DNA from: a bacterium | GTDB lineage: Bacteria; Patescibacteriota; Dojkabacteria; SC72 | Assembly (NCBI GenBank): GCA_017958745.1 | Contig: JAGDCC010000034.1 | Coordinates: 1 to 51,716, forward strand | Direction of reading: 5' to 3' | Length of the DNA stretch: 51,716 nt | In this document: positions 1 to 51,716 of the stretch, piece by piece | How the letters are laid out: every line of letters begins with the position of its first letter | Position numbering within the stretch: the stretch's first letter is position 1 | Notes under the pieces: generated by a model | Told to the model about the DNA's origin: nothing | Databases searched by the model: none | The model's input: only the letters and a program-made list of their open reading frames with translations | Made by a program: the position numbers and the translations under genes

Positions 1-1437
1 TAGTGTATATTCTCCATTTCCTATCTTGTTTATACTTATTTTTTTAGTAATGTCTTCGTCATCTAACTTGAACATAATTGTGTCATCATCTATAGATGCA
101 TTTATACTAGGTATTATTGTTCCTTTTATCATAACTTTTTTATCTGCGAATGAATCTGTTTCCGATGGAGTCATATTTATGACCTGAGGTATTTTTAGGT
201 ATATGCTGTCGTCTGTATCTATCTTTTCTTTTTCTTTATCATCTTCTTTGCCCTTTTCTTGATTTTTGTTTCCCTCTTTTTCTGGAGTAAGTACAGGTGT
301 TTCTGGAACGTTTCCGTCCTTGTCTGCTATTATCACTTCTTGTGACAATGCCATTCCAACGCCTGCTGGATCTTGATTGTCTATTGCTCTGACAATTAGG
401 TTGTATGTTCCAGGTTCTAGTTTAGATGTATTGTATTCGTAGGTTGCACGACTAAACTGTATGTCTGTGTTAATTGGAATCCATTTTGATTCGTCAAATG
501 GGTATTTGGTTATGTAAAGTTCGTACTTTACTATCATGTTGAGGTCTGATGCTGTCCAAGAAACTGATAACATATCTCCAACAGTAAGTCTTGTTCCTTC
601 TGCTGGTGCTGTAATTTTTACATCTGGTGTATCGTTTGCATTTGGACTTACGTTTAATACCCATGTTTGTGTAGATAGGTGGTTACTGTATCCATCGTGT
701 GCAAGAACAGACACAAGGTAGCTTGCTGCCTTGTCTGGTTGTCCTTTAAAAATAATTTCTAAATTACCATCTGAACCATCTTTTATGACTGTTTGCTTAA
801 GCCAGTTTTCTCCTGGTGTGAAGTACACGAAGTAATTAATTCTGTCCTTATCTATGTCTTTTGCTTTAACTGTGTATGAGTATTCTGTTCCTGTTGAGAG
901 GTTTCTCGATGGGGTTGAGTCGTTAGGGTCTGTTGTGAATTCTGGTGCACTATTGTTTGATATCGCCTGTAGTCCTTGTACATCGTAAGGGCTACTGATT
1001 TTACAACCAAGTGATGTTCCGTCTGCTTTTTTAATCGCACCCAGTAGACTAATGATACCTGTCTTAGATGGGGTGTATATGAAACTAGATGATATTACAT
1101 TTGGAGAATCTCCATATGTTTGTGAAAAGATGCTTTCTCCAGTTGTATCTGCGATACTTAGAGATGTTATACCTCCTCCATCTTCTACCTCTGCATCTAC
1201 TAAAACTCTGATAGATTTCCCAACTTCTAGTGTGTATGGGTTAACATTAGGTAAAGATATCACACAAGGGTTCTCCTCTGAGACCTCTATTTCCTCAAAA
1301 GCATCTTCTCTAGTGTCAAAAGTTGTCTTTTGGTTTAGTAACTCGTAAACAATTAGTGGAATTGATAGCATTAGAAAAAAAGATGTCGCAATAACGAAGT
1401 TCTTATTTGATTTTCTTAGGGCGTAACTTTTTTCCAT
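1..1437 (-). CDS. Secreted/cell-surface protein, N-terminal 479 codons (C-terminus runs off the left edge); cadherin-like/He_PIG-type Ig repeats
   Basis: Absent from the ORF track because it is open-ended. I read the minus frame codon by codon from ATG 1437..1435 to position 1 and found no stop. N-terminus MEKSYALRKSNKNFVIATSFFLMLSIPLIVYELLNQKTTFDTREDA is a TM/signal segment plus the F-D-T-R-x-x-A leader shared with the ORFs at 41016 and 43972. The segment APEFTTDP...TGTEYSYTVKAKDIDKDRINYFVYFTPGENWL looks like a cadherin-like Ig repeat. Confidence 0.7.
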   Translation of the reverse strand, partial: MEKSYALRKSNKNFVIATSFFLMLSIPLIVYELLNQKTTFDTREDAFEEIEVSEENPCVISLPNVNPYTLEVGKSIRVLVDAEVEDGGGITSLSIADTTGESIFSQTYGDSPNVISSSFIYTPSKTGIISLLGAIKKADGTSLGCKISSPYDVQGLQAISNNSAPEFTTDPNDSTPSRNLSTGTEYSYTVKAKDIDKDRINYFVYFTPGENWLKQTVIKDGSDGNLEIIFKGQPDKAASYLVSVLAHDGYSNHLSTQTWVLNVSPNANDTPDVKITAPAEGTRLTVGDMLSVSWTASDLNMIVKYELYITKYPFDESKWIPINTDIQFSRATYEYNTSKLEPGTYNLIVRAIDNQDPAGVGMALSQEVIIADKDGNVPETPVLTPEKEGNKNQEKGKEDDKEKEKIDTDDSIYLKIPQVINMTPSETDSFADKKVMIKGTIIPSINASIDDDTIMFKLDDEDITKKISINKIGNGEYTL

Positions 1438-1458
1438 CTACATATAATATACCCGTTA

Positions 1459-2880
1459 TTAGTTGTATTCTGCAAGCACATCATTTATCCTTTTTTCTGC
1501 ATTGCTTAGTGCTGATGATGCATCATTTCCATCTATTACTGTCTCTATCATGTCAGAGAATATCTCTTTGACCTCATCGTCTGGACCTATCTGCCAAGAT
1601 TTCATGAGATTGGCAGATTTTGCAATTGCATCTACATATTTTTCTCCAACCATTAAACTATTTAATTCTACTCTGGAGTATGGTTCTCCAAATGTTCTTA
1701 TTTTAGATTGTGATGTATATAGAGCCTTTTCGTTTGCTGGTTCTGAAAGAAATTTAATAAATTTCCATGCTTCTTCTGGATGTTTACAGTTTTTACTTAC
1801 TGCTTCTCCCCAATATGTAGAGTAGTATACTTCTTTGTTGTTTGCTCTTAATTGTGGAAGAGGAGCTGTATCAAATTCTAATGCGGAGTTTGCCTCTATG
1901 ATATCGAATGTCATCCAACTCGGAGCTATTAACATCGCTAACTTTCCTGAGAAGAACATTTCTGTATCTAAACCTATGTCGTTTCTCCATACTGCATCCT
2001 CTCCTGTAGAAAACGATATGTATCTATCTAAAACTCTTTTACCTTTCTGTGTATTTAGTGTAACTTTGGTTCTTGTTTCATCTATGATATCCATACCCTC
2101 TTGCAACATGAAGAAGTAGAGTATTTCTTCAAAGAAGCGCATTGTGTCTTTGGTTCCGCCCATAGATAGTCCGGCTTGTATTATTTGTCCAGAATTATCC
2201 TTTTTAGTTAGTTTAGTAGCTAAATCAAAGAGGTCGTTCCAATCTGTTGGGAATTCGTCTGTGTATCCAATTTCTTTTAATAGTTTTTTGTTGTAGAAAA
2301 CGACAAGTCCATCTATCTCTAGTGGTATTGCGTATATTTTCCCGTCTGTATCTGTAAAGTCCTCTACAGCTGTTGGATAAAATTCTTTGGCGTATTCTGA
2401 TGATGTCATAATAGATGAAGGAAGCTCAGACAATAAGTATCTGTACTTTGGAAGCCATGTGTTGTGTATTCTAAATATATCTGGAGCAGGTTCATCACTC
2501 GACGTATAAGATTGAACGAGTCTTGTGTAGAGTGTCTTCTCGTAACCTGCTTCTTCTATTGTACTTCCATATCGCTGCCTAGAATATTTAATTTTTACTC
2601 CAGGATTTTCGCTTTCGTATTGTTCTATTAATTCTTCTAATGTCTCATTGTCTTCCCACAATCCCCAGTAAACTAATTCTATATTTCCACTAGATGGACT
2701 GGTGGTTTGTGTTGTATCTCCTCCAACTGGTGTTTTTGGTTTGCTAACAGTTTGTACTGGAGAATTACTTCTATCTGTAAGAATAATGACTCCTATTAGT
2801 AAAAGTAACAATGCTCCACCTCCAAGGATTACTAACTTCTTATTGTTTTGTACAAATTCTTTTAGCTTGTTTGCATCCAT
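1459..2880 (-). CDS. Extracellular solute-binding protein (ABC transporter family 1, sugar-type), membrane-anchored
   Basis: 473-aa ORF with an N-terminal TM helix (LVILGGGALLLLLIGVIIL). IELVYWGLWEDNETLEELIEQYESENPGVKIKY and the later AIPLEIDGLVVFYNKKLL are typical of SBP_bac_1 proteins. No permease or ATPase gene is adjacent. Confidence 0.8.
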   Translation of the reverse strand: MDANKLKEFVQNNKKLVILGGGALLLLLIGVIILTDRSNSPVQTVSKPKTPVGGDTTQTTSPSSGNIELVYWGLWEDNETLEELIEQYESENPGVKIKYSRQRYGSTIEEAGYEKTLYTRLVQSYTSSDEPAPDIFRIHNTWLPKYRYLLSELPSSIMTSSEYAKEFYPTAVEDFTDTDGKIYAIPLEIDGLVVFYNKKLLKEIGYTDEFPTDWNDLFDLATKLTKKDNSGQIIQAGLSMGGTKDTMRFFEEILYFFMLQEGMDIIDETRTKVTLNTQKGKRVLDRYISFSTGEDAVWRNDIGLDTEMFFSGKLAMLIAPSWMTFDIIEANSALEFDTAPLPQLRANNKEVYYSTYWGEAVSKNCKHPEEAWKFIKFLSEPANEKALYTSQSKIRTFGEPYSRVELNSLMVGEKYVDAIAKSANLMKSWQIGPDDEVKEIFSDMIETVIDGNDASSALSNAEKRINDVLAEYN

Positions 2881-2913
2881 ATATTTACATTCCTTACATA
2901 TTATATTCTTATT

Positions 2914-3693
2914 TTAGCTTTTTCTTTCTGCGTAAACAACCAACCTTTTTGTTCCTATACCGAGAGGCCAGCAGGTCATCATTGTTATACTTTCTTTATT
3001 TGCATTTTGGTCTAATACAGAAAAATCATCTGCTTCTACGATTTTCTTTGTTCTCACTACATACTTTAGTGTAGAACCATCTTTTTCTATCTCTACGATA
3101 TCTCCTATTTCTATATTGCTTAATTTGGAAAATATTGTTTCTGGATAATTTTTGTGGGAGGAGAAGAAAGACTCTACTGCGCTATGCCCATATAAGAATG
3201 AGTTTCCTCCATCTCCTGGTATTGGTGTTCCCTTAAAGTGAGCAATTCCTTTCTTTAGATAGCTGTTGTAGACGTCTGCATTGGTACTTTCTACATTTGG
3301 AGTTATTAATATGTGATTTATTTCTATAGAAGATATTGTTATGTACATTGGCTTACTGTAACTTGTGTCTATTACGTAGTGTTTTGCACTTCCTTTTGAG
3401 GAAGATGAGGCGCCTAATACTAGCTCATGTGCAAGGTTCTCGAAGTAATTTTTACCTGGGTCGTAGAATGCAAACTCATTTTCTATGTATGTTTTGTATT
3501 CCTCTGATACCGGATTTACCTTTACATCTTCTCTTGTTTGTGTGATTACCCCATCTATATATGATTTAAGTAGTGGTATAGATTGGCTTGCAATTATTAT
3601 TAGTCCAGAAACAGCAAGTACAACGGATATTATTGTTTTGGTTCTTTTAAGCTTTGTTTCGTTTTCTATCTGGATATTCCACTTACTTTTCAT
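2914..3693 (-). CDS. Sortase-family transpeptidase
   Basis: N-terminal TM anchor, catalytic His context SFLYGHS, catalytic Cys context ITMMTCWP (TLxTC-type) and a downstream Arg (KRLVVYAER). Confidence 0.8.
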   Translation of the reverse strand: MKSKWNIQIENETKLKRTKTIISVVLAVSGLIIIASQSIPLLKSYIDGVITQTREDVKVNPVSEEYKTYIENEFAFYDPGKNYFENLAHELVLGASSSSKGSAKHYVIDTSYSKPMYITISSIEINHILITPNVESTNADVYNSYLKKGIAHFKGTPIPGDGGNSFLYGHSAVESFFSSHKNYPETIFSKLSNIEIGDIVEIEKDGSTLKYVVRTKKIVEADDFSVLDQNANKESITMMTCWPLGIGTKRLVVYAERKS

Positions 3694-3779
3694 AGTGTTC
3701 TATATTAGCAAATTAATCGACTGGTTGGAAGTTTGTCTTTTTCTGTTTTAATGAATTTGTAATAATTGAAAATTATACA

Positions 3780-3806
3780 CTAGCAATATCTGATACTATC
3801 TGCTAG
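3780..3806 (+). promoter_or_regulatory. Degenerate CIRCE-like inverted repeat (9-N9-9) overlapping the dnaJ -10 element
   Basis: CTAGCAATA-TCTGATACT-ATCTGCTAG. The outer arms CTAGCA/TGCTAG are perfectly complementary and match the TAGCA/TGCTA cores of the HrcA operator consensus TTAGCACTC-N9-GAGTGCTAA with identical geometry. The inner 3 nt do not pair. Confidence 0.3.
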
Positions 3807-3809
3807 AAT
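3801..3809 (+). promoter_or_regulatory. Extended -10 promoter element (TGCTAGAAT) for dnaJ
   Basis: A TGn + TAGAAT element ends 9 nt before the dnaJ ATG, and there is no SD in between. Confidence 0.4.
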
Positions 3810-3818
3810 GATAAAATT

Positions 3819-4919
3819 ATGGAAAAGCGTGATTATTATGAAGTCTTAGGTGTTGATAAAAAAGCATCTAATGATGAGATAAAAAAATCATATAGAAAAT
3901 TGGTTAAGAAGTATCATCCTGATGTTAATAAGGATCCTGATGCCGTAAAGAAGTTTGAAGAAGTACAGGAGGCTTATGAAGTATTGTCAGATGAAACTAA
4001 GAGAAAGAATTATGACAATTATGGCTTCGCAGGTAGCTCTGGCTTTAGTGGCAATAGTGGTAATTCTGCAGGTGGTTATAGCTCTTATGGCAATTGGGGA
4101 AATTTCTCAGGAGATCCTTTTGATATGGGAGATATTATGGGTGATTTGGGAGAAATGTTTGGCTTTAGAGCAAGAAGAAGTGGTGGAGTAAATAATAATG
4201 GTAGTGATATTAAATATAGTGTAGATCTCTCTTTTGATGAGGCTATGAAAGGTGGTAAATACAAGATTAATGTTATGAAGGATGTTCCTTGTGATAAGTG
4301 CCATGGTACAGGTAGTAAGAGTGGAGATAAAACAGAGTGTCCAATGTGTCATGGGAGTGGTCAGACAAGACAGGTGAGAAATACGATTTTTGGACAGATG
4401 GCAACTGTAACTGTTTGTCCGAATTGTCATGGAACAGGGAAGATATTAAAGGATCCTTGTGGTGATTGTGATGGTAGTGGTGTAAGACAAAAAGAGAAAA
4501 CTATAACTATTGAAATTCCTGCGGGTGCATACGATGGCATGACTTTAAGATTTAGAAATGGTGGAAATGCAGGCAAAAATGGTGGTGCAGTAGGTGATTT
4601 GTATGTCGTTGTAAATGTTGAGGCTTCTAATGATTTTGAACGTCGTGGCAATGATATATATGCAGAAGTGGATATTCCTGCATATACAGCTGTACTTGGT
4701 GGTGTTGCAACTGTCAGTGGTCTTTTTGACAAAATTAAACTAAAAATACCAAGAGGAACCCAATCTGGAACAGTATTTAGATTAAAAGGAGATGGTTGTC
4801 CTATTGTAAACTCTAAAAGTCGTGGAGATGAGTATGTGAAAGTTAATGTAAAAATTCCAACAAAACTTAGTAGAACTGAGAAAAAGCTTTGGGAACAGAT
4901 GAAAAAGGAGGATGAGTAA
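3819..4919 (+). CDS. dnaJ: Molecular chaperone DnaJ
   Basis: J-domain DYYEVLGV...[18 protein letters not shown], a G/F-rich linker, and four CxxCxGxG zinc-finger motifs ([32 protein letters not shown]). Confidence 0.97.
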
Positions 4920-4991
4920 TTCCTAGATTTTTCTTTGCATAATTCTGGGTATCTGTGGTATACTTTATATGGAAAGTTATACATAGAAGAT

Positions 4992-5016
4992 GGTGGGATT
5001 GATTCTCACCTTTTTT
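4992..5016 (+). terminator. Rho-independent terminator after dnaJ
   Basis: Stem GGTGGGA / TCTCACC (one G-U pair), loop TTGAT, followed by TTTTTT. Confidence 0.6.
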
Positions 5017-5057
5017 ATTATAAGTGGATATAATTTAATATATAAAAATATAAATAT

Positions 5058-6296
5058 ATGGCATTAACATCAGATTTTATTGTAGCTATTAATCAGATAG
5101 CTGGTGAAAGAGGAATAGATAAAGAGGAGATTTTTAAGGCATTGGAGGAGTCTATTCTTGTTGCCTATAAGAGAGAAATCTTTGGTACAAGGGACGATAG
5201 AAAATTGGGTGATGAACCAGGAGATGAGAAGCTTGGAGATAACTACTCTGTAGAGTTAAATAGAGAGACTGGTACATTTAAATTTATTGCAACAAAAGAG
5301 GTTGTCGATAAAGTAGAAAATGAGAATACACAAATCTCTATTAGCGAAGCAGAATTAATCTCTCCTAATGTAGAGGTTGGAGATTCCATACAGATAGAAA
5401 TGCCATCTGCAGATTTTGGAAGAATTTCTGCACAGGTTGCAAAGCAGGTTGTTTTACAGAAGATTAGAGAAGCAGAGAAGAAGTCCATTACAGATGAATA
5501 TAGCGATAAAGTTGGTGAGATATTTACTGCACTTATGCAAAGAATGCAGAAGACAGATGCTATTTTTGAAATAGGAAAGGCAACTGCAACTATGCCACAA
5601 GAAGAGCAAGTAAGTAACGAATTTTATAGATTAGGAGAAAGATACAAAGTTTTGTTGAAGGAGATTAATGACTCAGAAATGATTATTTCTAGAGCAGATC
5701 CAGATTTCTTGGTTGCATTATTCAAATTGGAAGTTCCAGAGATAGAATCTGGTGCACTGGAAGTTAAGGCTGTTGCAAGAGAAGCAGGTTCTAGAAGTAA
5801 GATGGCAGTTGTTTCTAACCAAGATGGTGTAGATCCAATTGGTTCTTGTGTTGGACAAAGAGGAATAAGAATTGCTAATGTAATGAATGAGCTTGGAGAT
5901 GAGAAGATAGATATTATAGAATGGAGTGAGAATCCAGAGAAGTTTGTAGAAAATGCATTGAGTCCAGCTAAGATAGAGTCTGTTGTTATAGAAGGAGATA
6001 AAGCAACAGTAACTGTCTCTGATGACCAGTTATCTTTAGCAATTGGAAAGGAAGGTCAGAATGTAAGACTTGCATGTAAACTTACTGGTTATAAAATAGA
6101 TATCCTTGGAGATGGTACATCTTCTAGTAAGGAAGGTGATGCAGAGGAGGCAAGTGATGAGAAGGAAACAGAAGCAGATAATACTGTAGAGGAAGTTAAA
6201 GAAGAAGAAAAAGCAGAGGAAACTAGAGAAGAAGAGGTAAAGGAAGAGGAGAAGGAAGAAGTTAAAGAGGAAGAGAGTACTGAAGATAAAGAATAA
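5058..6296 (+). CDS. nusA: Transcription termination/antitermination factor NusA with an acidic Glu/Lys-rich C-terminal tail
   Basis: NusA N-domain (IVAINQIAGERGIDKEEIFKALEESILVAYKRE), an S1 domain and KH domains (DPIGSCVGQRGIRIANVMNELGDEKIDIIEW, LSLAIGKEGQNVRLACKLTGYKIDI). The tail is EEVKEEEKAEETREEEVKEEEKEE. Confidence 0.95.
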   Translation: MALTSDFIVAINQIAGERGIDKEEIFKALEESILVAYKREIFGTRDDRKLGDEPGDEKLGDNYSVELNRETGTFKFIATKEVVDKVENENTQISISEAELISPNVEVGDSIQIEMPSADFGRISAQVAKQVVLQKIREAEKKSITDEYSDKVGEIFTALMQRMQKTDAIFEIGKATATMPQEEQVSNEFYRLGERYKVLLKEINDSEMIISRADPDFLVALFKLEVPEIESGALEVKAVAREAGSRSKMAVVSNQDGVDPIGSCVGQRGIRIANVMNELGDEKIDIIEWSENPEKFVENALSPAKIESVVIEGDKATVTVSDDQLSLAIGKEGQNVRLACKLTGYKIDILGDGTSSSKEGDAEEASDEKETEADNTVEEVKEEEKAEETREEEVKEEEKEEVKEEESTEDKE

Positions 6297-6319
6297 TTAT
6301 TTAATAACTATTTGTATTA

Positions 6320-7879
6320 ATGTCAAAGAAAAAAGTAAATACAAATAAAGACACGAAGAATACACAGGAAAGAGTTCCTATTGTTACTATTCTTGGACAT
6401 GTAGATCACGGTAAGACTACAATTTTGGACAAGATTAGAGAAAGTAACGTACAGGTAGGAGAGGCTGGTGGTATTACACAAAAAGTGTCTGTATTTACTG
6501 TTTTGCCAAAGGACAAGGATAAGAAGATTACATTTATAGATACGCCAGGGCACGAGACTTTTGATCTTATGCGTGTTAGAGGTGGAAATATTGCAGATAT
6601 TGTACTTTTAATCGTTGCAGCAGACGATGGTGTTAAACCACAAACAAAAGAATCTATAGATATAATCAACAACTCAGATGCAAAGCCTATTGTTGTTATA
6701 AATAAGTGCGATTTGCCCAATATTAATACAGACAAAATTAAGAGAGAGGTTGTAAATAATGGTTTACAGTTAGAAGGATATGGTGGAAATATTCCTGTTG
6801 TAGAGGTATCTGGGAAAACAGGGCAAGGAGTTTATGATTTATTAAATATGATTTTACTTCTTGCAGAAGTAGAAGGATTAAGAGAAGAACAAGAATTACC
6901 AGAAGGAGTCAATGGAGACGTGTTTGTATTAGAATCTGTAAAAGATAAGTTTAAGGGAAATGTTTCTTCTGTTGTCTTAACAAATGGATCTCTTTCTAAA
7001 GGAGATTGGTTTGGATATAGGAATGGAAGTGATTCTTACCACATAGAAAGAGTCAAAGGAATAATCAGCGAAGAAGGAAAACCATTAGATACATTAGAAT
7101 GTGGATGTGGTGGAAAAATTATTGGTTTATCTAATCTCTTGGATTTGGGAACACAAGGATTTGCATTAGAGAATAATGACACCAAACTTCTAAAAACCTT
7201 GTACAAAGAGGCTGATGATATTGTTGCTAACGAGGATATGGATTTTGATGACTTCTTTGCAGTAGAAGATAATAAAGATGATAAAAATCAGCTAAATGTA
7301 ATTGTGAAAAGCTCTTCAGAAGGTTCTCTAGAAGCATTAGTTAATTCTTTATCTAAGTTAGAAGACGATGGTTATACTGTAAATATAGTTTCTTCTGGAG
7401 TGGGTGCAGTAACATTACAAGATGTAGAGTTTGCAAAAATTTCTAAAGCACTTATTCTTGGCTTTGAAGTTACAGTAGATAAGAATATCCAAGATTTAGC
7501 AAAGAAGAATAGAGTATTAATAAAAACATATGACATTATCTATAAATTAATAGAGGAAGTTAGTGAGGCATTGTCTATGATGTCTGTACCACAAGATTTA
7601 GAAGAAGAAATTGGTAATGCGCAGGTAAGAGCAATTTTTACACTCTCTGATGGTTCTGTGGTTTTAGGTTGCAAAGTAGCAGAGGGAATATTAAAGAAGG
7701 ATTGCAAAGTATACATTGTACGTAATGATGAAATGCTTGGAGAATCTAAGATAAAGAGTATTCGTATCAATAAGGATTCTGTCACAGAAGTTAAATCTGG
7801 TTTTGAATGTGGAGTCCAATTAATGAGTAAGATAGATGTAAGAGAAGGGGATTATATTTATTGTTATAAGAAAGTCTAA
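6320..7879 (+). CDS. infB: Translation initiation factor IF-2 (short form, G-domain starts about 20 aa from the N-terminus)
   Basis: RVPIVTILGHVDHGKTTILDKIR, DTPGHETF and NKCD GTPase motifs; located downstream of nusA as in the conserved operon. Confidence 0.95.
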   Translation: MSKKKVNTNKDTKNTQERVPIVTILGHVDHGKTTILDKIRESNVQVGEAGGITQKVSVFTVLPKDKDKKITFIDTPGHETFDLMRVRGGNIADIVLLIVAADDGVKPQTKESIDIINNSDAKPIVVINKCDLPNINTDKIKREVVNNGLQLEGYGGNIPVVEVSGKTGQGVYDLLNMILLLAEVEGLREEQELPEGVNGDVFVLESVKDKFKGNVSSVVLTNGSLSKGDWFGYRNGSDSYHIERVKGIISEEGKPLDTLECGCGGKIIGLSNLLDLGTQGFALENNDTKLLKTLYKEADDIVANEDMDFDDFFAVEDNKDDKNQLNVIVKSSSEGSLEALVNSLSKLEDDGYTVNIVSSGVGAVTLQDVEFAKISKALILGFEVTVDKNIQDLAKKNRVLIKTYDIIYKLIEEVSEALSMMSVPQDLEEEIGNAQVRAIFTLSDGSVVLGCKVAEGILKKDCKVYIVRNDEMLGESKIKSIRINKDSVTEVKSGFECGVQLMSKIDVREGDYIYCYKKV

Positions 7880-8658
7880 TCATTTCTCTTGTAGTATTTG
7901 TTATTAATATTATTGTAATAAGGTCTTCCTCTAAATAGACAAAAAGCATCTAGTTCTAATTCTCTATCTGGATATGTATCCCTAATACATCTAGAAATCT
8001 CTTCTAAAGTACTACCAGTCGTAATAACATCGTCTACAACAATTATCTTTTTGTAACCAGAAATATAAAAATCCTCGTTAATAACAAATCTCCTATTTTT
8101 AGTAAGCTCCAATCTATCTGCTTTATCCAGTAATGCATTGTGTCTGTCTGTATTATCTATATTAACGATAAAATCATCTGTATAAATAGCATCTAAATAT
8201 TTAGCAACAATCTCTGCAATACATTTCGTTTGGTTAAAACCTCTCTGTGTAAGCCTTTTCTTAGAAATAGGAACAGAAATAACAAGAATCTCTTTAGACT
8301 CTCTAACATCTTTTTGCACATAAAGAAAATCTTTAATAACAGTACCAATTAAATAATTAAACATAGATGAAATATCATATTCTCCCTTAAACTTGTATCT
8401 CTTCAAAAATGGAGACGAAAGCTTATTATATTGCCATCCAACGAAAACAGAATTATAAGAATAACAATCTCTACAATGATTATGAGTGAGATAATGCTTA
8501 CTAATTCTTCTACATTTGTAACATTCTGGAAGATTTCTCCATAAAAGCTTCTGACATAAATTACACAAATAAGAACCATATCTACTACAGATACAACAAC
8601 TTTTTGGAAAGAAAAAGTCTAGGATACTAATCATATAGGGAAGATTATATCTATCCAA
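7876..8658 (-). CDS. comF: ComF-family protein (phosphoribosyltransferase domain with N-terminal Cys-rich zinc finger)
   Basis: N-terminal CCICSRYGSYLCNLC...CYKCRR and the PRTase motif IIVVDDVITTGSTLEE. An alternative start is M9 (MISILDFFFPKSC). Confidence 0.8.
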   Translation of the reverse strand: MDRYNLPYMISILDFFFPKSCCICSRYGSYLCNLCQKLLWRNLPECYKCRRISKHYLTHNHCRDCYSYNSVFVGWQYNKLSSPFLKRYKFKGEYDISSMFNYLIGTVIKDFLYVQKDVRESKEILVISVPISKKRLTQRGFNQTKCIAEIVAKYLDAIYTDDFIVNIDNTDRHNALLDKADRLELTKNRRFVINEDFYISGYKKIIVVDDVITTGSTLEEISRCIRDTYPDRELELDAFCLFRGRPYYNNINNKYYKRND

Positions 8659-8722
8659 AATGAACGATTTATGAATTTTATATTTTTATTTACTAAAACC
8701 ATAAAATATCCTAAACTGTATA

Positions 8723-10273
8723 TTGATGAATATTAAAAACTACCTAATTCCTACAAAACAAAATGGATATAAACCATACCTATTGAGAAAAATTGCTGTT
8801 GTAGCTTATTGTTTTGTTCTTGTCTTTGTAAATACACTAGGTGGAATTATAGAGGCAAAAGAGGTAGAAGCAAGTGATATTACTCCTGAAAAATTAATAG
8901 AGTTAACCAATAAGGAAAGGAGAATGTATGGTCTAAATGAATTGACATATAGTGCGGAGTTATCCTCTGCTGCATTAGCCAAAGCAAATAACATGCTTTC
9001 TCTACAGTATTGGGATCACTATGGACCAAATGGAGAAACACCTTGGCAGTTTATAAGAGGTGCGGGATATGACTATATTTATGCTGGGGAGAACTTGGCA
9101 AAAGGTTTTTCTACATCCGAGGGAGTTGTAGAGGCATGGATGGCAAGTCCATCTCATAAAGCCAATATTGTTAGTGCGAATTATAAGGAGATAGGAATTG
9201 CAGCCGTGAGAGGTGAGCTTCTTGGTAGGCAGACAATTCTTGTTGTACAAATGTTTGGAAATAGGGCTGTGAATGTACAAGGAGCAGAGGAAAACAACAA
9301 TAATAACAATAGTACCCCTGTTGTTGTAGAACCAAACAACACTCCTGAACCATCTCAAAATCCTGCACCAACAACGACAACACCCGTACAAGCACCTACA
9401 CAAACTCCAGTACAAACTCCTGTTCAGACACCTACACAACCACAAACATCTACACAAACGCCTACGCAGACTCCAGTGCAAACTCCTGAACAAACTCCTG
9501 TTGTAAAAGAGAAGGGAGAGATAAAGAGTATTATGATTACAAATCCAGTTCCAAAGACCGTTGTAACAAGTCCGTCTCAAAGTATTGAAGGAAAAATAGA
9601 ATCTACTTTAGATGAAAATTCTTATATTGTTGATGTTTATGAAGGAGCTAATGCAATTGGTTCTGTTAGTTCAGATTCCTTAGAATGGGAGTTTAGTAAA
9701 AATAGTGATTGGTCTGAAGGAAGCCATAACATTAAAGTAAACATAAACGGTACAGAATTATCCGATGAAACGACATTTATTTTAGATTCTACTGCTCCAA
9801 TGGTAGAGTTAAGTACTGTAGCAGTAAGAGATTTAGGAGATAAACTGAAGTTATCTTTTTCTGTTACAGAAGAGCCAGAAAAAGCTATATTGATTGCAGG
9901 TTCTAATACATACAATCTAGATATAGATGATTTAGATTTATCTATAGAGTTAGTTAAAGAGAATGTCGCAAATAAATCTGTAAAAGTAGAACTTGTAGAT
10001 GCTTATGGAAATTCATCTCAAACAGATATCTCAGAATATTTCCTATTGGGAGAGGAAGAAGCTCCTGCATTTTCTATTGCTTCTTTAGGTGTTGCAAAAA
10101 CAATTAGTATTGTAATTGTATTATCTATTGCAATCTTGTTATGTATAGAAATTGTTTACCTCATAAAATACGGTATGTTTAAGAGAGCAGTGCAAGATAT
10201 TCTTACGGTTGGTGTCCTTTGGATAATTCTGGCTATTGCAATATTTACTGGATATTCTGGTTCTATTATATAG
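8723..10273 (+). CDS. CAP/SCP (PR-1/YkwD-like) domain surface protein with Pro/Thr/Gln linker, Ig-like region and C-terminal TM segments
   Basis: LTNKERRMYGLNELTYSAELSSAALAKANNM...GENLAKGFSTSEGVVEAWMASPSHKANIVSANYKEIGIA matches the CAP-domain pattern. A (TPVQ/TPTQ)n linker follows. The likely real start is ATG 8726. Confidence 0.75.
   Translation: MMNIKNYLIPTKQNGYKPYLLRKIAVVAYCFVLVFVNTLGGIIEAKEVEASDITPEKLIELTNKERRMYGLNELTYSAELSSAALAKANNMLSLQYWDHYGPNGETPWQFIRGAGYDYIYAGENLAKGFSTSEGVVEAWMASPSHKANIVSANYKEIGIAAVRGELLGRQTILVVQMFGNRAVNVQGAEENNNNNNSTPVVVEPNNTPEPSQNPAPTTTTPVQAPTQTPVQTPVQTPTQPQTSTQTPTQTPVQTPEQTPVVKEKGEIKSIMITNPVPKTVVTSPSQSIEGKIESTLDENSYIVDVYEGANAIGSVSSDSLEWEFSKNSDWSEGSHNIKVNINGTELSDETTFILDSTAPMVELSTVAVRDLGDKLKLSFSVTEEPEKAILIAGSNTYNLDIDDLDLSIELVKENVANKSVKVELVDAYGNSSQTDISEYFLLGEEEAPAFSIASLGVAKTISIVIVLSIAILLCIEIVYLIKYGMFKRAVQDILTVGVLWIILAIAIFTGYSGSII
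9364..9503 (+). repeat. Low-complexity coding repeat (Thr-Pro-Val/Thr-Gln)n linker
   Basis: Translates to APTTTTPVQAPTQTPVQTPVQTPTQPQTSTQTPTQTPVQTPEQTPV, made of imperfect 12-nt units (acaaactccagt / acaaactcctgt ...). Confidence 0.8.
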
Positions 10274-10297
10274 AGAAAGATAATTAAATAGTTAAAA

Positions 10298-11098
10298 ATG
10301 ACAAAAACATATACAACTAAAACTTATAACGATGTCTTGTACCTATTCATAATAGCTACACTTACTGAGCTGTTCTTGTATTCTGTAAATAGAGGAGTGT
10401 TACTAACAGCATTTATTTTTGGATTCCTAGGAATAGTTGCATTAGAATTATGGTTCTTTAGGGCAATGTCATTATTTGCACAAAAGAAAATATCCAAATA
10501 TAGTGATGTTGTCATGAAAATATCCAAGAAAAGAAGATTCTTTGGATATTTTATATTACCAGCATTATTCTATATATCTCTTTTAGTATTTCTTTTTTAC
10601 AACAGAAACTTTATTCTTGGACATGTAGTGCTAACTGTATGTATGTCGTTATTATTAATCCTTTTCCTAAACGTTAAAGGCTCTTTATCTGATTATTATT
10701 CTCAAAGGAGTTCTACAAAATCTATCTACGACTTTATCTGCATATCTACATTATATCTAGTGCTTAATGCATTACTGAGAATTGGTCTTAGTGATATCTA
10801 TTTCTTTGCAAGTAGCTTTATTGCTGCATTTGCACTATTTATTTTTACATTAAAATTGCATGACAGGATAGAATGGATTAGCTTAGGAATCTCATGCTTG
10901 AGTGCAATATCTGTTGTTCTCTCTATGCTAGCAGTATGGGGAGATAATATCTTTGTAATTCCTGCTGTAGGTACACTTATCTTCTACATGATTGTTTCTA
11001 TTTGGAATATTAAATTCTCTGGAAAGCTTAATCTTACAGATTATGTTTTGCCAGTAGCTTATACATTATTGGCATTAATTTTAGTTTTAACATGTTAA
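10298..11098 (+). CDS. Polytopic membrane protein of unknown function
   Basis: 266-aa ORF with roughly 8 hydrophobic segments, tightly packed (4-nt gap) before the next gene. No motif was recognised. Confidence 0.55.
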   Translation: MTKTYTTKTYNDVLYLFIIATLTELFLYSVNRGVLLTAFIFGFLGIVALELWFFRAMSLFAQKKISKYSDVVMKISKKRRFFGYFILPALFYISLLVFLFYNRNFILGHVVLTVCMSLLLILFLNVKGSLSDYYSQRSSTKSIYDFICISTLYLVLNALLRIGLSDIYFFASSFIAAFALFIFTLKLHDRIEWISLGISCLSAISVVLSMLAVWGDNIFVIPAVGTLIFYMIVSIWNIKFSGKLNLTDYVLPVAYTLLALILVLTC

Positions 11099-11102
11099 AT
11101 TT

Positions 11103-11816
11103 ATGAGTATACAAAAAAAGATTGTATTAAAAATTGGTGGATCTATTCTTTATAAGGATGGGTTGAATATCAATTTTGAATTATTAAAGAAATTAAAGGA
11201 TTGGTATGGAGATGCTAAGAAAGATTATTCTAAGATAGTTATATTGGTGGGAGGTGGTGAGCTTTCTAGACAGTTACAGGCATATATGGGTTCTAAGATT
11301 AGAGATGAAAGAGGTAGACATGAGGTTGCTATGTCTGTTACGCAGACTAATGCAAAGATTGTAAAAGCTTATTTGCAAGACGATAAAAATATAGCAACTC
11401 CCACATCTATTGGTGATGCTTATGAGATTCTTCTTAATGACAAAATTAAATGTGTAGTCTCTGGCGGTTTGAAGATAGGGTGGAGTACAGATATGGATGC
11501 TGCAATATTTGCAGATATTATTGATACAGATAGAGTTATAAAAATATCTGATATTTCTTATCTCTATGATAAAGATCCTAAGAAGTTTGATAAAGTCCAT
11601 ATTATCAAGGATATTACTTGGAAGAATTACTTTAAGATGTTCCATATAAAGAATGATGATACTCATGAGGCAAATTCTCATATTCCTATCGATAAGATTT
11701 GTGCAAGATTTGCAAATAATAAGGGAGTACAGTTCTTTATATGTGGTGGTGATAATATAGAAAAAAAGAAGACTCTACAGCATATAATTACGGATGGAAC
11801 ATTGCTACATCCGTAG
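11103..11816 (+). CDS. pyrH: Amino-acid-kinase-fold protein, most likely archaeal-type UMP kinase
   Basis: IVLKIGGSILY, VILVGGGELSRQL, GGLKIGWSTDMDAAIFADII and YLYDKDPKKF are colinear with my memory of archaeal PyrH (VVGGGKLAR, GGTHPGHTTDAVAALLAE, VYTADPKK). Confidence 0.65.
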   Translation: MSIQKKIVLKIGGSILYKDGLNINFELLKKLKDWYGDAKKDYSKIVILVGGGELSRQLQAYMGSKIRDERGRHEVAMSVTQTNAKIVKAYLQDDKNIATPTSIGDAYEILLNDKIKCVVSGGLKIGWSTDMDAAIFADIIDTDRVIKISDISYLYDKDPKKFDKVHIIKDITWKNYFKMFHIKNDDTHEANSHIPIDKICARFANNKGVQFFICGGDNIEKKKTLQHIITDGTLLHP

Positions 11817-11849
11817 TAATTAGTAATCTGTTAATAGATATATGTAAAC

Positions 11850-11880
11850 AAAAAGGGTAATAATTCTATTACCCTTTTTT
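11850..11880. terminator. Bidirectional rho-independent terminator between convergent pyrH-like gene and greA
   Basis: AAAAAGGGTAATA - ATTC - TATTACCCTTTTT forms a 13-bp stem with a 4-nt loop. It has an A-tract on one side and a T-tract on the other. Confidence 0.75.
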
Positions 11881-11906
11881 AATATGCATTAACGATGATT
11901 ATATAG

Positions 11907-12371
11907 TTATGCAATAGCTTCTAGAGTGTACTCTTTTGTCCCGGCTGGTGTGTTAATTGTTATCTTATCTCCAACTTTCTTTCCCATTACTGCAAGTCCG
12001 ACTGGAGAAGAATGAGAAACTTTTCCCTCTAAAGGATTAGCTTCTTCCTCACTGGTGATTTCATATTTAACTTTTTTGTTTCCCTTCAATGTAACTGTAT
12101 CTCCTAAACCTACAACACTCTTCTTCTTATCTTTTATGACAACAGCATTTTTAATCTTATTCTTTAGCTCCATAATTCTTTCCTCGTTTATATTCTGGTT
12201 CTCTATTGCCATAGAATAGCCGTCATTCTCTCTTAAATCACCTTGAGATCTACATTCGCTAAGAGTATTTGTAATTCTCTCCTTGATGGTTGTTTCTCTC
12301 TCCTTAAGCTCTTCCTTCATCTTCTCTAAGCCTTCTTTTGTTGTGTAATATACTTCATTGTCGTCTCTCAT
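11907..12371 (-). CDS. greA: Transcription elongation factor GreA
   Basis: 154 aa with an N-terminal coiled coil (YTTKEGLEKMKEELKERE...RSQGDLRENDGY) and a C-terminal globular domain (VSHSSPVGLAVMGKKVGD). Confidence 0.9.
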   Translation of the reverse strand: MRDDNEVYYTTKEGLEKMKEELKERETTIKERITNTLSECRSQGDLRENDGYSMAIENQNINEERIMELKNKIKNAVVIKDKKKSVVGLGDTVTLKGNKKVKYEITSEEEANPLEGKVSHSSPVGLAVMGKKVGDKITINTPAGTKEYTLEAIA

Positions 12372-12448
12372 AGGTATATTATTTTTACAATTTATAACAA
12401 GCTGTAATAATATATTGATACATATATAATGTCAATGGAGCAAATTTA

Positions 12449-12457
12449 TGGTAAAAT
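12449..12457 (+). promoter_or_regulatory. Extended -10 element (TGGTAAAAT) upstream of the tRNA pair
   Basis: It ends 13 nt before tRNA-Glu. The 14-mer TTATGGTAAAATAT is repeated exactly upstream of typA (45848..45861). Confidence 0.45.
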
Positions 12458-12470
12458 ATGGTATTGTTAT

Positions 12471-12542
12471 GCCGCTATCGTCTAACGGTTAGGACATAGG
12501 ATTCTCAATCCTACAATTGGAGTTCGATTCTCCATAGCGGTA
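12471..12542 (+). tRNA. tRNA-Glu (anticodon CUC)
   Basis: Hand-folded cloverleaf: acceptor GCCGCTA/TAGCGGT (G1-U72 wobble), U8, D-arm GTCT-AACGGTTA-GGAC, anticodon arm TAGGA-TTCTCAA-TCCTA, variable loop CAAT, T-arm TGGAG-TTCGATT-CTCCA, discriminator A. No CCA is encoded. Confidence 0.85.
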
Positions 12543-12551
12543 TTTGGTTAA

Positions 12552-12622
12552 TGCTGGATCGTCTAATGGTAGGACGGTGGTCTCTGGAACCACTAATTCT
12601 AGTTCGAATCTAGGTCCAGCAA
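12552..12622 (+). tRNA. tRNA-Gln (anticodon CUG)
   Basis: Acceptor TGCTGGA/TCCAGCA (U1-A72, as in bacterial tRNA-Gln), anticodon arm GTGGT-CTCTGGA-ACCAC, T-arm TCTAG-TTCGAAT-CTAGG. It lies 9 nt after tRNA-Glu and no CCA is encoded. Confidence 0.85.
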
Positions 12623-14227
12623 TTTCATATCATTTCTAATACTGTTTATACCTTTCATCCAAAACTCTTTCTTAGTAATATCTATGCCAATACTGTTAAA
12701 TAAATCTCTAGGAGATTTGGTACTACCACTACTTAAGAACATCTTAACCTTTTCTACATTCTTCTTATCTTCCTTTACTAATTCCAATAAAGACTTGGCA
12801 ATAAGCAGACCACTAGCATAGGAATAAACATAGAAATATCTTCTAAAATGACCAACATAAATCCATCCGAGTTTCATAGCAGTATCCGTGTCTACAGCAT
12901 CTCCAAGGTATGCATTCATATGTTTAGCAAATAGATTACAAATATAATCCTTATCTAAGAATCCTTTTTCTCTATAATCCTTATGTAAATCTTTCTCAAA
13001 ATTATAAAATGCAATCTGTCTAAATATTGTAGAAATATCTCTGTTTAGTTTTTGGTTATATAAAGAAATCTTTTCCTCTTGGGAGGCCATAGAAATAATG
13101 TCATCCAAAACATACCCTTCAAAGAAAGTACTAGCAATCTCTGCAAGAGAAATAGGGTAATCGCAGTTTAGTTCTGACTGAGACTTAGACAGCTCTGTAT
13201 GTATTCCGTGACCACTCTCATGAGCGATTGTAAGTACATCATCTACAGTATTGGTATGGTTTAGGAGAATGTATGTAGGTAGATTCTTACCAACGCTTAC
13301 ACAGAATGCACCTCCATATTTTCCTTGTTTAGGAAATACATCATACTGTCCGTTGTCATAGAATGATTTCACAATGTTATAAAACTCTTCATCCAATTTG
13401 CGGAAGGATTCTTCCACTAGTTGTTGTGCATTATCATAAGTGTATTCTTTGTTTACATCTTCTGCTATTGGAACGTTTCTTTCATGATATCCAAGAGTTT
13501 TTTGTCCAAGCATTTTTGCTTTATATTTATAATATTGCTGAGAAATATCAAAATTGTCTGTAACTGCAGATACTAGAGAATCTACAATTTCTGGTTCTAT
13601 ATCGTCTGATACCAATGTAGCTAATTCTGGCTTGGCATAATTTCTAACTTTATCTCTTGACTTCTTATGCTCCAATACTGAGTTCATCTCGTATTCTGCA
13701 ATCTCTAGGTATTTCTCATTTACTTTGTTAAATTGAGAAGATGCATAGTTTCTTACATCTTTCTTTTTGCTATCCAAATATTTACTTATCTCGTTATAGG
13801 ATATGTCTACTTCTTTTCCATCCTCATTCTTAACTGTCGTTTTTTGCTTATCTAGTAAGGTAGATAGCATTTCTACCCAATTCTCATAGGATGTGTTGTA
13901 TGTTATGTTAAGTATCTTTTCTTCCTTGTCTGACAATACATATTTTCCACTTGCAAATGATGTTTCTAACATGTGGTGGTATTTTTGTAATAAAGGGGAA
14001 TCTAGGAATATCTTTTGCTTTTCTTCTGGTATCTTGGAAATACTTAAGCTAAAGAATTGAATATTATTTTCTAAATCTGTTGTTATATCGTCTAGCTTAT
14101 TTATTCTTGCTTTTATATCAGTATTTGTTTGGTCTAAGTAGAAGAGTAGAGAATAGTAATAAGACGGTTTTGTGCATAGCCCGTAATTTTGCATTAAGTT
14201 CTCGTAATCTGTGAGTGCTTCAAGCAT
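12599..14227 (-). CDS. pepF: Oligoendopeptidase F (M3B zinc metallopeptidase); the reading frame continues upstream to ATG 14374 but is interrupted by an in-frame TAA at 14290..14288
   Basis: Zincin site TIAHESGHGIH and overall M3B-like layout. The 28 codons upstream of the TAA (MQNTWNLELLYKDLEDPQIKEDIQKSIE) plus the following NKKFVEKWKNNKGYLEKPEI look like a normal PepF N-terminus. Confidence 0.85.
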   Translation of the reverse strand: MLEALTDYENLMQNYGLCTKPSYYYSLLFYLDQTNTDIKARINKLDDITTDLENNIQFFSLSISKIPEEKQKIFLDSPLLQKYHHMLETSFASGKYVLSDKEEKILNITYNTSYENWVEMLSTLLDKQKTTVKNEDGKEVDISYNEISKYLDSKKKDVRNYASSQFNKVNEKYLEIAEYEMNSVLEHKKSRDKVRNYAKPELATLVSDDIEPEIVDSLVSAVTDNFDISQQYYKYKAKMLGQKTLGYHERNVPIAEDVNKEYTYDNAQQLVEESFRKLDEEFYNIVKSFYDNGQYDVFPKQGKYGGAFCVSVGKNLPTYILLNHTNTVDDVLTIAHESGHGIHTELSKSQSELNCDYPISLAEIASTFFEGYVLDDIISMASQEEKISLYNQKLNRDISTIFRQIAFYNFEKDLHKDYREKGFLDKDYICNLFAKHMNAYLGDAVDTDTAMKLGWIYVGHFRRYFYVYSYASGLLIAKSLLELVKEDKKNVEKVKMFLSSGSTKSPRDLFNSIGIDITKKEFWMKGINSIRNDMKLLDLDSN

Positions 14228-14373
14228 TATTTCAGGTTTTTCTAAATATCCCTTATTATTTTTCCACTTCTCTACAAATTTTTTGTTTTATTCTATAGAT
14301 TTCTGTATATCTTCTTTTATCTGGGGATCTTCTAAATCCTTATAAAGAAGTTCTAGATTCCATGTGTTTTGCA

Positions 14374-14568
14374 TTAGTCGTTATCGTCGTCAAATATACT
14401 GAATGGGCTTACTACTTTATCTTTTCCAAAATGCATAGATTCGTGGATTTTGCTGTGGTCATGAATAGACTCATGTACGTTCTTTGAAAGTCCAGAATGC
14501 ATAGATTCGTGAATGCTACTATGACTTATTCCAAACTTTTTATCGTCATCGTCATCAAATATTCCCAT
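14374..14568 (-). CDS. 64-aa Asp/His-rich mini-protein with three HExxH motifs
   Basis: MGIFDDDDDKKFGISHSSIHESMHSGLSKNVHESIHDHSKIHESMHFGKDKVVSPFSIFDDDND. SD AGGAG (14580..14576) lies 7 nt upstream of the ATG. Its stop overlaps the upstream pepF ATG as TAATG. Confidence 0.55.
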   Translation of the reverse strand: MGIFDDDDDKKFGISHSSIHESMHSGLSKNVHESIHDHSKIHESMHFGKDKVVSPFSIFDDDND

Positions 14569-14664
14569 ATTGTTTCTCCTATTAAATTAATTCCTTAATG
14601 ATAACATTATCTCTTTTTATACGCTATATATGAGTAATATATGAAATGAGAGTATGTACTGAAA

Positions 14665-14673
14665 TGTTATAAT
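14665..14673 (+). promoter_or_regulatory. Extended -10 element (TGTTATAAT), 6 nt before the ABC-transporter ATG
   Basis: The spacing predicts a leaderless or near-leaderless mRNA, and no SD is present. Confidence 0.4.
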
Positions 14674-14679
14674 TGTAAT

Positions 14680-16485
14680 ATGTATAAACTCATACGAGAA
14701 GTAATAAATCTTATTGTAAAGTTCTTTAAGCCATATGGACTTTCAGATAAGATGCTTGTGATTCCAGACAATGTTAAGAAAATGGGCTTTAAAGTCGGTT
14801 TTTTGAATTTGGGAATGACGTTGATAGCTTTAGTTTTTGCATTCATCCTTAAAGTGACCAATCTGATGATTGAGCATAGGCTGATTGGACTCGGAATTAT
14901 TTTGTTTATGCTGCACCGTGGACAGCAGATTGTCAAAGAAGCATATCATCTTTTTGAAGGTTCCGAAAACAAGAAATATGATCTTATTTTTGAGGATGAA
15001 ATTATTCTTCGAGGAAGTAAGATTATTGGTAAAACAGCAAACAAAATATTGAAATATGATGCATCCAATAAGTTTTACAAGATAATGAGTAATGAATCTA
15101 TGTTAAATACAATTTCAAACTATTTACAAAACTTATGGAGACAGAAGGTTCAACATGCATTTGATTTACTACAAATATTAAGTGTTGTTATTATGCTAGT
15201 AATTGCTGTGTTAACTAATACATCTATAAGTCAGATGGTATTTATCCCTTTGATTTTTGCCTTTGTGATAATTTCTTTTTTTAGTTCTGCATATATTAGT
15301 TTAAATAGAGGATCTTTTTATAAAAGACATAGAGATTTTAATAATGATCAATCTCTTATAGTTAATGATTTACTTCGCATTCCAGATATTGTGAAGAATG
15401 ATTTAGAGATGAGAATTAATAAACTCCAAAAAACTGTCATTGAAAGTAATGCTAATATTACAAAGTTTCATAGGAAAATGAATTTGTCTAGGTTATTTGT
15501 CTCGACAATAGAAGCATTTAGTCAATATGGAATTATAATATTCTATCTATGTGGAGTTGATTGGAATAGTATTAGTTTAGCAACAATTACTGAAATAACT
15601 GCGATCCTTCTTGTTGTTGAAACTGCACTTGCCCAAATTGGTCGAATTGCAGAAACTCTAAACAACCATAACGATAGAATAACTGTATTAGAGAAAGAAG
15701 AACAAGATATGAGACTAATCTTAGATGTATATCATAGTGAATCAGAAAGAATGTCTGCACCTAGAGTTATTGAAAATATAGATATCAATCCTTTTTCTAT
15801 TCAATATTTAGAAGAGTCAGAGAATGATAAACCATTTACATTAGTTTCAAGGAATCCGATACATATTGGAAAGGGCGAGGTTGTTGTTTTATACGGTCCT
15901 TCTGGTAGTGGTAAATCAACATTTATGAAAATGCTAACAGAAAGAATAAAGCTGGAAAAAAGTACAGATATACCATCTACATCTAGGTTCTTATTCTATG
16001 ATGAGAAACTGAGGTTTGGTTCTTTTAGCATTTACGAGGAATTGTTTTGTTGTAGTAGCAATCCAGATCTTCCTAAAATGAAAAGAATACTAGAGAAACT
16101 TCATTTATGGCATGAGATAAAAGCAAATTGTTTTGATGTGTGGCAATGGATGAAAGAAAAGCAGTTTGATCAGTCTCTTTCCAATGGTCAAAAGCAAAGA
16201 CTTATTATTGCTAAAATGCTGTATTGGTTAGACAGTGATATAGATGTTATGGTATTGGATGAGTGCACGTCAGGCCTTGATGAAAAAGCAGAGTCTAATT
16301 CTGCTGATGCAGAGAGAATTCTTGAGTATATTGTTAGATATTCTAACAAAGATAAAAAAAGAATTGTTATTATCTCTACACATCAAAATATAGACGGATT
16401 CAAGCAAAAACTTGCGGGTGATTTCACGTTTAAGAACTTGCAATTTGCGAAGATTGGGAAAAATAATTTAGTAAAGGAAGTTTAG
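14680..16485 (+). CDS. ABC transporter, fused membrane domain + ATP-binding domain (exporter-type, divergent)
   Basis: The N-terminal half has several TM helices. The C-terminal NBD carries Walker A GPSGSGKST, signature LSNGQKQRL, Walker B VMVLDECTSGLD and H-loop ISTHQ. Confidence 0.8.
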   Translation: MYKLIREVINLIVKFFKPYGLSDKMLVIPDNVKKMGFKVGFLNLGMTLIALVFAFILKVTNLMIEHRLIGLGIILFMLHRGQQIVKEAYHLFEGSENKKYDLIFEDEIILRGSKIIGKTANKILKYDASNKFYKIMSNESMLNTISNYLQNLWRQKVQHAFDLLQILSVVIMLVIAVLTNTSISQMVFIPLIFAFVIISFFSSAYISLNRGSFYKRHRDFNNDQSLIVNDLLRIPDIVKNDLEMRINKLQKTVIESNANITKFHRKMNLSRLFVSTIEAFSQYGIIIFYLCGVDWNSISLATITEITAILLVVETALAQIGRIAETLNNHNDRITVLEKEEQDMRLILDVYHSESERMSAPRVIENIDINPFSIQYLEESENDKPFTLVSRNPIHIGKGEVVVLYGPSGSGKSTFMKMLTERIKLEKSTDIPSTSRFLFYDEKLRFGSFSIYEELFCCSSNPDLPKMKRILEKLHLWHEIKANCFDVWQWMKEKQFDQSLSNGQKQRLIIAKMLYWLDSDIDVMVLDECTSGLDEKAESNSADAERILEYIVRYSNKDKKRIVIISTHQNIDGFKQKLAGDFTFKNLQFAKIGKNNLVKEV

Positions 16486-16553
16486 ATTTTTTCTATTTGC
16501 ATTTGTTTAGATAATTTGTAAAAATACACTGTTAAGTTTTTTTATAAAAAATC

Positions 16554-16751
16554 ATGAAAGTATCTCTAGATAAAAGCAAATGTATGGTATGTGGTTCCTG
16601 TGTAGGTTTGTGTCCAGCTGTCTTTGAAATGGCAGGTGATGGGACTATTGATGTTAAGAAAGAAATGAAGGATGTTCCAAGTAAATTGGAAGGAGATGTA
16701 CAAAGTGCGGCAGATGCTTGCCCAGCAACAGCTATTACAGTAGAGAAGTAG
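16554..16751 (+). CDS. Small single-cluster ferredoxin
   Basis: 65 aa with CMVCGSCVGLCPAVFE ... ADACPATAI. Confidence 0.85.
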   Translation: MKVSLDKSKCMVCGSCVGLCPAVFEMAGDGTIDVKKEMKDVPSKLEGDVQSAADACPATAITVEK

Positions 16752-17348
16752 ATGGTAAAAACACATCCAGAAAAGATTCTTTGCATAAAGGAATCTATCC
16801 TTTTTGGTAAAGAAAAATGGAATGGTCTAAAGACTGATGACTTGTCCTATTATAAGGATTTGGTGGAGGATAATATGGAGTTTATATGTAGAGATGATTT
16901 AGAAAATGATCCAACATATAAACAGGTTATAGCACAAGTTGTCCTTAGGTATAAAGGAAAATATTTTCTACATAGACAGGTAAATAGGGGAGAAAAGAGA
17001 CTTAATTCTTTGTGTCCTCTTCCTTTTGGTGGACATATTGAGCTTTTTGACAAATCTTCCAATGGAGATATTATCGAAGTGGCTCTAGAAAGAGAGTTGC
17101 ATGAGGAGGCAGAGGTAAATGCTAATATTGTGGATAAAACATTTTTAGGTCTTGTATATATTGAGGACGACAATCCTGTTAATTATGTACATGTAGGTTT
17201 TGTCTATGTCTTTGATTTGGATGGAGATGATGTCCATGTTAGAGAAGAGGGTTTGGAAACAATAGGCTTTGTAGATGTAGAGTATTTACAAGAACATGTA
17301 GAAGAACTAACCTATTGGTCTAGATTTATTATTCCTTATTTAAAATAA
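16752..17348 (+). CDS. NUDIX-family hydrolase
   Basis: Nudix-box-like GGHIELFD...VALERELHEEAEV. The ATG directly abuts the ferredoxin stop (TAGATG). Confidence 0.75.
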   Translation: MVKTHPEKILCIKESILFGKEKWNGLKTDDLSYYKDLVEDNMEFICRDDLENDPTYKQVIAQVVLRYKGKYFLHRQVNRGEKRLNSLCPLPFGGHIELFDKSSNGDIIEVALERELHEEAEVNANIVDKTFLGLVYIEDDNPVNYVHVGFVYVFDLDGDDVHVREEGLETIGFVDVEYLQEHVEELTYWSRFIIPYLK

Positions 17349-17362
17349 TTATTTAAACACCT

Positions 17363-17791
17363 ATGAAGAGATGTTATATAGATGGCTGTGTATTTTGCAA
17401 AATATTAAATGGAGAGATACCTAGCTACAAAATTTTTGAGGATGATTTCTTCTGCGCTATCTTAGATATAAATCCAATTAGTAAAGGGCATGTGTTAGTT
17501 TTCCCAAAGGAGCATTATGTGGATATTATGGATATACCAGATAATATTCAGTCTAGAATGTATATTCTAGTAAAAAAACTTACTGCGCATATAGATCATG
17601 TATATAATCCAGAAGGTTTTGTTATTAACCAAAATAATGGTGAGGCTGCTGGACAATGTGTTCCGCATATACATGTGCATATAAAACCTATTTATAAGGA
17701 CACAGAGATACCAGAGGAGGAGAGTTATAGACACCAATATTCTGATGAAGAGATGAAAAAAATATATGAAGATTTGGCTTTAGTAGAATAA
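17363..17791 (+). CDS. HIT-family (histidine triad) nucleotide hydrolase/transferase
   Basis: CVFCKILNGEIPSYKIFEDD, GHVLVFPKEH and the histidine triad VPHIHVHIKP. Confidence 0.85.
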   Translation: MKRCYIDGCVFCKILNGEIPSYKIFEDDFFCAILDINPISKGHVLVFPKEHYVDIMDIPDNIQSRMYILVKKLTAHIDHVYNPEGFVINQNNGEAAGQCVPHIHVHIKPIYKDTEIPEEESYRHQYSDEEMKKIYEDLALVE

Positions 17792-17876
17792 TTTAATTAC
17801 AATTTGTTTTATTCTATTGGGTCATTTGCTATAATGAGAAACTGTCTATTTTATTTAAATTCTAATTTTTATAATA

Positions 17877-18821
17877 ATGTCTAGAAGGAGTAAAAGAAAA
17901 AATTCCAAGAAGAGAGAAGAGATAGAAGAAGAGGTTATAGAAGAGGAGGCTATTGATGAGGTTAGTGAGGAAGAGGAGGAAGTAGATGATAGTGTAGAAG
18001 AAGAGATAGAAGAGGAGGATGAAAAGAAAGAAGATGATGCTGAGGAGGAAGAAGAAGAGGAGAAGGAAAGTGATGTGAAGGAGATAACAATAGATATGAG
18101 TACATGGGGTATTCCTATTGCGATTATTATTGCAGGCATTATTATCGCATTAGCTGTGTATTTCTCTAATAAATCTAGAACGGATACATCTAGTACATAC
18201 AATAATTCTGGTACACAAACAGTAGATAATAACAATAATGATAGTGGAAATAAGGATAATGGTTCTTTATCCATTAATATAGATGGAGATCCATATCTTG
18301 GAACTCTTGAGAATGGAAAAGTTGCAATGGTGGAGTTTACAGATCCATTCTGTGGATATTGCAAGAGATTTCATACACAAACATTTGATAGTATAAAGAA
18401 GGATTATATTGATACAGGTAAAATAATTTATGTATACAAGGAGTTCCCATTGACAAATGATAAGGAATCTCTTAGATATCATTTGGTAGAAGGTGGTGAG
18501 TGTGTTTACCGTCTTACAAACAATACAGAAGCATTTGTTAAGTTCCATGGAGGTGCTTTTGATGTAGAGTCTGAGGATGGAATGAGAACATTAGCTGAAT
18601 CTACAGGTGTAGATATGACAGCATTTAATGAATGTATCAGTAATCATACATACGCTTCTGAAGTTTCTAAAGATTCTGAAGAGGGTCAGAATCTTGGTAT
18701 TTCTGGTACACCGTCTTTCTTGATTGGAAAGGTAGATGCTAATGGAAAGATTACAGGAACAGTAACTGTTGGTGCTTTATCTTATTCCTCTTTCCAAAGT
18801 AAGTTGGATGCGCTATTATAA
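17877..18821 (+). CDS. Membrane-anchored DsbA-like thiol:disulfide oxidoreductase with a strongly acidic N-terminal tail
   Basis: About 70 N-terminal residues are mostly Glu/Asp, followed by a TM helix (GIPIAIIIAGIIIALAVYF) and the thioredoxin-fold active site FTDPFCGYCKRFH. Confidence 0.8.
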   Translation: MSRRSKRKNSKKREEIEEEVIEEEAIDEVSEEEEEVDDSVEEEIEEEDEKKEDDAEEEEEEEKESDVKEITIDMSTWGIPIAIIIAGIIIALAVYFSNKSRTDTSSTYNNSGTQTVDNNNNDSGNKDNGSLSINIDGDPYLGTLENGKVAMVEFTDPFCGYCKRFHTQTFDSIKKDYIDTGKIIYVYKEFPLTNDKESLRYHLVEGGECVYRLTNNTEAFVKFHGGAFDVESEDGMRTLAESTGVDMTAFNECISNHTYASEVSKDSEEGQNLGISGTPSFLIGKVDANGKITGTVTVGALSYSSFQSKLDALL

Positions 18822-18841
18822 TAGAGAACGGCACTAAAAAA

Positions 18842-18875
18842 GGAGAGTGGGTAGCAATACCCACTTTTCTTTTTT
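18842..18875. terminator. Bidirectional rho-independent terminator between the convergent DsbA-like gene and proS
   Basis: AGTGGGTA - GCAA - TACCCACT (8 bp, extendable with G-U/A-U pairs), flanked by AAAAAA upstream and TTTCTTTTTT downstream. Confidence 0.7.
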
Positions 18876-18898
18876 ATATAGATACTTTATAAATTGAA

Positions 18899-20329
18899 TT
18901 AATACTGTATTCCCCAAACTACATGATACTTTGCTGGTTTGCCACAACAGACACATTTACCATCAATAAGAGGTTCATCTTCTAGAATACATCTTGCTTT
19001 ACATCCTTTAATCTCTTTAATTCTTTCTTCGCAATGCTGATCTCCACACCAATCTCCATGTATAAATCCAGGATGCTCATTTAGAATCTTTTCCATATCT
19101 TCTAAATTGTGTGCAGTAAATGTGAGCTTATCTCTTCTCTCTACAGCTCTGTTGTACATATCCTGCTGTATTGTTTCTAGTAAGTTTGTTATGTATTTAA
19201 TAATGTCTGTGTTCATATCTACGGATATCTTTTCTCTTGTATCTCTTCTAACGAGAGTTAGAGTGTTGTTCTTAATATCTCTTTCTCCAATCTCTATTCT
19301 TACAGGAATACCAAGGACCTCCGCTTCTGCAAATTTAAATCCAGGAGTCTTATCTGTTCTATCTACCTTAACAGAAATGGATTGCTCTCTAAGTTTAGTC
19401 TCCAATTCTTCTACCTTATTGTTAACAACATCGCTGTTACCAATAGGAATAATAATAACCTTTGTAGGAGCAATTCTAGGTGGTAGAACAAGTCCAAAGT
19501 CATCACTATGTACCATAATGAGAGCTCCAATCATACGAGTGGTTGTACCCCAAGATGTCTGGTATACATACTCAAGTTTATTTTCTTTATTCAAGAATTT
19601 AACATCATAAGCCTTAGAGAATTTTTGTCCAAAAAAGTGGCTTGTACCAACCTGTAAACATACACCATTGTACATTAAGTCTTCGTTGGTTAGAGTGTAC
19701 TCTGCACCAGCAAATTTTTCTTTTTCTGTCTTTTTTCCTGTGATAGATGGAATTGCTAATATCTCATGATGGAACCATCTATATACTTCCATCATGAGAT
19801 CTGTTTCTTCTTCTGCTTCCTTTTTTGTAGCATGTATTGTGTGTCCTTCTTGCCACAAGAATTCTCTACTTCTAAGAAATGGTCTTGTCTCTTTCTCCCA
19901 TCTTAATACATTACACCATTGGTTATATAACATAGGTAAATCTCTGTATGACTTTACAGCATCTTTATAATAATCCGAAAAAAGAGTCTCACTAGTTGGT
20001 CTAACACAGAATCTCTCGTCTAATTCTTTCGAACCACCCTCTGTCACCCAAGCGACTTCTGGAGCAAAACCTTCTACTAATTCACTTTCTTTTCTTAATA
20101 ATCCCTCTGGAATTAACAATGGCATTGAAACGTTCTGGTGCCCAAGCTCTTTAAACTTCTCATCTAGAATTTTCTGCATATTCTCCCAAATAGCGTATCC
20201 ATTAGGTAATATTGCGATGCATCCTTTAACACCTGTGTAACTAGATAGATGTGCGGCATTAACAACATCTGTATACCACTGTGCGAAATCTACATCTCTA
20301 GAAGTTATTTCTTTATTATCCTTTTCCAT
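18899..20329 (-). CDS. proS: Prolyl-tRNA synthetase, archaeal/eukaryote-like architecture (no INS editing domain, C-terminal Cys-rich domain ending in Tyr)
   Basis: 476 aa with class II motifs (FCVRPTSETLF, WGTTTRMIGALIMVHSDDFGLVLPPRIAP) and a C-terminal GDWCGDQHCEERIK...CVCCGKPAKYHVVWGIQY. Confidence 0.93.
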   Translation of the reverse strand: MEKDNKEITSRDVDFAQWYTDVVNAAHLSSYTGVKGCIAILPNGYAIWENMQKILDEKFKELGHQNVSMPLLIPEGLLRKESELVEGFAPEVAWVTEGGSKELDERFCVRPTSETLFSDYYKDAVKSYRDLPMLYNQWCNVLRWEKETRPFLRSREFLWQEGHTIHATKKEAEEETDLMMEVYRWFHHEILAIPSITGKKTEKEKFAGAEYTLTNEDLMYNGVCLQVGTSHFFGQKFSKAYDVKFLNKENKLEYVYQTSWGTTTRMIGALIMVHSDDFGLVLPPRIAPTKVIIIPIGNSDVVNNKVEELETKLREQSISVKVDRTDKTPGFKFAEAEVLGIPVRIEIGERDIKNNTLTLVRRDTREKISVDMNTDIIKYITNLLETIQQDMYNRAVERRDKLTFTAHNLEDMEKILNEHPGFIHGDWCGDQHCEERIKEIKGCKARCILEDEPLIDGKCVCCGKPAKYHVVWGIQY

Positions 20330-20418
20330 GGTTGATATTGTACCATAAATGAATGTAAATGGTATATAATAACGTTGTTCCTTACAAATTGAAAATTATT
20401 CATCCATGGAGGTGCAGA

Positions 20419-20898
20419 ATGAATAATGTAAACATAACGATGTTTAAAGATCCAAGAAACTTGGATTTTATTAGTGGTTTTATCGGTAAGTCAAATGGAG
20501 CAGTATTGTCTTATGAGTCCAAAATGGACGATGAGTTCGAGTTTCATTTTGATATAAATAATGGGTTATTTGATGTATCTGTTTGTAGAAAAGCACTGTC
20601 TTTCCAAGTTCAAACAAATTACTTGTCGGAGAAATTACCGAACTACGATAAGGTCTATTTTGATATCTTTCGCAGTATTTCCTCCACTTGGAGTTATAAG
20701 GCATATGGTTGTCGGAAGAACTCTAATGGTAAATATGATTGTAGTTTGTTAGATTTGAAAACACTGCTTGGAGAAGATAGTGAGAAGGTTGCTGTTTCTA
20801 GCAAATCATTGACTCTTCCTACGGGGAAGTTAGAGTGGCTGATTACTACGAACTATATAGCACAATTTTTGCTTTTAGATTTTGTAGCAACCTATTAA
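20419..20898 (+). CDS. Hypothetical protein (159 aa from ATG 20419; the track ORF begins at 20359)
   Basis: GGAGG (20408..20412) lies 6 nt upstream of ATG 20419. The track start at 20359 falls inside a TGGTATATAAT promoter-like element. I recognised no family. Confidence 0.5.
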   Translation: MNNVNITMFKDPRNLDFISGFIGKSNGAVLSYESKMDDEFEFHFDINNGLFDVSVCRKALSFQVQTNYLSEKLPNYDKVYFDIFRSISSTWSYKAYGCRKNSNGKYDCSLLDLKTLLGEDSEKVAVSSKSLTLPTGKLEWLITTNYIAQFLLLDFVATY

Positions 20899-20914
20899 AA
20901 TTTGTATGGAACAC

Positions 20915-20973
20915 AACCTATCCTATTTGTTGATTTATATCTCTAAAATAGGGTAGGTTCTCTTATTTTTTTT
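20915..20973 (+). terminator. Hairpin plus T-tract after the 20419 ORF
   Basis: AACCTATCCTATTT / AAATAGGGTAGGTT (14 bp, one G-U pair), a 17-nt loop, then CTCTTATTTTTTTT. Confidence 0.55.
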
Positions 20974-21032
20974 ATTAATCTGGTAATTAATGAATATTTC
21001 TATATTTAATAATTTATTGTATACTCACAAAT

Positions 21033-22061
21033 ATGGAATATACGTTTGATAAATTAAAACAAATAAAGCAATCTCTGGAAAAAGATAAGACTTTGTCTGC
21101 ATCTGAGATTAAGAAAAAGTATCTAAATAAGGATGGTGTTTTATCTGAGGCATTTAAAGAAATTGCAAGTGTAGAGAAAGATAATAAAGCTGAATTTGGA
21201 ACACAAATTAATTCTTTAAAAAAAGAGATTTTAGATATATTGGAAGAGAAGAAACAGGAGATGGTTAATTATTCTACGACAGAAAGAATAGACCCAACTG
21301 CACCTTTTGATGTTAACTGTTCTAAAGATTTCTTACATGTATTGGATAATAAAGGAACTAAGCATCCAATAGAACAAGAAATAGAAAAACTCACGGATAT
21401 ATTTAAAGCAATGGGTTTTGCTGTAATGGAAAGTAAGCAGTTGGATGATGACTATCATATGTTTGAGTCTTTGAATTTTCCTAAGGGACACCCAGCAAGA
21501 GATATGTATGATACTTTTTGGACTACAGATAACTATGTATTACCTGCACACACATCTACAATGCAGAATAGAGCTTTAAAGGAGTTTTCTATTCCAATTG
21601 CTGTTGTATTACCTGGAAGATGCTTTAGAAATGAAGCAACAGATGCAGGTCACGAGCATACATTCCACCAGATAGAAGGAGTTTATGTAGATGAGGGAAT
21701 ATCTCTTGGAAATATGGAAGCTGTTATTAAATCTTTCTTGGAAACATATTTGGAAACAAAGCTAGAAGTGAGAGTACAACCATCTTATTTCCCATTCACA
21801 GAGCCAGATTGTGAATTCATCATCAGTTGTCCATTCTGTCATAAAGAAGGATGTTCTATCTGTGGACATTCTGGTTGGATAGAAATAATGGGTTGTGGAA
21901 TGATACATCCAAATGTATTGAGGGAAGCAGGTATAGATAGTACTAAGTATTCTGGTTTCGCATGGGGCTTTGGAGTAGATAGACTTACAATGATTAAACG
22001 TGGAATTACAGATATTAGATATATAAGAAACGCAGATCTTAACTTCTTAACACAATTTTAA
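21033..22061 (+). CDS. pheS: Phenylalanyl-tRNA synthetase alpha subunit
   Basis: HPARDMYDTFW, FRNEATDAGHEHTFHQIEG, FPFTEPD and GFAWGFGVDRL. Confidence 0.95.
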   Translation: MEYTFDKLKQIKQSLEKDKTLSASEIKKKYLNKDGVLSEAFKEIASVEKDNKAEFGTQINSLKKEILDILEEKKQEMVNYSTTERIDPTAPFDVNCSKDFLHVLDNKGTKHPIEQEIEKLTDIFKAMGFAVMESKQLDDDYHMFESLNFPKGHPARDMYDTFWTTDNYVLPAHTSTMQNRALKEFSIPIAVVLPGRCFRNEATDAGHEHTFHQIEGVYVDEGISLGNMEAVIKSFLETYLETKLEVRVQPSYFPFTEPDCEFIISCPFCHKEGCSICGHSGWIEIMGCGMIHPNVLREAGIDSTKYSGFAWGFGVDRLTMIKRGITDIRYIRNADLNFLTQF

Positions 22062-22063
22062 TT

Positions 22064-24565
22064 ATGAGGATATCTTATAAATTACTAAAAGAATATGGAA
22101 ATATAAATGCAACGAAAGAGGAAGTTGTTTCTCTAATAGAAAAGCATATCTGCGAAGTAGAGGGTTACAGGGATTTAGCAGAGGATTACAAAGGTATTGT
22201 TGTTGCACAAATAGTGTCTAAGAAGGATCATCCAAATTCGCAGAAGCTTGGTGTTTATGAAGTTATAACAGAAGAAAATGGTGAGAAGATACAGGTTTGT
22301 GCTGGAGATAAGAAGTTAAATGTAGGAGATAAAGTTGCATTTCTTACAGTTGGTTCTAAAGTTCCTTGTACGATAGAGACTGAGCCAGAGCCAGTTGTTA
22401 TACAGAAAGCTAGCCTAGGTGGAGAAGAATCTAATGGAATGATGGGTTCTCAGAGAGAGCTTAACATTGGAACAGATAATACTGGTGTGTATGTTCTTCC
22501 AGAAGATGCTACTGTTGGTACTCCATTTGCAGAGTATTATGGTTTAGATGATTTGGTAATAGATATAGAGAACAAAGAGATTACAAATAGGGGAGATTTG
22601 TTTGGATTAATTGGTGTGTCTAGAGAGTTAACTGCAGTTACTGGAAATAAGTTTGTAAGTCCAGATTGGTTTTTAGATAGAGTTAATGATATTAAACCAG
22701 AAACTGAGAGTCTGAATCTTAGTGTTACAAATGATGCAGAAGTGTTATGTCCAAGATATATGGCAGTTGCAATGAGTAATGTTGAGATAAAAGAGTCTCC
22801 TATTTGGCTAAAATCCATATTAATTAAGGAAGATATTAAGCCTATTAACAATATTGTAGATATTACGAACTATGTCGCACTTTTGTTTGGACAGCCAATG
22901 CATGCATTTGATTATGATAAAGTCATTGCAAATGACGATACAACAGAGGATTGTGCAAATATTGTAATTAGAACGGCAAAAGAAGGTGAGAGTATATTGT
23001 GTTTAGATGGAAAGGAGCACGATTTATCTAATAAGACTATTGTTATTGCAAATAATACAAAACCAATGGCAATTGGAGGTATCATCGGTGGTATAGATAC
23101 AGAGATTGATAATAATACAAAGAACATAATATTTGAGGCTGCTAATTTTGATAAAACTTCAATAAGAAAATCATCTATGGAGTTAGGGATTAATACAGAT
23201 TCTTCTACAATAAATAAACATGCATTAGATCCAGAAAATACACTTCCTGCTATAAAGTATGCAATAAAGCTAGCTAAAGAATTAGCTAATGCACAAATAT
23301 CTTCTAATGCTGTAGATATTTATGAGACAAAAGCAACACAGCAAACGATAACACTAGATATACCTAGATTGAATAGTCATATTGGTACAGAATTAGATAA
23401 GGATACAATTAAAACTATATTAGAAAATCTAGAGTATAGTGTTAAAGATGGTAAAGAAGATACTTTGATTGTTACAGCTCCTTCTTGGAGAAAAGATGTT
23501 GAGATTAGCGAAGATATACATGAAGATATTGCTAGAATTTATGGCTATGGAAATTTAAATATGGTTCTTCCAAAGAAGAGGATTGTACCTGCAGAGGAAA
23601 ACAAAGTCTTTGAAACAAAGAAGAAGATTAGAAATATACTCGCTTTTAATGGTGCTAACGAGACATTAACATATAGTTTTACAAGTTTGGATAATTTCAA
23701 GGCGTGCAATTTGGATGCAGATTTGGCATATAAGATTAAAAATCCTCTTTCTCCAGATTTATCCTTGATGAGAACGACATTACTACAGTCTTTATTGCAA
23801 AAGGCTAAGGAGAATATACAGAGAAACTTCTCTAAGTTTGCACTTTTTGAAATGAACATTGCACATCTTAATAACTACATAGACCAAGATACTAATTTAC
23901 CAAAGGAGGAATGGTTCCTATCTATGGTTATTGTTAATACAAAGAAGCAGGATACATCTGGTAATCCATACTATATGTCCAAACTTTATTTAGAGAAGAT
24001 TCTTAATGGATTGGGGTATACAAATAATCTCACTTATACTCTTTGTGCAGATGCAATAGAACAGGAGTTGGATGCACATATTAAGAATAAGATGTCTTTA
24101 TTGGATGCTAATTCTTCTGCTATTGTTAGTGTCTGTGGTGTAACAATTGGTGTTATTGGTAATATTAAGCAGTCTATTAAGAATAACTTCAAGTTACCAG
24201 AGTACACCTGTGTCTTAGATATTAGTGTAGATAGACTTACGGAGATAGAGCAGGGAGTAAATACATATAGAGAGACTTCTGTGTATCCTCCATTTTCTGT
24301 TGATCTTTGTTTTGAAATGGATAAAAGTATAACTTATGAGACCATTTATAACGAATTATATTCTATAATTAATCGTGGTGACTTAAATGGTAAGGTAGAG
24401 TGTTTAGATATTTACCAAGACAAGGATAATTCTAGTAGGAAAAGAATTACATATAGAATATCTGCAAGTAGCTACAACAAGACTTTAACAGATAAAGAAA
24501 TTTCTTCTGTTGTAAACAAGATCAAAGGTGCTATCGAGCATAAATATAGTGTTATTCTAAAATAG
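22064..24565 (+). CDS. pheT: Phenylalanyl-tRNA synthetase beta subunit
   Basis: 833 aa, 2 nt downstream of pheS. It has an N-terminal tRNA-binding (OB) domain, B3/4 and B5 regions, and a C-terminal anticodon-binding-like domain. Confidence 0.93.
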   Translation: MRISYKLLKEYGNINATKEEVVSLIEKHICEVEGYRDLAEDYKGIVVAQIVSKKDHPNSQKLGVYEVITEENGEKIQVCAGDKKLNVGDKVAFLTVGSKVPCTIETEPEPVVIQKASLGGEESNGMMGSQRELNIGTDNTGVYVLPEDATVGTPFAEYYGLDDLVIDIENKEITNRGDLFGLIGVSRELTAVTGNKFVSPDWFLDRVNDIKPETESLNLSVTNDAEVLCPRYMAVAMSNVEIKESPIWLKSILIKEDIKPINNIVDITNYVALLFGQPMHAFDYDKVIANDDTTEDCANIVIRTAKEGESILCLDGKEHDLSNKTIVIANNTKPMAIGGIIGGIDTEIDNNTKNIIFEAANFDKTSIRKSSMELGINTDSSTINKHALDPENTLPAIKYAIKLAKELANAQISSNAVDIYETKATQQTITLDIPRLNSHIGTELDKDTIKTILENLEYSVKDGKEDTLIVTAPSWRKDVEISEDIHEDIARIYGYGNLNMVLPKKRIVPAEENKVFETKKKIRNILAFNGANETLTYSFTSLDNFKACNLDADLAYKIKNPLSPDLSLMRTTLLQSLLQKAKENIQRNFSKFALFEMNIAHLNNYIDQDTNLPKEEWFLSMVIVNTKKQDTSGNPYYMSKLYLEKILNGLGYTNNLTYTLCADAIEQELDAHIKNKMSLLDANSSAIVSVCGVTIGVIGNIKQSIKNNFKLPEYTCVLDISVDRLTEIEQGVNTYRETSVYPPFSVDLCFEMDKSITYETIYNELYSIINRGDLNGKVECLDIYQDKDNSSRKRITYRISASSYNKTLTDKEISSVVNKIKGAIEHKYSVILK

Positions 24566-24623
24566 GATCAATAGGGATAAAATCTTTATTCTCCGAATTA
24601 ATATATAGAGTATTCTCTAACTA

Positions 24624-27600
24624 TTACTCTGTCGGTGTAGAAGCCGCTATGGAAGCTGTAATTGTCTTAGTTGCTAGCATTTTGTTGCCGTTGTATGCTT
24701 GTGCGGTTATCGAATACGAATGACCATTTACACCAGAGTAAGTAGTAATCCATTCGCCACCTCCTTTATCTGTCGCAGATAAAGTTGCATTCTTAGTACT
24801 ATCGTCATTGTCGACGACAGATATTGTAACTTTATTAGTTCCATCAGGACCATGGACAGCAGCCGTAATACTCATATTGGTTCCTTCTGTAGTTGTATAT
24901 ATATCAATTGTATTCTTTTCTTCTTCTGTTTGTGTAGCAACTTGCACGTTTACAATAACATTTTCCAAATCCATTATGTTATGTACATCTACTGCTTTTA
25001 CGCTTATTTCTAGTGTTTTCTTTGAGTAGTTTGCAGGAATTGTATAGTCAACAGAGAATTTGTTGGTCTTAGAGTTGAATGTAGACTTTGTTGTTATATC
25101 TTTTCCATTTGCAGTTACTGTAAAGCTAGAAATACCATCTAAGTATCTTACACTGCCAGAAATATTAACTTTGTCTCCTGGTTTGTAATTACCTCCAGAA
25201 GAAGGACTTGCTAAGTCTATTACTGGGGCATTGTTCTCTCCTAAAGGTAACTTACATTCTCCACTCTCTGGCATAGAGAATATATAAGGAGAGTTCTCTA
25301 AAGATGTCATATATTTCTCATATGCTTCTTGTTGGTATTGATTTTCTAATTTATTTTTAATGAGTACTGCTTTTGTGGTTAAATCGTAATGCTGTGCAGC
25401 TTCTAGGTTTGTTGATACCAGCTTTGAATCCTTACAAACCTCTATCTCTTCCCTTGTATCATCTTGGGGGCAGGCACCTGTAATACAAACTGATACCTCT
25501 GTCTTTGAACACTTTGTTGTATCCGATGCGGCTGTACCTGTATCTAAACATACTCTCGTTGTTTGTACACCAGCTGGTCTATTGAAAGAAAATTCATTGT
25601 AACTATCTATAACTCTCTTCATGAAAGAGTTGGATACTGTAAGTGCTGTTCCAGATGCCCATGCATTAGGCATTTCTTCATTATTGTTGTTTCCATTCCA
25701 TGAAATAACAACAATACTCTGATTATAAAGTACACCTACTAAATCTTTTGGACCATCTGTAGTACCTGTCTTGCCGCACATCTTGTGTCCATTAACATAG
25801 AAGTAAGAGTTCTCGGATTTGTCGTTATAACCTTGTAGGTCGCAAGCCATCCAGTTAACTAAATATGCTTCTTTTTCATCTATTACACGTGTACCTTCGC
25901 TTTCTTCTACTTCGTAAATAACTTCACCACTAGAATTCGTAATCTTTAGAACAGATGTAAGAGGGTATTGTACACCTCCGTTTGCTAATGCTGCATATGC
26001 ATTGGCAAACTCAACGAGTTTCATTTCTGCTGAACCTAAAGCAATACTTAATCCATAACTTTCTTTATTTGTAATATCTACACCAAGTTTTTGCATTAGT
26101 TGTACATAATTAGAGATGCCTCCTAATTGTAGTGCATATACTGCCGGTACATTCCTAGATAAACCAAGAGCATATCTAGCAGTCATTAGTCCCATATATT
26201 TGCCATCCCAGTCTCTCGGCTTGTAATTACCGAATGATATTTCGTTAATGTCTGGAGTTAACAACCATGGACCAGTATTTGCACTCTGAAATGCATTAAG
26301 ATAAACGAATGGCTTAACAGAAGATCCCATCTGTCTCTCGGATGTTGTTATGTTTACATTTCCATCAACACGTGGGTCATCAATATTCCAGTAATCCTTA
26401 GATCCAACCATAGCTAATATTTGCCCATTCTTTGGATTAATAACAATCATTGCTCCATTGTTTACATTTAGATGGGCATTTCTTTCTACACCGGAAACAA
26501 CTTCTTCTTCAGCAATGGCCTGTAATGTAGAATCGAGAGAAGTTGTAACTTTAAGTCCACCTCTTTCTACTCTATCTGCGCCATATTTATCTATCAGCAA
26601 CTGTTTAACATACAAAACAAAGTGTGGAGCACTTATATCTATCTTTGCGGAAGAATAAACCAATTCCTCATCTTTAGCGGCGGCAACATCTTCTACTGTA
26701 ACACCTGTCAAATCCATATGCTTTTCCATCTGTCCTAAGACATATTCTTGTCTAATTTTTGCCATTTCTGGTTCAGAACCATAAAGTGGGGAGTAAGAAC
26801 CAGGTGCCTGTATTAATCCTGCTATCAATGCACTCTCTGATAAATCTAAATCTCTGGCGTCCTTCCCGAAATATGCTTTGGCAGCAGCTTGTATTCCGTA
26901 ATTGACACCACCAAGTGGAATCTCGTTTAGATACATTTGCAATATTTCATCTTTGGTGAATGTTTGCTCAACCTGCATTGTGATTAATACTTCTTTTATC
27001 TTTCTAGCATAAGTTTGCTCATAAGCTTCATCGCCAAGCATGTCGAATAGTAAAGTATTTCTTACTAACTGCTGTGTTATTGTACTTGCACCACTTACAA
27101 CACTCTTGTGCATAAGATTTTGTATAAATGCTCTTGCTATACTTATGTAGTCGATACCCTTGTGCTGGTAGAACTCTACATCTTCTGCTGCGAGAACAGC
27201 CCACTTTGTATAATCTGGAATATCATTAATGGATACAAACTCTCTATTCTCATCGCCATATATTGTGTAGAGAATATTTCCATTCCTATCTAATATCTGT
27301 GTACTCTCATCTGATGATCTGCTAATTAATTCATCTGGAGAAGGAAGTGAGTTTTGTATTTGTTTAAGATAAATACCTAGTGCAACAAGAACACCACAAC
27401 CCAAGAAGAAGCACATTCCGAAGAATATTAGTAGTATTTTCTTCAATGTTTTGTTCTTCTTTTTCTTTTTACTCTTTACAATCTTTGGGTCATTTTTCCC
27501 TTTCGTATGAGCCACAGCACTACTGTATTGTTTCATAGTTCTATAGCTTCCAAGATCTGCTACTCTAACAGAACCTCCAACTGCTAATCTTCTATTTTTG

Positions 27601-27680
27601 TTGTTCTCGTAAGTCTTTCTGCTGTTGTTAGAGACTCCAAAATTGTAATTCATACTACATATTATGCCATTAATTGGCAC
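24624..27680 (-). CDS. Class A penicillin-binding protein (PBP1A-type transglycosylase/transpeptidase) with a long C-terminal Cys-rich + Ig-like extension
   Basis: GT51 motifs AAEDVEFYQHKGID and GASTITQQLVRN; transpeptidase motifs SSVKPF, SRN and KTGTT. About 330 extra C-terminal residues follow. The real start may be ATG 27653 (MNYNFG). Confidence 0.9.
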   Translation of the reverse strand: MPINGIICSMNYNFGVSNNSRKTYENNKNRRLAVGGSVRVADLGSYRTMKQYSSAVAHTKGKNDPKIVKSKKKKKNKTLKKILLIFFGMCFFLGCGVLVALGIYLKQIQNSLPSPDELISRSSDESTQILDRNGNILYTIYGDENREFVSINDIPDYTKWAVLAAEDVEFYQHKGIDYISIARAFIQNLMHKSVVSGASTITQQLVRNTLLFDMLGDEAYEQTYARKIKEVLITMQVEQTFTKDEILQMYLNEIPLGGVNYGIQAAAKAYFGKDARDLDLSESALIAGLIQAPGSYSPLYGSEPEMAKIRQEYVLGQMEKHMDLTGVTVEDVAAAKDEELVYSSAKIDISAPHFVLYVKQLLIDKYGADRVERGGLKVTTSLDSTLQAIAEEEVVSGVERNAHLNVNNGAMIVINPKNGQILAMVGSKDYWNIDDPRVDGNVNITTSERQMGSSVKPFVYLNAFQSANTGPWLLTPDINEISFGNYKPRDWDGKYMGLMTARYALGLSRNVPAVYALQLGGISNYVQLMQKLGVDITNKESYGLSIALGSAEMKLVEFANAYAALANGGVQYPLTSVLKITNSSGEVIYEVEESEGTRVIDEKEAYLVNWMACDLQGYNDKSENSYFYVNGHKMCGKTGTTDGPKDLVGVLYNQSIVVISWNGNNNNEEMPNAWASGTALTVSNSFMKRVIDSYNEFSFNRPAGVQTTRVCLDTGTAASDTTKCSKTEVSVCITGACPQDDTREEIEVCKDSKLVSTNLEAAQHYDLTTKAVLIKNKLENQYQQEAYEKYMTSLENSPYIFSMPESGECKLPLGENNAPVIDLASPSSGGNYKPGDKVNISGSVRYLDGISSFTVTANGKDITTKSTFNSKTNKFSVDYTIPANYSKKTLEISVKAVDVHNIMDLENVIVNVQVATQTEEEKNTIDIYTTTEGTNMSITAAVHGPDGTNKVTISVVDNDDSTKNATLSATDKGGGEWITTYSGVNGHSYSITAQAYNGNKMLATKTITASIAASTPTE

Positions 27681-27690
27681 AATTTCAAGA

Positions 27691-29076
27691 TTAAATTATG
27701 TTTAATTTACACAGATAATCTGGAAGTATGTATAGCCCAACACTATGACTTGCTTTAATTAAAATTGCAACTTTTTGGTCTTTTAACTCTTTCAATCTTG
27801 TTTCTAGAATAGAAGTCATTTCATCCACAGAACTAACGTGTTTTCCGTAGTTAAATTCATTAAAACTATTTCCAATGTAATATACTTCATTAAAACTATG
27901 TTTACTTACATTCTTCCCAAGTTCTTTATGTAATTGCTCACTAACATCTCCTAATTCACTCATATCACCTAATATAACTATTGTATGATAAGAATCATTT
28001 TCATATAGTCTAGAAAATGACGTTATAGACATTTTCATAGAGTCTGGATTTGCATTGTATGCATCATTAATAATTAGTAGGTTGTTATTAATTTCTATTT
28101 TCTCAAATCTACCTAATTGACCAGTAAATGTTGATATATATTTAATAGAGGAAGATATTTCTATGCCTAGCAATTTTGCTGCAATAATTGCTGCTATAGA
28201 ATCATAAACGTATCCTTCTCCGTATACAGAAAGGTTTACATCGTATTGCTTACCTTCATTAACAAATGAGTAGTGTGTGCCTTGCTCGTCAACAAGAATA
28301 TTTTTAATTTTGTATTCTGCTTTATCACTTTGTCCAAATGTATAAAGAGGACATAATTTGTTGTAATGAACCGGAATCTTAGATAAATATTCATCATCAA
28401 TGTTAAGTATGAGTGGCTTACCTGTTTTCTCCATGTAATCTGCTAAATCTTTTTTCTCCTTGTATACTTCTTCTATTCCTCCGAGTTTTCCAGCATGTAC
28501 ATATCCAATATTGAGTAGTATGCCAATATCTGGATCTGTAGAATTACAATGCCAAGCAATTTCTCCTTTGCTATCCATTGCGCATTCAAGCACAATGACA
28601 TCTTCGTCTTTGTAGCATGCGAGAAGTTCTGCATTTCCCCAGACTGTATTTGTGTTGTCACTAGAGAGTACTTTTTTCTCTTTTTCTAATATATGCGTCA
28701 ACATTCTTCTAGTTGTTGTCTTTCCAGTGCTTCCTGTAATTGCCACAATAGGCTTAGAAATATTACCAATATAATAGTTTAATACTTTTTGTAGTCCTTC
28801 TTGTATGCTGTCTACTAATATTATTGGTTTGTTTACATCCGTAAGATGATTTGTTTTGGAATTCTCACATAAAGAAACGGAAGCCCCGTTATCTAGTGAT
28901 GCTTTGATGAATTCGTGACCGTCGAATTTGTCTCCTATAATGGGTATGTATAGAGAATCTTTCTGCATGTCTCTAGAATCGTGGCTGAATGATGTGAAGT
29001 ATGCATCTGGATTGTAATTTTTGAATTCAAATTCTGGGAACCTGTCTTTTATGTCTTTTAAATAGATTTTGTTCAT
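27691..29076 (-). CDS. murF: UDP-N-acetylmuramoyl-tripeptide--D-alanyl-D-alanine ligase
   Basis: Mur ligase P-loop ITGSTGKTTTRRML, DAYNANPDSM and overall MurF length. Confidence 0.88.
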   Translation of the reverse strand: MNKIYLKDIKDRFPEFEFKNYNPDAYFTSFSHDSRDMQKDSLYIPIIGDKFDGHEFIKASLDNGASVSLCENSKTNHLTDVNKPIILVDSIQEGLQKVLNYYIGNISKPIVAITGSTGKTTTRRMLTHILEKEKKVLSSDNTNTVWGNAELLACYKDEDVIVLECAMDSKGEIAWHCNSTDPDIGILLNIGYVHAGKLGGIEEVYKEKKDLADYMEKTGKPLILNIDDEYLSKIPVHYNKLCPLYTFGQSDKAEYKIKNILVDEQGTHYSFVNEGKQYDVNLSVYGEGYVYDSIAAIIAAKLLGIEISSSIKYISTFTGQLGRFEKIEINNNLLIINDAYNANPDSMKMSITSFSRLYENDSYHTIVILGDMSELGDVSEQLHKELGKNVSKHSFNEVYYIGNSFNEFNYGKHVSSVDEMTSILETRLKELKDQKVAILIKASHSVGLYILPDYLCKLNII

Positions 29077-29264
29077 AGTGATTCATTAACATTTTATTAA
29101 ATAAGCTACTTTAGCAACATCTAGTAGCAATTTCAATAAAATGGATGACTTATATAACTATTTTGGAGAATTATTTTCAATGGTGGTTAGTACCTATAGT
29201 ACAATTCAACTAATTTAATAAAGGTAGATTTCTGCATGTATGACTGACCTGTAGTTGTGTTCTC

Positions 29265-29293
29265 TTGACACTATATACCCTCGATGTTATCTT
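29265..29293 (+). promoter_or_regulatory. Candidate mraZ/dcw promoter (TTGACA-17 nt-TATCTT)
   Basis: A perfect -35 hexamer at 29265..29270, a 17-nt spacer, and a -10-like TATCTT at 29288..29293. Confidence 0.4.
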
Positions 29294-29302
29294 AAGGTCA
29301 AG

Positions 29303-29328
29303 AAGTGGCACAAAGTGGTGAAAGGTGG
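29303..29328 (+). promoter_or_regulatory. Three direct GTGG-containing repeats at exact 10-bp phasing (candidate MraZ operator)
   Basis: AAGTGG (29303), AAGTGG (29313) and AGGTGG (29323). The array ends 12 nt before the mraZ ATG and lies just downstream of the candidate promoter. Confidence 0.55.
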
Positions 29329-29340
29329 TAAGATAAGAAA

Positions 29341-29778
29341 ATGCTAATTGGAGAATACAGGAATAAAATTGGAGAAAAGAAAAGAATTGCCCTTCCTAAA
29401 AAATTTAGAGATGAATTAGGCGATGACATAATTCTAACAAGAGGATATGAAGGAGCACTAATCATCGTAAACAAGAAAATGTGGGAAAACATCGCAAAGG
29501 ATGTAATGAACGGCTCTTTTATAAATAAAGATATTAGAGACACCAGTAGATTTCTAGTTGGTGGTGCAAATGAGATAACACTAGATGGACAGGGTAGATT
29601 TGTCATTCCAGAGCCATTGTTTGAGTATGCGAATTTAAGTAATGAAATAGTTTTTTTAGGATTGGTAAATTGGATAGAAATATGGGATAAAGAGAAGTGG
29701 GAGAAGAGATTATCGTATTTACAAGAACATGGTGACGAAATTGCCCAAGAGATTAATAAAATGAGTACTTCTAATTAA
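29341..29778 (+). CDS. mraZ: Transcriptional regulator MraZ
   Basis: Two SpoVT/AbrB-like halves: EKKRIALPKKFRDELG and LDGQGRFVIPEPLFEYANL. Confidence 0.95.
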   Translation: MLIGEYRNKIGEKKRIALPKKFRDELGDDIILTRGYEGALIIVNKKMWENIAKDVMNGSFINKDIRDTSRFLVGGANEITLDGQGRFVIPEPLFEYANLSNEIVFLGLVNWIEIWDKEKWEKRLSYLQEHGDEIAQEINKMSTSN

Positions 29779-30710
29779 TGGAAAAGATACACAAAACTGT
29801 ACTGCTCAAAGAAGCAACCGATTCATTAAATGTAAAAGAAGACGGGTGTTATATAGATTGCACACTTGGAGACGGTGGAAATAGCATAGAGATACTTAAT
29901 AGACTTACCTACAAGGGTTTATTGATAAGTATCGATCAAGATATTAATGCTATAAATTTTGTAAAAGAATATTACAAAGAAGAATTATCCACACATACAA
30001 ACTGGAAAATACATAAAAGCAATTTTAAAGATATAGATAAAATTGCAGAGGAATACTGTAGGAAGGCAGATGGAATAATCATGGATTTAGGTATTTCATC
30101 AAGACAGTTGGAAGATTCTCACAATAGAGGCTTTAGTTACTTAGAAAGCGAAGAACCATTAGATATGAGAATGGATACAAGTCTAGCTGTGACTGCAAAA
30201 GATTTGCTAAATGCTTTATCAGAAAAAGAGCTTACCTATATTTTTAGAAAATATGGAGAGGAAAGATATAGCAGTAAAATTGCCAAGGCAATAAAGCAAG
30301 ATGTTTCTAATATCAATACTGTTGGAGATCTTACAAGACTTATCTACAAAGTAATACCGGCAGATAACTCTATCAACAAGAACCCATCCCGCAGGGTTTT
30401 TCAAGCTCTGCGGATTGTGGTAAATGATGAGATTGTCAGCTTAGAACAGGCATTAGATAACTCTTTTAAGATCTTGAATATAGGAGGAAGATTAGTTGTA
30501 ATATCTTTTCATTCTCTAGAAGATAGAACTATTAAAAACTTCTTCAATGATAAGCAGAAGAAATGCGAGGGTGAATTACCTCTCGGAAGTCAATTTATCG
30601 CCCCAACCGACAGAGAGGTAGTTGACAATCCTCGCTCATCCTCTGCCAAACTAAGAATACTTATTAAACTGAAAGAAGGAAATGAATTTTTTAAAATGGA
30701 TACAAAATAA
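29778..30710 (+). CDS. rsmH: 16S rRNA (cytosine1402-N4)-methyltransferase RsmH (MraW)
   Basis: HKTVLLKEATDSLNV, YIDCTLGDGGNS, DLGISSRQLED and ISFHSLEDR. Confidence 0.95.
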   Translation: MEKIHKTVLLKEATDSLNVKEDGCYIDCTLGDGGNSIEILNRLTYKGLLISIDQDINAINFVKEYYKEELSTHTNWKIHKSNFKDIDKIAEEYCRKADGIIMDLGISSRQLEDSHNRGFSYLESEEPLDMRMDTSLAVTAKDLLNALSEKELTYIFRKYGEERYSSKIAKAIKQDVSNINTVGDLTRLIYKVIPADNSINKNPSRRVFQALRIVVNDEIVSLEQALDNSFKILNIGGRLVVISFHSLEDRTIKNFFNDKQKKCEGELPLGSQFIAPTDREVVDNPRSSSAKLRILIKLKEGNEFFKMDTK

Positions 30711-30987
30711 TATATTTACGGCATTATTGGTAGTATCCTTTTTACTATTTATTCTTTCTCAATTAATTATTAATTCCATCTTAGCTCCACTAGGAACAGA
30801 ACTTCAGAGTCTCAGTAGCGAAAAGAAATACTTACAGGGAGAGAATAGAGGAATGGAAGAGGAAATTGCAAAGAGTAAGTCTATAATTATCATACAAGAG
30901 TTAGCTTCGAGTAGTCTGAAATTATCTAGCACGAATACAAAAACGGTTATCTATCTTGAGGATGATAATTTAGTTGCAAGCAAATAA
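30682..30987 (+). CDS. FtsL-like small bitopic division protein
   Basis: 101 aa with one TM helix (IFTALLVVSFLLFILSQLII) followed by a coiled-coil-like segment. It sits between rsmH and ftsI, overlaps rsmH by 29 nt, and its stop overlaps the ftsI start (TAATG). Confidence 0.55.
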   Translation: MNFLKWIQNNIFTALLVVSFLLFILSQLIINSILAPLGTELQSLSSEKKYLQGENRGMEEEIAKSKSIIIIQELASSSLKLSSTNTKTVIYLEDDNLVASK

Positions 30988-32843
30988 TGTCAAAGCTTAA
31001 TACCCTATACAAAAGGAGTAACGACAAGATTATCAATAAAAAGAAATGGAGTGGTTCTGGCCATGGAAAAGCATCAGAAAGTGCTAACCCTCTAAGAATT
31101 GTTACATTCCTAGTTACTTTGGCTGCCTTTATTGTTGTTGTCCAATCCTTTAGGTGGCAGATTGTTTATGCAGATAAGTTCAAGAATCTGTCTAGTAATC
31201 AGTATACTTCTACAAGTACACAAGATGTTAAAAGGGGAAGTATTCTTACGAAAGATGGCACTGTTCTTGCTGTAGATAAGCCTATCTATAATGTATATGC
31301 AACGTTGAGTTTAGAAGAAGAGGAAAGAGAGATATTCTTTAGTCATCTAGATGAATTTGTTGCAGAAGTATCTGGAATTCTTAATCTTGAGGAAGATGAA
31401 GTTAGAAAGAAGTTGCCGAATGATTTTGTATATGCGCCTCTTGCTAAAGGTATATCTGCAGATAAGAAAAAAGCTTTAGAGGAAGCGAATATTTTTGGTG
31501 AAGGAACCGAAGGTTTTGGGTTATATTTTGAAGGTGAAGAAGAGCGAATTTATCCAAACGGTACCCTTGCATCTCATTTGCTTGGATTCCTAGGAAAAAA
31601 TGAGAAAGGGGAAACGACTGGTGAGTATGGTGTTCAAGGTTATTATTATGGAGATCTTATAGGAAAGGAAGGCTATTCTTACGAGGAAAAAGATTCTTCT
31701 GGAAATACAATTCTTACTAGTGAATACAAAGTTATTACTGCTAGAGATGGTAAGAATATAACACTTACTATAGATGCTAATATACAGAGTAAAGTAGAGA
31801 AGATTCTTGCTGAAAGAGTAAAGTCTGTAAAAGCAAAGAGTGGTTCTGCAATTATTATGGAACCTTCTACTGGCAGAATTATTGCGATGGCCAATTATCC
31901 TGATTATGATCCAAGCAAGTATTGGCGTGTTTCTGATTCTTGGATATTAAAGAATAGAGCGGTCTCTGATGCGTACGAGTATGGTTCTGTAATGAAGCCG
32001 ATTACTTTTGCAATTGTTATTGAGTCTGGTTTTATAGATAAAAATTATATTTGTAATGATGAAACAGGATATTTGGATTTGTATGATGCAACTTGTTATG
32101 CTGTTTTGATAGGAAGAAAGGTGTATACGTGGAATAGGTTAGCAAATGGTACACAAACAATTTCTGATATCTTGAAGAATTCTAGTAATCCATGCACTGC
32201 AAAAGCAGCACTGTCTTATGACTCTAAGACATTTTATGACTATTTAAGTAGGTTTGGTATTTCTCAATATATTGGTATTGGATTAGAGGAGGAAGCGACA
32301 AACTATCTTAAGTCCTTTGATTATTGGACAAAGTTAGATATTATTACGGCTTCTTTTGGTCAGAGTATTACTGCTACTCCATTGCAGCTTATCTCTGCGT
32401 TGAGCACATTTGCCAATAATGGCGTGAGAATGAAGCCTTATATTATAGATAGTATTAGTGATGATAATGAAACTATTTCTACTAAACCATCTGTTATTTC
32501 TACTCCTGTCTCTGAAGATACAGCGCACTTTATTAGAGATGCTATGTTAGAAGCTGTAGATAACGGACTTCTTGGACTTCTTGCAGGAGATTTAAAGAAT
32601 TATAGTATTGCTGCTAAGACTGGAACTGCACAGGCAATAGATCCTGAAAATGGTGGTTACAAAGATGATGTGACAAATGATACTGTTGTAGGATTTGCTC
32701 CAGCAGAGAATCCTAAGATTATTATGCTTGTGAAAATGGAGGAACCTCATATTTCTTATTATGCAAGTTCCACAACTGTACCAGCATGGAGAGAGATATT
32801 TCTTTCTATTGCAGATGACCTAGAAATACCAACAAGAAATTGA
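30987..32843 (+). CDS. ftsI: Class B penicillin-binding protein (FtsI/PBP2-type transpeptidase)
   Basis: N-terminal TM anchor, dimerisation domain, and transpeptidase motifs GSVMKP (SxxK), SSN and KTGTA. It ends in TGA. Confidence 0.88.
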   Translation: MSKLNTLYKRSNDKIINKKKWSGSGHGKASESANPLRIVTFLVTLAAFIVVVQSFRWQIVYADKFKNLSSNQYTSTSTQDVKRGSILTKDGTVLAVDKPIYNVYATLSLEEEEREIFFSHLDEFVAEVSGILNLEEDEVRKKLPNDFVYAPLAKGISADKKKALEEANIFGEGTEGFGLYFEGEEERIYPNGTLASHLLGFLGKNEKGETTGEYGVQGYYYGDLIGKEGYSYEEKDSSGNTILTSEYKVITARDGKNITLTIDANIQSKVEKILAERVKSVKAKSGSAIIMEPSTGRIIAMANYPDYDPSKYWRVSDSWILKNRAVSDAYEYGSVMKPITFAIVIESGFIDKNYICNDETGYLDLYDATCYAVLIGRKVYTWNRLANGTQTISDILKNSSNPCTAKAALSYDSKTFYDYLSRFGISQYIGIGLEEEATNYLKSFDYWTKLDIITASFGQSITATPLQLISALSTFANNGVRMKPYIIDSISDDNETISTKPSVISTPVSEDTAHFIRDAMLEAVDNGLLGLLAGDLKNYSIAAKTGTAQAIDPENGGYKDDVTNDTVVGFAPAENPKIIMLVKMEEPHISYYASSTTVPAWREIFLSIADDLEIPTRN

Positions 32844-32875
32844 GATAATAGCTAATTTATTTAATTATTAATTAT

Positions 32876-33916
32876 ATGATAGATATACTAAAAACAACAT
32901 TTATAGACCTTTTTATTTCTACAGTTGTGTCTATTATTTTTGCTCCGTTTATGATTAATCTTCTTTATAAGTTTAATCAGGTGAGTGGAATAAAGAAGTC
33001 TAAGATTGGTGGAGGTAGTGGAGATAATTCTCTTTTTATGAAGTTAATGAACTCTGCAGCAACTAACGGTACACCAAATATGGGTGGTGTGATGATTTGG
33101 ATTATTGTTCCAATTCTTGTTCTTCTTCTTTGTAATGTTACACCAATCGTTAAGGTTTATTTGATTGGTTTTGTGATATTTGGTTTCTGGGGTTTTATAG
33201 ACGTTGTTATTTTTACAAATGGATTTAGAAACAATGAAAAGATGAAAGCTTTCCAGGAGTCTTTTGAATGGCGTTTGTTTAAGCTTGTGTTTGCTATTAT
33301 TCTTAATATTATAGTTATGTTCCTTTTGTATAGAACTGGTACTTTGGATACTATTAGTATTACTAGTGCTCTTGCTATAAACTTTACACCACTTCTTTGT
33401 ATTGTTTCTGGTATTATTGGACAGTTTGCTATTTATGCAGCGGAGCTTACAGACGGATCTGATGGTTTAATGATTGGTATCTTCACAATAATAAATGTAT
33501 CCATGATGGTTCTTTTGACAGTACAAGGTCAATACGAGTTCCTTCCAATTTTAGGAATAATATTGGGCTGCCAAATTGTAGATCTTTACTTTAATATCCC
33601 ACCTGCAAGATTTTGGAATGGTGGTCCTGGTACTATGCCACTTGGATTTACTATGTTCTTTGTTGGTTTGTTAAGTGGGAATATTATTCCTTATTTCTCT
33701 ATGACTGCTATAACATGGGTTATTATGGCATCCAGTATGATACAGATTTTGTCTATGCGCTTCTTTAAGAGGAGAGTATTTATAATTGCTCCATTGCATC
33801 ATCACTTACAGGCTAAGGGGTGGCCACAGTACAAGGTTGTTATGAGATTCTGGTTGTTTACTACATTTCTTTGTGTGGTCGGTATATTCTTAGGATTGGT
33901 GATAGGAGATTATTAA
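32876..33916 (+). CDS. mraY: Phospho-N-acetylmuramoyl-pentapeptide transferase
   Basis: Polytopic membrane protein with TPNMGG, TDGSDGL and APLHHHLQAKGW motifs. Confidence 0.93.
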   Translation: MIDILKTTFIDLFISTVVSIIFAPFMINLLYKFNQVSGIKKSKIGGGSGDNSLFMKLMNSAATNGTPNMGGVMIWIIVPILVLLLCNVTPIVKVYLIGFVIFGFWGFIDVVIFTNGFRNNEKMKAFQESFEWRLFKLVFAIILNIIVMFLLYRTGTLDTISITSALAINFTPLLCIVSGIIGQFAIYAAELTDGSDGLMIGIFTIINVSMMVLLTVQGQYEFLPILGIILGCQIVDLYFNIPPARFWNGGPGTMPLGFTMFFVGLLSGNIIPYFSMTAITWVIMASSMIQILSMRFFKRRVFIIAPLHHHLQAKGWPQYKVVMRFWLFTTFLCVVGIFLGLVIGDY

Positions 33917-33926
33917 TACGAAAAAT

Positions 33927-34091
33927 ATGGTTGAGGTTAAACAGTTTGACAAAATAGAAACTAAGGATGGTAGACTAGCCGCTATTCTGTTCCACAAAAT
34001 TGGTACAGATTATGCACTTGTTGAATATGATGATGATGGTTCTGATGATAATCTTCTATTAGAAGATATTAAAAGAGTTATAAAAAAATGA
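33927..34091 (+). CDS. Possible 54-aa acidic protein (below the ORF-track length cut-off)
   Basis: Translates to MVEVKQFDKIETKDGRLAAILFHKIGTDYALVEYDDDGSDDNLLLEDIKRVIKK, 10 nt after the mraY stop, and ends in TGA. There is no SD and no recognisable family. Confidence 0.3.
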   Translation: MVEVKQFDKIETKDGRLAAILFHKIGTDYALVEYDDDGSDDNLLLEDIKRVIKK

Positions 34092-34101
34092 ATAAACGCT
34101 T

Positions 34102-34755
34102 TTAATTATTGGTATCACATACTACTACACCATTTTTGCATTCGCAGACTTTGTTGTCGCTAGAGCTAAATACTGCATCGTTTGCATATAGATGGTTATT
34201 GTAATAGCACGTATTTAGGTTTATTAATGTACCATCTTCTGCTTTGTAATATGTAGTCAAATCCTTACCGTTTTCTGTTTGTTTTGTTAAATCTATATCT
34301 GTTATCTTGAAATAATTAGAAACGACACATGGTTGTGTATATACGGATGGATTATCGTTTGTTACTACTTTAAGTATGAGGTTGCCGTTATCTAATTTAT
34401 AAAAACCAGCTTGAGATGGAAGCTCTTTATTATCTGTACAAAGGGCTTCTCTTTCTAAAACAATAGATACCGTATTGTCTTTGTAAGAGATATTTGTTGT
34501 CGTAATCTTAGATTTATTTATAGTCTTTCTTTCCAATACACTTAGGTATTTGAATGTAAAATCTAAGTTATTTGTAACGAATGATCCATCTGATGCGTCT
34601 ATGATGTTGTCATCTGTCATTTTTTTGTTATTATCACTCTCTTTATTATCTTTAAACAACCCAGACTGTAGTATTACTACTACAGAAAGTAAGCCGACTA
34701 AAGAGAATGTTATAAATAGTAGCCAATTCCGATGTGCATACTCTCTATTTTCCAT
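34102..34755 (-). CDS. Membrane-anchored extracytoplasmic protein of unknown function, multiple Cys
   Basis: 217 aa with an N-terminal TM helix (WLLFITFSLVGLLSVVVIL) and six Cys residues, including a C-terminal CECKNGVVVC. Confidence 0.55.
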   Translation of the reverse strand: MENREYAHRNWLLFITFSLVGLLSVVVILQSGLFKDNKESDNNKKMTDDNIIDASDGSFVTNNLDFTFKYLSVLERKTINKSKITTTNISYKDNTVSIVLEREALCTDNKELPSQAGFYKLDNGNLILKVVTNDNPSVYTQPCVVSNYFKITDIDLTKQTENGKDLTTYYKAEDGTLINLNTCYYNNHLYANDAVFSSSDNKVCECKNGVVVCDTNN

Positions 34756-34781
34756 AGCTTAGACATTCTATCACATATTTA

Positions 34782-34790
34782 TGATAAAAT
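34782..34790 (+). promoter_or_regulatory. Extended -10 element (TGATAAAAT), 6 nt before the tatD ATG
   Basis: Same geometry as the element at 14665..14673, and no SD is present. Confidence 0.4.
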
Positions 34791-34796
34791 GTCAAA

Positions 34797-35675
34797 ATGC
34801 ACGATTCTCATTGTCACATACAGGATGAGCCGCTTATGTCTAATATTGCGGATGTTATAGATTTGTTTGTTAAAAATAATGGCAAACATATTCTTGTTCA
34901 GGGCACAGATTTGGTAGATTTTGCAGATGCGTTTTCTATTGCAGAGAGATTTAATAAACTGTATCCGAGGCTGATACAGACAGCTATTGGCCTGCATCCA
35001 TCATATTTCCAAGAGATTACTGTAGATAAAGGTATTACAGATAATCTTTATGAGATTTCTCAGAAAGCTATAGATAAATATAATAAATATTTTGCAGATA
35101 AATGTAATGATATTTCTGCAATAGGAGAAACTGGATTAGATTATTATGGCTTAGATAGAGAGGAGTATACAGAAGAATTGGTAGAACAGTTTAAGGAGAT
35201 ACAAAAAATATCTTTGAGAAACCAGCTGAGACTTGCAAAGAGGCATATGCTTCCACTTAGTTTGCATGTTAGAGGTGATAAAAGTTGTGTGAAGGATGCT
35301 CTTCGACTAATAGCAGAAGAGGGAGATGGGCTGCTTCGAGGTAGTTTTCACAGTTATACAGGAGATATAGGCTTAGTAGAAGATATCTTAGATATTGGAT
35401 TTTGTATCGGTTTTAATGCAATTATTACATACAAGAGTGGGCAGATTGTTAGAGATATTATAAAAAAGGTTCCTGTAGACAGAATACTTTTTGAGACAGA
35501 TGCTCCATTTTTGCCTCCGCAGTCTGTGAGGAAGAATAAGCATATTAAAGAGAAGTTCTCTCAGCCGTATGATGTTAAGGAGATTATACAGACCTCTGCA
35601 GATGTATTAGGCATGAATCCTGTATATTTAGAAGATAATGCCGATGATAACTATAATAGGGTATTTCTATCTTAA
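34797..35675 (+). CDS. tatD: TatD-family metal-dependent hydrolase/DNase
   Basis: MHDSHCHIQD, GETGLDYY, SLHVRGD, SFHSYTG and FETDAPFL motifs. Confidence 0.88.
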   Translation: MHDSHCHIQDEPLMSNIADVIDLFVKNNGKHILVQGTDLVDFADAFSIAERFNKLYPRLIQTAIGLHPSYFQEITVDKGITDNLYEISQKAIDKYNKYFADKCNDISAIGETGLDYYGLDREEYTEELVEQFKEIQKISLRNQLRLAKRHMLPLSLHVRGDKSCVKDALRLIAEEGDGLLRGSFHSYTGDIGLVEDILDIGFCIGFNAIITYKSGQIVRDIIKKVPVDRILFETDAPFLPPQSVRKNKHIKEKFSQPYDVKEIIQTSADVLGMNPVYLEDNADDNYNRVFLS

Positions 35676-35717
35676 TTGTGGTATTATAAATAATTAATTT
35701 AATAAAATTGTACCCCT

Positions 35718-36023
35718 ATGAAAAGATTATACAGAGCAGATAAGAACCAAGTTATTGGAGGTGTTTGTGCAGGTATTGCAGAATATTTTGATATAGATCC
35801 AACTATCGTGAGAGTAATATTTGTAGCATTGGTATTAGGAGAAGGTTTTGGTGTACTTTTATATCTTATTCTATGGGTATTATTACCAACAAAATCTTCT
35901 TTAGAGGATGACCAGAGTGAAACTATACAGAAGAATAAGGAGGAAATAAAGACAGTCATAAAGAAAACAGCAAAAGAGATAAAGAAAGAAGTTAAGACAG
36001 ATACTGCTAAAAAGAATAAGTAA
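35718..36023 (+). CDS. PspC-domain membrane protein
   Basis: RLYRADKNQVIGGVCAGIAEYFDIDPTIVRVIFV followed by a TM helix. Confidence 0.85.
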   Translation: MKRLYRADKNQVIGGVCAGIAEYFDIDPTIVRVIFVALVLGEGFGVLLYLILWVLLPTKSSLEDDQSETIQKNKEEIKTVIKKTAKEIKKEVKTDTAKKNK

Positions 36024-36054
36024 TTTATTTAAATTATTTTTATTACATAGTCTT

Positions 36055-36729
36055 ATGAGTAAGAAAAAAGATTCTGTATTTGGTTATGTTGTTCTTGGTG
36101 TAGGTTGTGTTGTCTTGCTTAATAAATTGAATATCTTAGATTTAAATATTTGGGATATTGTTAGTAGGTATTGGTATGTAATAGTTATTCTTTTTGGTCT
36201 AAGAATGGCATTTGGAGAGAATAAGCCTTTTGGTTGGTTAATCACAGTTGTTTTTACTCTTTTGTTTATTAACAATACTTTTAATATCAGTATTTCTAAT
36301 CTTATTTGGCCATTGATACTTATCTTTATTGGATTATCTATCATATTAGAAGATAAACATAATGGTGATAATTCTATACAAGAAGGAGAAAAGATAGAGG
36401 ATGATGATTTCTTTAAGGATACAGCTATTCTTTGGGAGAGGGATAAAGTTTTTGGTAAAAAAGAGTTTGTTGGTGGAAAAATATTGGTTGCTTGTGGAGA
36501 ATATCATTTGGATTTGAGAAAGGTGACCATTGAAGAGAAAGCTAGGTTAGAACTTAGAACTATTATTGGTGAGATTAAAGTTAAGGTTCCAAAGAATTGT
36601 AGAGTAGTCATAGACGGAAAAACTGTTCTTGGAGAATGGAATTCTAATTTGGAAAGTAGAGATGTTAAGACTCCTGTGTTAGAGATATACGGAAAAGCTA
36701 TTCTCGGTGAGATAAGTATAGAAGAATAG
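36055..36729 (+). CDS. Membrane protein with LiaF-like C-terminal domain (putative envelope-stress module partner of PspC)
   Basis: Four N-terminal TM segments and a C-terminal beta-rich domain (ILVACGEYHLDLRK...GEIKVKVPKNCRVVIDGKTVLGE). The call rests mainly on the adjacency to pspC, which is typical. Confidence 0.5.
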   Translation: MSKKKDSVFGYVVLGVGCVVLLNKLNILDLNIWDIVSRYWYVIVILFGLRMAFGENKPFGWLITVVFTLLFINNTFNISISNLIWPLILIFIGLSIILEDKHNGDNSIQEGEKIEDDDFFKDTAILWERDKVFGKKEFVGGKILVACGEYHLDLRKVTIEEKARLELRTIIGEIKVKVPKNCRVVIDGKTVLGEWNSNLESRDVKTPVLEIYGKAILGEISIEE

Positions 36730-36788
36730 ACAAGGCATATTTAATGATGTATTCTGTATTTTGTATAAGGTAATAAAAAACGGTAAGG

Positions 36789-39700
36789 ATGCAATGGCCT
36801 AATAAAATTAGCAAAAAGGAGTTCTTATTATTGTTCTCTGTATTATTGATTTTTCCAGTTTTTATTTTCTATGCTTTTTTTTCTAAATCTTTTGTGACTA
36901 GTACTAAAGCAGACTCTACACAGAGTTTACCTGCGTCTATTTCTTTTGCTGATTTAAACTCTGACTCAAGAATTAGTATATCTGACTTTACTATTTGGTT
37001 AGGATATTATTCTCAATTTGCAAAATATGATAAATATAATGCTGATGGAGATTTTAATGATGATAGAAGGATATCTATTTCTGATTTTAGATTATGGTTA
37101 GATGCATATCTCTCATATGCGAAAGGCACGTATACGCAATTTGGACCTGGAGATGATACGACAAATCTGTGTGAATCTGGAGATACTTTAACAAGATGCT
37201 TAGTATATGCAGATACTGGAACAAGAGATTATAGTACAGCTATTACTACAATAAAGAATAAAGCTGCAAGAGACTTTTCTACTGTAGCAACAACAGATGA
37301 GGGATTACATGCTACACCAGATTATTCTAGTGTAAGTGCAACAACATTAGATGGAACAAGTTATTATTTCAGAGGAGCAGTAGAAGATAACTGGGTAAGT
37401 TTTGCAGGGTTCTTGTGGAGAGTTGTAAGGATAAATGGCGATGGAAGTATAAGGTTGGTTTACAGTGGAACAACAAATAACCATACTGGAGCAGGTGTAC
37501 AAATCGGAGTATCCGAATATAATGAGAGTAATGAGAATTCAACGGGGGCTGGTTATACGTATGGTGATAATACAGATAGTACAATAAAAAGTGTTGTTGA
37601 CTCTTGGTATGAGAATAATATAAGAAATAATTATGAAAAATATTTAGCGAATGAAATCTTTTGTAATGATAGGAGTATCGGAGAGACGGATGAAGACTTA
37701 ATATATTATGGAGCTTTCACAAGGTTTGTTTCTAACAATGCTACTCCAAGTTTGCAGTGTGTTAATAAGGCTGATATGTATACATTAGGTACATCTGGTT
37801 CGGGTAATGTCTCTGGAATTGATGGTGCCGGTAATAATAAATTAAAATATCCTGTAGGATTATTAAGTGTTGATGAGATTTCTTTTGGTGGTTGTGCGTT
37901 TACTGATGATAAGGCAAACTCTTATCTTTGTCCTGGAAACGATTATTGGCTTATCTCACCATTGGCATTGAGTTCTAGTGGTGTTCCTGTTATGTACATT
38001 GCAAGTGATGGTTATATTAGTGTAGCGCTATTGGAAGAAGAACTTGGTGTACGTCCAGTAATAAACCTTAAATCAGATGTTTTGTATTCTAGTGGTAATG
38101 GGACAGTGAATAATCCATATGAAATACAAGATGGCATGCATAATATTACGACGCCAATTATTACGTTGAGTTCTACAGAAGGAACAGTTGGTATAGGTAG
38201 TACCATAACATTCATAGCTACTGTCTCTAGTGGTGTAGAGGATAGTATTTCTGGTACATTAACAGTAAGTAGTAGTGATACAACGATGGCAAGTGTAGAT
38301 TCAACAATTAAGAATGTAACAGCAACTCCAAATGGGGCAGAATCTACTATAACAATAACAGGTATATCAGAGGGAGTTAGTACAATAACTGTTGGTTTTA
38401 GTCCTACGGATATTACACATTATGCAGATGCAATAGGTAAAACATATACTGTAACTGTTGAATCTGGAGTGAGTGAGCAAATGGCAACAATTCCAACAGC
38501 AACAGATTATTGTCACACAGGATTAGTGTATACAGGTAGTAGTCAAACATTAACTAAAACAGAAGGCGAAGGTTATATATTTAGTGATAATGAAGGCACA
38601 GATGCAGGAAATTATACTGTAACAGCAACATTGGAAGATGGTTACATATGGAATGACAATTCTACAGAAGCTAAAACTGTTATATGTAGTATTGAAAAAT
38701 ATGCTCCAACCATAACCTTAAGCGCTGAAGAGGAAACATTAGAATTAGGTAATACAACAACATTTACAGCTGTTGTAGTATCGAGTGTGTCGTCTGGTAC
38801 TGCAGGTGATTTAGTAGTAGAAAGTGGAGATTCCACAATCGCAACAGTTAATCCAACTAATGCTAGTATTACAGCAACTCCAAGTGGTATTGATACTGTG
38901 GTAACAGTAACTGGTGTGTCAGAAGGAGTTAGTACAATAACAGTTGGTTTTACTCCAACAGATACGACCAATAACACCAATGCAACAAGTAAAACATATA
39001 CTGTAACTATTGGCACTGCAGTAGGTGAGCAGATAGCAACAATTCCAACAGCAACGGATTATTGTCAAACGGGATTAGTTTATACAGGTAGTAGTCAAAC
39101 ATTAACTAAAACAGAAGGAGTTGGTTATACATTTAGCAATAATGAAGGCACGGATGCAGGGGATTATACTGTATCTGCGACATTAGAAGAGGGTTATGTA
39201 TGGACGGATAGTAGTACGGAAGAGAAGACATTTATTTGTAGTATAGATAAAGTGACTCCAACAATAACATTAAGTTCCGATGAAGGAACTGTTGAAGAAG
39301 GTAATGAGATAACATTTGTTGCTACTGTAACATCTGGTGGCGTATCTGAACTAGCAGGAACATTATCTGTCGAGAGTGGAGATACTAGTATTGCAACGGT
39401 AGATCCAACGAGTAAAGATATTACAGCAATAGTAAGTGGAACATCTACAACTATAGCAATAACTGGATTGGTAGCAGGTAGCAGTACAATTACAATTAAA
39501 TTTACTCCAGACAGCATTACAAACTACAATAGTCCAGAGAGTAAGACATTTGATGTAGATGTAACAGAAAGTACACCTCAAGAACTTCAGACTCCAACGA
39601 TTACTTTAAGTTCGACAGAAGGAACAGTAGAATTGGGAAATACTGCTTCATTTACAGCTACAGTATCTTCTGGAGGAACATCTAATATAGAAGGAACATT

Positions 39701-40943
39701 AACGGTAAGCAGTGGAGATACAAATAAGGCAACTGTATCTCCAGAGAGTACTGCTGTAACAGCTATACAGTCTGGTGTTGCAACAACTATAACAGTAGCG
39801 GGAGTAGCAGTAGGTAGTAGTACAATAACAGTGAGTTTTGTACCAACAGACACAACCAACTTTAATAGTGCAGATAATAAAACATATACAGTAACAGTAA
39901 ATGCGGCAGCTTCTGTTCCAACTTTGGCAGAGAAAATTATTATGGATGACCAAGGAGCATCTAGTTATAGTGGTTCTCTATTAACAGCAATACGTAATAA
40001 AACTGCTAGAGATTTTTCTACAACAGCAACTACAGATGAGGGATTGCATGCAACAGCAGACTATGCAAGTCCGAATGCGACATCTTTAAATGGATATAGT
40101 TATTATTTTAGAGGTGCTGTAACGGACAACTGGGTGAGTTTTGCAGGATTCCTATGGAGAATAATAAGAATAAATGGAGATGGAAGCATAAGAATGATTT
40201 ATAGCGGAACGACAAGTAACCATACAGGAGCAAATACACAAATAGGAACTTCTATGTTTAAGTCAGATATAGAGGAAGAAGATAGTAAGGAAAAGTTTGT
40301 AGGTTATATGTTTAAGACTACTTCTGACAATGATACAGATAGTACTATTAAAACTGTAATTGACACTTGGTATGAGAACAATTTATTAACTAATTATGAA
40401 GCTTATCTAAGTGATTCTGGATTCTGTGGAGATAGAACAGTAGAACACACAATAAATTCTGACGAAGTCGTTATCCCAACTGATACTCATATAATCAATT
40501 ATTACGGAGGATTTAATAGAACAATTCTTAACTCTACACCAACATTAAAATGTTCTAATTTATCTAGAGATATGTATACATTAAAAATATCAGGTGAAAG
40601 CAGTATAGCTGGAACAAGTGGTTATGGAAATAATGCTTTAAAGTACCCAATTGGTCTATTAACAGCTGATGAGGTTGCATTTGCTGGAGGGCATCCAACA
40701 GAAAATAATAGTAATTATTATCTGTATAATGGACAAATTGATTGGTTAATTTCTCCAGGGGCCTATGATGAATACTACAATGTATCGGATAATATGGATG
40801 TAAATATCAAAGGAATAATTAGTGGTTTTAATGTAGATTTAGGAGAATATGGTGTGAGACCAGTTATAAATCTAAAATCTAATGTTAAGTACGGTAGTGG
40901 GAGTGGAACAGAAAATGATCCATATGTTGTACAATTACTATAA
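36789..40943 (+). CDS. 1384-aa secreted multidomain surface protein: leader + dockerin-like module + unknown ~300-aa domain (copy 1) + 4 Ig-like repeats with 2 interleaved beta-domains + unknown domain (copy 2)
   Basis: Leader MQWPNKISKKEFLLLFSVLLIFPVFIFY...SFVTSTKA. Dockerin-like loops DLNSDSRISISD and DFNDDRRISISD (36951..37109). The duplicated domain is marked by YYFRGAVEDNWVSFAGFLWRVVRINGDGSIRLVYSG / YYFRGAVTDNWVSFAGFLWRIIRINGDGSIRMIYSG and GVRPVINLKS. Confidence 0.85.
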   Translation: MQWPNKISKKEFLLLFSVLLIFPVFIFYAFFSKSFVTSTKADSTQSLPASISFADLNSDSRISISDFTIWLGYYSQFAKYDKYNADGDFNDDRRISISDFRLWLDAYLSYAKGTYTQFGPGDDTTNLCESGDTLTRCLVYADTGTRDYSTAITTIKNKAARDFSTVATTDEGLHATPDYSSVSATTLDGTSYYFRGAVEDNWVSFAGFLWRVVRINGDGSIRLVYSGTTNNHTGAGVQIGVSEYNESNENSTGAGYTYGDNTDSTIKSVVDSWYENNIRNNYEKYLANEIFCNDRSIGETDEDLIYYGAFTRFVSNNATPSLQCVNKADMYTLGTSGSGNVSGIDGAGNNKLKYPVGLLSVDEISFGGCAFTDDKANSYLCPGNDYWLISPLALSSSGVPVMYIASDGYISVALLEEELGVRPVINLKSDVLYSSGNGTVNNPYEIQDGMHNITTPIITLSSTEGTVGIGSTITFIATVSSGVEDSISGTLTVSSSDTTMASVDSTIKNVTATPNGAESTITITGISEGVSTITVGFSPTDITHYADAIGKTYTVTVESGVSEQMATIPTATDYCHTGLVYTGSSQTLTKTEGEGYIFSDNEGTDAGNYTVTATLEDGYIWNDNSTEAKTVICSIEKYAPTITLSAEEETLELGNTTTFTAVVVSSVSSGTAGDLVVESGDSTIATVNPTNASITATPSGIDTVVTVTGVSEGVSTITVGFTPTDTTNNTNATSKTYTVTIGTAVGEQIATIPTATDYCQTGLVYTGSSQTLTKTEGVGYTFSNNEGTDAGDYTVSATLEEGYVWTDSSTEEKTFICSIDKVTPTITLSSDEGTVEEGNEITFVATVTSGGVSELAGTLSVESGDTSIATVDPTSKDITAIVSGTSTTIAITGLVAGSSTITIKFTPDSITNYNSPESKTFDVDVTESTPQELQTPTITLSSTEGTVELGNTASFTATVSSGGTSNIEGTLTVSSGDTNKATVSPESTAVTAIQSGVATTITVAGVAVGSSTITVSFVPTDTTNFNSADNKTYTVTVNAAASVPTLAEKIIMDDQGASSYSGSLLTAIRNKTARDFSTTATTDEGLHATADYASPNATSLNGYSYYFRGAVTDNWVSFAGFLWRIIRINGDGSIRMIYSGTTSNHTGANTQIGTSMFKSDIEEEDSKEKFVGYMFKTTSDNDTDSTIKTVIDTWYENNLLTNYEAYLSDSGFCGDRTVEHTINSDEVVIPTDTHIINYYGGFNRTILNSTPTLKCSNLSRDMYTLKISGESSIAGTSGYGNNALKYPIGLLTADEVAFAGGHPTENNSNYYLYNGQIDWLISPGAYDEYYNVSDNMDVNIKGIISGFNVDLGEYGVRPVINLKSNVKYGSGSGTENDPYVVQLL
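38151..39926 (+). repeat. Intragenic tandem repeats: 2 x 552 bp followed by 2 x 336 bp units
   Basis: Unit starts (PxITLSS codon CCA) are at 38154, 38706, 39258 and 39594. Units 1 and 2 also contain an ~80-aa ATIPTATDYC(H/Q)TGLVYTGSSQTLTKTEG...GTDAG(N/D)YTV module. Identical runs reach 38 nt (tatacaggtagtagtcaaacattaactaaaacagaagg). Confidence 0.85.
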
Positions 40944-40965
40944 TTGTAAATAATAGACAAAGTAT

Positions 40966-40979
40966 CTACAATATTGTAG
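40966..40979. promoter_or_regulatory. Perfect 14-bp palindrome CTACAATATTGTAG upstream of the 41016 gene
   Basis: It lies 37-50 nt upstream of ATG 41016. It could be an operator or could occur by chance in AT-rich DNA. Confidence 0.25.
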
Positions 40980-41015
40980 GATTTATATTAATATCTAATA
41001 TAGTGCATAGAAGAA

Positions 41016-43199
41016 ATGAAATGGACAAATAAAATAAGTAAAAGCGATTTTATATTACTAGCTTCTGTGCTATTAATTCTTCCTGCTATTGTTTTCTATA
41101 CGGTAAATTCTGATTCTTTTGAGACAAGAAGCCAAGCAGAAACAACAGAGACTTTGCTAGATAGTATATCATTTGCTGATTTAAATGATGATAATCAAAT
41201 TAGCATAACAGATTATGCTATTTGGGTAGAATATTATGTTGATTTTGCTAAAAATGGGAAGTTGAATTCCTCATGTGATTTTAATGGTGATGGTAGAATA
41301 TCTATTGCTGATTTTAGCAAATGGTTGGAAGCATATATCTCATATGTGAGAGGGTCATATATAGTATCTAAGAGAGAGAATCCTGTCGTTGTTAAATTAA
41401 ATCCTAATTATTCTGAAAATGATACTGCCTTGGTTGTTGTAGAAGATGCTAAAGGAGAAGTTTATTTTAGTATAGATACAGAATTAACAGCTCTCAATTA
41501 TGAAACAGCTGGATCTACAGTCATTCCAACTGGCAATGGAAAAGGAGGCTATAGAGTATATTGGTATTGTACTGGGAATGATAACTATTATTCTAAGAGG
41601 GGAGAAGTAGTTTTAGAGGAGGAACATATTAAGCCAGAGGTGAGTGCTGGTTCCATTAAAAAGGATAATGAAGTAACTTTAGTTGAAAATAAGTGTGGTA
41701 GTTGTATGCATGACACATATCCTGAAGATCACGCAATAGAGCCAGAGATACCGTCATCGCAATTGCTTACTGCTAGTTGTCCATCTGTATGTCAGACTGT
41801 ATATGATGCAGCGTATAGTACATCAACATTTGGTAACAAAAAGATTACAAGGGATAAAATTGAAAAAATATATACAGTTAAAGAGGTAGATGTTCCAGCA
41901 GATGCTAAAGAATCATGGGATGTTTCAGAGAAAAAAGACAAGTCTGTTGTTGCGTATGTCTTAGATAAAGATTCGAATGGCTTGTATGAGCTCTATCTAG
42001 GGGAGAATGGAGGAGTTATTGCTAACCAAGACAGTAGTCGAATGTTTGAAAATTATACATCTTTAACATATGCAGATTTAACAAATCTTTATACAGACAA
42101 TGTTACTGATATGAGCTTTATGTTCAAGGGTGATAATAAATTAAGCCAGTTGATTATTAATGGGTGGAATACAACGGCTGTTACAAATATGAAGTATATG
42201 TTTAAGGATTGTTCTTCTCTTTCATCTTTAGACCTGAATCATTTTGATACTTCCTCTGTAACAGATATGGAAGGTATGTTTTATGGTTGTATATCCATGA
42301 AATCTTTAGAAGTGGAAAAATTTAATCTTACAAATGTTAAGACAATAGAGGCAATGTTTATGAATTGCAATAAGCTTTCCAAATTAAACATTGAAAACTG
42401 GAACACAGCAAATATATCAAAAATTAGCAAGTTGTTTGCTAATTGTAAATCTCTAACTAGTATTTCCATAGGGAAATGGGATACATCACGTGTAGATGAT
42501 ATGTCTGCATTGTTTTATGGTTGTAAGTCATTATCGAATATAGATATCGGAAGTTGGGATGTATCGAATGTAACAGATATGTCTGGTTTATTCTTTGATT
42601 GCTCTTCTGTGAAATCATTGTCATTAAGTAAGTGGAATGTAGGTAATGTTAAATGGCTTTCTTACATGTTTTATGGATGTAAGTTGTTAACAGAGATAAA
42701 AATAAATAATTGGGATGTTAAAAACGTCGTAAATATGAATGGACTATTTAAAGGTTGTAAGGCTCTAGAAACTATTTCACTAAATAAATGGAAGACATCT
42801 AGTGTATCTGGGTATGGTATGGATAGTGTTTTTGAGAATTGTGAATCGTTGACGACACTGGATTTGAGTAACTGGAATACTTCTAACGTAGAAAGTATGA
42901 GTAAAGTATTTCGTGGTTGTAGTTCATTAACGACATTAAATATTTCTGGTTGGAATACTGCCAAAGTACTGGTTATGGAAGATATGTTTTATGGATGTGC
43001 ATCTTTGAAAACTATTTATGCGAGTAATTCTTTTGTCACAAAAGGACTCTTCTCTGATTTAGATTTAGAAGAAAATATGTTTAAAGGTTGTAAGAGTTTA
43101 GTTGGAGGTAATGGAACCAAGTATTCTTCCTCCCACATGGGCAAAGAATATGCAAGGATAGATACAGCTTCTAAGCCTGGATATTTCACAAGTAAGTAA
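41016..43199 (+). CDS. Secreted BspA-type leucine-rich-repeat surface protein (26-residue repeat / DUF285-like) with N-terminal dockerin-like module
   Basis: The leader is colinear with the 36789 protein (A41 and D55 at identical positions). Dockerin-like loops DLNDDNQISITD and DFNGDGRISIAD (41178..41336). About 11 repeats of W(N/D)TSxVTxMxxMFxGCxSLxxLxLxx follow. The C-terminal end FKGCKSLVGGNGTKYSS...ARIDTASKPGYFT is typical of this family. Confidence 0.85.
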   Translation: MKWTNKISKSDFILLASVLLILPAIVFYTVNSDSFETRSQAETTETLLDSISFADLNDDNQISITDYAIWVEYYVDFAKNGKLNSSCDFNGDGRISIADFSKWLEAYISYVRGSYIVSKRENPVVVKLNPNYSENDTALVVVEDAKGEVYFSIDTELTALNYETAGSTVIPTGNGKGGYRVYWYCTGNDNYYSKRGEVVLEEEHIKPEVSAGSIKKDNEVTLVENKCGSCMHDTYPEDHAIEPEIPSSQLLTASCPSVCQTVYDAAYSTSTFGNKKITRDKIEKIYTVKEVDVPADAKESWDVSEKKDKSVVAYVLDKDSNGLYELYLGENGGVIANQDSSRMFENYTSLTYADLTNLYTDNVTDMSFMFKGDNKLSQLIINGWNTTAVTNMKYMFKDCSSLSSLDLNHFDTSSVTDMEGMFYGCISMKSLEVEKFNLTNVKTIEAMFMNCNKLSKLNIENWNTANISKISKLFANCKSLTSISIGKWDTSRVDDMSALFYGCKSLSNIDIGSWDVSNVTDMSGLFFDCSSVKSLSLSKWNVGNVKWLSYMFYGCKLLTEIKINNWDVKNVVNMNGLFKGCKALETISLNKWKTSSVSGYGMDSVFENCESLTTLDLSNWNTSNVESMSKVFRGCSSLTTLNISGWNTAKVLVMEDMFYGCASLKTIYASNSFVTKGLFSDLDLEENMFKGCKSLVGGNGTKYSSSHMGKEYARIDTASKPGYFTSK
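42045..43020 (+). repeat. Coding tandem array of about 11 x 78-nt (26-residue) LRR units
   Basis: I hand-counted the units (for example WDTSRVDDMSALFYGCKSLSNIDIGS and WDVSNVTDMSGLFFDCSSVKSLSLSK). One unit is 28 aa. Confidence 0.8.
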
Positions 43200-43231
43200 C
43201 TCTTGTATATATAGACTTTGCTATTAAAATA

Positions 43232-43864
43232 CTAATGTCTTTTCTTTCTAGTGGGAATTATTGCGACTATAACGGTAGCTAATCCTATAATACTTGCAAC
43301 AATCAGTAATGTGTATATTTGATGTTCTATAAGAAAGTTCTTAACTCTATCTAGAAAACTTTTATTCTCTGTTTGGTTTGCTTTGGCAATTGAAATGCCT
43401 TCGTCGTGAATAGTTTCAGAACGAACAATATTCACTGGCTTATTTATGTCACTAATTGCGTACTCTAAATTACCAATATCTAAGGATTCTGTATCAATAT
43501 AGAAATAATAATCATCAAATCCATTATTAACATAATTGATTGTTGCAAATGTTCCAGATGCACTTGTGTTGTCATCGTTGAAGCATTCTATGGAGATAGT
43601 ATTGTTATTAACTTTAATATCTTCACCAACTTGACACATATTTTCAGCAATAACGATATCATCTTCGGTTATTTCTAAATTCTCAGAGTAATGTATCTTA
43701 ATATCTATAGCTGGAAGATAAACGTTAGTATCGCTATCTACAATAAGATCTACAGTATTATTTTCATTCTCGATAAGCATTATATCTGTTGCAGCAAGCA
43801 AATAGTTCTTGGAAAGAAACAATAATGATAAGGTGAATAATAATATAATCCTCTTTGATTTCAT
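43232..43864 (-). CDS. Membrane-anchored cohesin-like domain protein (putative dockerin receptor)
   Basis: Signal peptide MKSKRIILLFTLSLLFLSKNYLLAA, then a ~140-aa beta-rich domain. Its landmarks LPAIDIKIHYSENLEITEDDIV and SGTFATINYV parallel cohesin segments I recall (IANCDFVYSYDPNVLEIIEI, GVFATIVAKV). The C-terminal TM helix ends in RKKRH. Confidence 0.5.
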   Translation of the reverse strand: MKSKRIILLFTLSLLFLSKNYLLAATDIMLIENENNTVDLIVDSDTNVYLPAIDIKIHYSENLEITEDDIVIAENMCQVGEDIKVNNNTISIECFNDDNTSASGTFATINYVNNGFDDYYFYIDTESLDIGNLEYAISDINKPVNIVRSETIHDEGISIAKANQTENKSFLDRVKNFLIEHQIYTLLIVASIIGLATVIVAIIPTRKKRH

Positions 43865-43971
43865 GATTACAGAAACTCATTTTATACTTCTTTTATAAAA
43901 ATAGCAGATTAAATTGATTATTTCCACAATTAAAGGTATTCTTTTATAGGATTAATTGATGGTTAAATCAC

Positions 43972-45792
43972 ATGGTATCTTTTAGCTTAGGAAAGAAGAA
44001 AAGAGCTTTTATAGCAGTGTTTGCATTTATGCTTTTGACTCCATTAATTATTTTCTACAGTACTTCTGATAACAACTTTGATACTAGAAGTAGTGCAGCT
44101 AATTCTGATTCTTTACCTAAAAATCTTAAATCTGCAGATTTAAATGCAGATGGGAAAGTTACAATTTTGGATTACAACATCCTGCTTGAAGCTTATCGTA
44201 ATTTTGTATCGAAGTCTGTATATTCTAAATCTTATGATTTTAATAACGATGGAAAAATTAACTATCTAGATATTGCAGAATGGCAGAACAAGTATGAGAA
44301 GTATAAACTTTGGCTCGCTAACCAAAATATTGAAGAGGTTGCTATTACATACCAGGGGGAAGAAGTAAGCAAGTTGGTATTAAAGAAAAAAAGTGCACAA
44401 TTGGGAACTACTTTTACGAATGGTGAAAAAGTAACATGGTCAAGTAGAAATCCTTTTGCCATTACAGTCGATAATAACGGTAAAATACAACTTGTTGGAG
44501 AACCTGGAGAGAAAGCTACTATAGATGCAGTAAGTAGTTCTGGTGCAGAAGCTAGTGTTTTAGTTGTTATAGATGGAGAACCCTCTGGAGCTGTTACGTA
44601 TGGAGGAAAAGTTTTTGATGGTACTGTTAGAAATATTAGCTTGGAAGAAGGATTTTCTGCACAACTTGGAACAACATTTAGTAATTGCAGTAATTTGACA
44701 TGGACGAGTAGAAATTTGTCTGTAGTTACTATTGATAATAAGGGTAAATTATCAGTAAAAGGGGAGGAAGGTAGATATACCTATGTTTATGCAACATGTG
44801 ATTCAAATAGAACACCACAGGTAAGAATTAATGTTACTAAGAAGACTGATTCAAACGGTCTTACTCTTAATAAGACATCTGGTACTATTTATTTGAATTC
44901 TTCTAATCCTAAAGTTTTCTTAAAAGCTACAACTACAAATGGAAAGGAGATTACATGGTCTAGTAGTAATACTAATGTCGCAACTGTAAATAAAAATGGG
45001 AAGGTAACGGCGAAAGCAGTTGGAACAAGTAAAATTATTGCAAAAGCAGGAGATTTAACTGCTACTTATGATCTTACAGTTAAACAAAAAATTATTATTA
45101 TTGTTGGTGCTTCTCAGGTTGGTAGAATGAAAAAGAATGTTTCAAGTTATGAATCTGGTAATTACTTATATCAGAAAAGCGATAATACTTTGAAGATAAT
45201 TGCAGAAGGAGGTACTGGATTTGCTTATCAACTACCTGGTGGTGCTGGTTTTGATTCTATGTATTTATTCATGACTGGTTATTCATCTGTCAAAAAGTAT
45301 ATTGAGTTTTATGTTTATTTCCCTATCGCTGGAAATGGTGTTACACGTTATACTTGTAAAAAATTGACAAACTCGAATAGTGACATTAGCGGTTATATGG
45401 AGAATTATAGCTCTACTATGGCATCCTTAGCGAAAGAATCTTACCAGGTTAAGACATATCTTGTTAGTATCCAACCTGTGGCTCCAGAACAATGTACAGA
45501 TGCTGAATGTACAGCTGTTGAGAGTAATGATCCTAATGCTTGCAAATCTGGTTATAGATCTAATATCAAATATTATACTTATAATAAGCTTATGGAAGAA
45601 TTCCTGAAGAACTACAATAATCTAACATATGTTGAAACATTTAAGAAAATAATGAATGTTAATGAATCTACTAATGAGTTTACTTATAAGAAGGGTGTTA
45701 AATATGTAACTGACCAACATGGTATTCATTGGGATGAGAAAACAACCGTCTATTATGTAGGCTTAATGCTGGAATCTAACACAGAGTTATAA
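43972..45792 (+). CDS. Secreted protein: leader + dockerin-like module + three Big_2-type Ig domains + unknown C-terminal (possibly SGNH-like) domain
   Basis: Leader ends ...PLIIFYSTSDNNFDTRSSA. Dockerin-like loops DLNADGKVTILD and DFNNDGKINYLD (44137..44295). Big_2 signatures VTWSSRNPFAITVDNNGKIQL, LTWTSRNLSVVTIDNKGKLSV and ITWSSSNTNVATVNKNGKVTAKAVGTSKIIA. Confidence 0.85.
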   Translation: MVSFSLGKKKRAFIAVFAFMLLTPLIIFYSTSDNNFDTRSSAANSDSLPKNLKSADLNADGKVTILDYNILLEAYRNFVSKSVYSKSYDFNNDGKINYLDIAEWQNKYEKYKLWLANQNIEEVAITYQGEEVSKLVLKKKSAQLGTTFTNGEKVTWSSRNPFAITVDNNGKIQLVGEPGEKATIDAVSSSGAEASVLVVIDGEPSGAVTYGGKVFDGTVRNISLEEGFSAQLGTTFSNCSNLTWTSRNLSVVTIDNKGKLSVKGEEGRYTYVYATCDSNRTPQVRINVTKKTDSNGLTLNKTSGTIYLNSSNPKVFLKATTTNGKEITWSSSNTNVATVNKNGKVTAKAVGTSKIIAKAGDLTATYDLTVKQKIIIIVGASQVGRMKKNVSSYESGNYLYQKSDNTLKIIAEGGTGFAYQLPGGAGFDSMYLFMTGYSSVKKYIEFYVYFPIAGNGVTRYTCKKLTNSNSDISGYMENYSSTMASLAKESYQVKTYLVSIQPVAPEQCTDAECTAVESNDPNACKSGYRSNIKYYTYNKLMEEFLKNYNNLTYVETFKKIMNVNESTNEFTYKKGVKYVTDQHGIHWDEKTTVYYVGLMLESNTEL

Positions 45793-45850
45793 TTTTACAT
45801 AGTATTTTGTCTTCAAAAAGGAAGCTTTATTGCGAGATTCCTCTGCATTA

Positions 45851-45859
45851 TGGTAAAAT
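45851..45859 (+). promoter_or_regulatory. Extended -10 element (TGGTAAAAT), 9 nt before the typA ATG
   Basis: It shares the 14-mer TTATGGTAAAATAT with the tRNA promoter region, and no SD is present. Confidence 0.45.
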
Positions 45860-45868
45860 ATCCAGTTT

Positions 45869-47770
45869 ATGTCAGACCAAATTAATAAAGAAAATATAAG
45901 AAATATTGCAATAATTGCGCACGTAGACCATGGTAAAACTACATTGGTAGATGCCTTTATGAAACAATCTCATCTATTTAGAGAGAATCAAGAAGAAATG
46001 TCAGAGACACAAATCCTAGATTCTGGAGACTTAGAAAGAGAAAAAGGTATTACCATTAGTGCAAAGAATATATCTATTGTATATAAAGGAACAAAGATAA
46101 ATATCATAGATACACCAGGACACGCAGATTTTGGAGGAGAAGTAGAAAGAACATTAAATATGGCAGACAGTTGTTTACTCTTGGTAGATGCTAAAGAAGG
46201 ACCAATGCCACAGACAAAGTTTGTGCTAAAAAGAGCATTAGAATTAGGTCTAAAGCCTGTTGTTGTTATTAATAAGATAGATAAGAAGTTAGCAAATATA
46301 CCTAAGACAATATCTAAAATACAGGATTTATTCTTAACATTAGCAACAGATGAATCTCAGTTAGAGTTTCCAATATTCTATGCAATTGCAAGAGAGGGAA
46401 AAGTATGGACAGAAGTACCACAAGGAGATTTAACAAATTCTGCAAATATAGAAGGAGATTTAACTCCTTTGTTGGAAGAAATAGTAAATAATCTACCATG
46501 TCCAAGTGGAGACGAAACAAAACCGTTACAGATGCAGATTACATCTATTGAGTTTAATGAGCATCTAGGTAGATATCTTATTGGTAAAATACACAATGGT
46601 ACTGTTAAGATAGATGATCCAATTATAATTGTATCTAATAAAGAAGATTTTGAGAAAAAACAGGGACGTGTTAAAGAATTATTTGTAAAGAAAGGATTAG
46701 AGTGGGAGGCAGTAAAACAGGCTAGTGCAGGAGAAATAGTAGCTATAACTGGTATAGATTCCACAGATATCGGTGCAACTATATGTAGTCTAGATTTCCA
46801 GGAACCATTACCAGAAATAAAGATTACACCTCCATCTGTGAGAATTAAGTTTGCAGCAAATACATCTCCATTTATGGGTAAAGAAGGTAAGTTTGTTACT
46901 GCAAAACAATTACAACAGAGATTAGAACAGGAAAAGAAGTTAAATATTAGTTTAGAAATAACAAATCGTGGGGGAGAAGGATACTTTGTAGCAGGTAGAG
47001 GAGAGTTACAGTTATCTATATTGGCAGAACAGCTAAGAAGAGAAGGTTATGAATTTGAAATAGGTAAACCAGAGGTTATCTTACAGGAAATAGATGGTAT
47101 TAAGTGTGAACCTATGGAGGAGCTTACAATAGATGCACCAGAGGAGTATTTAAGTGTTATTACACAAGAAGTTAATGAGAGAAATGGTAAGCTTATCAAT
47201 ATAGAAACAGAAGATGGAAATAATAGATTTACATTTAATATCCTAACAAGAAATCTTATTGGTTTACATAGAGTCTTGATGAGTGCTACTAAGGGTATGG
47301 CTGTAATAAATAGCTATATTGTAGATTATGTTCCTTATGACAAATCTATATCCTTGTTTAGAAAGGGTGTTATTATCTCCTCTGAAACAGGTACAGCATT
47401 GGATTATGCACTTAATGAAATACAAGATAGAGGTAAGTTATTTATAACGGGATCTACAGAAGTCTATGAGGGTATGATTATTGGAATAAATAACCATGAG
47501 AACGATTTAGATGTAAATCCATGTAAAGCAAGACATAAGACAAATGTAAGAATGTCTCATGCAGAAGTAACACAGATAATGCTTAAAGCACCCGTACAGC
47601 TTACAATAGAGTTTGCATTATCCTTTATTAATGATGATGAATTAATAGAAGTAACTCCTAAGAATATCAGATTGAGAAAGAAACTTCTTACAGAAACACA
47701 AAGAATATGGTCTAAGAGAAAGACTCTTACATATTATGCAAAAGAACATCTAGGGGATAATACCATTTAG
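45869..47770 (+). CDS. typA: Translational GTPase TypA/BipA
   Basis: IRNIAIIAHVDHGKTTLVDA, DTPGHADFGGEVER and NKIDK motifs, 633 aa, with an EF-G-like domain order and a BipA-type C-terminal domain. Confidence 0.95.
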   Translation: MSDQINKENIRNIAIIAHVDHGKTTLVDAFMKQSHLFRENQEEMSETQILDSGDLEREKGITISAKNISIVYKGTKINIIDTPGHADFGGEVERTLNMADSCLLLVDAKEGPMPQTKFVLKRALELGLKPVVVINKIDKKLANIPKTISKIQDLFLTLATDESQLEFPIFYAIAREGKVWTEVPQGDLTNSANIEGDLTPLLEEIVNNLPCPSGDETKPLQMQITSIEFNEHLGRYLIGKIHNGTVKIDDPIIIVSNKEDFEKKQGRVKELFVKKGLEWEAVKQASAGEIVAITGIDSTDIGATICSLDFQEPLPEIKITPPSVRIKFAANTSPFMGKEGKFVTAKQLQQRLEQEKKLNISLEITNRGGEGYFVAGRGELQLSILAEQLRREGYEFEIGKPEVILQEIDGIKCEPMEELTIDAPEEYLSVITQEVNERNGKLINIETEDGNNRFTFNILTRNLIGLHRVLMSATKGMAVINSYIVDYVPYDKSISLFRKGVIISSETGTALDYALNEIQDRGKLFITGSTEVYEGMIIGINNHENDLDVNPCKARHKTNVRMSHAEVTQIMLKAPVQLTIEFALSFINDDELIEVTPKNIRLRKKLLTETQRIWSKRKTLTYYAKEHLGDNTI

Positions 47771-47834
47771 TTAAGGTATATATATTCATTTCATAAAAAA
47801 AGAGAAGGATTCAAGAAATGAGATTCTGACTTAC

Positions 47835-47863
47835 ATGACTGTGTCCTATAGTTGTGTTATAAT
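47835..47863 (+). promoter_or_regulatory. Candidate sigma70 promoter (ATGACT-17 nt-TATAAT with TG extension)
   Basis: -35-like hexamer at 47835..47840 and TGTTATAAT at 47855..47863. A ~40-nt leader with AAGGAGG (47892..47898) follows, 8 nt before ATG 47907. Confidence 0.45.
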
Positions 47864-47906
47864 GGTTTTTGTTCATTAAAAACCTATAAATAAGGAGGAT
47901 TTCAAG

Positions 47907-48695
47907 ATGAAGAATTATTTTACTTCTCAGTATTGGCAAGATTATCTTGGATGTAAGTATACATACGAGATGATTGAGGCTTGTTATCAAGGCAATGACA
48001 AGTTGCGAAACTATGCAAAGTATTTGTATGGTGAAGCATGTCTTGAAAGTATTGAATATTTGTTTGATGCCGATAGTAGCTCATGCAAAGACAGTGATGA
48101 AGTTGAAAAGTATAGGGAAGAGTTTGAGTATCTTTATCCAGAAAAGTCAACGTTGGATCTTGCTGATTCAATTGTTCCGCGTGATATAGAAGCACTTTAT
48201 GCAAGTGAGTATATCGGAATGACTGAGGCCAGCTATGAGATGTGTCTTAGCAGATATGAGCTATACAGGAGGGTGAGGCGTTATGTATATGATCACCATT
48301 TAGAAAATAGACATATCGTACAACTGTCTAACTATAAACTTGGAGATGCCATTCTTGATCTCTGTAGTGAGTTGTCTAATGTTGTTCTTGGGCATGGAGA
48401 TTATGCGCCTGATGAGTATTTGAAAGATATCAAGCGTAAGATTCAGTTTTACATCAATTCTATTCGTTGTTCTTATAACCTGAAGAGAGAACTTAAGGAT
48501 GCTGGAGAAGATCCATCTGAGTATTTAAACAAATTGGAAGATGCCTGTAATAAGGAAATAAACAAGATACATCCACTTCTGATTGAATACTTAGAAGAAT
48601 ATGAGAGATTATCTGCTCACTATATAGATCCAAGCCCTGAAGATTTGAACATTTTTTTGACAATTGTTATGCAGGAAATCCTTTTATTAAAATAG
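47907..48695 (+). CDS. Hypothetical acidic Tyr/Glu/Cys-rich protein (262 aa)
   Basis: Strong SD and higher GC than the surroundings (25 G/C by hand count in 48241..48300). I recognised no family. Confidence 0.6.
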   Translation: MKNYFTSQYWQDYLGCKYTYEMIEACYQGNDKLRNYAKYLYGEACLESIEYLFDADSSSCKDSDEVEKYREEFEYLYPEKSTLDLADSIVPRDIEALYASEYIGMTEASYEMCLSRYELYRRVRRYVYDHHLENRHIVQLSNYKLGDAILDLCSELSNVVLGHGDYAPDEYLKDIKRKIQFYINSIRCSYNLKRELKDAGEDPSEYLNKLEDACNKEINKIHPLLIEYLEEYERLSAHYIDPSPEDLNIFLTIVMQEILLLK

Positions 48696-48703
48696 GGTTT
48701 TAA

Positions 48704-48770
48704 CTCCCTAGTTATGTTAATTTTTGTTTTCAAAGACGTATACTAGGGAGATTTTCTTTATTATTTTTTT
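48704..48770 (+). terminator. Long-loop hairpin plus T-rich tract after the 47907 ORF
   Basis: CTCCCTAGT (48704..48712) pairs with ACTAGGGAG (48742..48750) around a 29-nt loop, followed by ATTTTCTTTATTATTTTTTT. Confidence 0.35.
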
Positions 48771-48851
48771 GTAATATATGTTAATATGTAGCTGTCGCTA
48801 TATGGAGACAATGTGAATTCATATATTGTCATGCTATTGTATTAAATCTAT

Positions 48852-49292
48852 ATGAAGAATCTATTTATTTATTACAGTCTAACAGGTAACGGAGATATTG
48901 TAGCAGGTGTATTAAGAAATAAAGGTTATGATATCAGAAAAGTTGTTACAAAGGATAAATATCCTAGTAATAGATATTTGCAGATAATTATTGGTGGTTA
49001 TAAAGCAACATTTAATAAAAGAGATAAACTTTTGGATTTTGATACAGATATTTCCAATTATGACAAAATAGTAATAGGTTCTCCTGTCTGGAATGATAGA
49101 CTAAGTGCACCAATTAATGAAGTTATTAATTTACTTAATTTAGAAAATAAAGATTTATCATTTATTTTATATAGTGGTAGTGGAAAAGCAGAGCATGCAA
49201 AAGAAAAGATTAAAAATCTATATGGTATAGATCCAATTATTATAAAGGAACCAAAACTGTATAAAGAAGAATTAGAAAAATTACCATTATAA
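48852..49292 (+). CDS. Flavodoxin-family protein
   Basis: 146 aa with NLFIYYSLTGNGDIVAGVL, YDKIVIGSPVWNDRLSAP and FILYSGSG. It is AT-rich and lacks an SD, like the core genes. Confidence 0.7.
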   Translation: MKNLFIYYSLTGNGDIVAGVLRNKGYDIRKVVTKDKYPSNRYLQIIIGGYKATFNKRDKLLDFDTDISNYDKIVIGSPVWNDRLSAPINEVINLLNLENKDLSFILYSGSGKAEHAKEKIKNLYGIDPIIIKEPKLYKEELEKLPL

Positions 49293-49328
49293 AGCTATCT
49301 CTCGCGTATGTAGGCTATTAATGTGTCG

Positions 49329-49358
49329 TTGACTGACAATATCGGCCTATAGTATAAT
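49329..49358 (+). promoter_or_regulatory. Near-consensus sigma70 promoter (TTGACT-18 nt-TATAAT)
   Basis: -35 at 49329..49334 and -10 at 49353..49358, located 75 nt upstream of ATG 49433. Confidence 0.55.
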
Positions 49359-49378
49359 ATATATGTATATTACAAATA

Positions 49379-49393
49379 GTTCCTTTTAGGAAC
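49379..49393. promoter_or_regulatory. Palindrome GTTCCT-TTT-AGGAAC just downstream of the -10 (candidate operator or 5'-UTR hairpin)
   Basis: Perfect 6-bp arms with a 3-nt spacer, 21 nt after the -10 hexamer. Confidence 0.35.
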
Positions 49394-49432
49394 AAGTTCT
49401 TTCAAAAAACATACAGACAGAAAGGAGATATT

Positions 49433-49858
49433 ATGTCTGAACAAATCTTTGCTTCCGTTAAACGGATAAATTTCCTGATTAAATCTATGGATCAGTTGGG
49501 AATTTCACTGATGCATTTTGGTGCATCTGAAATGAACGAGTTGGATGCCGTAAAAAAGTATAAAAATCTCTCTAGAGGTTCATTATACGGTCGTGCTCTT
49601 TCTGAGTTGAAGGAAAGTCAGCAGTATTTTCGGGTTGCATGCATTGCATGTCCCTTGAAAGCAGAGTGCTGTAAAGATAAGAGGGATAAGAAAGCCTCCA
49701 AGGAAAAAGTTTTTTGGACTCTTTCCCAGGATGCGAAGAGTAGGAGACGTTTTGCAAATCGTGTAAAGCGAATGGAAGAGCTTTACAAAGACGGTGTTTG
49801 TCCTCATACATGTGAGAGACTTATAGACCCAAAGAGATTAGTCAAGAAAGGGGCATAA
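49433..49858 (+). CDS. Hypothetical basic Cys-rich protein (141 aa)
   Basis: SD GAAAGGAG lies upstream. Cys clusters are ACIACPLKAECC and GVCPHTCE, with Lys/Arg-rich stretches. GC is elevated. Confidence 0.6.
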   Translation: MSEQIFASVKRINFLIKSMDQLGISLMHFGASEMNELDAVKKYKNLSRGSLYGRALSELKESQQYFRVACIACPLKAECCKDKRDKKASKEKVFWTLSQDAKSRRRFANRVKRMEELYKDGVCPHTCERLIDPKRLVKKGA

Positions 49859-49922
49859 TAAAAATCCTTTGTATTGTATGTATAATAGTATTGTTGTTTA
49901 ATAGTTAGAATGGAGGTGTATC

Positions 49923-50366
49923 GTGAAAGCTACTGAGACGAAAGAGTATTTAGAAAAGTCCCAAATAGCTGGTATGGCATTTCTGGAAGTCTTAGATAGA
50001 CGCCAGGGGGATTCGGAACTGTGCAAATATGCACAGAGTCGTTATGCAGCGAGCGTTATGGCACTTCGTTGTCATCTGTCGTTGAGTCCGATTATGGACT
50101 ACCGAAAAAGTAAGCCATGCCCATACAAAAGCGGGTATGATTCTTGCCCTCGTCCTTCTGACTCTCAAAAGAATAAGAAGAAAAAAACATATTGTCCAAA
50201 TCGCGGGCAAATATGCGTTCTCGATGAAGAAGAACTTCTTCTTGATTGGTCTACAGCGGAGTACAACTCCGTTATTCTTGGCCTTGAGGGCTTTGACCCA
50301 CAACGAGTTTCCAGTGAAACAAAGAGGTTTTATGAGATGATTAGGAAAGGAGTAAGATTACCATGA
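49923..50366 (+). CDS. Hypothetical basic Cys-rich protein (147 aa, GTG start)
   Basis: GGAGG (49912..49916) lies 6 nt before GTG 49923. Zinc-ribbon-like KPCPYKSGYDSCPRP...YCPNRGQIC. GC is elevated (29 G/C by hand count in 50041..50100). Confidence 0.6.
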   Translation: MKATETKEYLEKSQIAGMAFLEVLDRRQGDSELCKYAQSRYAASVMALRCHLSLSPIMDYRKSKPCPYKSGYDSCPRPSDSQKNKKKKTYCPNRGQICVLDEEELLLDWSTAEYNSVILGLEGFDPQRVSSETKRFYEMIRKGVRLP

Positions 50367-50734
50367 ACGGACATGGGTACAAGCTTTATAAGTTCTACTA
50401 TAATATAGTAGATCTTATTGAATTGCTTTATTCGGATCAAGATGAGCTTGTTATTTATGCAAGGTTCATTCTCTCTCGAAAAATCTTGGCATACATCTAT
50501 GAGCTTGATTGTGATAGAATGATCGCATCTACTCTCTATGGTCCGGAAGAAGCCAAACTCATCATTGATGAGAAAACAGCAGTTATCGACGAATATGTCG
50601 ATCTTCTAGATACAATAGAGATTCCTGACTGGTTTGATGAAGATTGTGTCTCAGATGAGACAAAGTTGCTCTTTGGAGCGATAATCAATGACCAGATCCA
50701 ATATTCGGATCTAAAGCTTGAGGATATCTTCTAA
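50363..50734 (+). CDS. Hypothetical strongly acidic protein (123 aa)
   Basis: ATGA start/stop overlap with the preceding ORF, and AGGAAAGGAG lies upstream. The C-terminal VSDETKLLFGAI resembles VSSETKRFYEMI of the preceding protein. Confidence 0.6.
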   Translation: MNGHGYKLYKFYYNIVDLIELLYSDQDELVIYARFILSRKILAYIYELDCDRMIASTLYGPEEAKLIIDEKTAVIDEYVDLLDTIEIPDWFDEDCVSDETKLLFGAIINDQIQYSDLKLEDIF

Positions 50735-50753
50735 CTTTCTTTTGTAACAACAA

Positions 50754-50805
50754 ACCCAGTTGTGTGTAAACATAACTAAATTATTTGTATAACATACAAC
50801 TGGGT
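50754..50805. other. Long-loop hairpin between convergent genes
   Basis: ACCCAGTTGT (50754..50763) pairs with ACAACTGGGT (50796..50805) around a 32-nt AT-rich loop. Confidence 0.35.
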
Positions 50806-50806
50806 C

Positions 50807-51716
50807 TTATTTCTTTAAACAATACCTAGTAACAGGACCATTTCCAACTCTATATAATAAACCATCATTAACCATTTTATTTAACAAATTAGACGTAGTA
50901 GTCTTTTCTTTGTTAATTAATTTCTCTGCATAAGAACGAGAAATATAATCATTTTGCTTAAGATAATTGAGAATAATATCTGTATCGGATAAATGTCGCT
51001 TATAATCCTTATTTATTTTAGGCAATCTAATTACAAAAGTAGAAGGAAGAGCAGATACTTCCATCTTTAGATTCATATTGTTGTAATAATCTCCAATTCT
51101 TTTTAATCCATTACCAACGCCATCTAGATAATTAAGTCTTAAAAACATAGACTGCAAAAAAGGATTTCTAGATGTAGAAATGCCACCAACAACATCGTTA
51201 ACGGAAACATTCTCATTAAGAGAACCGTAATTTATAACCTCTATGCCACCATCTCTATATAAATTAATAAGGTTAGGTGTATTCTGTGTGTAATCTCTAT
51301 GTACAATAGAATTCAAAACAATCTCCTTAACAACAAAAGAAGGAAAAGCTTTCTTGCTATGTGTAATATTGTTTATAACGTAATCCAAAACATCTGTATA
51401 AACCTTAAACAAAGAACCACGGAAATCTTTCATATCCAGTAATTTCTCTTTATTGTTAGAATTATACAAAGCAATTTTGTAGTTGTAAGGATTATCATCT
51501 GAAATGAGTAGGGCAAGATTGGTAAATTCTCCTTTATCATCTATAAGATGCAGATTTGTCTGCACATCTTTATCATAGATATCTAATCCGTTATCTTTAA
51601 ATACATTTTCTGCTTGTACAAATGTAAGATTTTGTTTAACAGAGACACTAGTTTCAAAAGAGATTTTGTTGTTTCTAATTAATAACATCTTAATAGTATC
51701 CTCAGATGCAGGAACA
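50807..51716 (-). CDS. Schlafen/AlbA_2-associated HATPase_c_4 + winged-helix protein (often annotated as RecG-like ATP-binding transcriptional regulator); N-terminus runs off the right edge
   Basis: IVLNSIVHRDYTQNTPNLINLYRDGGIEVINYGSL and GGISTSRNPFLQSMFLRLNYLDGVGNGLKRI match my memory of the HATPase_c_4 region. The C-terminal SYAEKLINKEKTTTSNLLNKMVNDGLLYRVG is HTH-like. The frame stays open upstream of the track's Met (..VPASEDTIK-M) to position 51716. Confidence 0.65.
   Translation of the reverse strand, partial: VPASEDTIKMLLIRNNKISFETSVSVKQNLTFVQAENVFKDNGLDIYDKDVQTNLHLIDDKGEFTNLALLISDDNPYNYKIALYNSNNKEKLLDMKDFRGSLFKVYTDVLDYVINNITHSKKAFPSFVVKEIVLNSIVHRDYTQNTPNLINLYRDGGIEVINYGSLNENVSVNDVVGGISTSRNPFLQSMFLRLNYLDGVGNGLKRIGDYYNNMNLKMEVSALPSTFVIRLPKINKDYKRHLSDTDIILNYLKQNDYISRSYAEKLINKEKTTTSNLLNKMVNDGLLYRVGNGPVTRYCLKK

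Follow-up and report, generated by a model that had tools for sequence, protein, structure and literature searches.

Two histidines set one turn apart on a helix (i/i+4) chelate Zn, Ni and Cu. Hpn and the Hpn-like protein of Helicobacter pylori are cytosolic, very His-rich proteins of ~60 aa that buffer or store Ni, Hpn having poly-His runs, Cys pairs and a His content of ~47%. SilE and PcoE, both from resistance operons, are disordered, Met-rich Ag/Cu binders of the periplasm (~140 aa); they carry HxxM/MxxH motifs and gain helix on binding metal. SmbP is a small, helical, His-rich protein that binds several divalent ions, e.g. Cu(II) and Ni(II) (PMC12955753), and the bacterial metallothioneins SmtA and BmtA are small cytosolic zinc buffers (PMC10612145). 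The 64-aa mini-protein described here is best called an undescribed family inside a known functional kind, the kind being assigned by analogy with these proteins.

The mini-protein resembles SmbP in being small, Cys-poor, His-rich and, by prediction, helical, with His 3-4 residues apart on amphipathic helices; however, SmbP is a periplasmic protein of 9.9 kDa built as a stable four-helix structure of heptad-like repeats, whereas the mini-protein has neither a signal peptide nor a confident fold. No homology to SmbP was detected when the 40-member alignment A4 was compared with an SmbP half (hhalign probability 0.06%), and a profile search of the PDB sequences, presumably including 3U8V, gave 0 matches at E<=10. 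With Hpn it shares a size of ~60 aa, an apparently cytosolic location and His-richness, but its His are isolated at fixed i/i+4 spacing and make up only ~15% of residues, Cys is absent and there is a conserved non-His block; the family searches revealed no homology to Hpn. HESM in its third motif forms an HxxM unit whose Met is almost invariant, and like SilE and PcoE it is predicted to be disordered, but Met is conserved at this one place only, the protein is apparently cytosolic and no sil or pco genes lie nearby. The niche proposed for it is that of SmtA and BmtA, which use Cys-rich clusters, whereas Cys occurs in 0 of 40 mini-protein members. Lastly, the third motif H42-E43-x-x-H46-x-G48-x-D50 superficially recalls the HExxH + Gly + third ligand of zincins and metzincins; the metzincin spacing HExxHxxGxxH/D is not kept, Gly and Asp of HESMH-F-G-K-D following the second His at +2 and +4 rather than at +3 and +6. 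Because the protein has 64 aa, no stable predicted fold and no peptidase domain, the zincin likeness is one of motif only: a Pfam scan found no Peptidase_M3 or M3_N domain in the mini-protein or in any of the 40 members, and the conserved catalytic Glu in each HExxH that marks a zincin is not found.

The window, i.e. the whole 51,716-nt stretch of contig JAGDCC010000034.1 that was analysed, carries the mini-gene on its reverse strand (Table 1). The product is a 7.3 kDa protein without Cys. It carries three (I/V)HES(M/I)H motifs (residues 19-24, 31-36 and 41-46) and Asp-rich ends, GIFDDDDD and SIFDDDND both being seen, exactly as a sequence-only reading of the window had described it. The same reading had reported three related 15-mers encoding the motifs, and these are present in the plus strand at 14497, 14461 and 14431, two of them identical and the third with 3 mismatches. 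His accounts for 12.5% of the mini-protein as against 1.3% across the long ORFs of the window, and if its 8 His were placed at random five HxxxH pairs would arise with P ~9e-5. The N-terminus MGIFDDDDDKKFG is acidic and has no hydrophobic core, and no signal peptide is apparent on reading the sequence; tryptic peptides of the protein include FGISHSSIHESMHSGLSK and IHESMHFGK. A tblastn search found no second copy of the mini-gene in the window. Its Shine-Dalgarno site had been counted among the few clear ones of the window, and this holds, AGGAG or GGAGG preceding 4 of the 39 long ORFs. The SD-bearing genes of the window are grouped at 47.9-50.7 kb, and at many window starts (e.g. 3819+, 20329-, 34755-, 34797+, 45869+) a TAnAAT-like box lies 6-12 nt ahead of the ATG, a proximity that suggests widespread leaderless mRNAs.

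Table 1. Features of the mini-gene locus (window coordinates) and genes next to the mini-gene in related loci (L numbers).
Feature	Position or locus	Strand	Basis or remark
64-aa His-ladder mini-protein CDS	14374..14568	-	Stop TAA 14376..14374; ORF and translation, homologues, purifying selection
His ladder 1: H16, H20, H24 (SHSSIHESMH), with HExxH copy 1	14497..14523	-	Glu of copy 1 variable in family
His cluster 2: H32, H36, D37, H38 (HESIHDH), with HExxH copy 2	14455..14475	-	Glu of copy 2 variable in family
Most conserved block, residues 40-57, KIHESMHFGKDKVVSPFS	14398..14451	-	Alignments A1, A3, A4
Shine-Dalgarno AGGAG, 7 nt 5' of mini-gene ATG	14576..14580	-	Read from sequence
Putative -10 box GATAAT	14606..14611	-	Sequence reading and comparison across loci; missed by strict consensus scan
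pepF (M3B oligoendopeptidase F, catalytic HESGH)	12599..14374	-	PF01432 and PF08439 matches
ABC exporter, 601 aa, fused permease and ATPase, divergent, 111 nt upstream of mini-gene	14680..16485	+	Kept beside the mini-gene in this strain group alone
S11 carboxypeptidase and two Gate-domain genes; mini-gene 48 nt upstream of carboxypeptidase	L004		
Metallophosphoesterase adjoining mini-gene	L005-L008		
111-aa pyrophosphatase-like gene, on either side of mini-gene	L009:6202-6537, L010:5460-5795, L012:297-632, L017:353-688		
Subtilisin-like gene adjoining mini-gene	L010, L017		
Toxin-antitoxin pair or transposase near mini-gene	L011, L018		
CDF cation-efflux gene 38 nt upstream of mini-gene	L015, L016		
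TrmD upstream, RecG-like gene downstream of mini-gene	L019		
SIR2 upstream, class II FBA 15 nt downstream of mini-gene	L026, L027		
ExoI adjoining mini-gene	L028		
GDPD-like gene adjoining mini-gene	L029-L032		
TadA-like deaminase between two 99%-identical inverted mini-gene copies	L033-L035		

Comparison with relatives makes it clear that the mini-gene is a real gene. Its closest relative (L001) differs from it by 21 synonymous and 6 non-synonymous changes (pS 0.67, pN 0.04), and other pairs, in which synonymous sites are saturated, keep a pN of 0.07-0.39, so that the peptide itself is clearly under purifying selection. Homologues fell into 9 clusters at 90% identity in the first search and 42 in the profile search, and an exhaustive HMMER search of 1.84 billion representatives gave 17 clusters at 50% identity. 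Members are 53-79 aa long in the A4 alignment and originate in gut metagenomes of ruminants and humans. Among genome matches that bear the mini-protein, L009 and L010 (the latter from sheep jejunum) carry the label Candidatus Saccharibacteria and L011 the label Bacilli, and since the low-GC locus L021 has a bona fide SspI gene, scoring above the TIGR03092 cut-off, 421 nt downstream of the mini-gene, some carriers are Bacillota. These labels conflict with those of the closest named PepF homologues (58-60% identity), which are Ca. Dojkabacteria; the window itself is accordingly ascribed to a CPR-type bacterium living in the gut of ruminants.

The sequence-only reading knew of no described family of this kind, and in this it was borne out by curated families, solved structures and folds alike: no Pfam-A, NCBIfam, PHROGs or PADLOC match lies at or near its curated cut-off (the best are at chance level, E 0.02-0.2), and Foldseek against the PDB gave no match. 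No source supplied an informative name for any family member, and full-text literature searches (HESMH; Saccharibacteria with histidine-rich; HxxxH small proteins) returned nothing on the family. A phage or defence origin was considered and rejected, there being no relative on a viral contig and no match in PHROGs or PADLOC.

What the family conserves is best seen in alignments A3 and A4, with 24 and 40 members, the latter providing the counts out of 40 given here. In both alignments H16, H20, H32, H36, H38 and P55 are invariant, and conservation reaches 90% or more at H24, D37, I41, H42, E43, M45, H46 and G48. Mean His content is about 15%. Conserved His at ligand-compatible spacing, the mark of small His-rich metal binders as a functional class, is found in the eight His and in the five HxxxH pairs present in 31/40 members. 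The HExxH motif itself is much less general, three copies occurring in 8/40 members and just one in 19/40: E43 of the third motif is kept, whereas the same position in motifs 1 and 2 varies among E, K, D, N and S, and most members read HKSMH, HDSKH, HSSIH or HKDIH there. Asp-rich segments at both termini are limited to 6/40 members, and the mirrored termini are, on this alignment, a subclade trait. Since the triplet and the acidic ends occur in few members, the family signature is read instead as the ladder H-x3-H-x3-H ... H-x3-H-x-H-x3-H-x3-H-x3-D together with the block KIHESMHFGxDKxxSPF. Residues 40-57 combine the ladder H38/H42/H46/D50, the sole conserved Glu (E43), and M45, G48 and P55. 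The pI of members spans 4.4-11.4, and thus the His core is kept while net charge is not.

A hydrophobic residue precedes His in each segment (I19/M23, V31/I35, I41/M45), so that on a helix each His segment would present a hydrophobic stripe beside a His stripe. AF2 models built with 10 and 40 sequences reached pLDDT 57 and 61 (pTM 0.15-0.19) and gave no confident fold; their short helices coincide, at low confidence, with the His segments (e.g. 16-24). Low confidence combined with helices on the His segments fits a protein that would be disordered without metal.

Genomic surroundings were compared in 38 related loci (L001-L038), of which those bearing the mini-gene represent 17 distinct contexts. 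The neighbours are mostly unrelated to metals (TrmD, the RecG-like protein, S11 carboxypeptidase, subtilisin, ExoI, a toxin-antitoxin pair, transposase), and in several other loci the mini-gene stands alone. Besides one CDF transporter, no classical metal-handling gene was seen in the DNA examined; tblastn found no CDF, pyrophosphatase-like, metallophosphoesterase or YchF gene in the window. The CDF protein of L016 has no obvious His-rich loop. In that locus (947-3053), as in L015, the CDF gene, the mini-gene and an overlapping gene for a 236-aa membrane-anchored protein lie on one strand, and the 38-nt gap between the first two contains a TGTTATAAT box. The pyrophosphatase-like protein looks truncated, matching PF00719 over ~85 of 153 profile positions; it is encoded near ychF, and two of its four loci are labelled Saccharibacteria. 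In L004 an Asn-rich repetitive ORF of 69 aa (3-212) ends 15 nt before the mini-gene, and the S11 D-Ala-D-Ala carboxypeptidase and two Gate-domain genes follow downstream (474-2647), an arrangement that we take to resemble the dacB-spmA-spmB sporulation operon of Bacillota. In L033 (2387-2655 and 3369-3637; also L034 and L035) each inverted copy is 269 nt long, of which 38 nt lie upstream of the mini-gene, the enclosed gene is TadA-like with a cytidine/dCMP-deaminase fold, and the copies read as a recent duplication or an invertible arrangement.

In nearly all contexts read, a -10-like box, extended in several loci, and AGGAG or AGGAGG precede the mini-gene, even 38 nt after the CDF gene; TGnTATAAT- or TATACT-like boxes occupy the place of the window's -10 box, and terminator-like hairpins directly follow the mini-gene in several loci. 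Four low-GC loci with unrelated flanking genes (L011, L020, L021, L026) have a nearly identical upstream signal, (T/A)GATATACT, a few bases and then ATAGGAGGTAT, which fits a portable cassette of promoter, SD and ORF. The mini-gene thus appears, from these signals, to be a self-contained unit with its own promoter and a strong ribosome-binding site, and is presumably strongly expressed; because it seems to have its own promoter, its neighbours say little on its function, and the overlap with pepF reads as a local arrangement of one strain group. A Fur-family, palindrome-like candidate operator in the window (GATAATGTTATC, 14611..14600) was rejected as a Fur/Zur-type site, being conserved only in the window and L001 while other loci have an ordinary TATAAT or TATACT -10 box there; it is read as the promoter. 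No Zur/Fur-type operator or riboswitch was found upstream of the mini-gene, and the only Rfam match at E<=1 was to a snoRNA, at chance level.

On this pattern the mini-protein is, with a probability of about 0.5, a cytosolic buffer or chaperone for a divalent metal, probably Zn, that would be disordered without it. We infer metal binding, the identity of the metal, metal-induced folding and the physiological role as follows. The apoprotein would be largely disordered, and a divalent metal would draw the short amphipathic helices together, Zn(II) being the likeliest and Ni, Co and Cu also possible. Two or three metal sites, intra- or intermolecular, would thereby form from His residues of separate helices, with D37, E43 and D50 as extra ligands. 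Function would rest on the eight conserved His in their i/i+4 ladders, H16-H20-H24, H32-H36-H38 and H38-H42-H46-D50, and the protein would buffer, store or chaperone metal through its His, a role that Cys-rich metallothioneins or Hpn have elsewhere. Eight conserved His spaced i/i+4 as on a helix, with conserved Asp/Glu next to them and Cys absent, are the classic metal-ligation signature.

Zinc is favoured because the ligands are His and carboxylates without Cys, the protein is apparently cytosolic and several close neighbours are Zn-linked. Zn- or metal-linked neighbours are PepF, class II FBA, the TadA-like deaminase, the CDF transporter and SIR2, and further the metallophosphoesterase and the pyrophosphatase-like gene (L005-L010); they lend the Zn reading weak support. 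As ~5-6% of bacterial proteins bind Zn, the 3-5 Zn-linked neighbours in 17 contexts, counted post hoc, are only mildly above expectation. The conserved C-terminal block FGxDKxxSPF exceeds the needs of a simple chelator and may point to a specific partner.

The sequence-only reading had noted that the stop of the mini-gene overlaps the upstream ATG of pepF (TAATG) and that PepF carries HESGH, and both observations are real, the ATG at 14374 being the true pepF start in relatives. In the window, an in-frame TAA at codon 29 of pepF (14290..14288) lets this ATG open only 28 codons, so that the overlap leads into an interrupted gene, and the long ORF restarts at M50 (14227) without an SD. Codon 29 is GAA, and PepF intact at 591 aa, both in the near-identical contig L036 and in L001 (91% identical); the TAA is either a nonsense allele of this strain or an error of the assembly. 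An alternative genetic code was rejected as its cause: the long ORFs read normally under table 11, TAA is the commonest of their stop codons (27 of 39, with 10 TAG and 2 TGA), and near-identical contigs have GAA. A mini-protein dedicated to PepF, delivering zinc to it, inhibiting it or regulating it, kept at a fixed ratio by TAATG coupling and acting through HExxH mimicry, would account for the stop/start overlap retained in the window, L001 and L036, and for the likeness of HESMH and HESIH to HESGH. It is nevertheless highly improbable. PepF adjoins the mini-gene only in those three sequences (order ABC exporter, mini-gene, pepF, greA), which count as 1 of the 17 contexts; the next closest PepF (60% identity, L037/L038), set in a different neighbourhood, lacks such an ORF in the 345-nt spacer that precedes it; the Glu varies in two of the three motifs and few members have all three HExxH; and in the window pepF is cut at codon 29 while the mini-gene is intact. 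The functional tie to PepF that had been proposed is thus contradicted by 17 distinct neighbourhoods, and synteny of the homologues with M3B peptidases extends to a single strain group. The idea of a zincin-site mimic is likewise unsupported, given the variable Glu and the rarity of the triple motif, and the resemblance of HESxH to the HESGH of the neighbouring PepF is coincidental. Where a zinc chaperone or buffer, an inhibitor or a peptidase regulator had been suggested, a His-rich metal-binding role survives as the most plausible chemistry, and a role specific to PepF is not supported. The case is a lesson in how striking a motif match with an adjacent gene can be when the neighbourhoods of related genomes show no conserved PepF link. 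Least credible of all the explanations is a regulatory leader peptide or uORF whose translation, dependent on His codons or metal, would control the downstream gene. Very short or overlapping downstream junctions do recur (window/L001; L016; L019, 2 nt; L009, 9 nt; L026, 15 nt), but selection acts on the amino acid sequence across lineages with saturated synonymous sites, the downstream genes are mutually unrelated, a terminator-like hairpin directly follows the mini-gene in several loci, and the His codons are spaced rather than in a run.

Export through the neighbouring ABC transporter, which would make the mini-protein a zincophore-like scavenger or a histatin-like antimicrobial, is very unlikely. 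The exporter gene diverges from the mini-gene in the window, L001 and L036 and its product is weakly similar to exporters of bacteriocins and of type I secretion, and ABC transporter genes also lie near the mini-gene in L013 and L033; these are of different types, however, and amount to only 3 of 17 contexts, the mini-protein has neither a signal peptide nor a double-glycine leader, and no peptidase-domain family is among the exporter's listed Pfam and top NCBIfam matches. It is scarcely believable that the family is a spore-associated small protein, at least in its Bacillota members, as the SspI gene of L021 and the dacB-spmA-spmB-like surroundings of L004 could be taken to imply. The low-GC promoters look vegetative, with a sigma-A extended -10 (TGATATACT) rather than a sigma-F/G type, and most carriers are labelled CPR/Saccharibacteria, which are not known to sporulate; no member has a Pfam or NCBIfam match to SASP profiles, only the L021 neighbour being SspI. 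A role without metal deserves more weight than any of these, though it too is unlikely: the His array could serve as a pH-responsive switch or buffer, or KIHESMHFGxDKxxSPF as a short linear motif that docks on a conserved partner protein, e.g. that of a stress hydrophilin or adaptor. The pKa of His is ~6-6.5 and rumen pH is 5.5-6.8, and the carriers live in gut and rumen; conservation peaks in a contiguous stretch of 17-18 residues that includes the non-ligand G48, P55 and F56; the protein is predicted to be disordered; and its promoters are apparently strong, of constitutive type and without a metal operator. Against such a role stand the metal-ligation signature set out above and the fact that no partner gene co-occurs consistently. 

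The preferred reading, a His-based metal buffer or chaperone, can be carried further into a proposal that is itself doubtful. The mini-protein would be a Cys-free "histidine-ladder metallothionein", a cytosolic Zn(II) buffer/chaperone of reduced-genome gut bacteria (CPR/Saccharibacteria and low-GC Bacillota) that folds only on metal and supplies or protects zinc enzymes such as PepF, class II aldolase and tRNA deaminase, its gene being a promoter-SD-ORF cassette that moves between sites and phyla. Bolder still is the variant in which the H42-E43-H46-D50 site would make it a minimal metal-dependent catalytic or competitive peptide. The protein is short enough for chemical synthesis, so the hypothesis is directly testable, and if metal binding is true it could, as SmbP does, provide a compact affinity or solubility tag. 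The metal homeostasis of such minimal-genome bacteria is, to our knowledge, almost unstudied, and the mini-protein would then give them a new family of very small metal buffers that rely on His and are unrelated in sequence to known ones. Although the motivating link to PepF does not hold, the microprotein family that emerges is clean and tractable, and its bacterial carriers are poorly understood.

Follow-up and report, generated by a model that had tools for sequence, protein, structure and literature searches.

In R. flavefaciens, the cohesin ScaE is attached covalently to the cell wall through an LPXTG motif and sortase, and holds at the surface partners bearing C-terminal X-dockerins, which include ScaB and a non-enzymatic adhesion protein, the cellulose-binding CttA. 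Cohesin and dockerin folds are also used outside cellulose degradation. The C. perfringens NagH/NagJ proteins are toxin complexes in which cohesin/dockerin modules (PDB 2ozn, 2jh2, 2w1n, 2vo8), carried by large secreted glycoside hydrolases, bring the enzymes together in soluble complexes; no dedicated receptor anchored in the membrane is known there, and in A. fulgidus a cohesin (2xdh) and a dockerin lie within one polypeptide. In 2009, Peer, Smith, Bayer, Lamed and Borovok published a census of cohesin- and dockerin-like modules outside cellulosomes (FEMS Microbiol Lett 291:1), which reportedly preceded CPR genomes and was based on sequence-detectable cohesins; together with work on the R. 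bromii amylosome, it is said to have found such modules widespread in bacteria and archaea, with non-cellulolytic cargo and able to organize other functions. Omnitrophota, which are ultra-small and probably host-dependent, have dockerin-rich giant proteins, and a role in attachment has been proposed for the non-cellulosomal dockerins on these large extracellular proteins (bioRxiv 10.1101/2023.11.21.568195; PMC10066038).

Neither the C. perfringens nor the A. fulgidus system comes from a CPR organism. The locus analyzed here lies in a 51.7-kb stretch of DNA (the window) from a member of Dojkabacteria (WS6), a Patescibacteria/CPR candidate phylum, with a tiny genome. It encodes three dockerin-tagged proteins on the + strand (1384, 727, and 606 aa) and one cohesin-fold protein of 210 aa on the − strand (Table 1); this layout, first noticed in the original prediction, was confirmed, and its cohesin-dockerin interpretation was supported. 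We read the locus, with a probability of roughly 65%, as a cohesin-dockerin docking system of the Dojkabacteria cell surface, minimal in makeup and divergent in sequence, in which the predicted binding would most likely serve, in this window, to keep adhesin-like proteins attached to the cell.

As in the ScaE system, one surface-fixed cohesin-type protein would hold dockerin-bearing proteins, and the genes are clustered. Unlike ScaE, the proposed receptor uses a C-terminal TM helix, and its cohesin-fold domain comprises ~120 residues and is invisible to Pfam Cohesin; LPxTG-type cohesin-like paralogs present in other Dojkabacteria loci are closer to ScaE in attachment mode. The dockerins, in contrast to those of ScaE partners, are N-terminal and lack an X module. 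Whereas Omnitrophota place many dockerin repeats within one giant membrane-anchored protein, with no dedicated cohesin partner gene described, the Dojkabacteria locus has a single N-terminal dockerin on each of several separate proteins and a linked partner-fold gene. The N-terminal placement, originally presented as a departure from textbook cellulosomes, is real, but it has a precedent in R. flavefaciens GH16_21 (PMC12484212).

Table 1. Features of the docking locus, with positions given in the 51.7-kb window.
Feature	Position	Strand	Evidence
Dockerin-tagged giant surface protein, 1384 aa	36789..40943	+	ORF; DUF6273, tandem repeats
Leader of 1384-aa protein, residues 1-41	36789..36911	+	Alignment, leader HMM
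Dockerin-like module 1, residues 48-115	36930..37133	+	Loops start 36951, 37050
Dockerin-tagged PARCEL/DUF285 repeat surface protein, 727 aa	41016..43199	+	ORF, Pfam, TIGR02167
Dockerin-like module 2, residues 49-115	41160..41360	+	Loops start 41178, 41277
Membrane-anchored cohesin-fold protein, 210 aa, proposed receptor	43232..43864	−	ORF, AF2, Foldseek
C-terminal TM helix, residues ~183-203	43256..43318	−	Hydrophobic stretch; AF2 helix 182-202; family-conserved
Tether, residues 146-181, poorly conserved, low confidence	43322..43429	−	pLDDT <50 at 149-165; variable columns
Cohesin-fold beta-sandwich domain, residues 25-145	43430..43792	−	AF2, Foldseek, conserved columns
Signal peptide, residues 1-24 (...LLA/ATD)	43793..43864	−	Hydrophobic N-terminus, near-invariant A24 in 44 family members
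Dockerin-tagged Big_2 protein, 606 aa	43972..45792	+	ORF, Pfam
Dockerin-like module 3, residues 49-115	44116..44316	+	Loops start 44137, 44236

A six-frame scan with a 12-residue motif placed all six calcium loops exactly where they had been predicted, with 36951..37109 bounded by the first D and the last Y of module 1. Within the window, paired loops occurred only in the three tagged ORFs; the three further matches were single, isolated loops that probably arose by chance. The three N-termini aligned colinearly, leader included, as originally proposed, with K10, P24, F28, Y29, F36, T38, and A42 invariant along with loop residues, and a module HMM gave E = 1e-32 to 1e-34 for the three proteins, which puts the likeness of the modules beyond chance. 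Dockerin_1 was the best Pfam family of every isolated module, and two of the three passed its gathering cut-off: module 3 scored 50.5 bits (E = 2.3e-13) and module 2 32.5 bits (E = 9.6e-8), whereas module 1, at 21.5 bits, fell slightly below the cut-off of 22.9. Scores for the whole proteins were 13.6 bits (1384 aa), 27.6 bits (727 aa, above cut-off), and 38.7 bits (606 aa), and the tags of several distant relatives go undetected by Pfam. The two 22-residue segments of each module were similar at 8–13 positions (13/22 identical in module 1), which we counted in favor of a dockerin because dockerins show the same. Among PDB sequences, module 3 best matched the dockerin 2y3n_B, followed by Amy12 of the R. 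bromii amylosome. Its AF2 model (pLDDT 95.7, pTM 0.82) contained two loop-helix units, and the nine best Foldseek PDB matches were all dockerins (TM 0.5–0.72, rmsd 1.8–2.5 Å; E-values of 0.3 to 1.3 for this small module, not significant alone). The non-cellulosomal NagH dockerin of C. perfringens, 2ozn_B, had the lowest rmsd listed (1.8 Å) and ranked third by E-value.

Behind their dockerins the three proteins differ. The 1384-aa protein continues with a DUF6273-like domain, tandem repeats of ~184 aa (552 nt) per unit, and a second DUF6273-like domain (Pfam DUF6273, E = 3.5e-6), its two end domains (37249-37508 and 39988-40247) being 78% identical. The 727-aa protein consists of 26-residue LRR-like PARCEL/DUF285 repeats (TIGR02167, 1.8e-81; DUF285, 7.8e-123; LRR_5, 2.4e-21). 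The 606-aa protein, whose gene is oriented divergently from the cohesin-fold gene, has leader and dockerin followed by Big_2 repeats (three stretches by Pfam; 5.7e-14) and a 236-aa C-terminal domain for which no sequence relatives were detected in PDB. The cargo types first proposed hold for the PARCEL/LRR and Big_2 proteins; for the "Ig-like" repeats of the 1384-aa protein, the Ig-type Pfam evidence was a sub-threshold Big_3_5 match (21.6 bits vs. a cut-off of 35.5).

The 210-aa protein is identical to NCBI MBP5204456.1 (J6Z48_02330) and belongs to a family of about 54 clusters/representatives. The signal peptide and C-terminal TM anchor ascribed to it were recovered as a hydrophobic N-terminal helix, with cleavage predicted after A24, and a hydrophobic C-terminal helix followed by the basic tail TRKKRH, which we place in the cytoplasm; the order of signal peptide, cohesin-fold domain, tether, and TM helix is seen directly, and from it we infer the membrane topology. 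An AF2 model built on a 44-sequence alignment (mean pLDDT 86; 93–98 over residues 26-145) showed a cohesin-type sandwich of nine strands. Its 17 best Foldseek PDB matches were all cohesins, some of type I, II, or III and others non-cellulosomal, led by the A. fulgidus cohesin 2xdh (E = 8e-6, TMt 0.60) and including 2vn6_A, 2jh2, and R. flavefaciens cohesins (4iu2_A, 8ajy, 9gvb, 2zf9); pilins and CNA/CLIPPER adhesin domains appeared lower in the list. The family profile likewise found R. flavefaciens ScaB cohesins as its best PDB sequence matches, at marginal E-values of 0.048 and 0.065 (up to 0.53), and UniRef labels the homolog A0A101HJ70 (WS6 bacterium 34_10) a "Cohesin domain-containing protein." The "cohesin-like" label stood for the predicted fold but not for the sequence: unlike the cohesins of the Peer census, the family was undetected by Pfam Cohesin (0/44 members), and an hhalign comparison with a genuine cohesin from Pfam (P0118) gave no match (probability <1%), so that sequence does not establish homology to cohesins. 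A convergent or generic beta-sandwich is formally conceivable, and we make the cohesin assignment at the level of the modelled fold. Against the docking reading, the sheet by which true cohesins bind dockerin showed no concentration of conserved positions (0.53 vs. 0.51). The domain has a net charge of −21, the motifs ECFN, DYYFY, LDIG, and INKP, and near-invariant C77 and C94. The window also encodes a DsbA-like oxidoreductase, which fits the two conserved cysteines of the family.

In the proposed mechanism, the 210-aa protein would be exported through its classical signal peptide and kept in the membrane by its TM helix and basic cytoplasmic tail, where a ~35-residue tether would display its single, strongly acidic cohesin-fold domain. 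The three large proteins would be exported via the conserved leader, directly behind which each carries its two-loop calcium-type dockerin module. With its dockerin plugged into the cohesin-fold domain, each large protein would be held at the surface by the N-terminus, its stalk and distal binding domains facing outward: tandem repeats and DUF6273 in one, PARCEL/LRR repeats in another, and Big_2 repeats with a tip domain in the third.

Gene linkage supports such a pairing. A dockerin-tagged gene lay within 10 kb of a cohesin-fold family member in six organisms, and seven of eight non-redundant cohesin-like loci had tagged neighbors (≤10 kb) compared with 0/80 control loci from other Patescibacteria (1.27 Mb), which were picked through BipA rather than as a random genome sample (Fisher p = 1.3e-9). 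Locus L001, an ortholog of this one, has the same layout, with four tagged proteins, and also keeps the divergent pair of cohesin-like and dockerin-Big_2 genes; in L082, a paralogous locus of the same MAG, the neighborhood is different, yet this pair is still divergent. Four loci from independent organisms (L092, L094, L096, L095) have a tagged gene abutting the cohesin-like gene or within 6.4 kb of it; at L090, a further paralogous receptor locus, the cohesin-like gene lacks a tagged neighbor. A receptor-like gene is present at the locus as predicted, but "one membrane receptor" proved too simple, with at least three paralogous receptors in the same MAG.

The leader of the tagged proteins has a basic N-terminus, a hydrophobic stretch with conserved Pro and FY, and then F-x-T-x-[ST]-x-A (leader HMM, E = 1.2e-20). 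It is probably a Sec signal peptide, with cleavage predicted at [ST]-x-A. However, its hydrophobic core is long (about 18–19 residues), and the ~13 residues between the core and the putative site, long for a signal-peptide c-region, may mark it as an uncleaved membrane anchor. Both partners would then be membrane proteins, the dockerin meeting the cohesin-fold protein in cis to cluster, orient, or stabilize the adhesins, or to hold on to them after subsequent processing, instead of serving as their only anchor. Conservation of the leader along with the module is in keeping with this arrangement (the leader HMM found no leader without dockerin in 1.45 Mb), as is the receptor's short tether, which puts the cohesin-fold domain near the membrane, like an N-anchored dockerin. 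We nevertheless consider it unlikely. The conserved small −3/−1 residues (S/T-x-A) suit the signal-peptidase I rule, and an anchored protein has less need of a dedicated adjoining receptor gene, which is kept in six organisms. In addition, a 554-aa protein of L001 has the same dockerin behind an unrelated, ordinary-looking signal peptide; the dockerin therefore works without the conserved leader, and is itself the unit.

More doubtful still is that these are co-regulated surface genes whose products do not interact, with the dockerin-like module acting as a calcium-dependent stabilizing or ligand-binding module (for wall polymers, host surface glycans, or cohesins of the host or a neighboring bacterium) and the 210-aa protein acting independently as a small surface protein or adhesin of beta-sandwich fold. 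Many non-cellulosomal dockerin-like modules are said, from the Peer census, to have no identified cohesin partner, and the failure of Pfam Cohesin, the pilin and CNA/CLIPPER matches, and the lone receptor L090 agree with this reading. Yet the fold ranking is specific, with 17 cohesins preceding the first non-cohesin, and the repeated adjacency of dockerin and cohesin folds in different neighborhoods and organisms is hard to explain if the two are functionally unrelated; in bacteria the two are known only as each other's fold partners, and we know of no other partner for either.

That the loops are generic EF-hand or thrombospondin-type calcium sites in unrelated surface proteins, met by chance, is very improbable and effectively refuted by Pfam scores, fold search, and cross-organism conservation: EF-hand Pfam families gave sub-threshold matches and troponin C was among the PDB sequence matches, but Dockerin_1 outscored every EF-hand family in all three modules and alone passed a cut-off, the modelled fold matched dockerins at rmsd ~2 Å but calmodulin, calpain, and polcalcin at TM ~0.27 and 9–11 Å, and the module is kept across organisms at E = 1e-13 to 1e-35, always N-terminal.

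Returning to the docking system, the dockerin tag is portable: relatives carry it on a GH10 xylanase, Laminin_G_3 lectin-like proteins, and other cargo, so the original contrast of adhesins with glycoside hydrolases holds within this window but not across the relatives. Given a portable tag and several receptor paralogs in one genome, the docking system would therefore be a general non-covalent surface-attachment device, whose cargo in this window is adhesin-like.

Sequence comparison and structure modelling support, with amendments, the original prediction that three secreted proteins of this genome carry N-terminal dockerins through which they would be displayed on a small membrane-anchored cohesin-like protein, the receptor. 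The modelled folds of both partners, the order of their domains, the predicted membrane-anchor features and the conserved linkage of their genes could all be established, and the key step, binding between the two, we infer. The four open reading frames were recovered with exactly the coordinates, strands and lengths first proposed. BipA, encoded directly downstream, shares up to 81% identity with BipA of Candidatus Dojkabacteria (WS6) MAGs, and a homolog of the receptor is known from "candidate division WS6 bacterium 34_10." Since the flanks consist of ordinary chromosomal genes (mraW, PBPs, a GT4/MraY-like gene, tatD, pspC, a liaF-like gene, and bipA) and G+C content is ∼33% across the window, there is no hint of a mobile element. 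A promoter and terminator scan was uninformative (39 sites vs. 48.8 expected, and 3 vs. 2.5). Two genes upstream of the locus, a 217-aa reading frame (34102-34755, reverse strand) with an N-terminal TM helix and a Cys-rich C-terminus had no match in Pfam or NCBIfam.

Features of the locus and of LPxTG-type paralogs in comparison loci (loop positions are starts of the first/second loop)
Feature	Position	Strand	Remark
Giant tagged protein (protein 1)	36789-40943	+	1384 aa
Module 1 loops	36951/37050	+	12-residue calcium-loop motif scan
DUF285 tagged protein (protein 2)	41016-43199	+	727 aa
Module 2 loops	41178/41277	+	12-residue calcium-loop motif scan
Receptor	43232-43864	-	210 aa; NCBI MBP5204456.1, J6Z48_02330
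Big_2 tagged protein (protein 3)	43972-45792	+	606 aa
Module 3 loops	44137/44236	+	12-residue calcium-loop motif scan
BipA	45869-47770		directly downstream of locus
LPxTG-type paralog	L085:1-522	-	
LPxTG-type paralog	L086:3-488	-	
LPxTG-type paralog	L089:7-684	-	
LPxTG-type paralog	L092:151-852	-	
LPxTG-type paralog	L093:1340-1972	-	
LPxTG-type paralog	L096:5966-6568	-	

A six-frame motif scan returned the same six calcium-loop starts as the original reading, with the two loops of each module set 33 residues apart, and found the paired loop in no other ORF of the 51.7-kb window. Each module comprises two tandem ∼22-residue segments, in which a 12-residue Ca2+ loop (D-x-[ND]-x-D...D at position 12) is followed by a helix. 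Segment-to-segment identity within modules 1, 2, and 3 is 13/22, 10/22, and 8/22, respectively, and such internal two-segment symmetry is typical of dockerins. The N-termini of the three proteins align from the start codon, in agreement with the colinear leader and module first described; K10, P24, F28-Y29, F36, T38, and A42 are conserved across the leaders, and the loop aspartates and aromatic helices are also kept. The module HMM detected all three proteins at E = 1e-32 to 1e-34, so their resemblance is not due to chance. DNA identity among the three tags (leader plus dockerin module) is only ∼70%, and on this ground we reject the idea that they are recombination cassettes for cargo swapping. 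A search with the 118-aa tag profile retrieved no homologs; we attribute this to the sensitivity limit for so short a profile.

Dockerin_1 (PF00404; gathering cut-off 22.9 bits) was the top-scoring Pfam family for each module, as the original prediction anticipated, and every EF-hand Pfam family scored lower and under its own cut-off on all three. Modules 2 and 3 passed the Dockerin_1 cut-off both in the whole protein (27.6 and 38.7 bits) and in isolation (32.5 and 50.5 bits); module 1 fell just under it (13.6 bits whole, 21.5 isolated) and is tied to the other two by its 13/22 internal symmetry and a lineage HMM (E = 3e-34). Against PDB sequences, module 3 matched the dockerin 2y3n_B and Ruminococcus bromii Amy12 first and troponin C next. 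An AF2 model of module 3 alone, built on a six-sequence alignment, had a pLDDT of 95.7 and a pTM of 0.82 and contained two loop-helix units, with helices 19-35 and 52-72 directly behind the loops. Its top nine Foldseek matches in the PDB were dockerins only (2vn6_B, 4fl4_D, 2ozn_B, 2vn5, 6kgf/6kgc, 2y3n_B, 3kcp), at an rmsd of 1.8-4.3 Å and TMt of 0.50-0.72 (isolated dockerin chains), vs. 9-11 Å and a TM of ∼0.27 for calmodulin, calpain, and polcalcin. For so small a domain Foldseek gives weak E-values (0.3-1.3), and the fold argument therefore rests on ranking and on the contrast with EF-hands. As modelled, the module has a dockerin fold distinct from paired EF-hands; a generic EF-hand reading is effectively excluded by the Dockerin_1 ranking, the dockerin-only fold matches and the poor EF-hand fit.

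The cohesin-like identity of the 210-aa protein held by fold but not by sequence family. The Pfam Cohesin profile (PF00963) matched none of 44 receptor-family members at E ≤ 1, NCBIfam gave no match to the receptor, phmmer of the single sequence against the PDB returned noise only, and an hhalign comparison of the family with the true Pfam cohesin P0118 found no similarity (probability below 1%). With the family profile, the marginal best matches among PDB sequences were Ruminococcus flavefaciens ScaB cohesins (E = 0.048, 0.065, and 0.53), and one family member carries the automatic UniRef name "Cohesin domain-containing protein." The AF2 model, built on a 44-sequence alignment, shows a nine-stranded beta-sandwich over residues 26-145 (pLDDT 93-98), a disordered tether (149-165) and a C-terminal helix (182-202). 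Its top 17 Foldseek matches in the PDB were all cohesins (E = 8e-6 to 1.2e-3, 16 of them ≤ 1e-3, probability 1.00), with pilins and CNA-type domains ranking only below them. The best was the non-cellulosomal Archaeoglobus fulgidus cohesin 2xdh (E = 8e-6, with the highest TMt, 0.60); others were R. flavefaciens ScaE cohesin (4iu2, 9gvb, 8ajy), Clostridium cellulolyticum type I cohesin (2vn6_A, 1g1k) and Clostridium perfringens cohesin-like modules (2jh2).

An exhaustive HMMER search brought the receptor family to 54 representatives at 50% identity, most of ∼200 aa and of the same layout: signal peptide, beta domain, tether, TM helix (183-203) and basic tail. Both the signal peptide and the TM anchor of the original prediction are thus predicted from sequence and conserved in the family, and the receptor would be fixed to the cell envelope by this predicted mode of anchoring. 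Its domain spans ∼120 aa, compared with ∼140-150 aa for typical cohesins, and is very acidic (net charge −21; family median −17.5); family hallmarks are the near-invariant C77 and C94 and the motifs ECFN, DYYFY, LDIG, and INKP. Conservation is equal on the two sheets of the model (0.53 vs. 0.51) and so gives no pointer to a dockerin-binding face. Elsewhere in the window (17877-18821, forward strand) lies a DsbA/Thioredoxin_4-like protein with a CGYC motif, one TM helix and an extremely acidic N-terminal region of ∼70 residues, which may provide disulfides to exported proteins, the receptor domain with its two Cys among them; a weak cohesin-like HMM match to this reading frame was spurious, the protein having a DsbA-like thioredoxin fold.

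Genes for the receptor and for dockerin-tagged secreted partners co-occur. A tagged gene lies within 10 kb of the receptor in seven of eight non-redundant receptor loci (six organisms), and the tag is found in none of 80 Patescibacteria control loci anchored on BipA (1.27 Mb; Fisher p = 1.3e-9, a value that is indicative only, since BipA-anchored controls are not a random genome sample). Over the 1.45 Mb examined, the tag is confined to loci with a receptor gene. The BipA-anchored scan revealed no further copy of the locus beyond the window and its ortholog L001, and a narrow receptor-family alignment search of GTDB genomes found no related locus. L001, from a related species, keeps the liaF-like gene, the giant protein, the DUF285 protein, the opposite-strand receptor, the Big_2 protein, and bipA, and has one more tagged protein, the fourth, with its dockerin placed behind a different signal peptide.

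The notion of a single membrane receptor proved too simple, as the MAG of the window encodes at least three paralogs (J6Z48_02330, _01175, and _03175). A cluster look-up placed the two further loci, L082 and L090, in this same MAG, so they are not independent lineages. In L082, a receptor paralog (J6Z48_01175, 38% identical) in a neighborhood of rpsB, tsf, and radC retains the divergent pairing with a dockerin-Big_2 gene (module E = 5.5e-26). Adjoining the pair is a 572-aa protein (L082:6449-8167, reverse strand) in which a signal peptide precedes Big_2 and tandem repeats. Its C-terminal region looks similar to the cohesin-like paralogs on visual inspection, and its LPXTG anchor is genuine (Gram_pos_anchor 21.6 bits, above cut-off). 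L090 has no tagged neighbor and is the sole exception among the eight loci. Beside its paralog, J6Z48_03175, is a 2857-aa protein (L090:1285-9858, reverse strand) that has neither a Pfam domain nor a dockerin tag, and positions 12432-20708 hold a series of genes lacking annotation, among them those for a VWA protein and for two cohesin-like paralogs of the LPQT type.

In other organisms the tagged gene abuts the receptor gene and encodes a dockerin-Laminin_G_3 protein in L092 (WS6 34_10; module E = 2e-15), a 462-aa protein in L094 (E = 4e-22), and a further tagged protein in L096/L097 (E = 7e-19; Dockerin_1 24.5 bits). The tagged gene of L096 (7715-9073, reverse strand) seems to have been separated from a Laminin_G_3 fragment of 87 aa that lies immediately downstream (7357-7620, reverse strand); a frameshift, decay to a pseudogene or an assembly error affecting an L092-like gene may be the cause. 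L095 encodes a 621-aa protein (1695-3560, reverse strand), 6.4 kb from the receptor gene, in which the same leader and N-terminal dockerin (tag E = 1e-13) precede a GH10 xylanase domain (E = 8.4e-58). An enzyme-display role therefore exists in the wider family, and the original contrast of adhesin cargo with glycoside hydrolases applies within the window only. Directly upstream of, and divergent from, the L095 receptor gene is a RuBisCO large-subunit gene (8347-9798, reverse strand), a gene frequent in CPR and unrelated to the cohesin-dockerin finding.

Cohesin-like proteins of a second family (∼200-230 aa) show a weak relationship to the TM-anchored receptor (E = 1e-7 to 1e-11) and carry an LPxTG-like motif (LPETG, LPDSG, LPGTG, LPATG, or LPQT) and then a hydrophobic tail at their C-terminal end. 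They are nearly always encoded divergently from the receptor, with such pairs in L084, L085, L086, L089, L092, L093, and also L096. From this sorting-type signal and tail, the paired paralogs are probably a second, sortase-anchored tier of the same system on the cell wall. The window itself contains no LPxTG-type paralog and no sortase motif.

By Pfam, the window cargo is non-enzymatic, consisting of tandem repeats with DUF6273, PARCEL/DUF285, and Big_2. Of the repeats originally described, the 26-residue PARCEL/DUF285 units were found with Pfam and NCBIfam and the Big_2 repeats with Pfam. The repeats of the giant protein are present as 552-nt tandem units (internal region 38209-39767) between two DUF6273-like end domains (37249-37508 and 39988-40247; 78% DNA identity), but their Ig-like nature is suggested by a sub-threshold Big_3_5 match only. 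Repeat number varies between species, as the L001 ortholog has 1736 aa and is 352 aa longer. The C-terminal 236 aa of the 606-aa protein (45085-45792, forward strand) form a Cys-containing globular region with no Pfam or PDB sequence match, apparently common to the non-dockerin Big_2 proteins P0057-P0061 (query coverage 54-82%), and are likely its functional tip. The receptor contains a single cohesin-fold domain and lacks a CBM. With no plant-cell-wall-degrading cargo, multi-cohesin scaffoldin or CBM, the window locus is not a cellulosome.

In the arrangement we propose, the receptor would be a type I membrane protein with its cohesin-fold domain exposed, the leaders would be cut at a conserved [ST]-x-A site, and the Ca2+-loaded dockerin would bind the receptor, so that each protein would be gripped at its N-terminal end while its stalk and tip point outward. 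For proteins that bind through C-terminal domains, tagging at the N-terminus is a sensible architecture, the reverse of that in sortase-anchored adhesins. Were the leader instead an uncleaved signal anchor, which we think unlikely given that putative cleavage site, the cohesin-dockerin contact would act in cis. Less probable still is that the linked receptor and tagged genes are co-regulated and their products do not bind, the dockerin target lying elsewhere, possibly in foreign cohesins.

Cohesin-dockerin pairs outside cellulosomes are well documented, and Peer et al. reportedly took a census of such modules in 2009 (cited in PMC10066038). Such cases among the matches to the present proteins are the non-cellulosomal C. 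perfringens toxin complexes, with structures among the fold matches of both receptor and module 3; the A. fulgidus cohesin, likewise non-cellulosomal; and the R. bromii amylosome, to which Amy12 belongs. The N-terminal dockerin, first presented as a departure, has a precedent in R. flavefaciens GH16_21 (PMC12484212). Work on ultra-small Omnitrophota proposes non-cellulosomal dockerins on giant proteins as adhesins (bioRxiv 10.1101/2023.11.21.568195; PMC10066038), and a biogas MAG survey lists Dojkabacteria with the CPR taxa for which a link to carbohydrate degradation is predicted. The literature searched contained no account of this receptor and tag system. Its defining features are a family of mini-cohesin receptors that Pfam does not detect, in a TM-anchored and an LPxTG-type form; an N-terminal tag that joins a conserved leader to a dockerin; cargo of the adhesin, lectin, and GH10 kinds; and several receptors per genome. 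We regard it as a genuine, coherent and testable system that extends a known principle.

Because the receptor family (∼54 clusters at 50% identity) is invisible to the Pfam Cohesin profile, it escapes censuses based on that profile, and candidate phyla may have more cohesin-dockerin systems than have been counted. If binding is true, a ∼120-residue cohesin-fold domain and its 70-residue partner are a possible compact orthogonal docking pair for protein engineering. Cellulosome-bearing bacteria are common in the ruminant gut, and the sample labels of related contigs (XIEF21, WILK20) suggest that these organisms may have originated there. We give little credence, for now, to the reading that an episymbiotic CPR bacterium attaches by this system, exchanging adhesins and enzymes on its surface through mini-cohesins anchored in membrane and wall, or, in a bolder version, that its N-terminal dockerins also plug into the cohesins of a host or neighboring cellulosome-bearing bacterium and so attach cells of different species. 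How small-genome CPR/Patescibacteria attach to hosts or substrates is largely open, and the system bears on the organization of their surface: if a few small receptors could carry varied adhesins and enzymes in a modular, non-covalent way, this would be economical for such cells and would provide concrete proteins to test.

Follow-up and report, generated by a model that had tools for sequence, protein, structure and literature searches.

How are adhesin-like proteins that carry no C-terminal anchor of their own retained at the cell surface? The question is raised by a locus from an uncultured, ultra-small rumen bacterium, a Candidatus Dojkabacteria (CPR/Patescibacteria) MAG, studied here in a window of 51,716 nucleotides, the whole stretch of DNA that was analyzed. 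Next to genes for such proteins lies, on the minus strand (43232 to 43864), a gene for a 210-aa protein (NCBI MBP5204456.1, locus tag J6Z48_02330), the identical product of which is called a "hypothetical protein" in the NCBI annotation. Because a predicted cohesin fold on a membrane anchor is encoded beside adhesin-like genes with matching dockerin modules, the 210-aa protein most likely acts as a surface socket for the adjacent adhesins. The gene probably encodes a minimal anchoring scaffoldin, in which a single cohesin tethered by a transmembrane (TM) helix displays the neighboring adhesins through their N-terminal dockerins. An earlier note on this DNA had arrived at the same type of scaffoldin, and our results support that reading, with dockerin binding deduced from gene linkage.

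A conserved gene in a slot of its own

The open reading frame (ORF) extends from an ATG start to a TAG stop. A gap of 32 bp separates it from the stop codon of the upstream gene, and one of 107 bp from the start codon of the divergent gene downstream. It had been described as antisense within the adhesin locus, which does not hold in the overlapping sense: although it lies on the opposite strand, the gene has a place to itself and overlaps none of its neighbors. Compared with orthologues at 57% to 63% identity, the gene displays a dN/dS of 0.11 to 0.18, with saturated synonymous sites, and is thus under purifying selection. An exhaustive HMMER search yielded 54 cluster representatives of the family, 40 of them at E ≤ 1e-10. 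The members are mostly approximately 200 aa long, with an end-to-end layout like that of the window protein, and all of the approximately 54 clusters are without annotation. Pfam and NCBIfam scans of the window protein and 43 family members revealed neither a cohesin nor any consistent family; matches to DUF2577 and Avl9 were weak, single, sub-threshold and not common to family members, and were dismissed. The protein encoded at 17877 to 18821 of the window was also rejected as a paralogue, being a DsbA-like thioredoxin with a weak local-HMM match from its acidic, low-complexity N-terminus. A scan of GTDB genomes with a 4-sequence alignment gave no relatives, because the alignment patterns were too narrow, and a metagenome scan with a 10-sequence sub-alignment recovered 4 loci. 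None of 80 BipA-anchored CPR loci contained a family member, indicating that the BipA neighborhood is no conserved home of the family.

Predicted architecture and topology

The protein consists of a signal peptide, a beta-sandwich domain, a linker, a TM helix and a basic tail. This is the order given in the earlier note, the quoted strings of which (MKSKRIILLFTLSLLFLSKNYLLAA, TVDLIVDSDTNVYLPAIDIKIHYSENLEITEDDIV, NTSASGTFATINYVNNG, IYTLLIVASIIGLATVIVAII and PTRKKRH) are all present in the ORF at 43232 to 43864; the sizes, by contrast, needed correction, the domain being approximately 120 rather than 140 aa and the linker approximately 37 rather than 45 aa long. The signal peptide (residues 1 to 24; 43793 to 43864, minus strand) comprises the n-region MKSKR and the hydrophobic core IILLFTLSLLFL, with a hydropathy peak at residues 6 to 24. 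The signal peptidase site is likely to follow A24 (LLA before the cut, A after it), a near-invariant residue, and the family consensus AYA preceding the cut fits the −3/−1 rule. The signal peptide and topology assignments are rule-based (hydropathy, −3/−1 rule and positive-inside rule). The beta-sandwich (residues 25 to 145; 43430 to 43792, minus strand) has 9 predicted strands and 2 near-invariant cysteines, C77 and C94; a DsbA-like gene is also present in the window. The linker (residues 146 to 182; 43319 to 43429, minus strand) starts with a disordered acidic stretch, with pLDDT below 50 at residues 150 to 165, followed by a conserved juxtamembrane helix (residues 170 to 180) bearing an FLxxNxxY motif. 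The TM helix (residues 183 to 203, IYTLLIVASIIGLATVIVAII; 43256 to 43318, minus strand) is indicated by hydropathy (Kyte-Doolittle 19-residue mean up to 2.83), by an AlphaFold2 (AF2) helix at residues 182 to 202 and by conservation throughout the family. It is followed by the predicted cytoplasmic tail PTRKKRH (residues 204 to 210; 43232 to 43255 including the TAG stop, minus strand), with no LPxTG-like motif upstream.

The domain is acidic (31 D/E versus 8 K/R), whereas the tail after the TM helix carries a charge of +4, in accordance with the positive-inside rule. Given the signal peptide, the single C-terminal TM helix, the charged tail, the acidic domain and the pairing of 2 near-invariant cysteines with a DsbA-like gene in the window, the predicted topology is N-out/C-in, with the domain placed outside the cell rather than in the cytoplasm, the location that would have spoken against the earlier proposal. 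Family members of approximately 400 aa have long Pro/Thr-rich tails, predicted to be cytoplasmic, which extend approximately 190 residues past the TM helix.

Predicted cohesin fold

Five AF2 models built from an alignment of 43 homologues agree with each other (mean pLDDT 85 to 87, and 92 to 98 in the domain) and contain 9 strands. In a Foldseek comparison with the PDB, the best 27 matches of the AF2 model were all cohesins (probability 1.00), covering types I, II and III. The best match was 2xdh (E = 1e-5, TM-score 0.61 normalized to the target), and the small cohesins 2xdh, 2jh2 and 2vn6 gave TM-scores of 0.58 to 0.62 (to target). An independent model from a shallow 4-sequence alignment had the same outcome. 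Thus, as modeled, the domain is a nine-stranded beta-sandwich superimposable on solved cohesins. Lower-ranked fold matches include pilins and the adhesin domains CNA and CLIPPER, and sequence identity to characterized cohesins is 12% to 17%.

The sequence-level relationship is fainter. The best PDB sequence matches of the family profile (5m2o, 5aoz, 5m2s and 2xdh) are all cohesins, but sub-threshold (E = 0.05 to 0.42 overall, and 0.06 to 0.42 for the 4 best matches of the domain profile), and phmmer and hmmsearch comparisons of a 4-sequence profile with PDB sequences returned nothing useful. Even with the cut-off relaxed to E ≤ 1, the Pfam Cohesin model (PF00963) missed the window protein, and it had no match in the 43 aligned family members. 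An hhalign comparison with a CipA-type cohesin profile was not significant (probability 0.2%); this profile, which was derived from a CipA Coh2 sequence with 100% and 97% identity to proteins of PF00963, is narrow (7 close sequences), making the result a weak negative. Sequence-level membership among cohesins hence depends on the sub-threshold matches. The cohesin match originally proposed is clear at the level of predicted structure and is not seen with the Pfam and CipA-type profiles. The strand landmarks on which it was based are nevertheless in the right register, although both alignments are statistically weak: the region TVDLIVDS...IDIKIHYSENLEI is aligned by the family profile with Ruminococcus flavefaciens ScaB cohesins, and hhalign pairs SGTFATINYV with DGVFATIVAK of CipA.

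Related genomes encode a sibling family homologous to the window family (hhalign probability 94%, E = 9e-8). The sole Pfam match of one of its members is Cohesin (E = 0.006; 17.1 bits versus a cut-off of 24.1), while the sibling-family profile matched neither the PDB nor CipA.

Neighboring proteins with N-terminal dockerins

Three putative cargo genes lie on the plus strand within 7 kb of the cohesin gene. The first (43972 to 45792; 606 aa) encodes a leader with the motif …LLTPLIIFY…FDTRSSA, an N-terminal dockerin (residues ~50 to 114, nucleotides 44119 to 44313; Pfam Dockerin_1 38.7 bits, local dockerin HMM E = 4e-29), 3 Big_2 Ig-like domains and a C-terminal domain that is unassigned and has no PDB sequence match. 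The second (41016 to 43199; 727 aa) has the same type of leader, an N-terminal dockerin (residues ~49 to 112, nucleotides 41160 to 41351; Dockerin_1 27.6 bits, local HMM E = 3e-30) and C-terminal BspA-type LRR repeats of the DUF285/PARCEL kind (DUF285 at E = 8e-123 and LRR_5 in Pfam; TIGR02167 PARCEL repeat). The third (36789 to 40943; 1,384 aa) again starts with this type of leader and an N-terminal dockerin (residues ~50 to 112, nucleotides 36936 to 37124; local HMM E = 2e-29), in which a 12-residue Ca-loop motif occurs at residue 55 and another at residue 88, and contains DUF6273 and Ig-like regions (Pfam matches to DUF6273 and Big_3_5). Type I dockerins are defined by two repeats of approximately 22 residues, with D, N or S at positions 1, 3, 5, 9 and 12 of the Ca-loop. 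The neighbors agree with this definition, 2 of them by HMM match (Pfam Dockerin_1, PF00404, cut-off 22.9 bits) and through 2 repeats with 12-residue Ca-binding loops; D-x-N-x-D-x-x-I-S-x-x-D loops are found in all 3 window dockerins (for example, DLNDDNQISITD and DFNGDGRISIAD). The dockerins of the second and third proteins are 60% identical, whereas that of the first is only 32% to 35% identical to both, so that one cohesin may not bind all three.

In most cargo proteins the dockerin is at the C-terminal end or close to it, N-terminal dockerins being known but uncommon. Here, in all 13 distinct partners, the dockerin is found at residues ~50 to 130, directly past the conserved leader and not in the usual C-terminal position. 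The leader was found on dockerin proteins only. In all cargo leaders, small residues are conserved at positions −3/−1 (S/T-x-A), fitting signal peptidase I, and the dockerin begins only approximately 10 residues past the S-x-A site. The stretch between the hydrophobic core and this site, approximately 12 aa, is unusually long, and the leader might hence stay as an N-terminal anchor.

Linkage of cohesin and dockerin genes

The co-occurrence with N-terminal dockerin proteins that the earlier note had recommended searching for was found: 10 of the 11 family loci with flanks (the window, L001, L002, L083, L087, L090 to L093 and L096) have a gene for a leader and dockerin within approximately 2 kb of the family member, on different genomic backbones (BipA, RadC/TopA and MurB). 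The exception is L094, a paralogue of the same MAG with no adjacent dockerin gene. The 20-kb loci contain 12 dockerin genes, each at most approximately 7 kb from the cohesin gene; related CPR loci free of the family contain 1 dockerin ORF among 1,497 ORFs (1.27 Mb). Dockerin-bearing partners are thus encoded in the same genome as the cohesin-fold protein.

The divergent arrangement of the cohesin and dockerin-Big_2 genes is kept in the window, L001, L002 and L083. The 107-bp intergenic region common to the two genes (43865 to 43971) presumably contains both promoters and includes a block conserved in both the window and L001. In a consensus scan, promoter and terminator matches did not exceed those in shuffled sequences. 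The same MAG carries a second cohesin/Big_2-dockerin pair, in which the cohesin domain and the dockerin are 44.7% and 44.6% identical to those of the window pair, whereas the remaining cargo is only 27% identical.

Proposed mechanism and alternative explanations

In the mechanism we propose, the 210-aa protein would be exported through the Sec pathway and cleaved by signal peptidase after A24, leaving a single cohesin-fold module of approximately 120 aa outside, joined by the approximately 37-aa linker to the C-terminal TM helix, with PTRKKRH in the cytoplasm. The two-repeat, Ca-binding dockerin of an exported cargo protein would plug into the membrane-tethered cohesin, so that the N-terminus of the adhesin would be fixed non-covalently and its C-terminal binding domains would face outward. 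Binding of the neighboring dockerins by the cohesin-fold domain is suggested by gene linkage, and only by this. Cleavage of the cargo leader and a function of the cargo in adhesion are also inferred, the target plausibly being a host cell or a substrate, as CPR bacteria live as episymbionts.

If the cargo leader were not cleaved and served as an N-terminal signal-anchor, the cohesin could bind the dockerin in cis, clustering, orienting or stabilizing adhesins that are already at the membrane or coupling them inward via its tail. We regard such an organizing role as unlikely, even though the leader is strongly conserved and confined to dockerin proteins, its c-region exceeds the length usual in Sec signals, and the family variants with long Pro/Thr-rich tails would fit. 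The short spacing of the dockerin from the S-x-A site and the short cohesin linker would also bring both modules close to the membrane. However, the small residues at −3/−1 of every leader fit signal peptidase I, and that a sibling cohesin is anchored by sortase and linked to the wall argues for anchoring as the job of the cohesin.

It is quite improbable that the cohesin-fold module instead recognizes another ligand, such as a host surface, a glycan or a different protein, and that the clustering reflects a general island of surface protein genes. The low identity to characterized cohesins, the adhesin domains and pilins among the lower fold matches and the solitary L094 gene are compatible with this explanation, but all top fold matches are cohesins, and the adjacency of leader-dockerin genes recurs at 10 of 11 loci on unrelated backbones, with such dockerins nearly absent elsewhere. 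Furthermore, the cohesin and dockerin modules are conserved together while the remainder of the cargo diverges.

The mode of anchoring bears on a further alternative, according to which the hydrophobic segment and basic tail form a sorting signal with a non-canonical motif, making the protein a cryptic sortase substrate linked to peptidoglycan. The window does contain a sortase gene (2914 to 3693), and the C-terminus is similar to the end of a sorting signal. Nonetheless, the absence of an LPXTG-like motif, pointed out earlier for the window protein, extends to all 43 aligned family members, while a canonical LPSTG substrate (L083, 6449 to 8167) is encoded in the same MAG and the sibling family bears clear LPxTG/LPxSG motifs; the contrast therefore looks deliberate. 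In addition, the approximately 190 residues after the TM helix of long-tailed members are incompatible with a sorting signal. We consequently rejected this reading as highly improbable. To judge from its motifs, the sibling family is the sortase-anchored version, a ScaE-like counterpart, and the window protein is predicted to combine its cohesin-fold module with an envelope anchor that is a TM helix rather than an SLH or sortase-dependent one. Finally, the notion of a spurious ORF opposite the adhesin locus, which could be entertained because the AT-rich region shows no obvious Shine-Dalgarno sequence, promoter or terminator, is refuted by the conservation data (low dN/dS at saturated synonymous sites, motifs and architecture maintained in 54 homologous clusters), together with the lack of overlap with neighboring genes and the confidently predicted fold.

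Relationship to known systems and implications

The closest architectural parallels are proteins of Firmicutes with the same signal peptide, single cohesin and C-terminal TM helix, whose proposed role is to hold dockerin proteins at the bilayer (PMC11557425; bioRxiv 10.64898/2026.02.05.704116). Examples are WP_216523161.1 and WP_216522914.1 of Lachnoclostridium sp. MSJ-17, the "nonSLH-anchoring scaffoldins" of H. luporum and C. cibarium, and proteins of Ruminococcus sp. HUN007, JE7B6, zg921 and zg924; several TM-anchored cohesins of Firmicutes are detectable by AlphaFold only, not by HMMs (PMC11557425; bioRxiv 10.64898/2026.02.05.704116). Since TM-anchored single cohesins and HMM-invisible cohesins have already been reported in Firmicutes, the window protein is a new member of the cohesin kind in a new lineage. 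The Firmicutes proteins belong to Clostridia and serve cellulosome or amylosome enzymes with mostly C-terminal dockerins, whereas the protein described here comes from a CPR bacterium and from a sequence family of its own, and its putative cargo resembles adhesins, with N-terminal dockerins that follow a dedicated leader; dockerin binding is predicted in both cases.

Ruminococcus flavefaciens, also a rumen organism, encodes the single-cohesin anchoring scaffoldin ScaE (type III; PDB 4iu2, 4iu3, 2zf9, 8ajy and 9gvb), which attaches the other components of its system to the cell envelope and whose structures rank high among the fold matches (E = 4e-5 to 8e-5). ScaE is covalently linked to the wall via LPXTG and, at approximately 200 aa, includes the type III alpha-helix and beta-flaps, unlike the compact approximately 120-aa cohesin on a TM helix; the LPxTG sibling family fits a ScaE-like role better. 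The non-cellulosomal cohesin of Archaeoglobus fulgidus (2xdh), the best fold match and among the top profile matches, is small and likewise comes from a non-cellulolytic organism, but it is archaeal, is part of a protein that also has a dockerin, lacks a TM anchor and is 15% identical to the window domain. OlpA, OlpC and SdbA of Clostridium thermocellum also combine a single cohesin with an envelope anchor, docking dockerin-bearing proteins at the surface, and are fold matches of the window domain (e.g., PDB 4dh2 and 2bm3); they differ in their SLH anchor, their cellulosomal enzyme or scaffoldin cargo and their Pfam-detectable cohesins.

A literature search combining cohesin or dockerin with Dojkabacteria, WS6, CPR or Patescibacteria retrieved no description of such a system. 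Type IV pili have mostly been credited with host attachment in CPR/Patescibacteria, whose many large surface proteins lack annotation. A socket formed by cohesin and dockerin would account for the retention at the surface of adhesin-like proteins that have no anchor themselves and would give a function to the "hypothetical proteins" of approximately 54 clusters and of the sortase-anchored sibling family. It also carries over to a distant phylum the recent observation that HMMs miss many cohesins; surveys counting PF00963 would class the genomes concerned as "dockerin without cohesin." More tentatively, and with doubt prevailing, one may envisage a lineage-specific, HMM-invisible cohesin-dockerin system in Dojkabacteria and related CPR, devoted to swappable adhesin display rather than enzyme assembly. 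Its small cohesins, tethered to the envelope in 2 anchor forms (TM and LPxTG), would bind large adhesins of one family via a composite N-terminal "leader-FDTRSxA-dockerin" module, the cassettes would duplicate and diverge together into separate specificities, and the system would be a main means of attachment. If this were true, ultra-small episymbionts could attach to host cells or particles and change specificity without changing the anchor.

A similarly reduced arrangement is known from Cellulosilyticum lentocellum, in which the one-cohesin/one-dockerin proteins ClcC and ClcD are encoded by adjacent genes and have been shown experimentally to form a complex (PMC13487519). ClcC/ClcD differ in being enzyme-centered (cellulase enhancement) and from Firmicutes, and are not described as TM-anchored in that study. 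The 120-aa cohesin and 65-aa dockerins of the window constitute a small pair that is directly testable.

A conserved gene in its own slot within the adhesin locus

The minus-strand ORF at 43232–43864, encoding a protein of 210 aa, is confirmed: its coordinates are as the earlier note had given them, all peptides quoted there were found, and NCBI calls the identical product (MBP5204456.1, "hypothetical protein J6Z48_02330 [bacterium]") on a contig of 51,716 bp, which the window covers in full. Its description as antisense did not hold. The ORF overlaps neither neighbor, with 32 bp between its stop and that of the upstream gene (41016–43199, plus strand) and 107 bp between its start and that of the downstream gene (43972–45792, plus strand), and it thus occupies a separate slot as a gene of opposite orientation. 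A word-based search with the protein returned only 3 relatives (99%, 63%, and 57% identity); searched exhaustively with HMMER, 1.84 billion representatives yielded a family of 54 cluster representatives (40 at E ≤ 1e-10), nearly all of approximately 200 aa and aligned end to end, none of which is named other than "hypothetical protein" in any source checked. Positions A24, L30, S44, S60, C77, C94, N96, Y111, Y119, F121, Y122, D129, G131, and N141 are near-invariant in a 43-sequence alignment, and dN/dS against the orthologues in 2 other loci, L001 and L002, is 0.11 and 0.18; the synonymous sites were saturated in these comparisons.

The protein comprises a signal peptide (residues 1–24; MKSKR, a hydrophobic core, and then LLA↓A), a predicted nine-strand beta domain (25–145), a linker (146–182; disordered at 150–165 and ending in a conserved helix at 170–180), a TM helix (183–203), the one strongly hydrophobic segment besides the signal peptide (hydropathy over 19 residues reaching 2.83), and the tail PTRKKRH (204–210). 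The stretch that separates the signal peptide from the TM helix contains 31 D/E versus 8 K/R residues. By the −3/−1 and positive-inside rules, the protein would have a type I membrane topology, its domain facing outward. A DsbA/thioredoxin-like gene in the window (17877–18821, plus strand) suggests extracytoplasmic disulfide formation and, taken with the two near-invariant cysteines of the domain, is consistent with such a location. The N-terminal part of the DsbA-like protein is long and strongly acidic (E/D-rich); the weak match of this protein to the family HMM is spurious and stems from a low-complexity region. Approximately 10 family members of 380–460 aa (P0044–P0055, L097:254–1429, and L095:406–1653) continue after the signal peptide, cohesin, and TM helix into a Pro/Thr/Glu-rich low-complexity tail of ~190 aa on the cytoplasmic side. 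One member, P0051 (1,093 aa), matches the family only locally, carries GBD_T9SS_assoc and PPC domains, and probably has an unrelated architecture.

A predicted cohesin fold outside current HMMs

Pfam Cohesin matched neither the 210-aa protein nor any of 43 family members, even at E ≤ 1; an NCBIfam scan of the 210-aa protein gave no match, and hhalign against a narrow CipA-type cohesin profile (seeded with a CipA Coh2 sequence that was validated by 100% and 97% identity to PF00963 proteins) was not significant. Structure prediction pointed to cohesins. With a 4-sequence alignment, only 1 of 5 AF2 models was confident, and cohesins made up all 16 of its best PDB matches; with the 43-sequence alignment, all 5 models were concordant (mean pLDDT 85–87, 92–98 in the domain), and the top 27 Foldseek matches in the PDB were cohesins of types I, II, and III, bearing out at the level of a predicted structure the cohesin assignment of the earlier note. 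Among these were Archaeoglobus fulgidus 2xdh (E 1e-5, TM 0.61), Clostridium cellulolyticum 2vn6 and 1g1k, Ruminococcus flavefaciens ScaE (4iu2, 8ajy, and 9gvb), C. perfringens 2jh2, and C. thermocellum 2ccl, with non-cohesin beta-sandwiches (pilins, CNA, and CLIPPER) only lower in the list. Profile searches of PDB sequences gave a weak signal that nonetheless appears specific to cohesins: the three best matches of the family profile were R. flavefaciens ScaB cohesins (E 0.05–0.33, weak), and the top four of a domain-only profile were 5m2o, 5aoz, 5m2s, and 2xdh (E 0.06–0.42, weak). The alignment covers the TVDLIVDS...IDIKIHYSENLEI region, the same in which cohesin landmarks had been proposed from the sequence. 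The lack of HMM detection, the cohesin-only top fold matches, and this weak but specific signal together lead us to treat the domain as a predicted cohesin-fold domain of a sequence family outside current HMMs. A 2026 preprint reports that many Ruminococcus cohesins are likewise missed by HMMs (bioRxiv 10.64898/2026.02.05.704116), and the family would be one more instance of cohesins hidden from HMM-based annotation.

Putative dockerin-led partners and a proposed model for their anchoring

Three plus-strand genes around the ORF, at 36789–40943, 41016–43199, and 43972–45792, encode putative dockerin partners whose N-termini are built alike: after a K/R-rich start come a hydrophobic helix that includes (T/A)P(L/I)I(V/I)FY, an F(D/E)TRSxA motif, a spacer of about 10 residues, and two dockerin repeats, the loops of which are canonical (e.g., DLNDDNQISITD and DFNGDGRISIAD). 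Pfam Dockerin_1 scored over the cut-off in 2 of the 3, and the dockerin module of the third is 60% identical to one of the two detected. The adhesin-like remainders consist of DUF285/PARCEL with BspA-type LRR, three Big_2 domains, or DUF6273 with Ig-like regions; in the 606-aa Big_2 protein, the last ~240 aa (45073–45789), after the repeats, had no Pfam, NCBIfam, or PDB sequence match and might be the functional tip of the cargo, binding or enzymatic. The leader segments lie at 36789–36950, 41016–41175, and 43972–44135. The same leader occurs in dockerin proteins of 7 further loci (L001, L002, L083, L087, L090, L091, and L096), with the wider consensus (T/A)P(L/I)I(V/I)(F/L)Y and F(D/E)(T/L)RSxA, the latter ~10 residues ahead of the first Ca loop. 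A regular expression for the leader found 13 distinct dockerin proteins, and its only other matches in ~1.6 Mb of loci were two short ORFs without a preceding hydrophobic helix.

We consider it fairly probable that the 210-aa protein is a membrane-tethered cohesin holding dockerin-led adhesins, a putative binding role for an anchored cohesin that is itself supported. The protein would be exported by Sec and its signal peptide removed, keeping the cohesin close to the membrane's outer face; the dockerin-led adhesins would be exported in turn, and their dockerins would bind the cohesin in a Ca2+-dependent manner, as is general for cohesin-dockerin pairing. This would fix the adhesin at its N-terminus and leave its LRR or Ig-like regions pointing outward. 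The analysis itself shows the gene with its family, a predicted fold, a rule-based topology, dockerins in the neighboring genes, and the gene linkage; from these we infer the binding, the cleavage of the cargo leader, and the adhesive role. None of the three window partners has a C-terminal anchor, and their leader could be either a signal-peptidase site or an uncleaved anchor. If it stays uncleaved, the cohesin would instead organize already membrane-bound adhesins in cis; we regard this main rival as unlikely. The Big_2 partner dockerin is only 32–35% identical to the other two in the window, and the local cohesin may therefore serve this divergently encoded partner alone, the others being served by paralogues elsewhere in the genome.

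Genomic linkage of cohesin and dockerin genes

Co-occurrence with N-terminal dockerin proteins, which the earlier note had proposed looking for, recurred: a leader-dockerin gene is adjacent to the family member in 10 of 11 loci with flanking sequence, and all 12 dockerin genes in 20-kb loci lie within ~7 kb of a cohesin gene. In L001 (63% identity), the opposite-strand cohesin gene lies between Big_2-dockerin and DUF285-dockerin genes, in a locus with four consecutive dockerin genes, and L002 has the same divergent pair as the window. Paralogues sought in the rest of the MAG were found as well. The 38%-identical P0004 (J6Z48_01175) has a different backbone (S2/EF-Ts ... RadC/TopA) and keeps the divergent pairing with a leader-dockerin-Big_2 gene; more distant members in further contexts (L087, L090, L091, L092/L093, and L096) each have a leader-dockerin gene within ~2 kb. 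Across 80 BipA-anchored CPR loci (1.27 Mb, 1,497 ORFs), there were no family members and only 1 ORF with a dockerin-HMM match.

The exception is the third MAG paralogue, P0043 (J6Z48_03175; L094:10001–10708), which has no dockerin neighbor and is divergently paired with a 2857-aa protein (L094:1285–9858, minus strand) that lacks both an N-terminal dockerin and any Pfam domain. Beyond this pair follow genes for a VWA protein and for several secreted or TM proteins with no annotation. That the cohesin-fold domain binds something other than dockerins is the second rival to a dockerin-holding cohesin, and is slightly less probable than the uncleaved leader. Two comparisons fit a cohesin/dockerin pair that would be kept together while the cargo varies: between the window cassette and its in-genome paralogue, identity is 44.7% for the cohesin domain, 44.6% for the dockerin, and only 27% for the cargo body, and between the window and the orthologous L001 cassette, it is 68.9%, 61.5%, and 68.4%, respectively.

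One module on two anchors

The C-terminus resembles a sorting signal yet lacks LPxTG, as had been noted from the sequence, and the motif is absent from all 43 family members (0/43). The same MAG encodes a canonical sortase substrate of 572 aa, ending in DLPSTG, a hydrophobic segment, and a basic tail (L083 6449–8167, minus strand), immediately after the gene for the paralogous dockerin-Big_2 protein. A sibling family supplies another small gene, divergent from the TM-type gene and paired with it, in L086, L087, L090–L093, and probably L096; its products (~200–255 aa) have a signal peptide, a homologous beta domain, LPATG/LPESG/LPETG/LPDSG, a hydrophobic segment, and a basic tail. These minus-strand genes with an LPxTG-type signal are L092:437–1033, L093:4977–5579, L090:9131–9898, L091:151–852, L087:9075–9755, L086:1–522, and probably L096:9189–9863; none is present in the window. 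The two families are related by hhalign (probability 94%, E 9e-8), and one sibling member has Pfam Cohesin as its sole match (E 0.006, profile positions 12–124 of 139, under the cut-off). Given this homology and the LPxTG-type ending, lineages with both genes combine one small module with either of two anchors, and the form with a sortase signal, as opposed to a TM helix, parallels R. flavefaciens ScaE. The pattern supports an anchoring role for the window protein, and the paired families rule out that its TM helix, a real anchor, is a decayed sorting signal.

Relation to known cohesin-dockerin systems

ScaE, OlpA/OlpC, and SdbA are the classical single-cohesin anchoring proteins. Non-cellulosomal cohesin-dockerin pairs occur in many bacteria and archaea (PMC9012536), C. 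lentocellum has a validated system of one cohesin and one dockerin (PMC13487519), and a single cohesin with a C-terminal TM helix has been predicted in Lachnoclostridium sp. MSJ-17, H. luporum, and C. cibarium (PMC11557425) and in several Ruminococcus species (bioRxiv 10.64898/2026.02.05.704116). A rumen survey with dbCAN found cohesins confined to Firmicutes_A genomes, and our literature search found no published system of this kind in Dojkabacteria or another CPR lineage. Principle and architecture are thus already known, and the phylum and the sequence family are new. Unusual features that accompany them are a cargo of adhesins, dockerins placed N-terminally after a dedicated leader, and TM and LPxTG forms that occur as a pair. 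The system is no surprise in principle and offers a concrete, testable account of surface-protein anchoring in CPR bacteria.

Host organism

The window (30–37% GC) carries genes for DnaJ, NusA, IF-2, ProRS, PheST, MurF, MraZ, RsmH, FtsI, MraY, a class A PBP, and BipA, the last up to 81% identical to that of MAGs labelled Candidatus Dojkabacteria, and a sortase gene (2914–3693, minus strand; Pfam Sortase, with the best NCBIfam match to class C under the subfamily cut-off). The closest homologues come from samples with the study codes WILK20 and XIEF21, which we take to be ruminant gut datasets. The housekeeping genes, BipA identity, and sample origins therefore indicate that the host is a CPR/Patescibacteria bacterium, probably from the rumen, that has a sortase and a peptidoglycan wall. 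A 516-aa protein (8723–10273, plus strand) with an N-terminal CAP (cysteine-rich secretory protein/SCP) domain and a hydrophobic C-terminal region is possibly another surface or secreted factor. Adjacent tRNA-Glu(CTC) and tRNA-Gln(CTG) genes lie at 12470–12622 (plus strand); the end of the latter overlaps the annotated end of an M3 peptidase ORF (12599–14227, minus strand) by ~24 nt, so that the true stop or start context of this ORF may differ.
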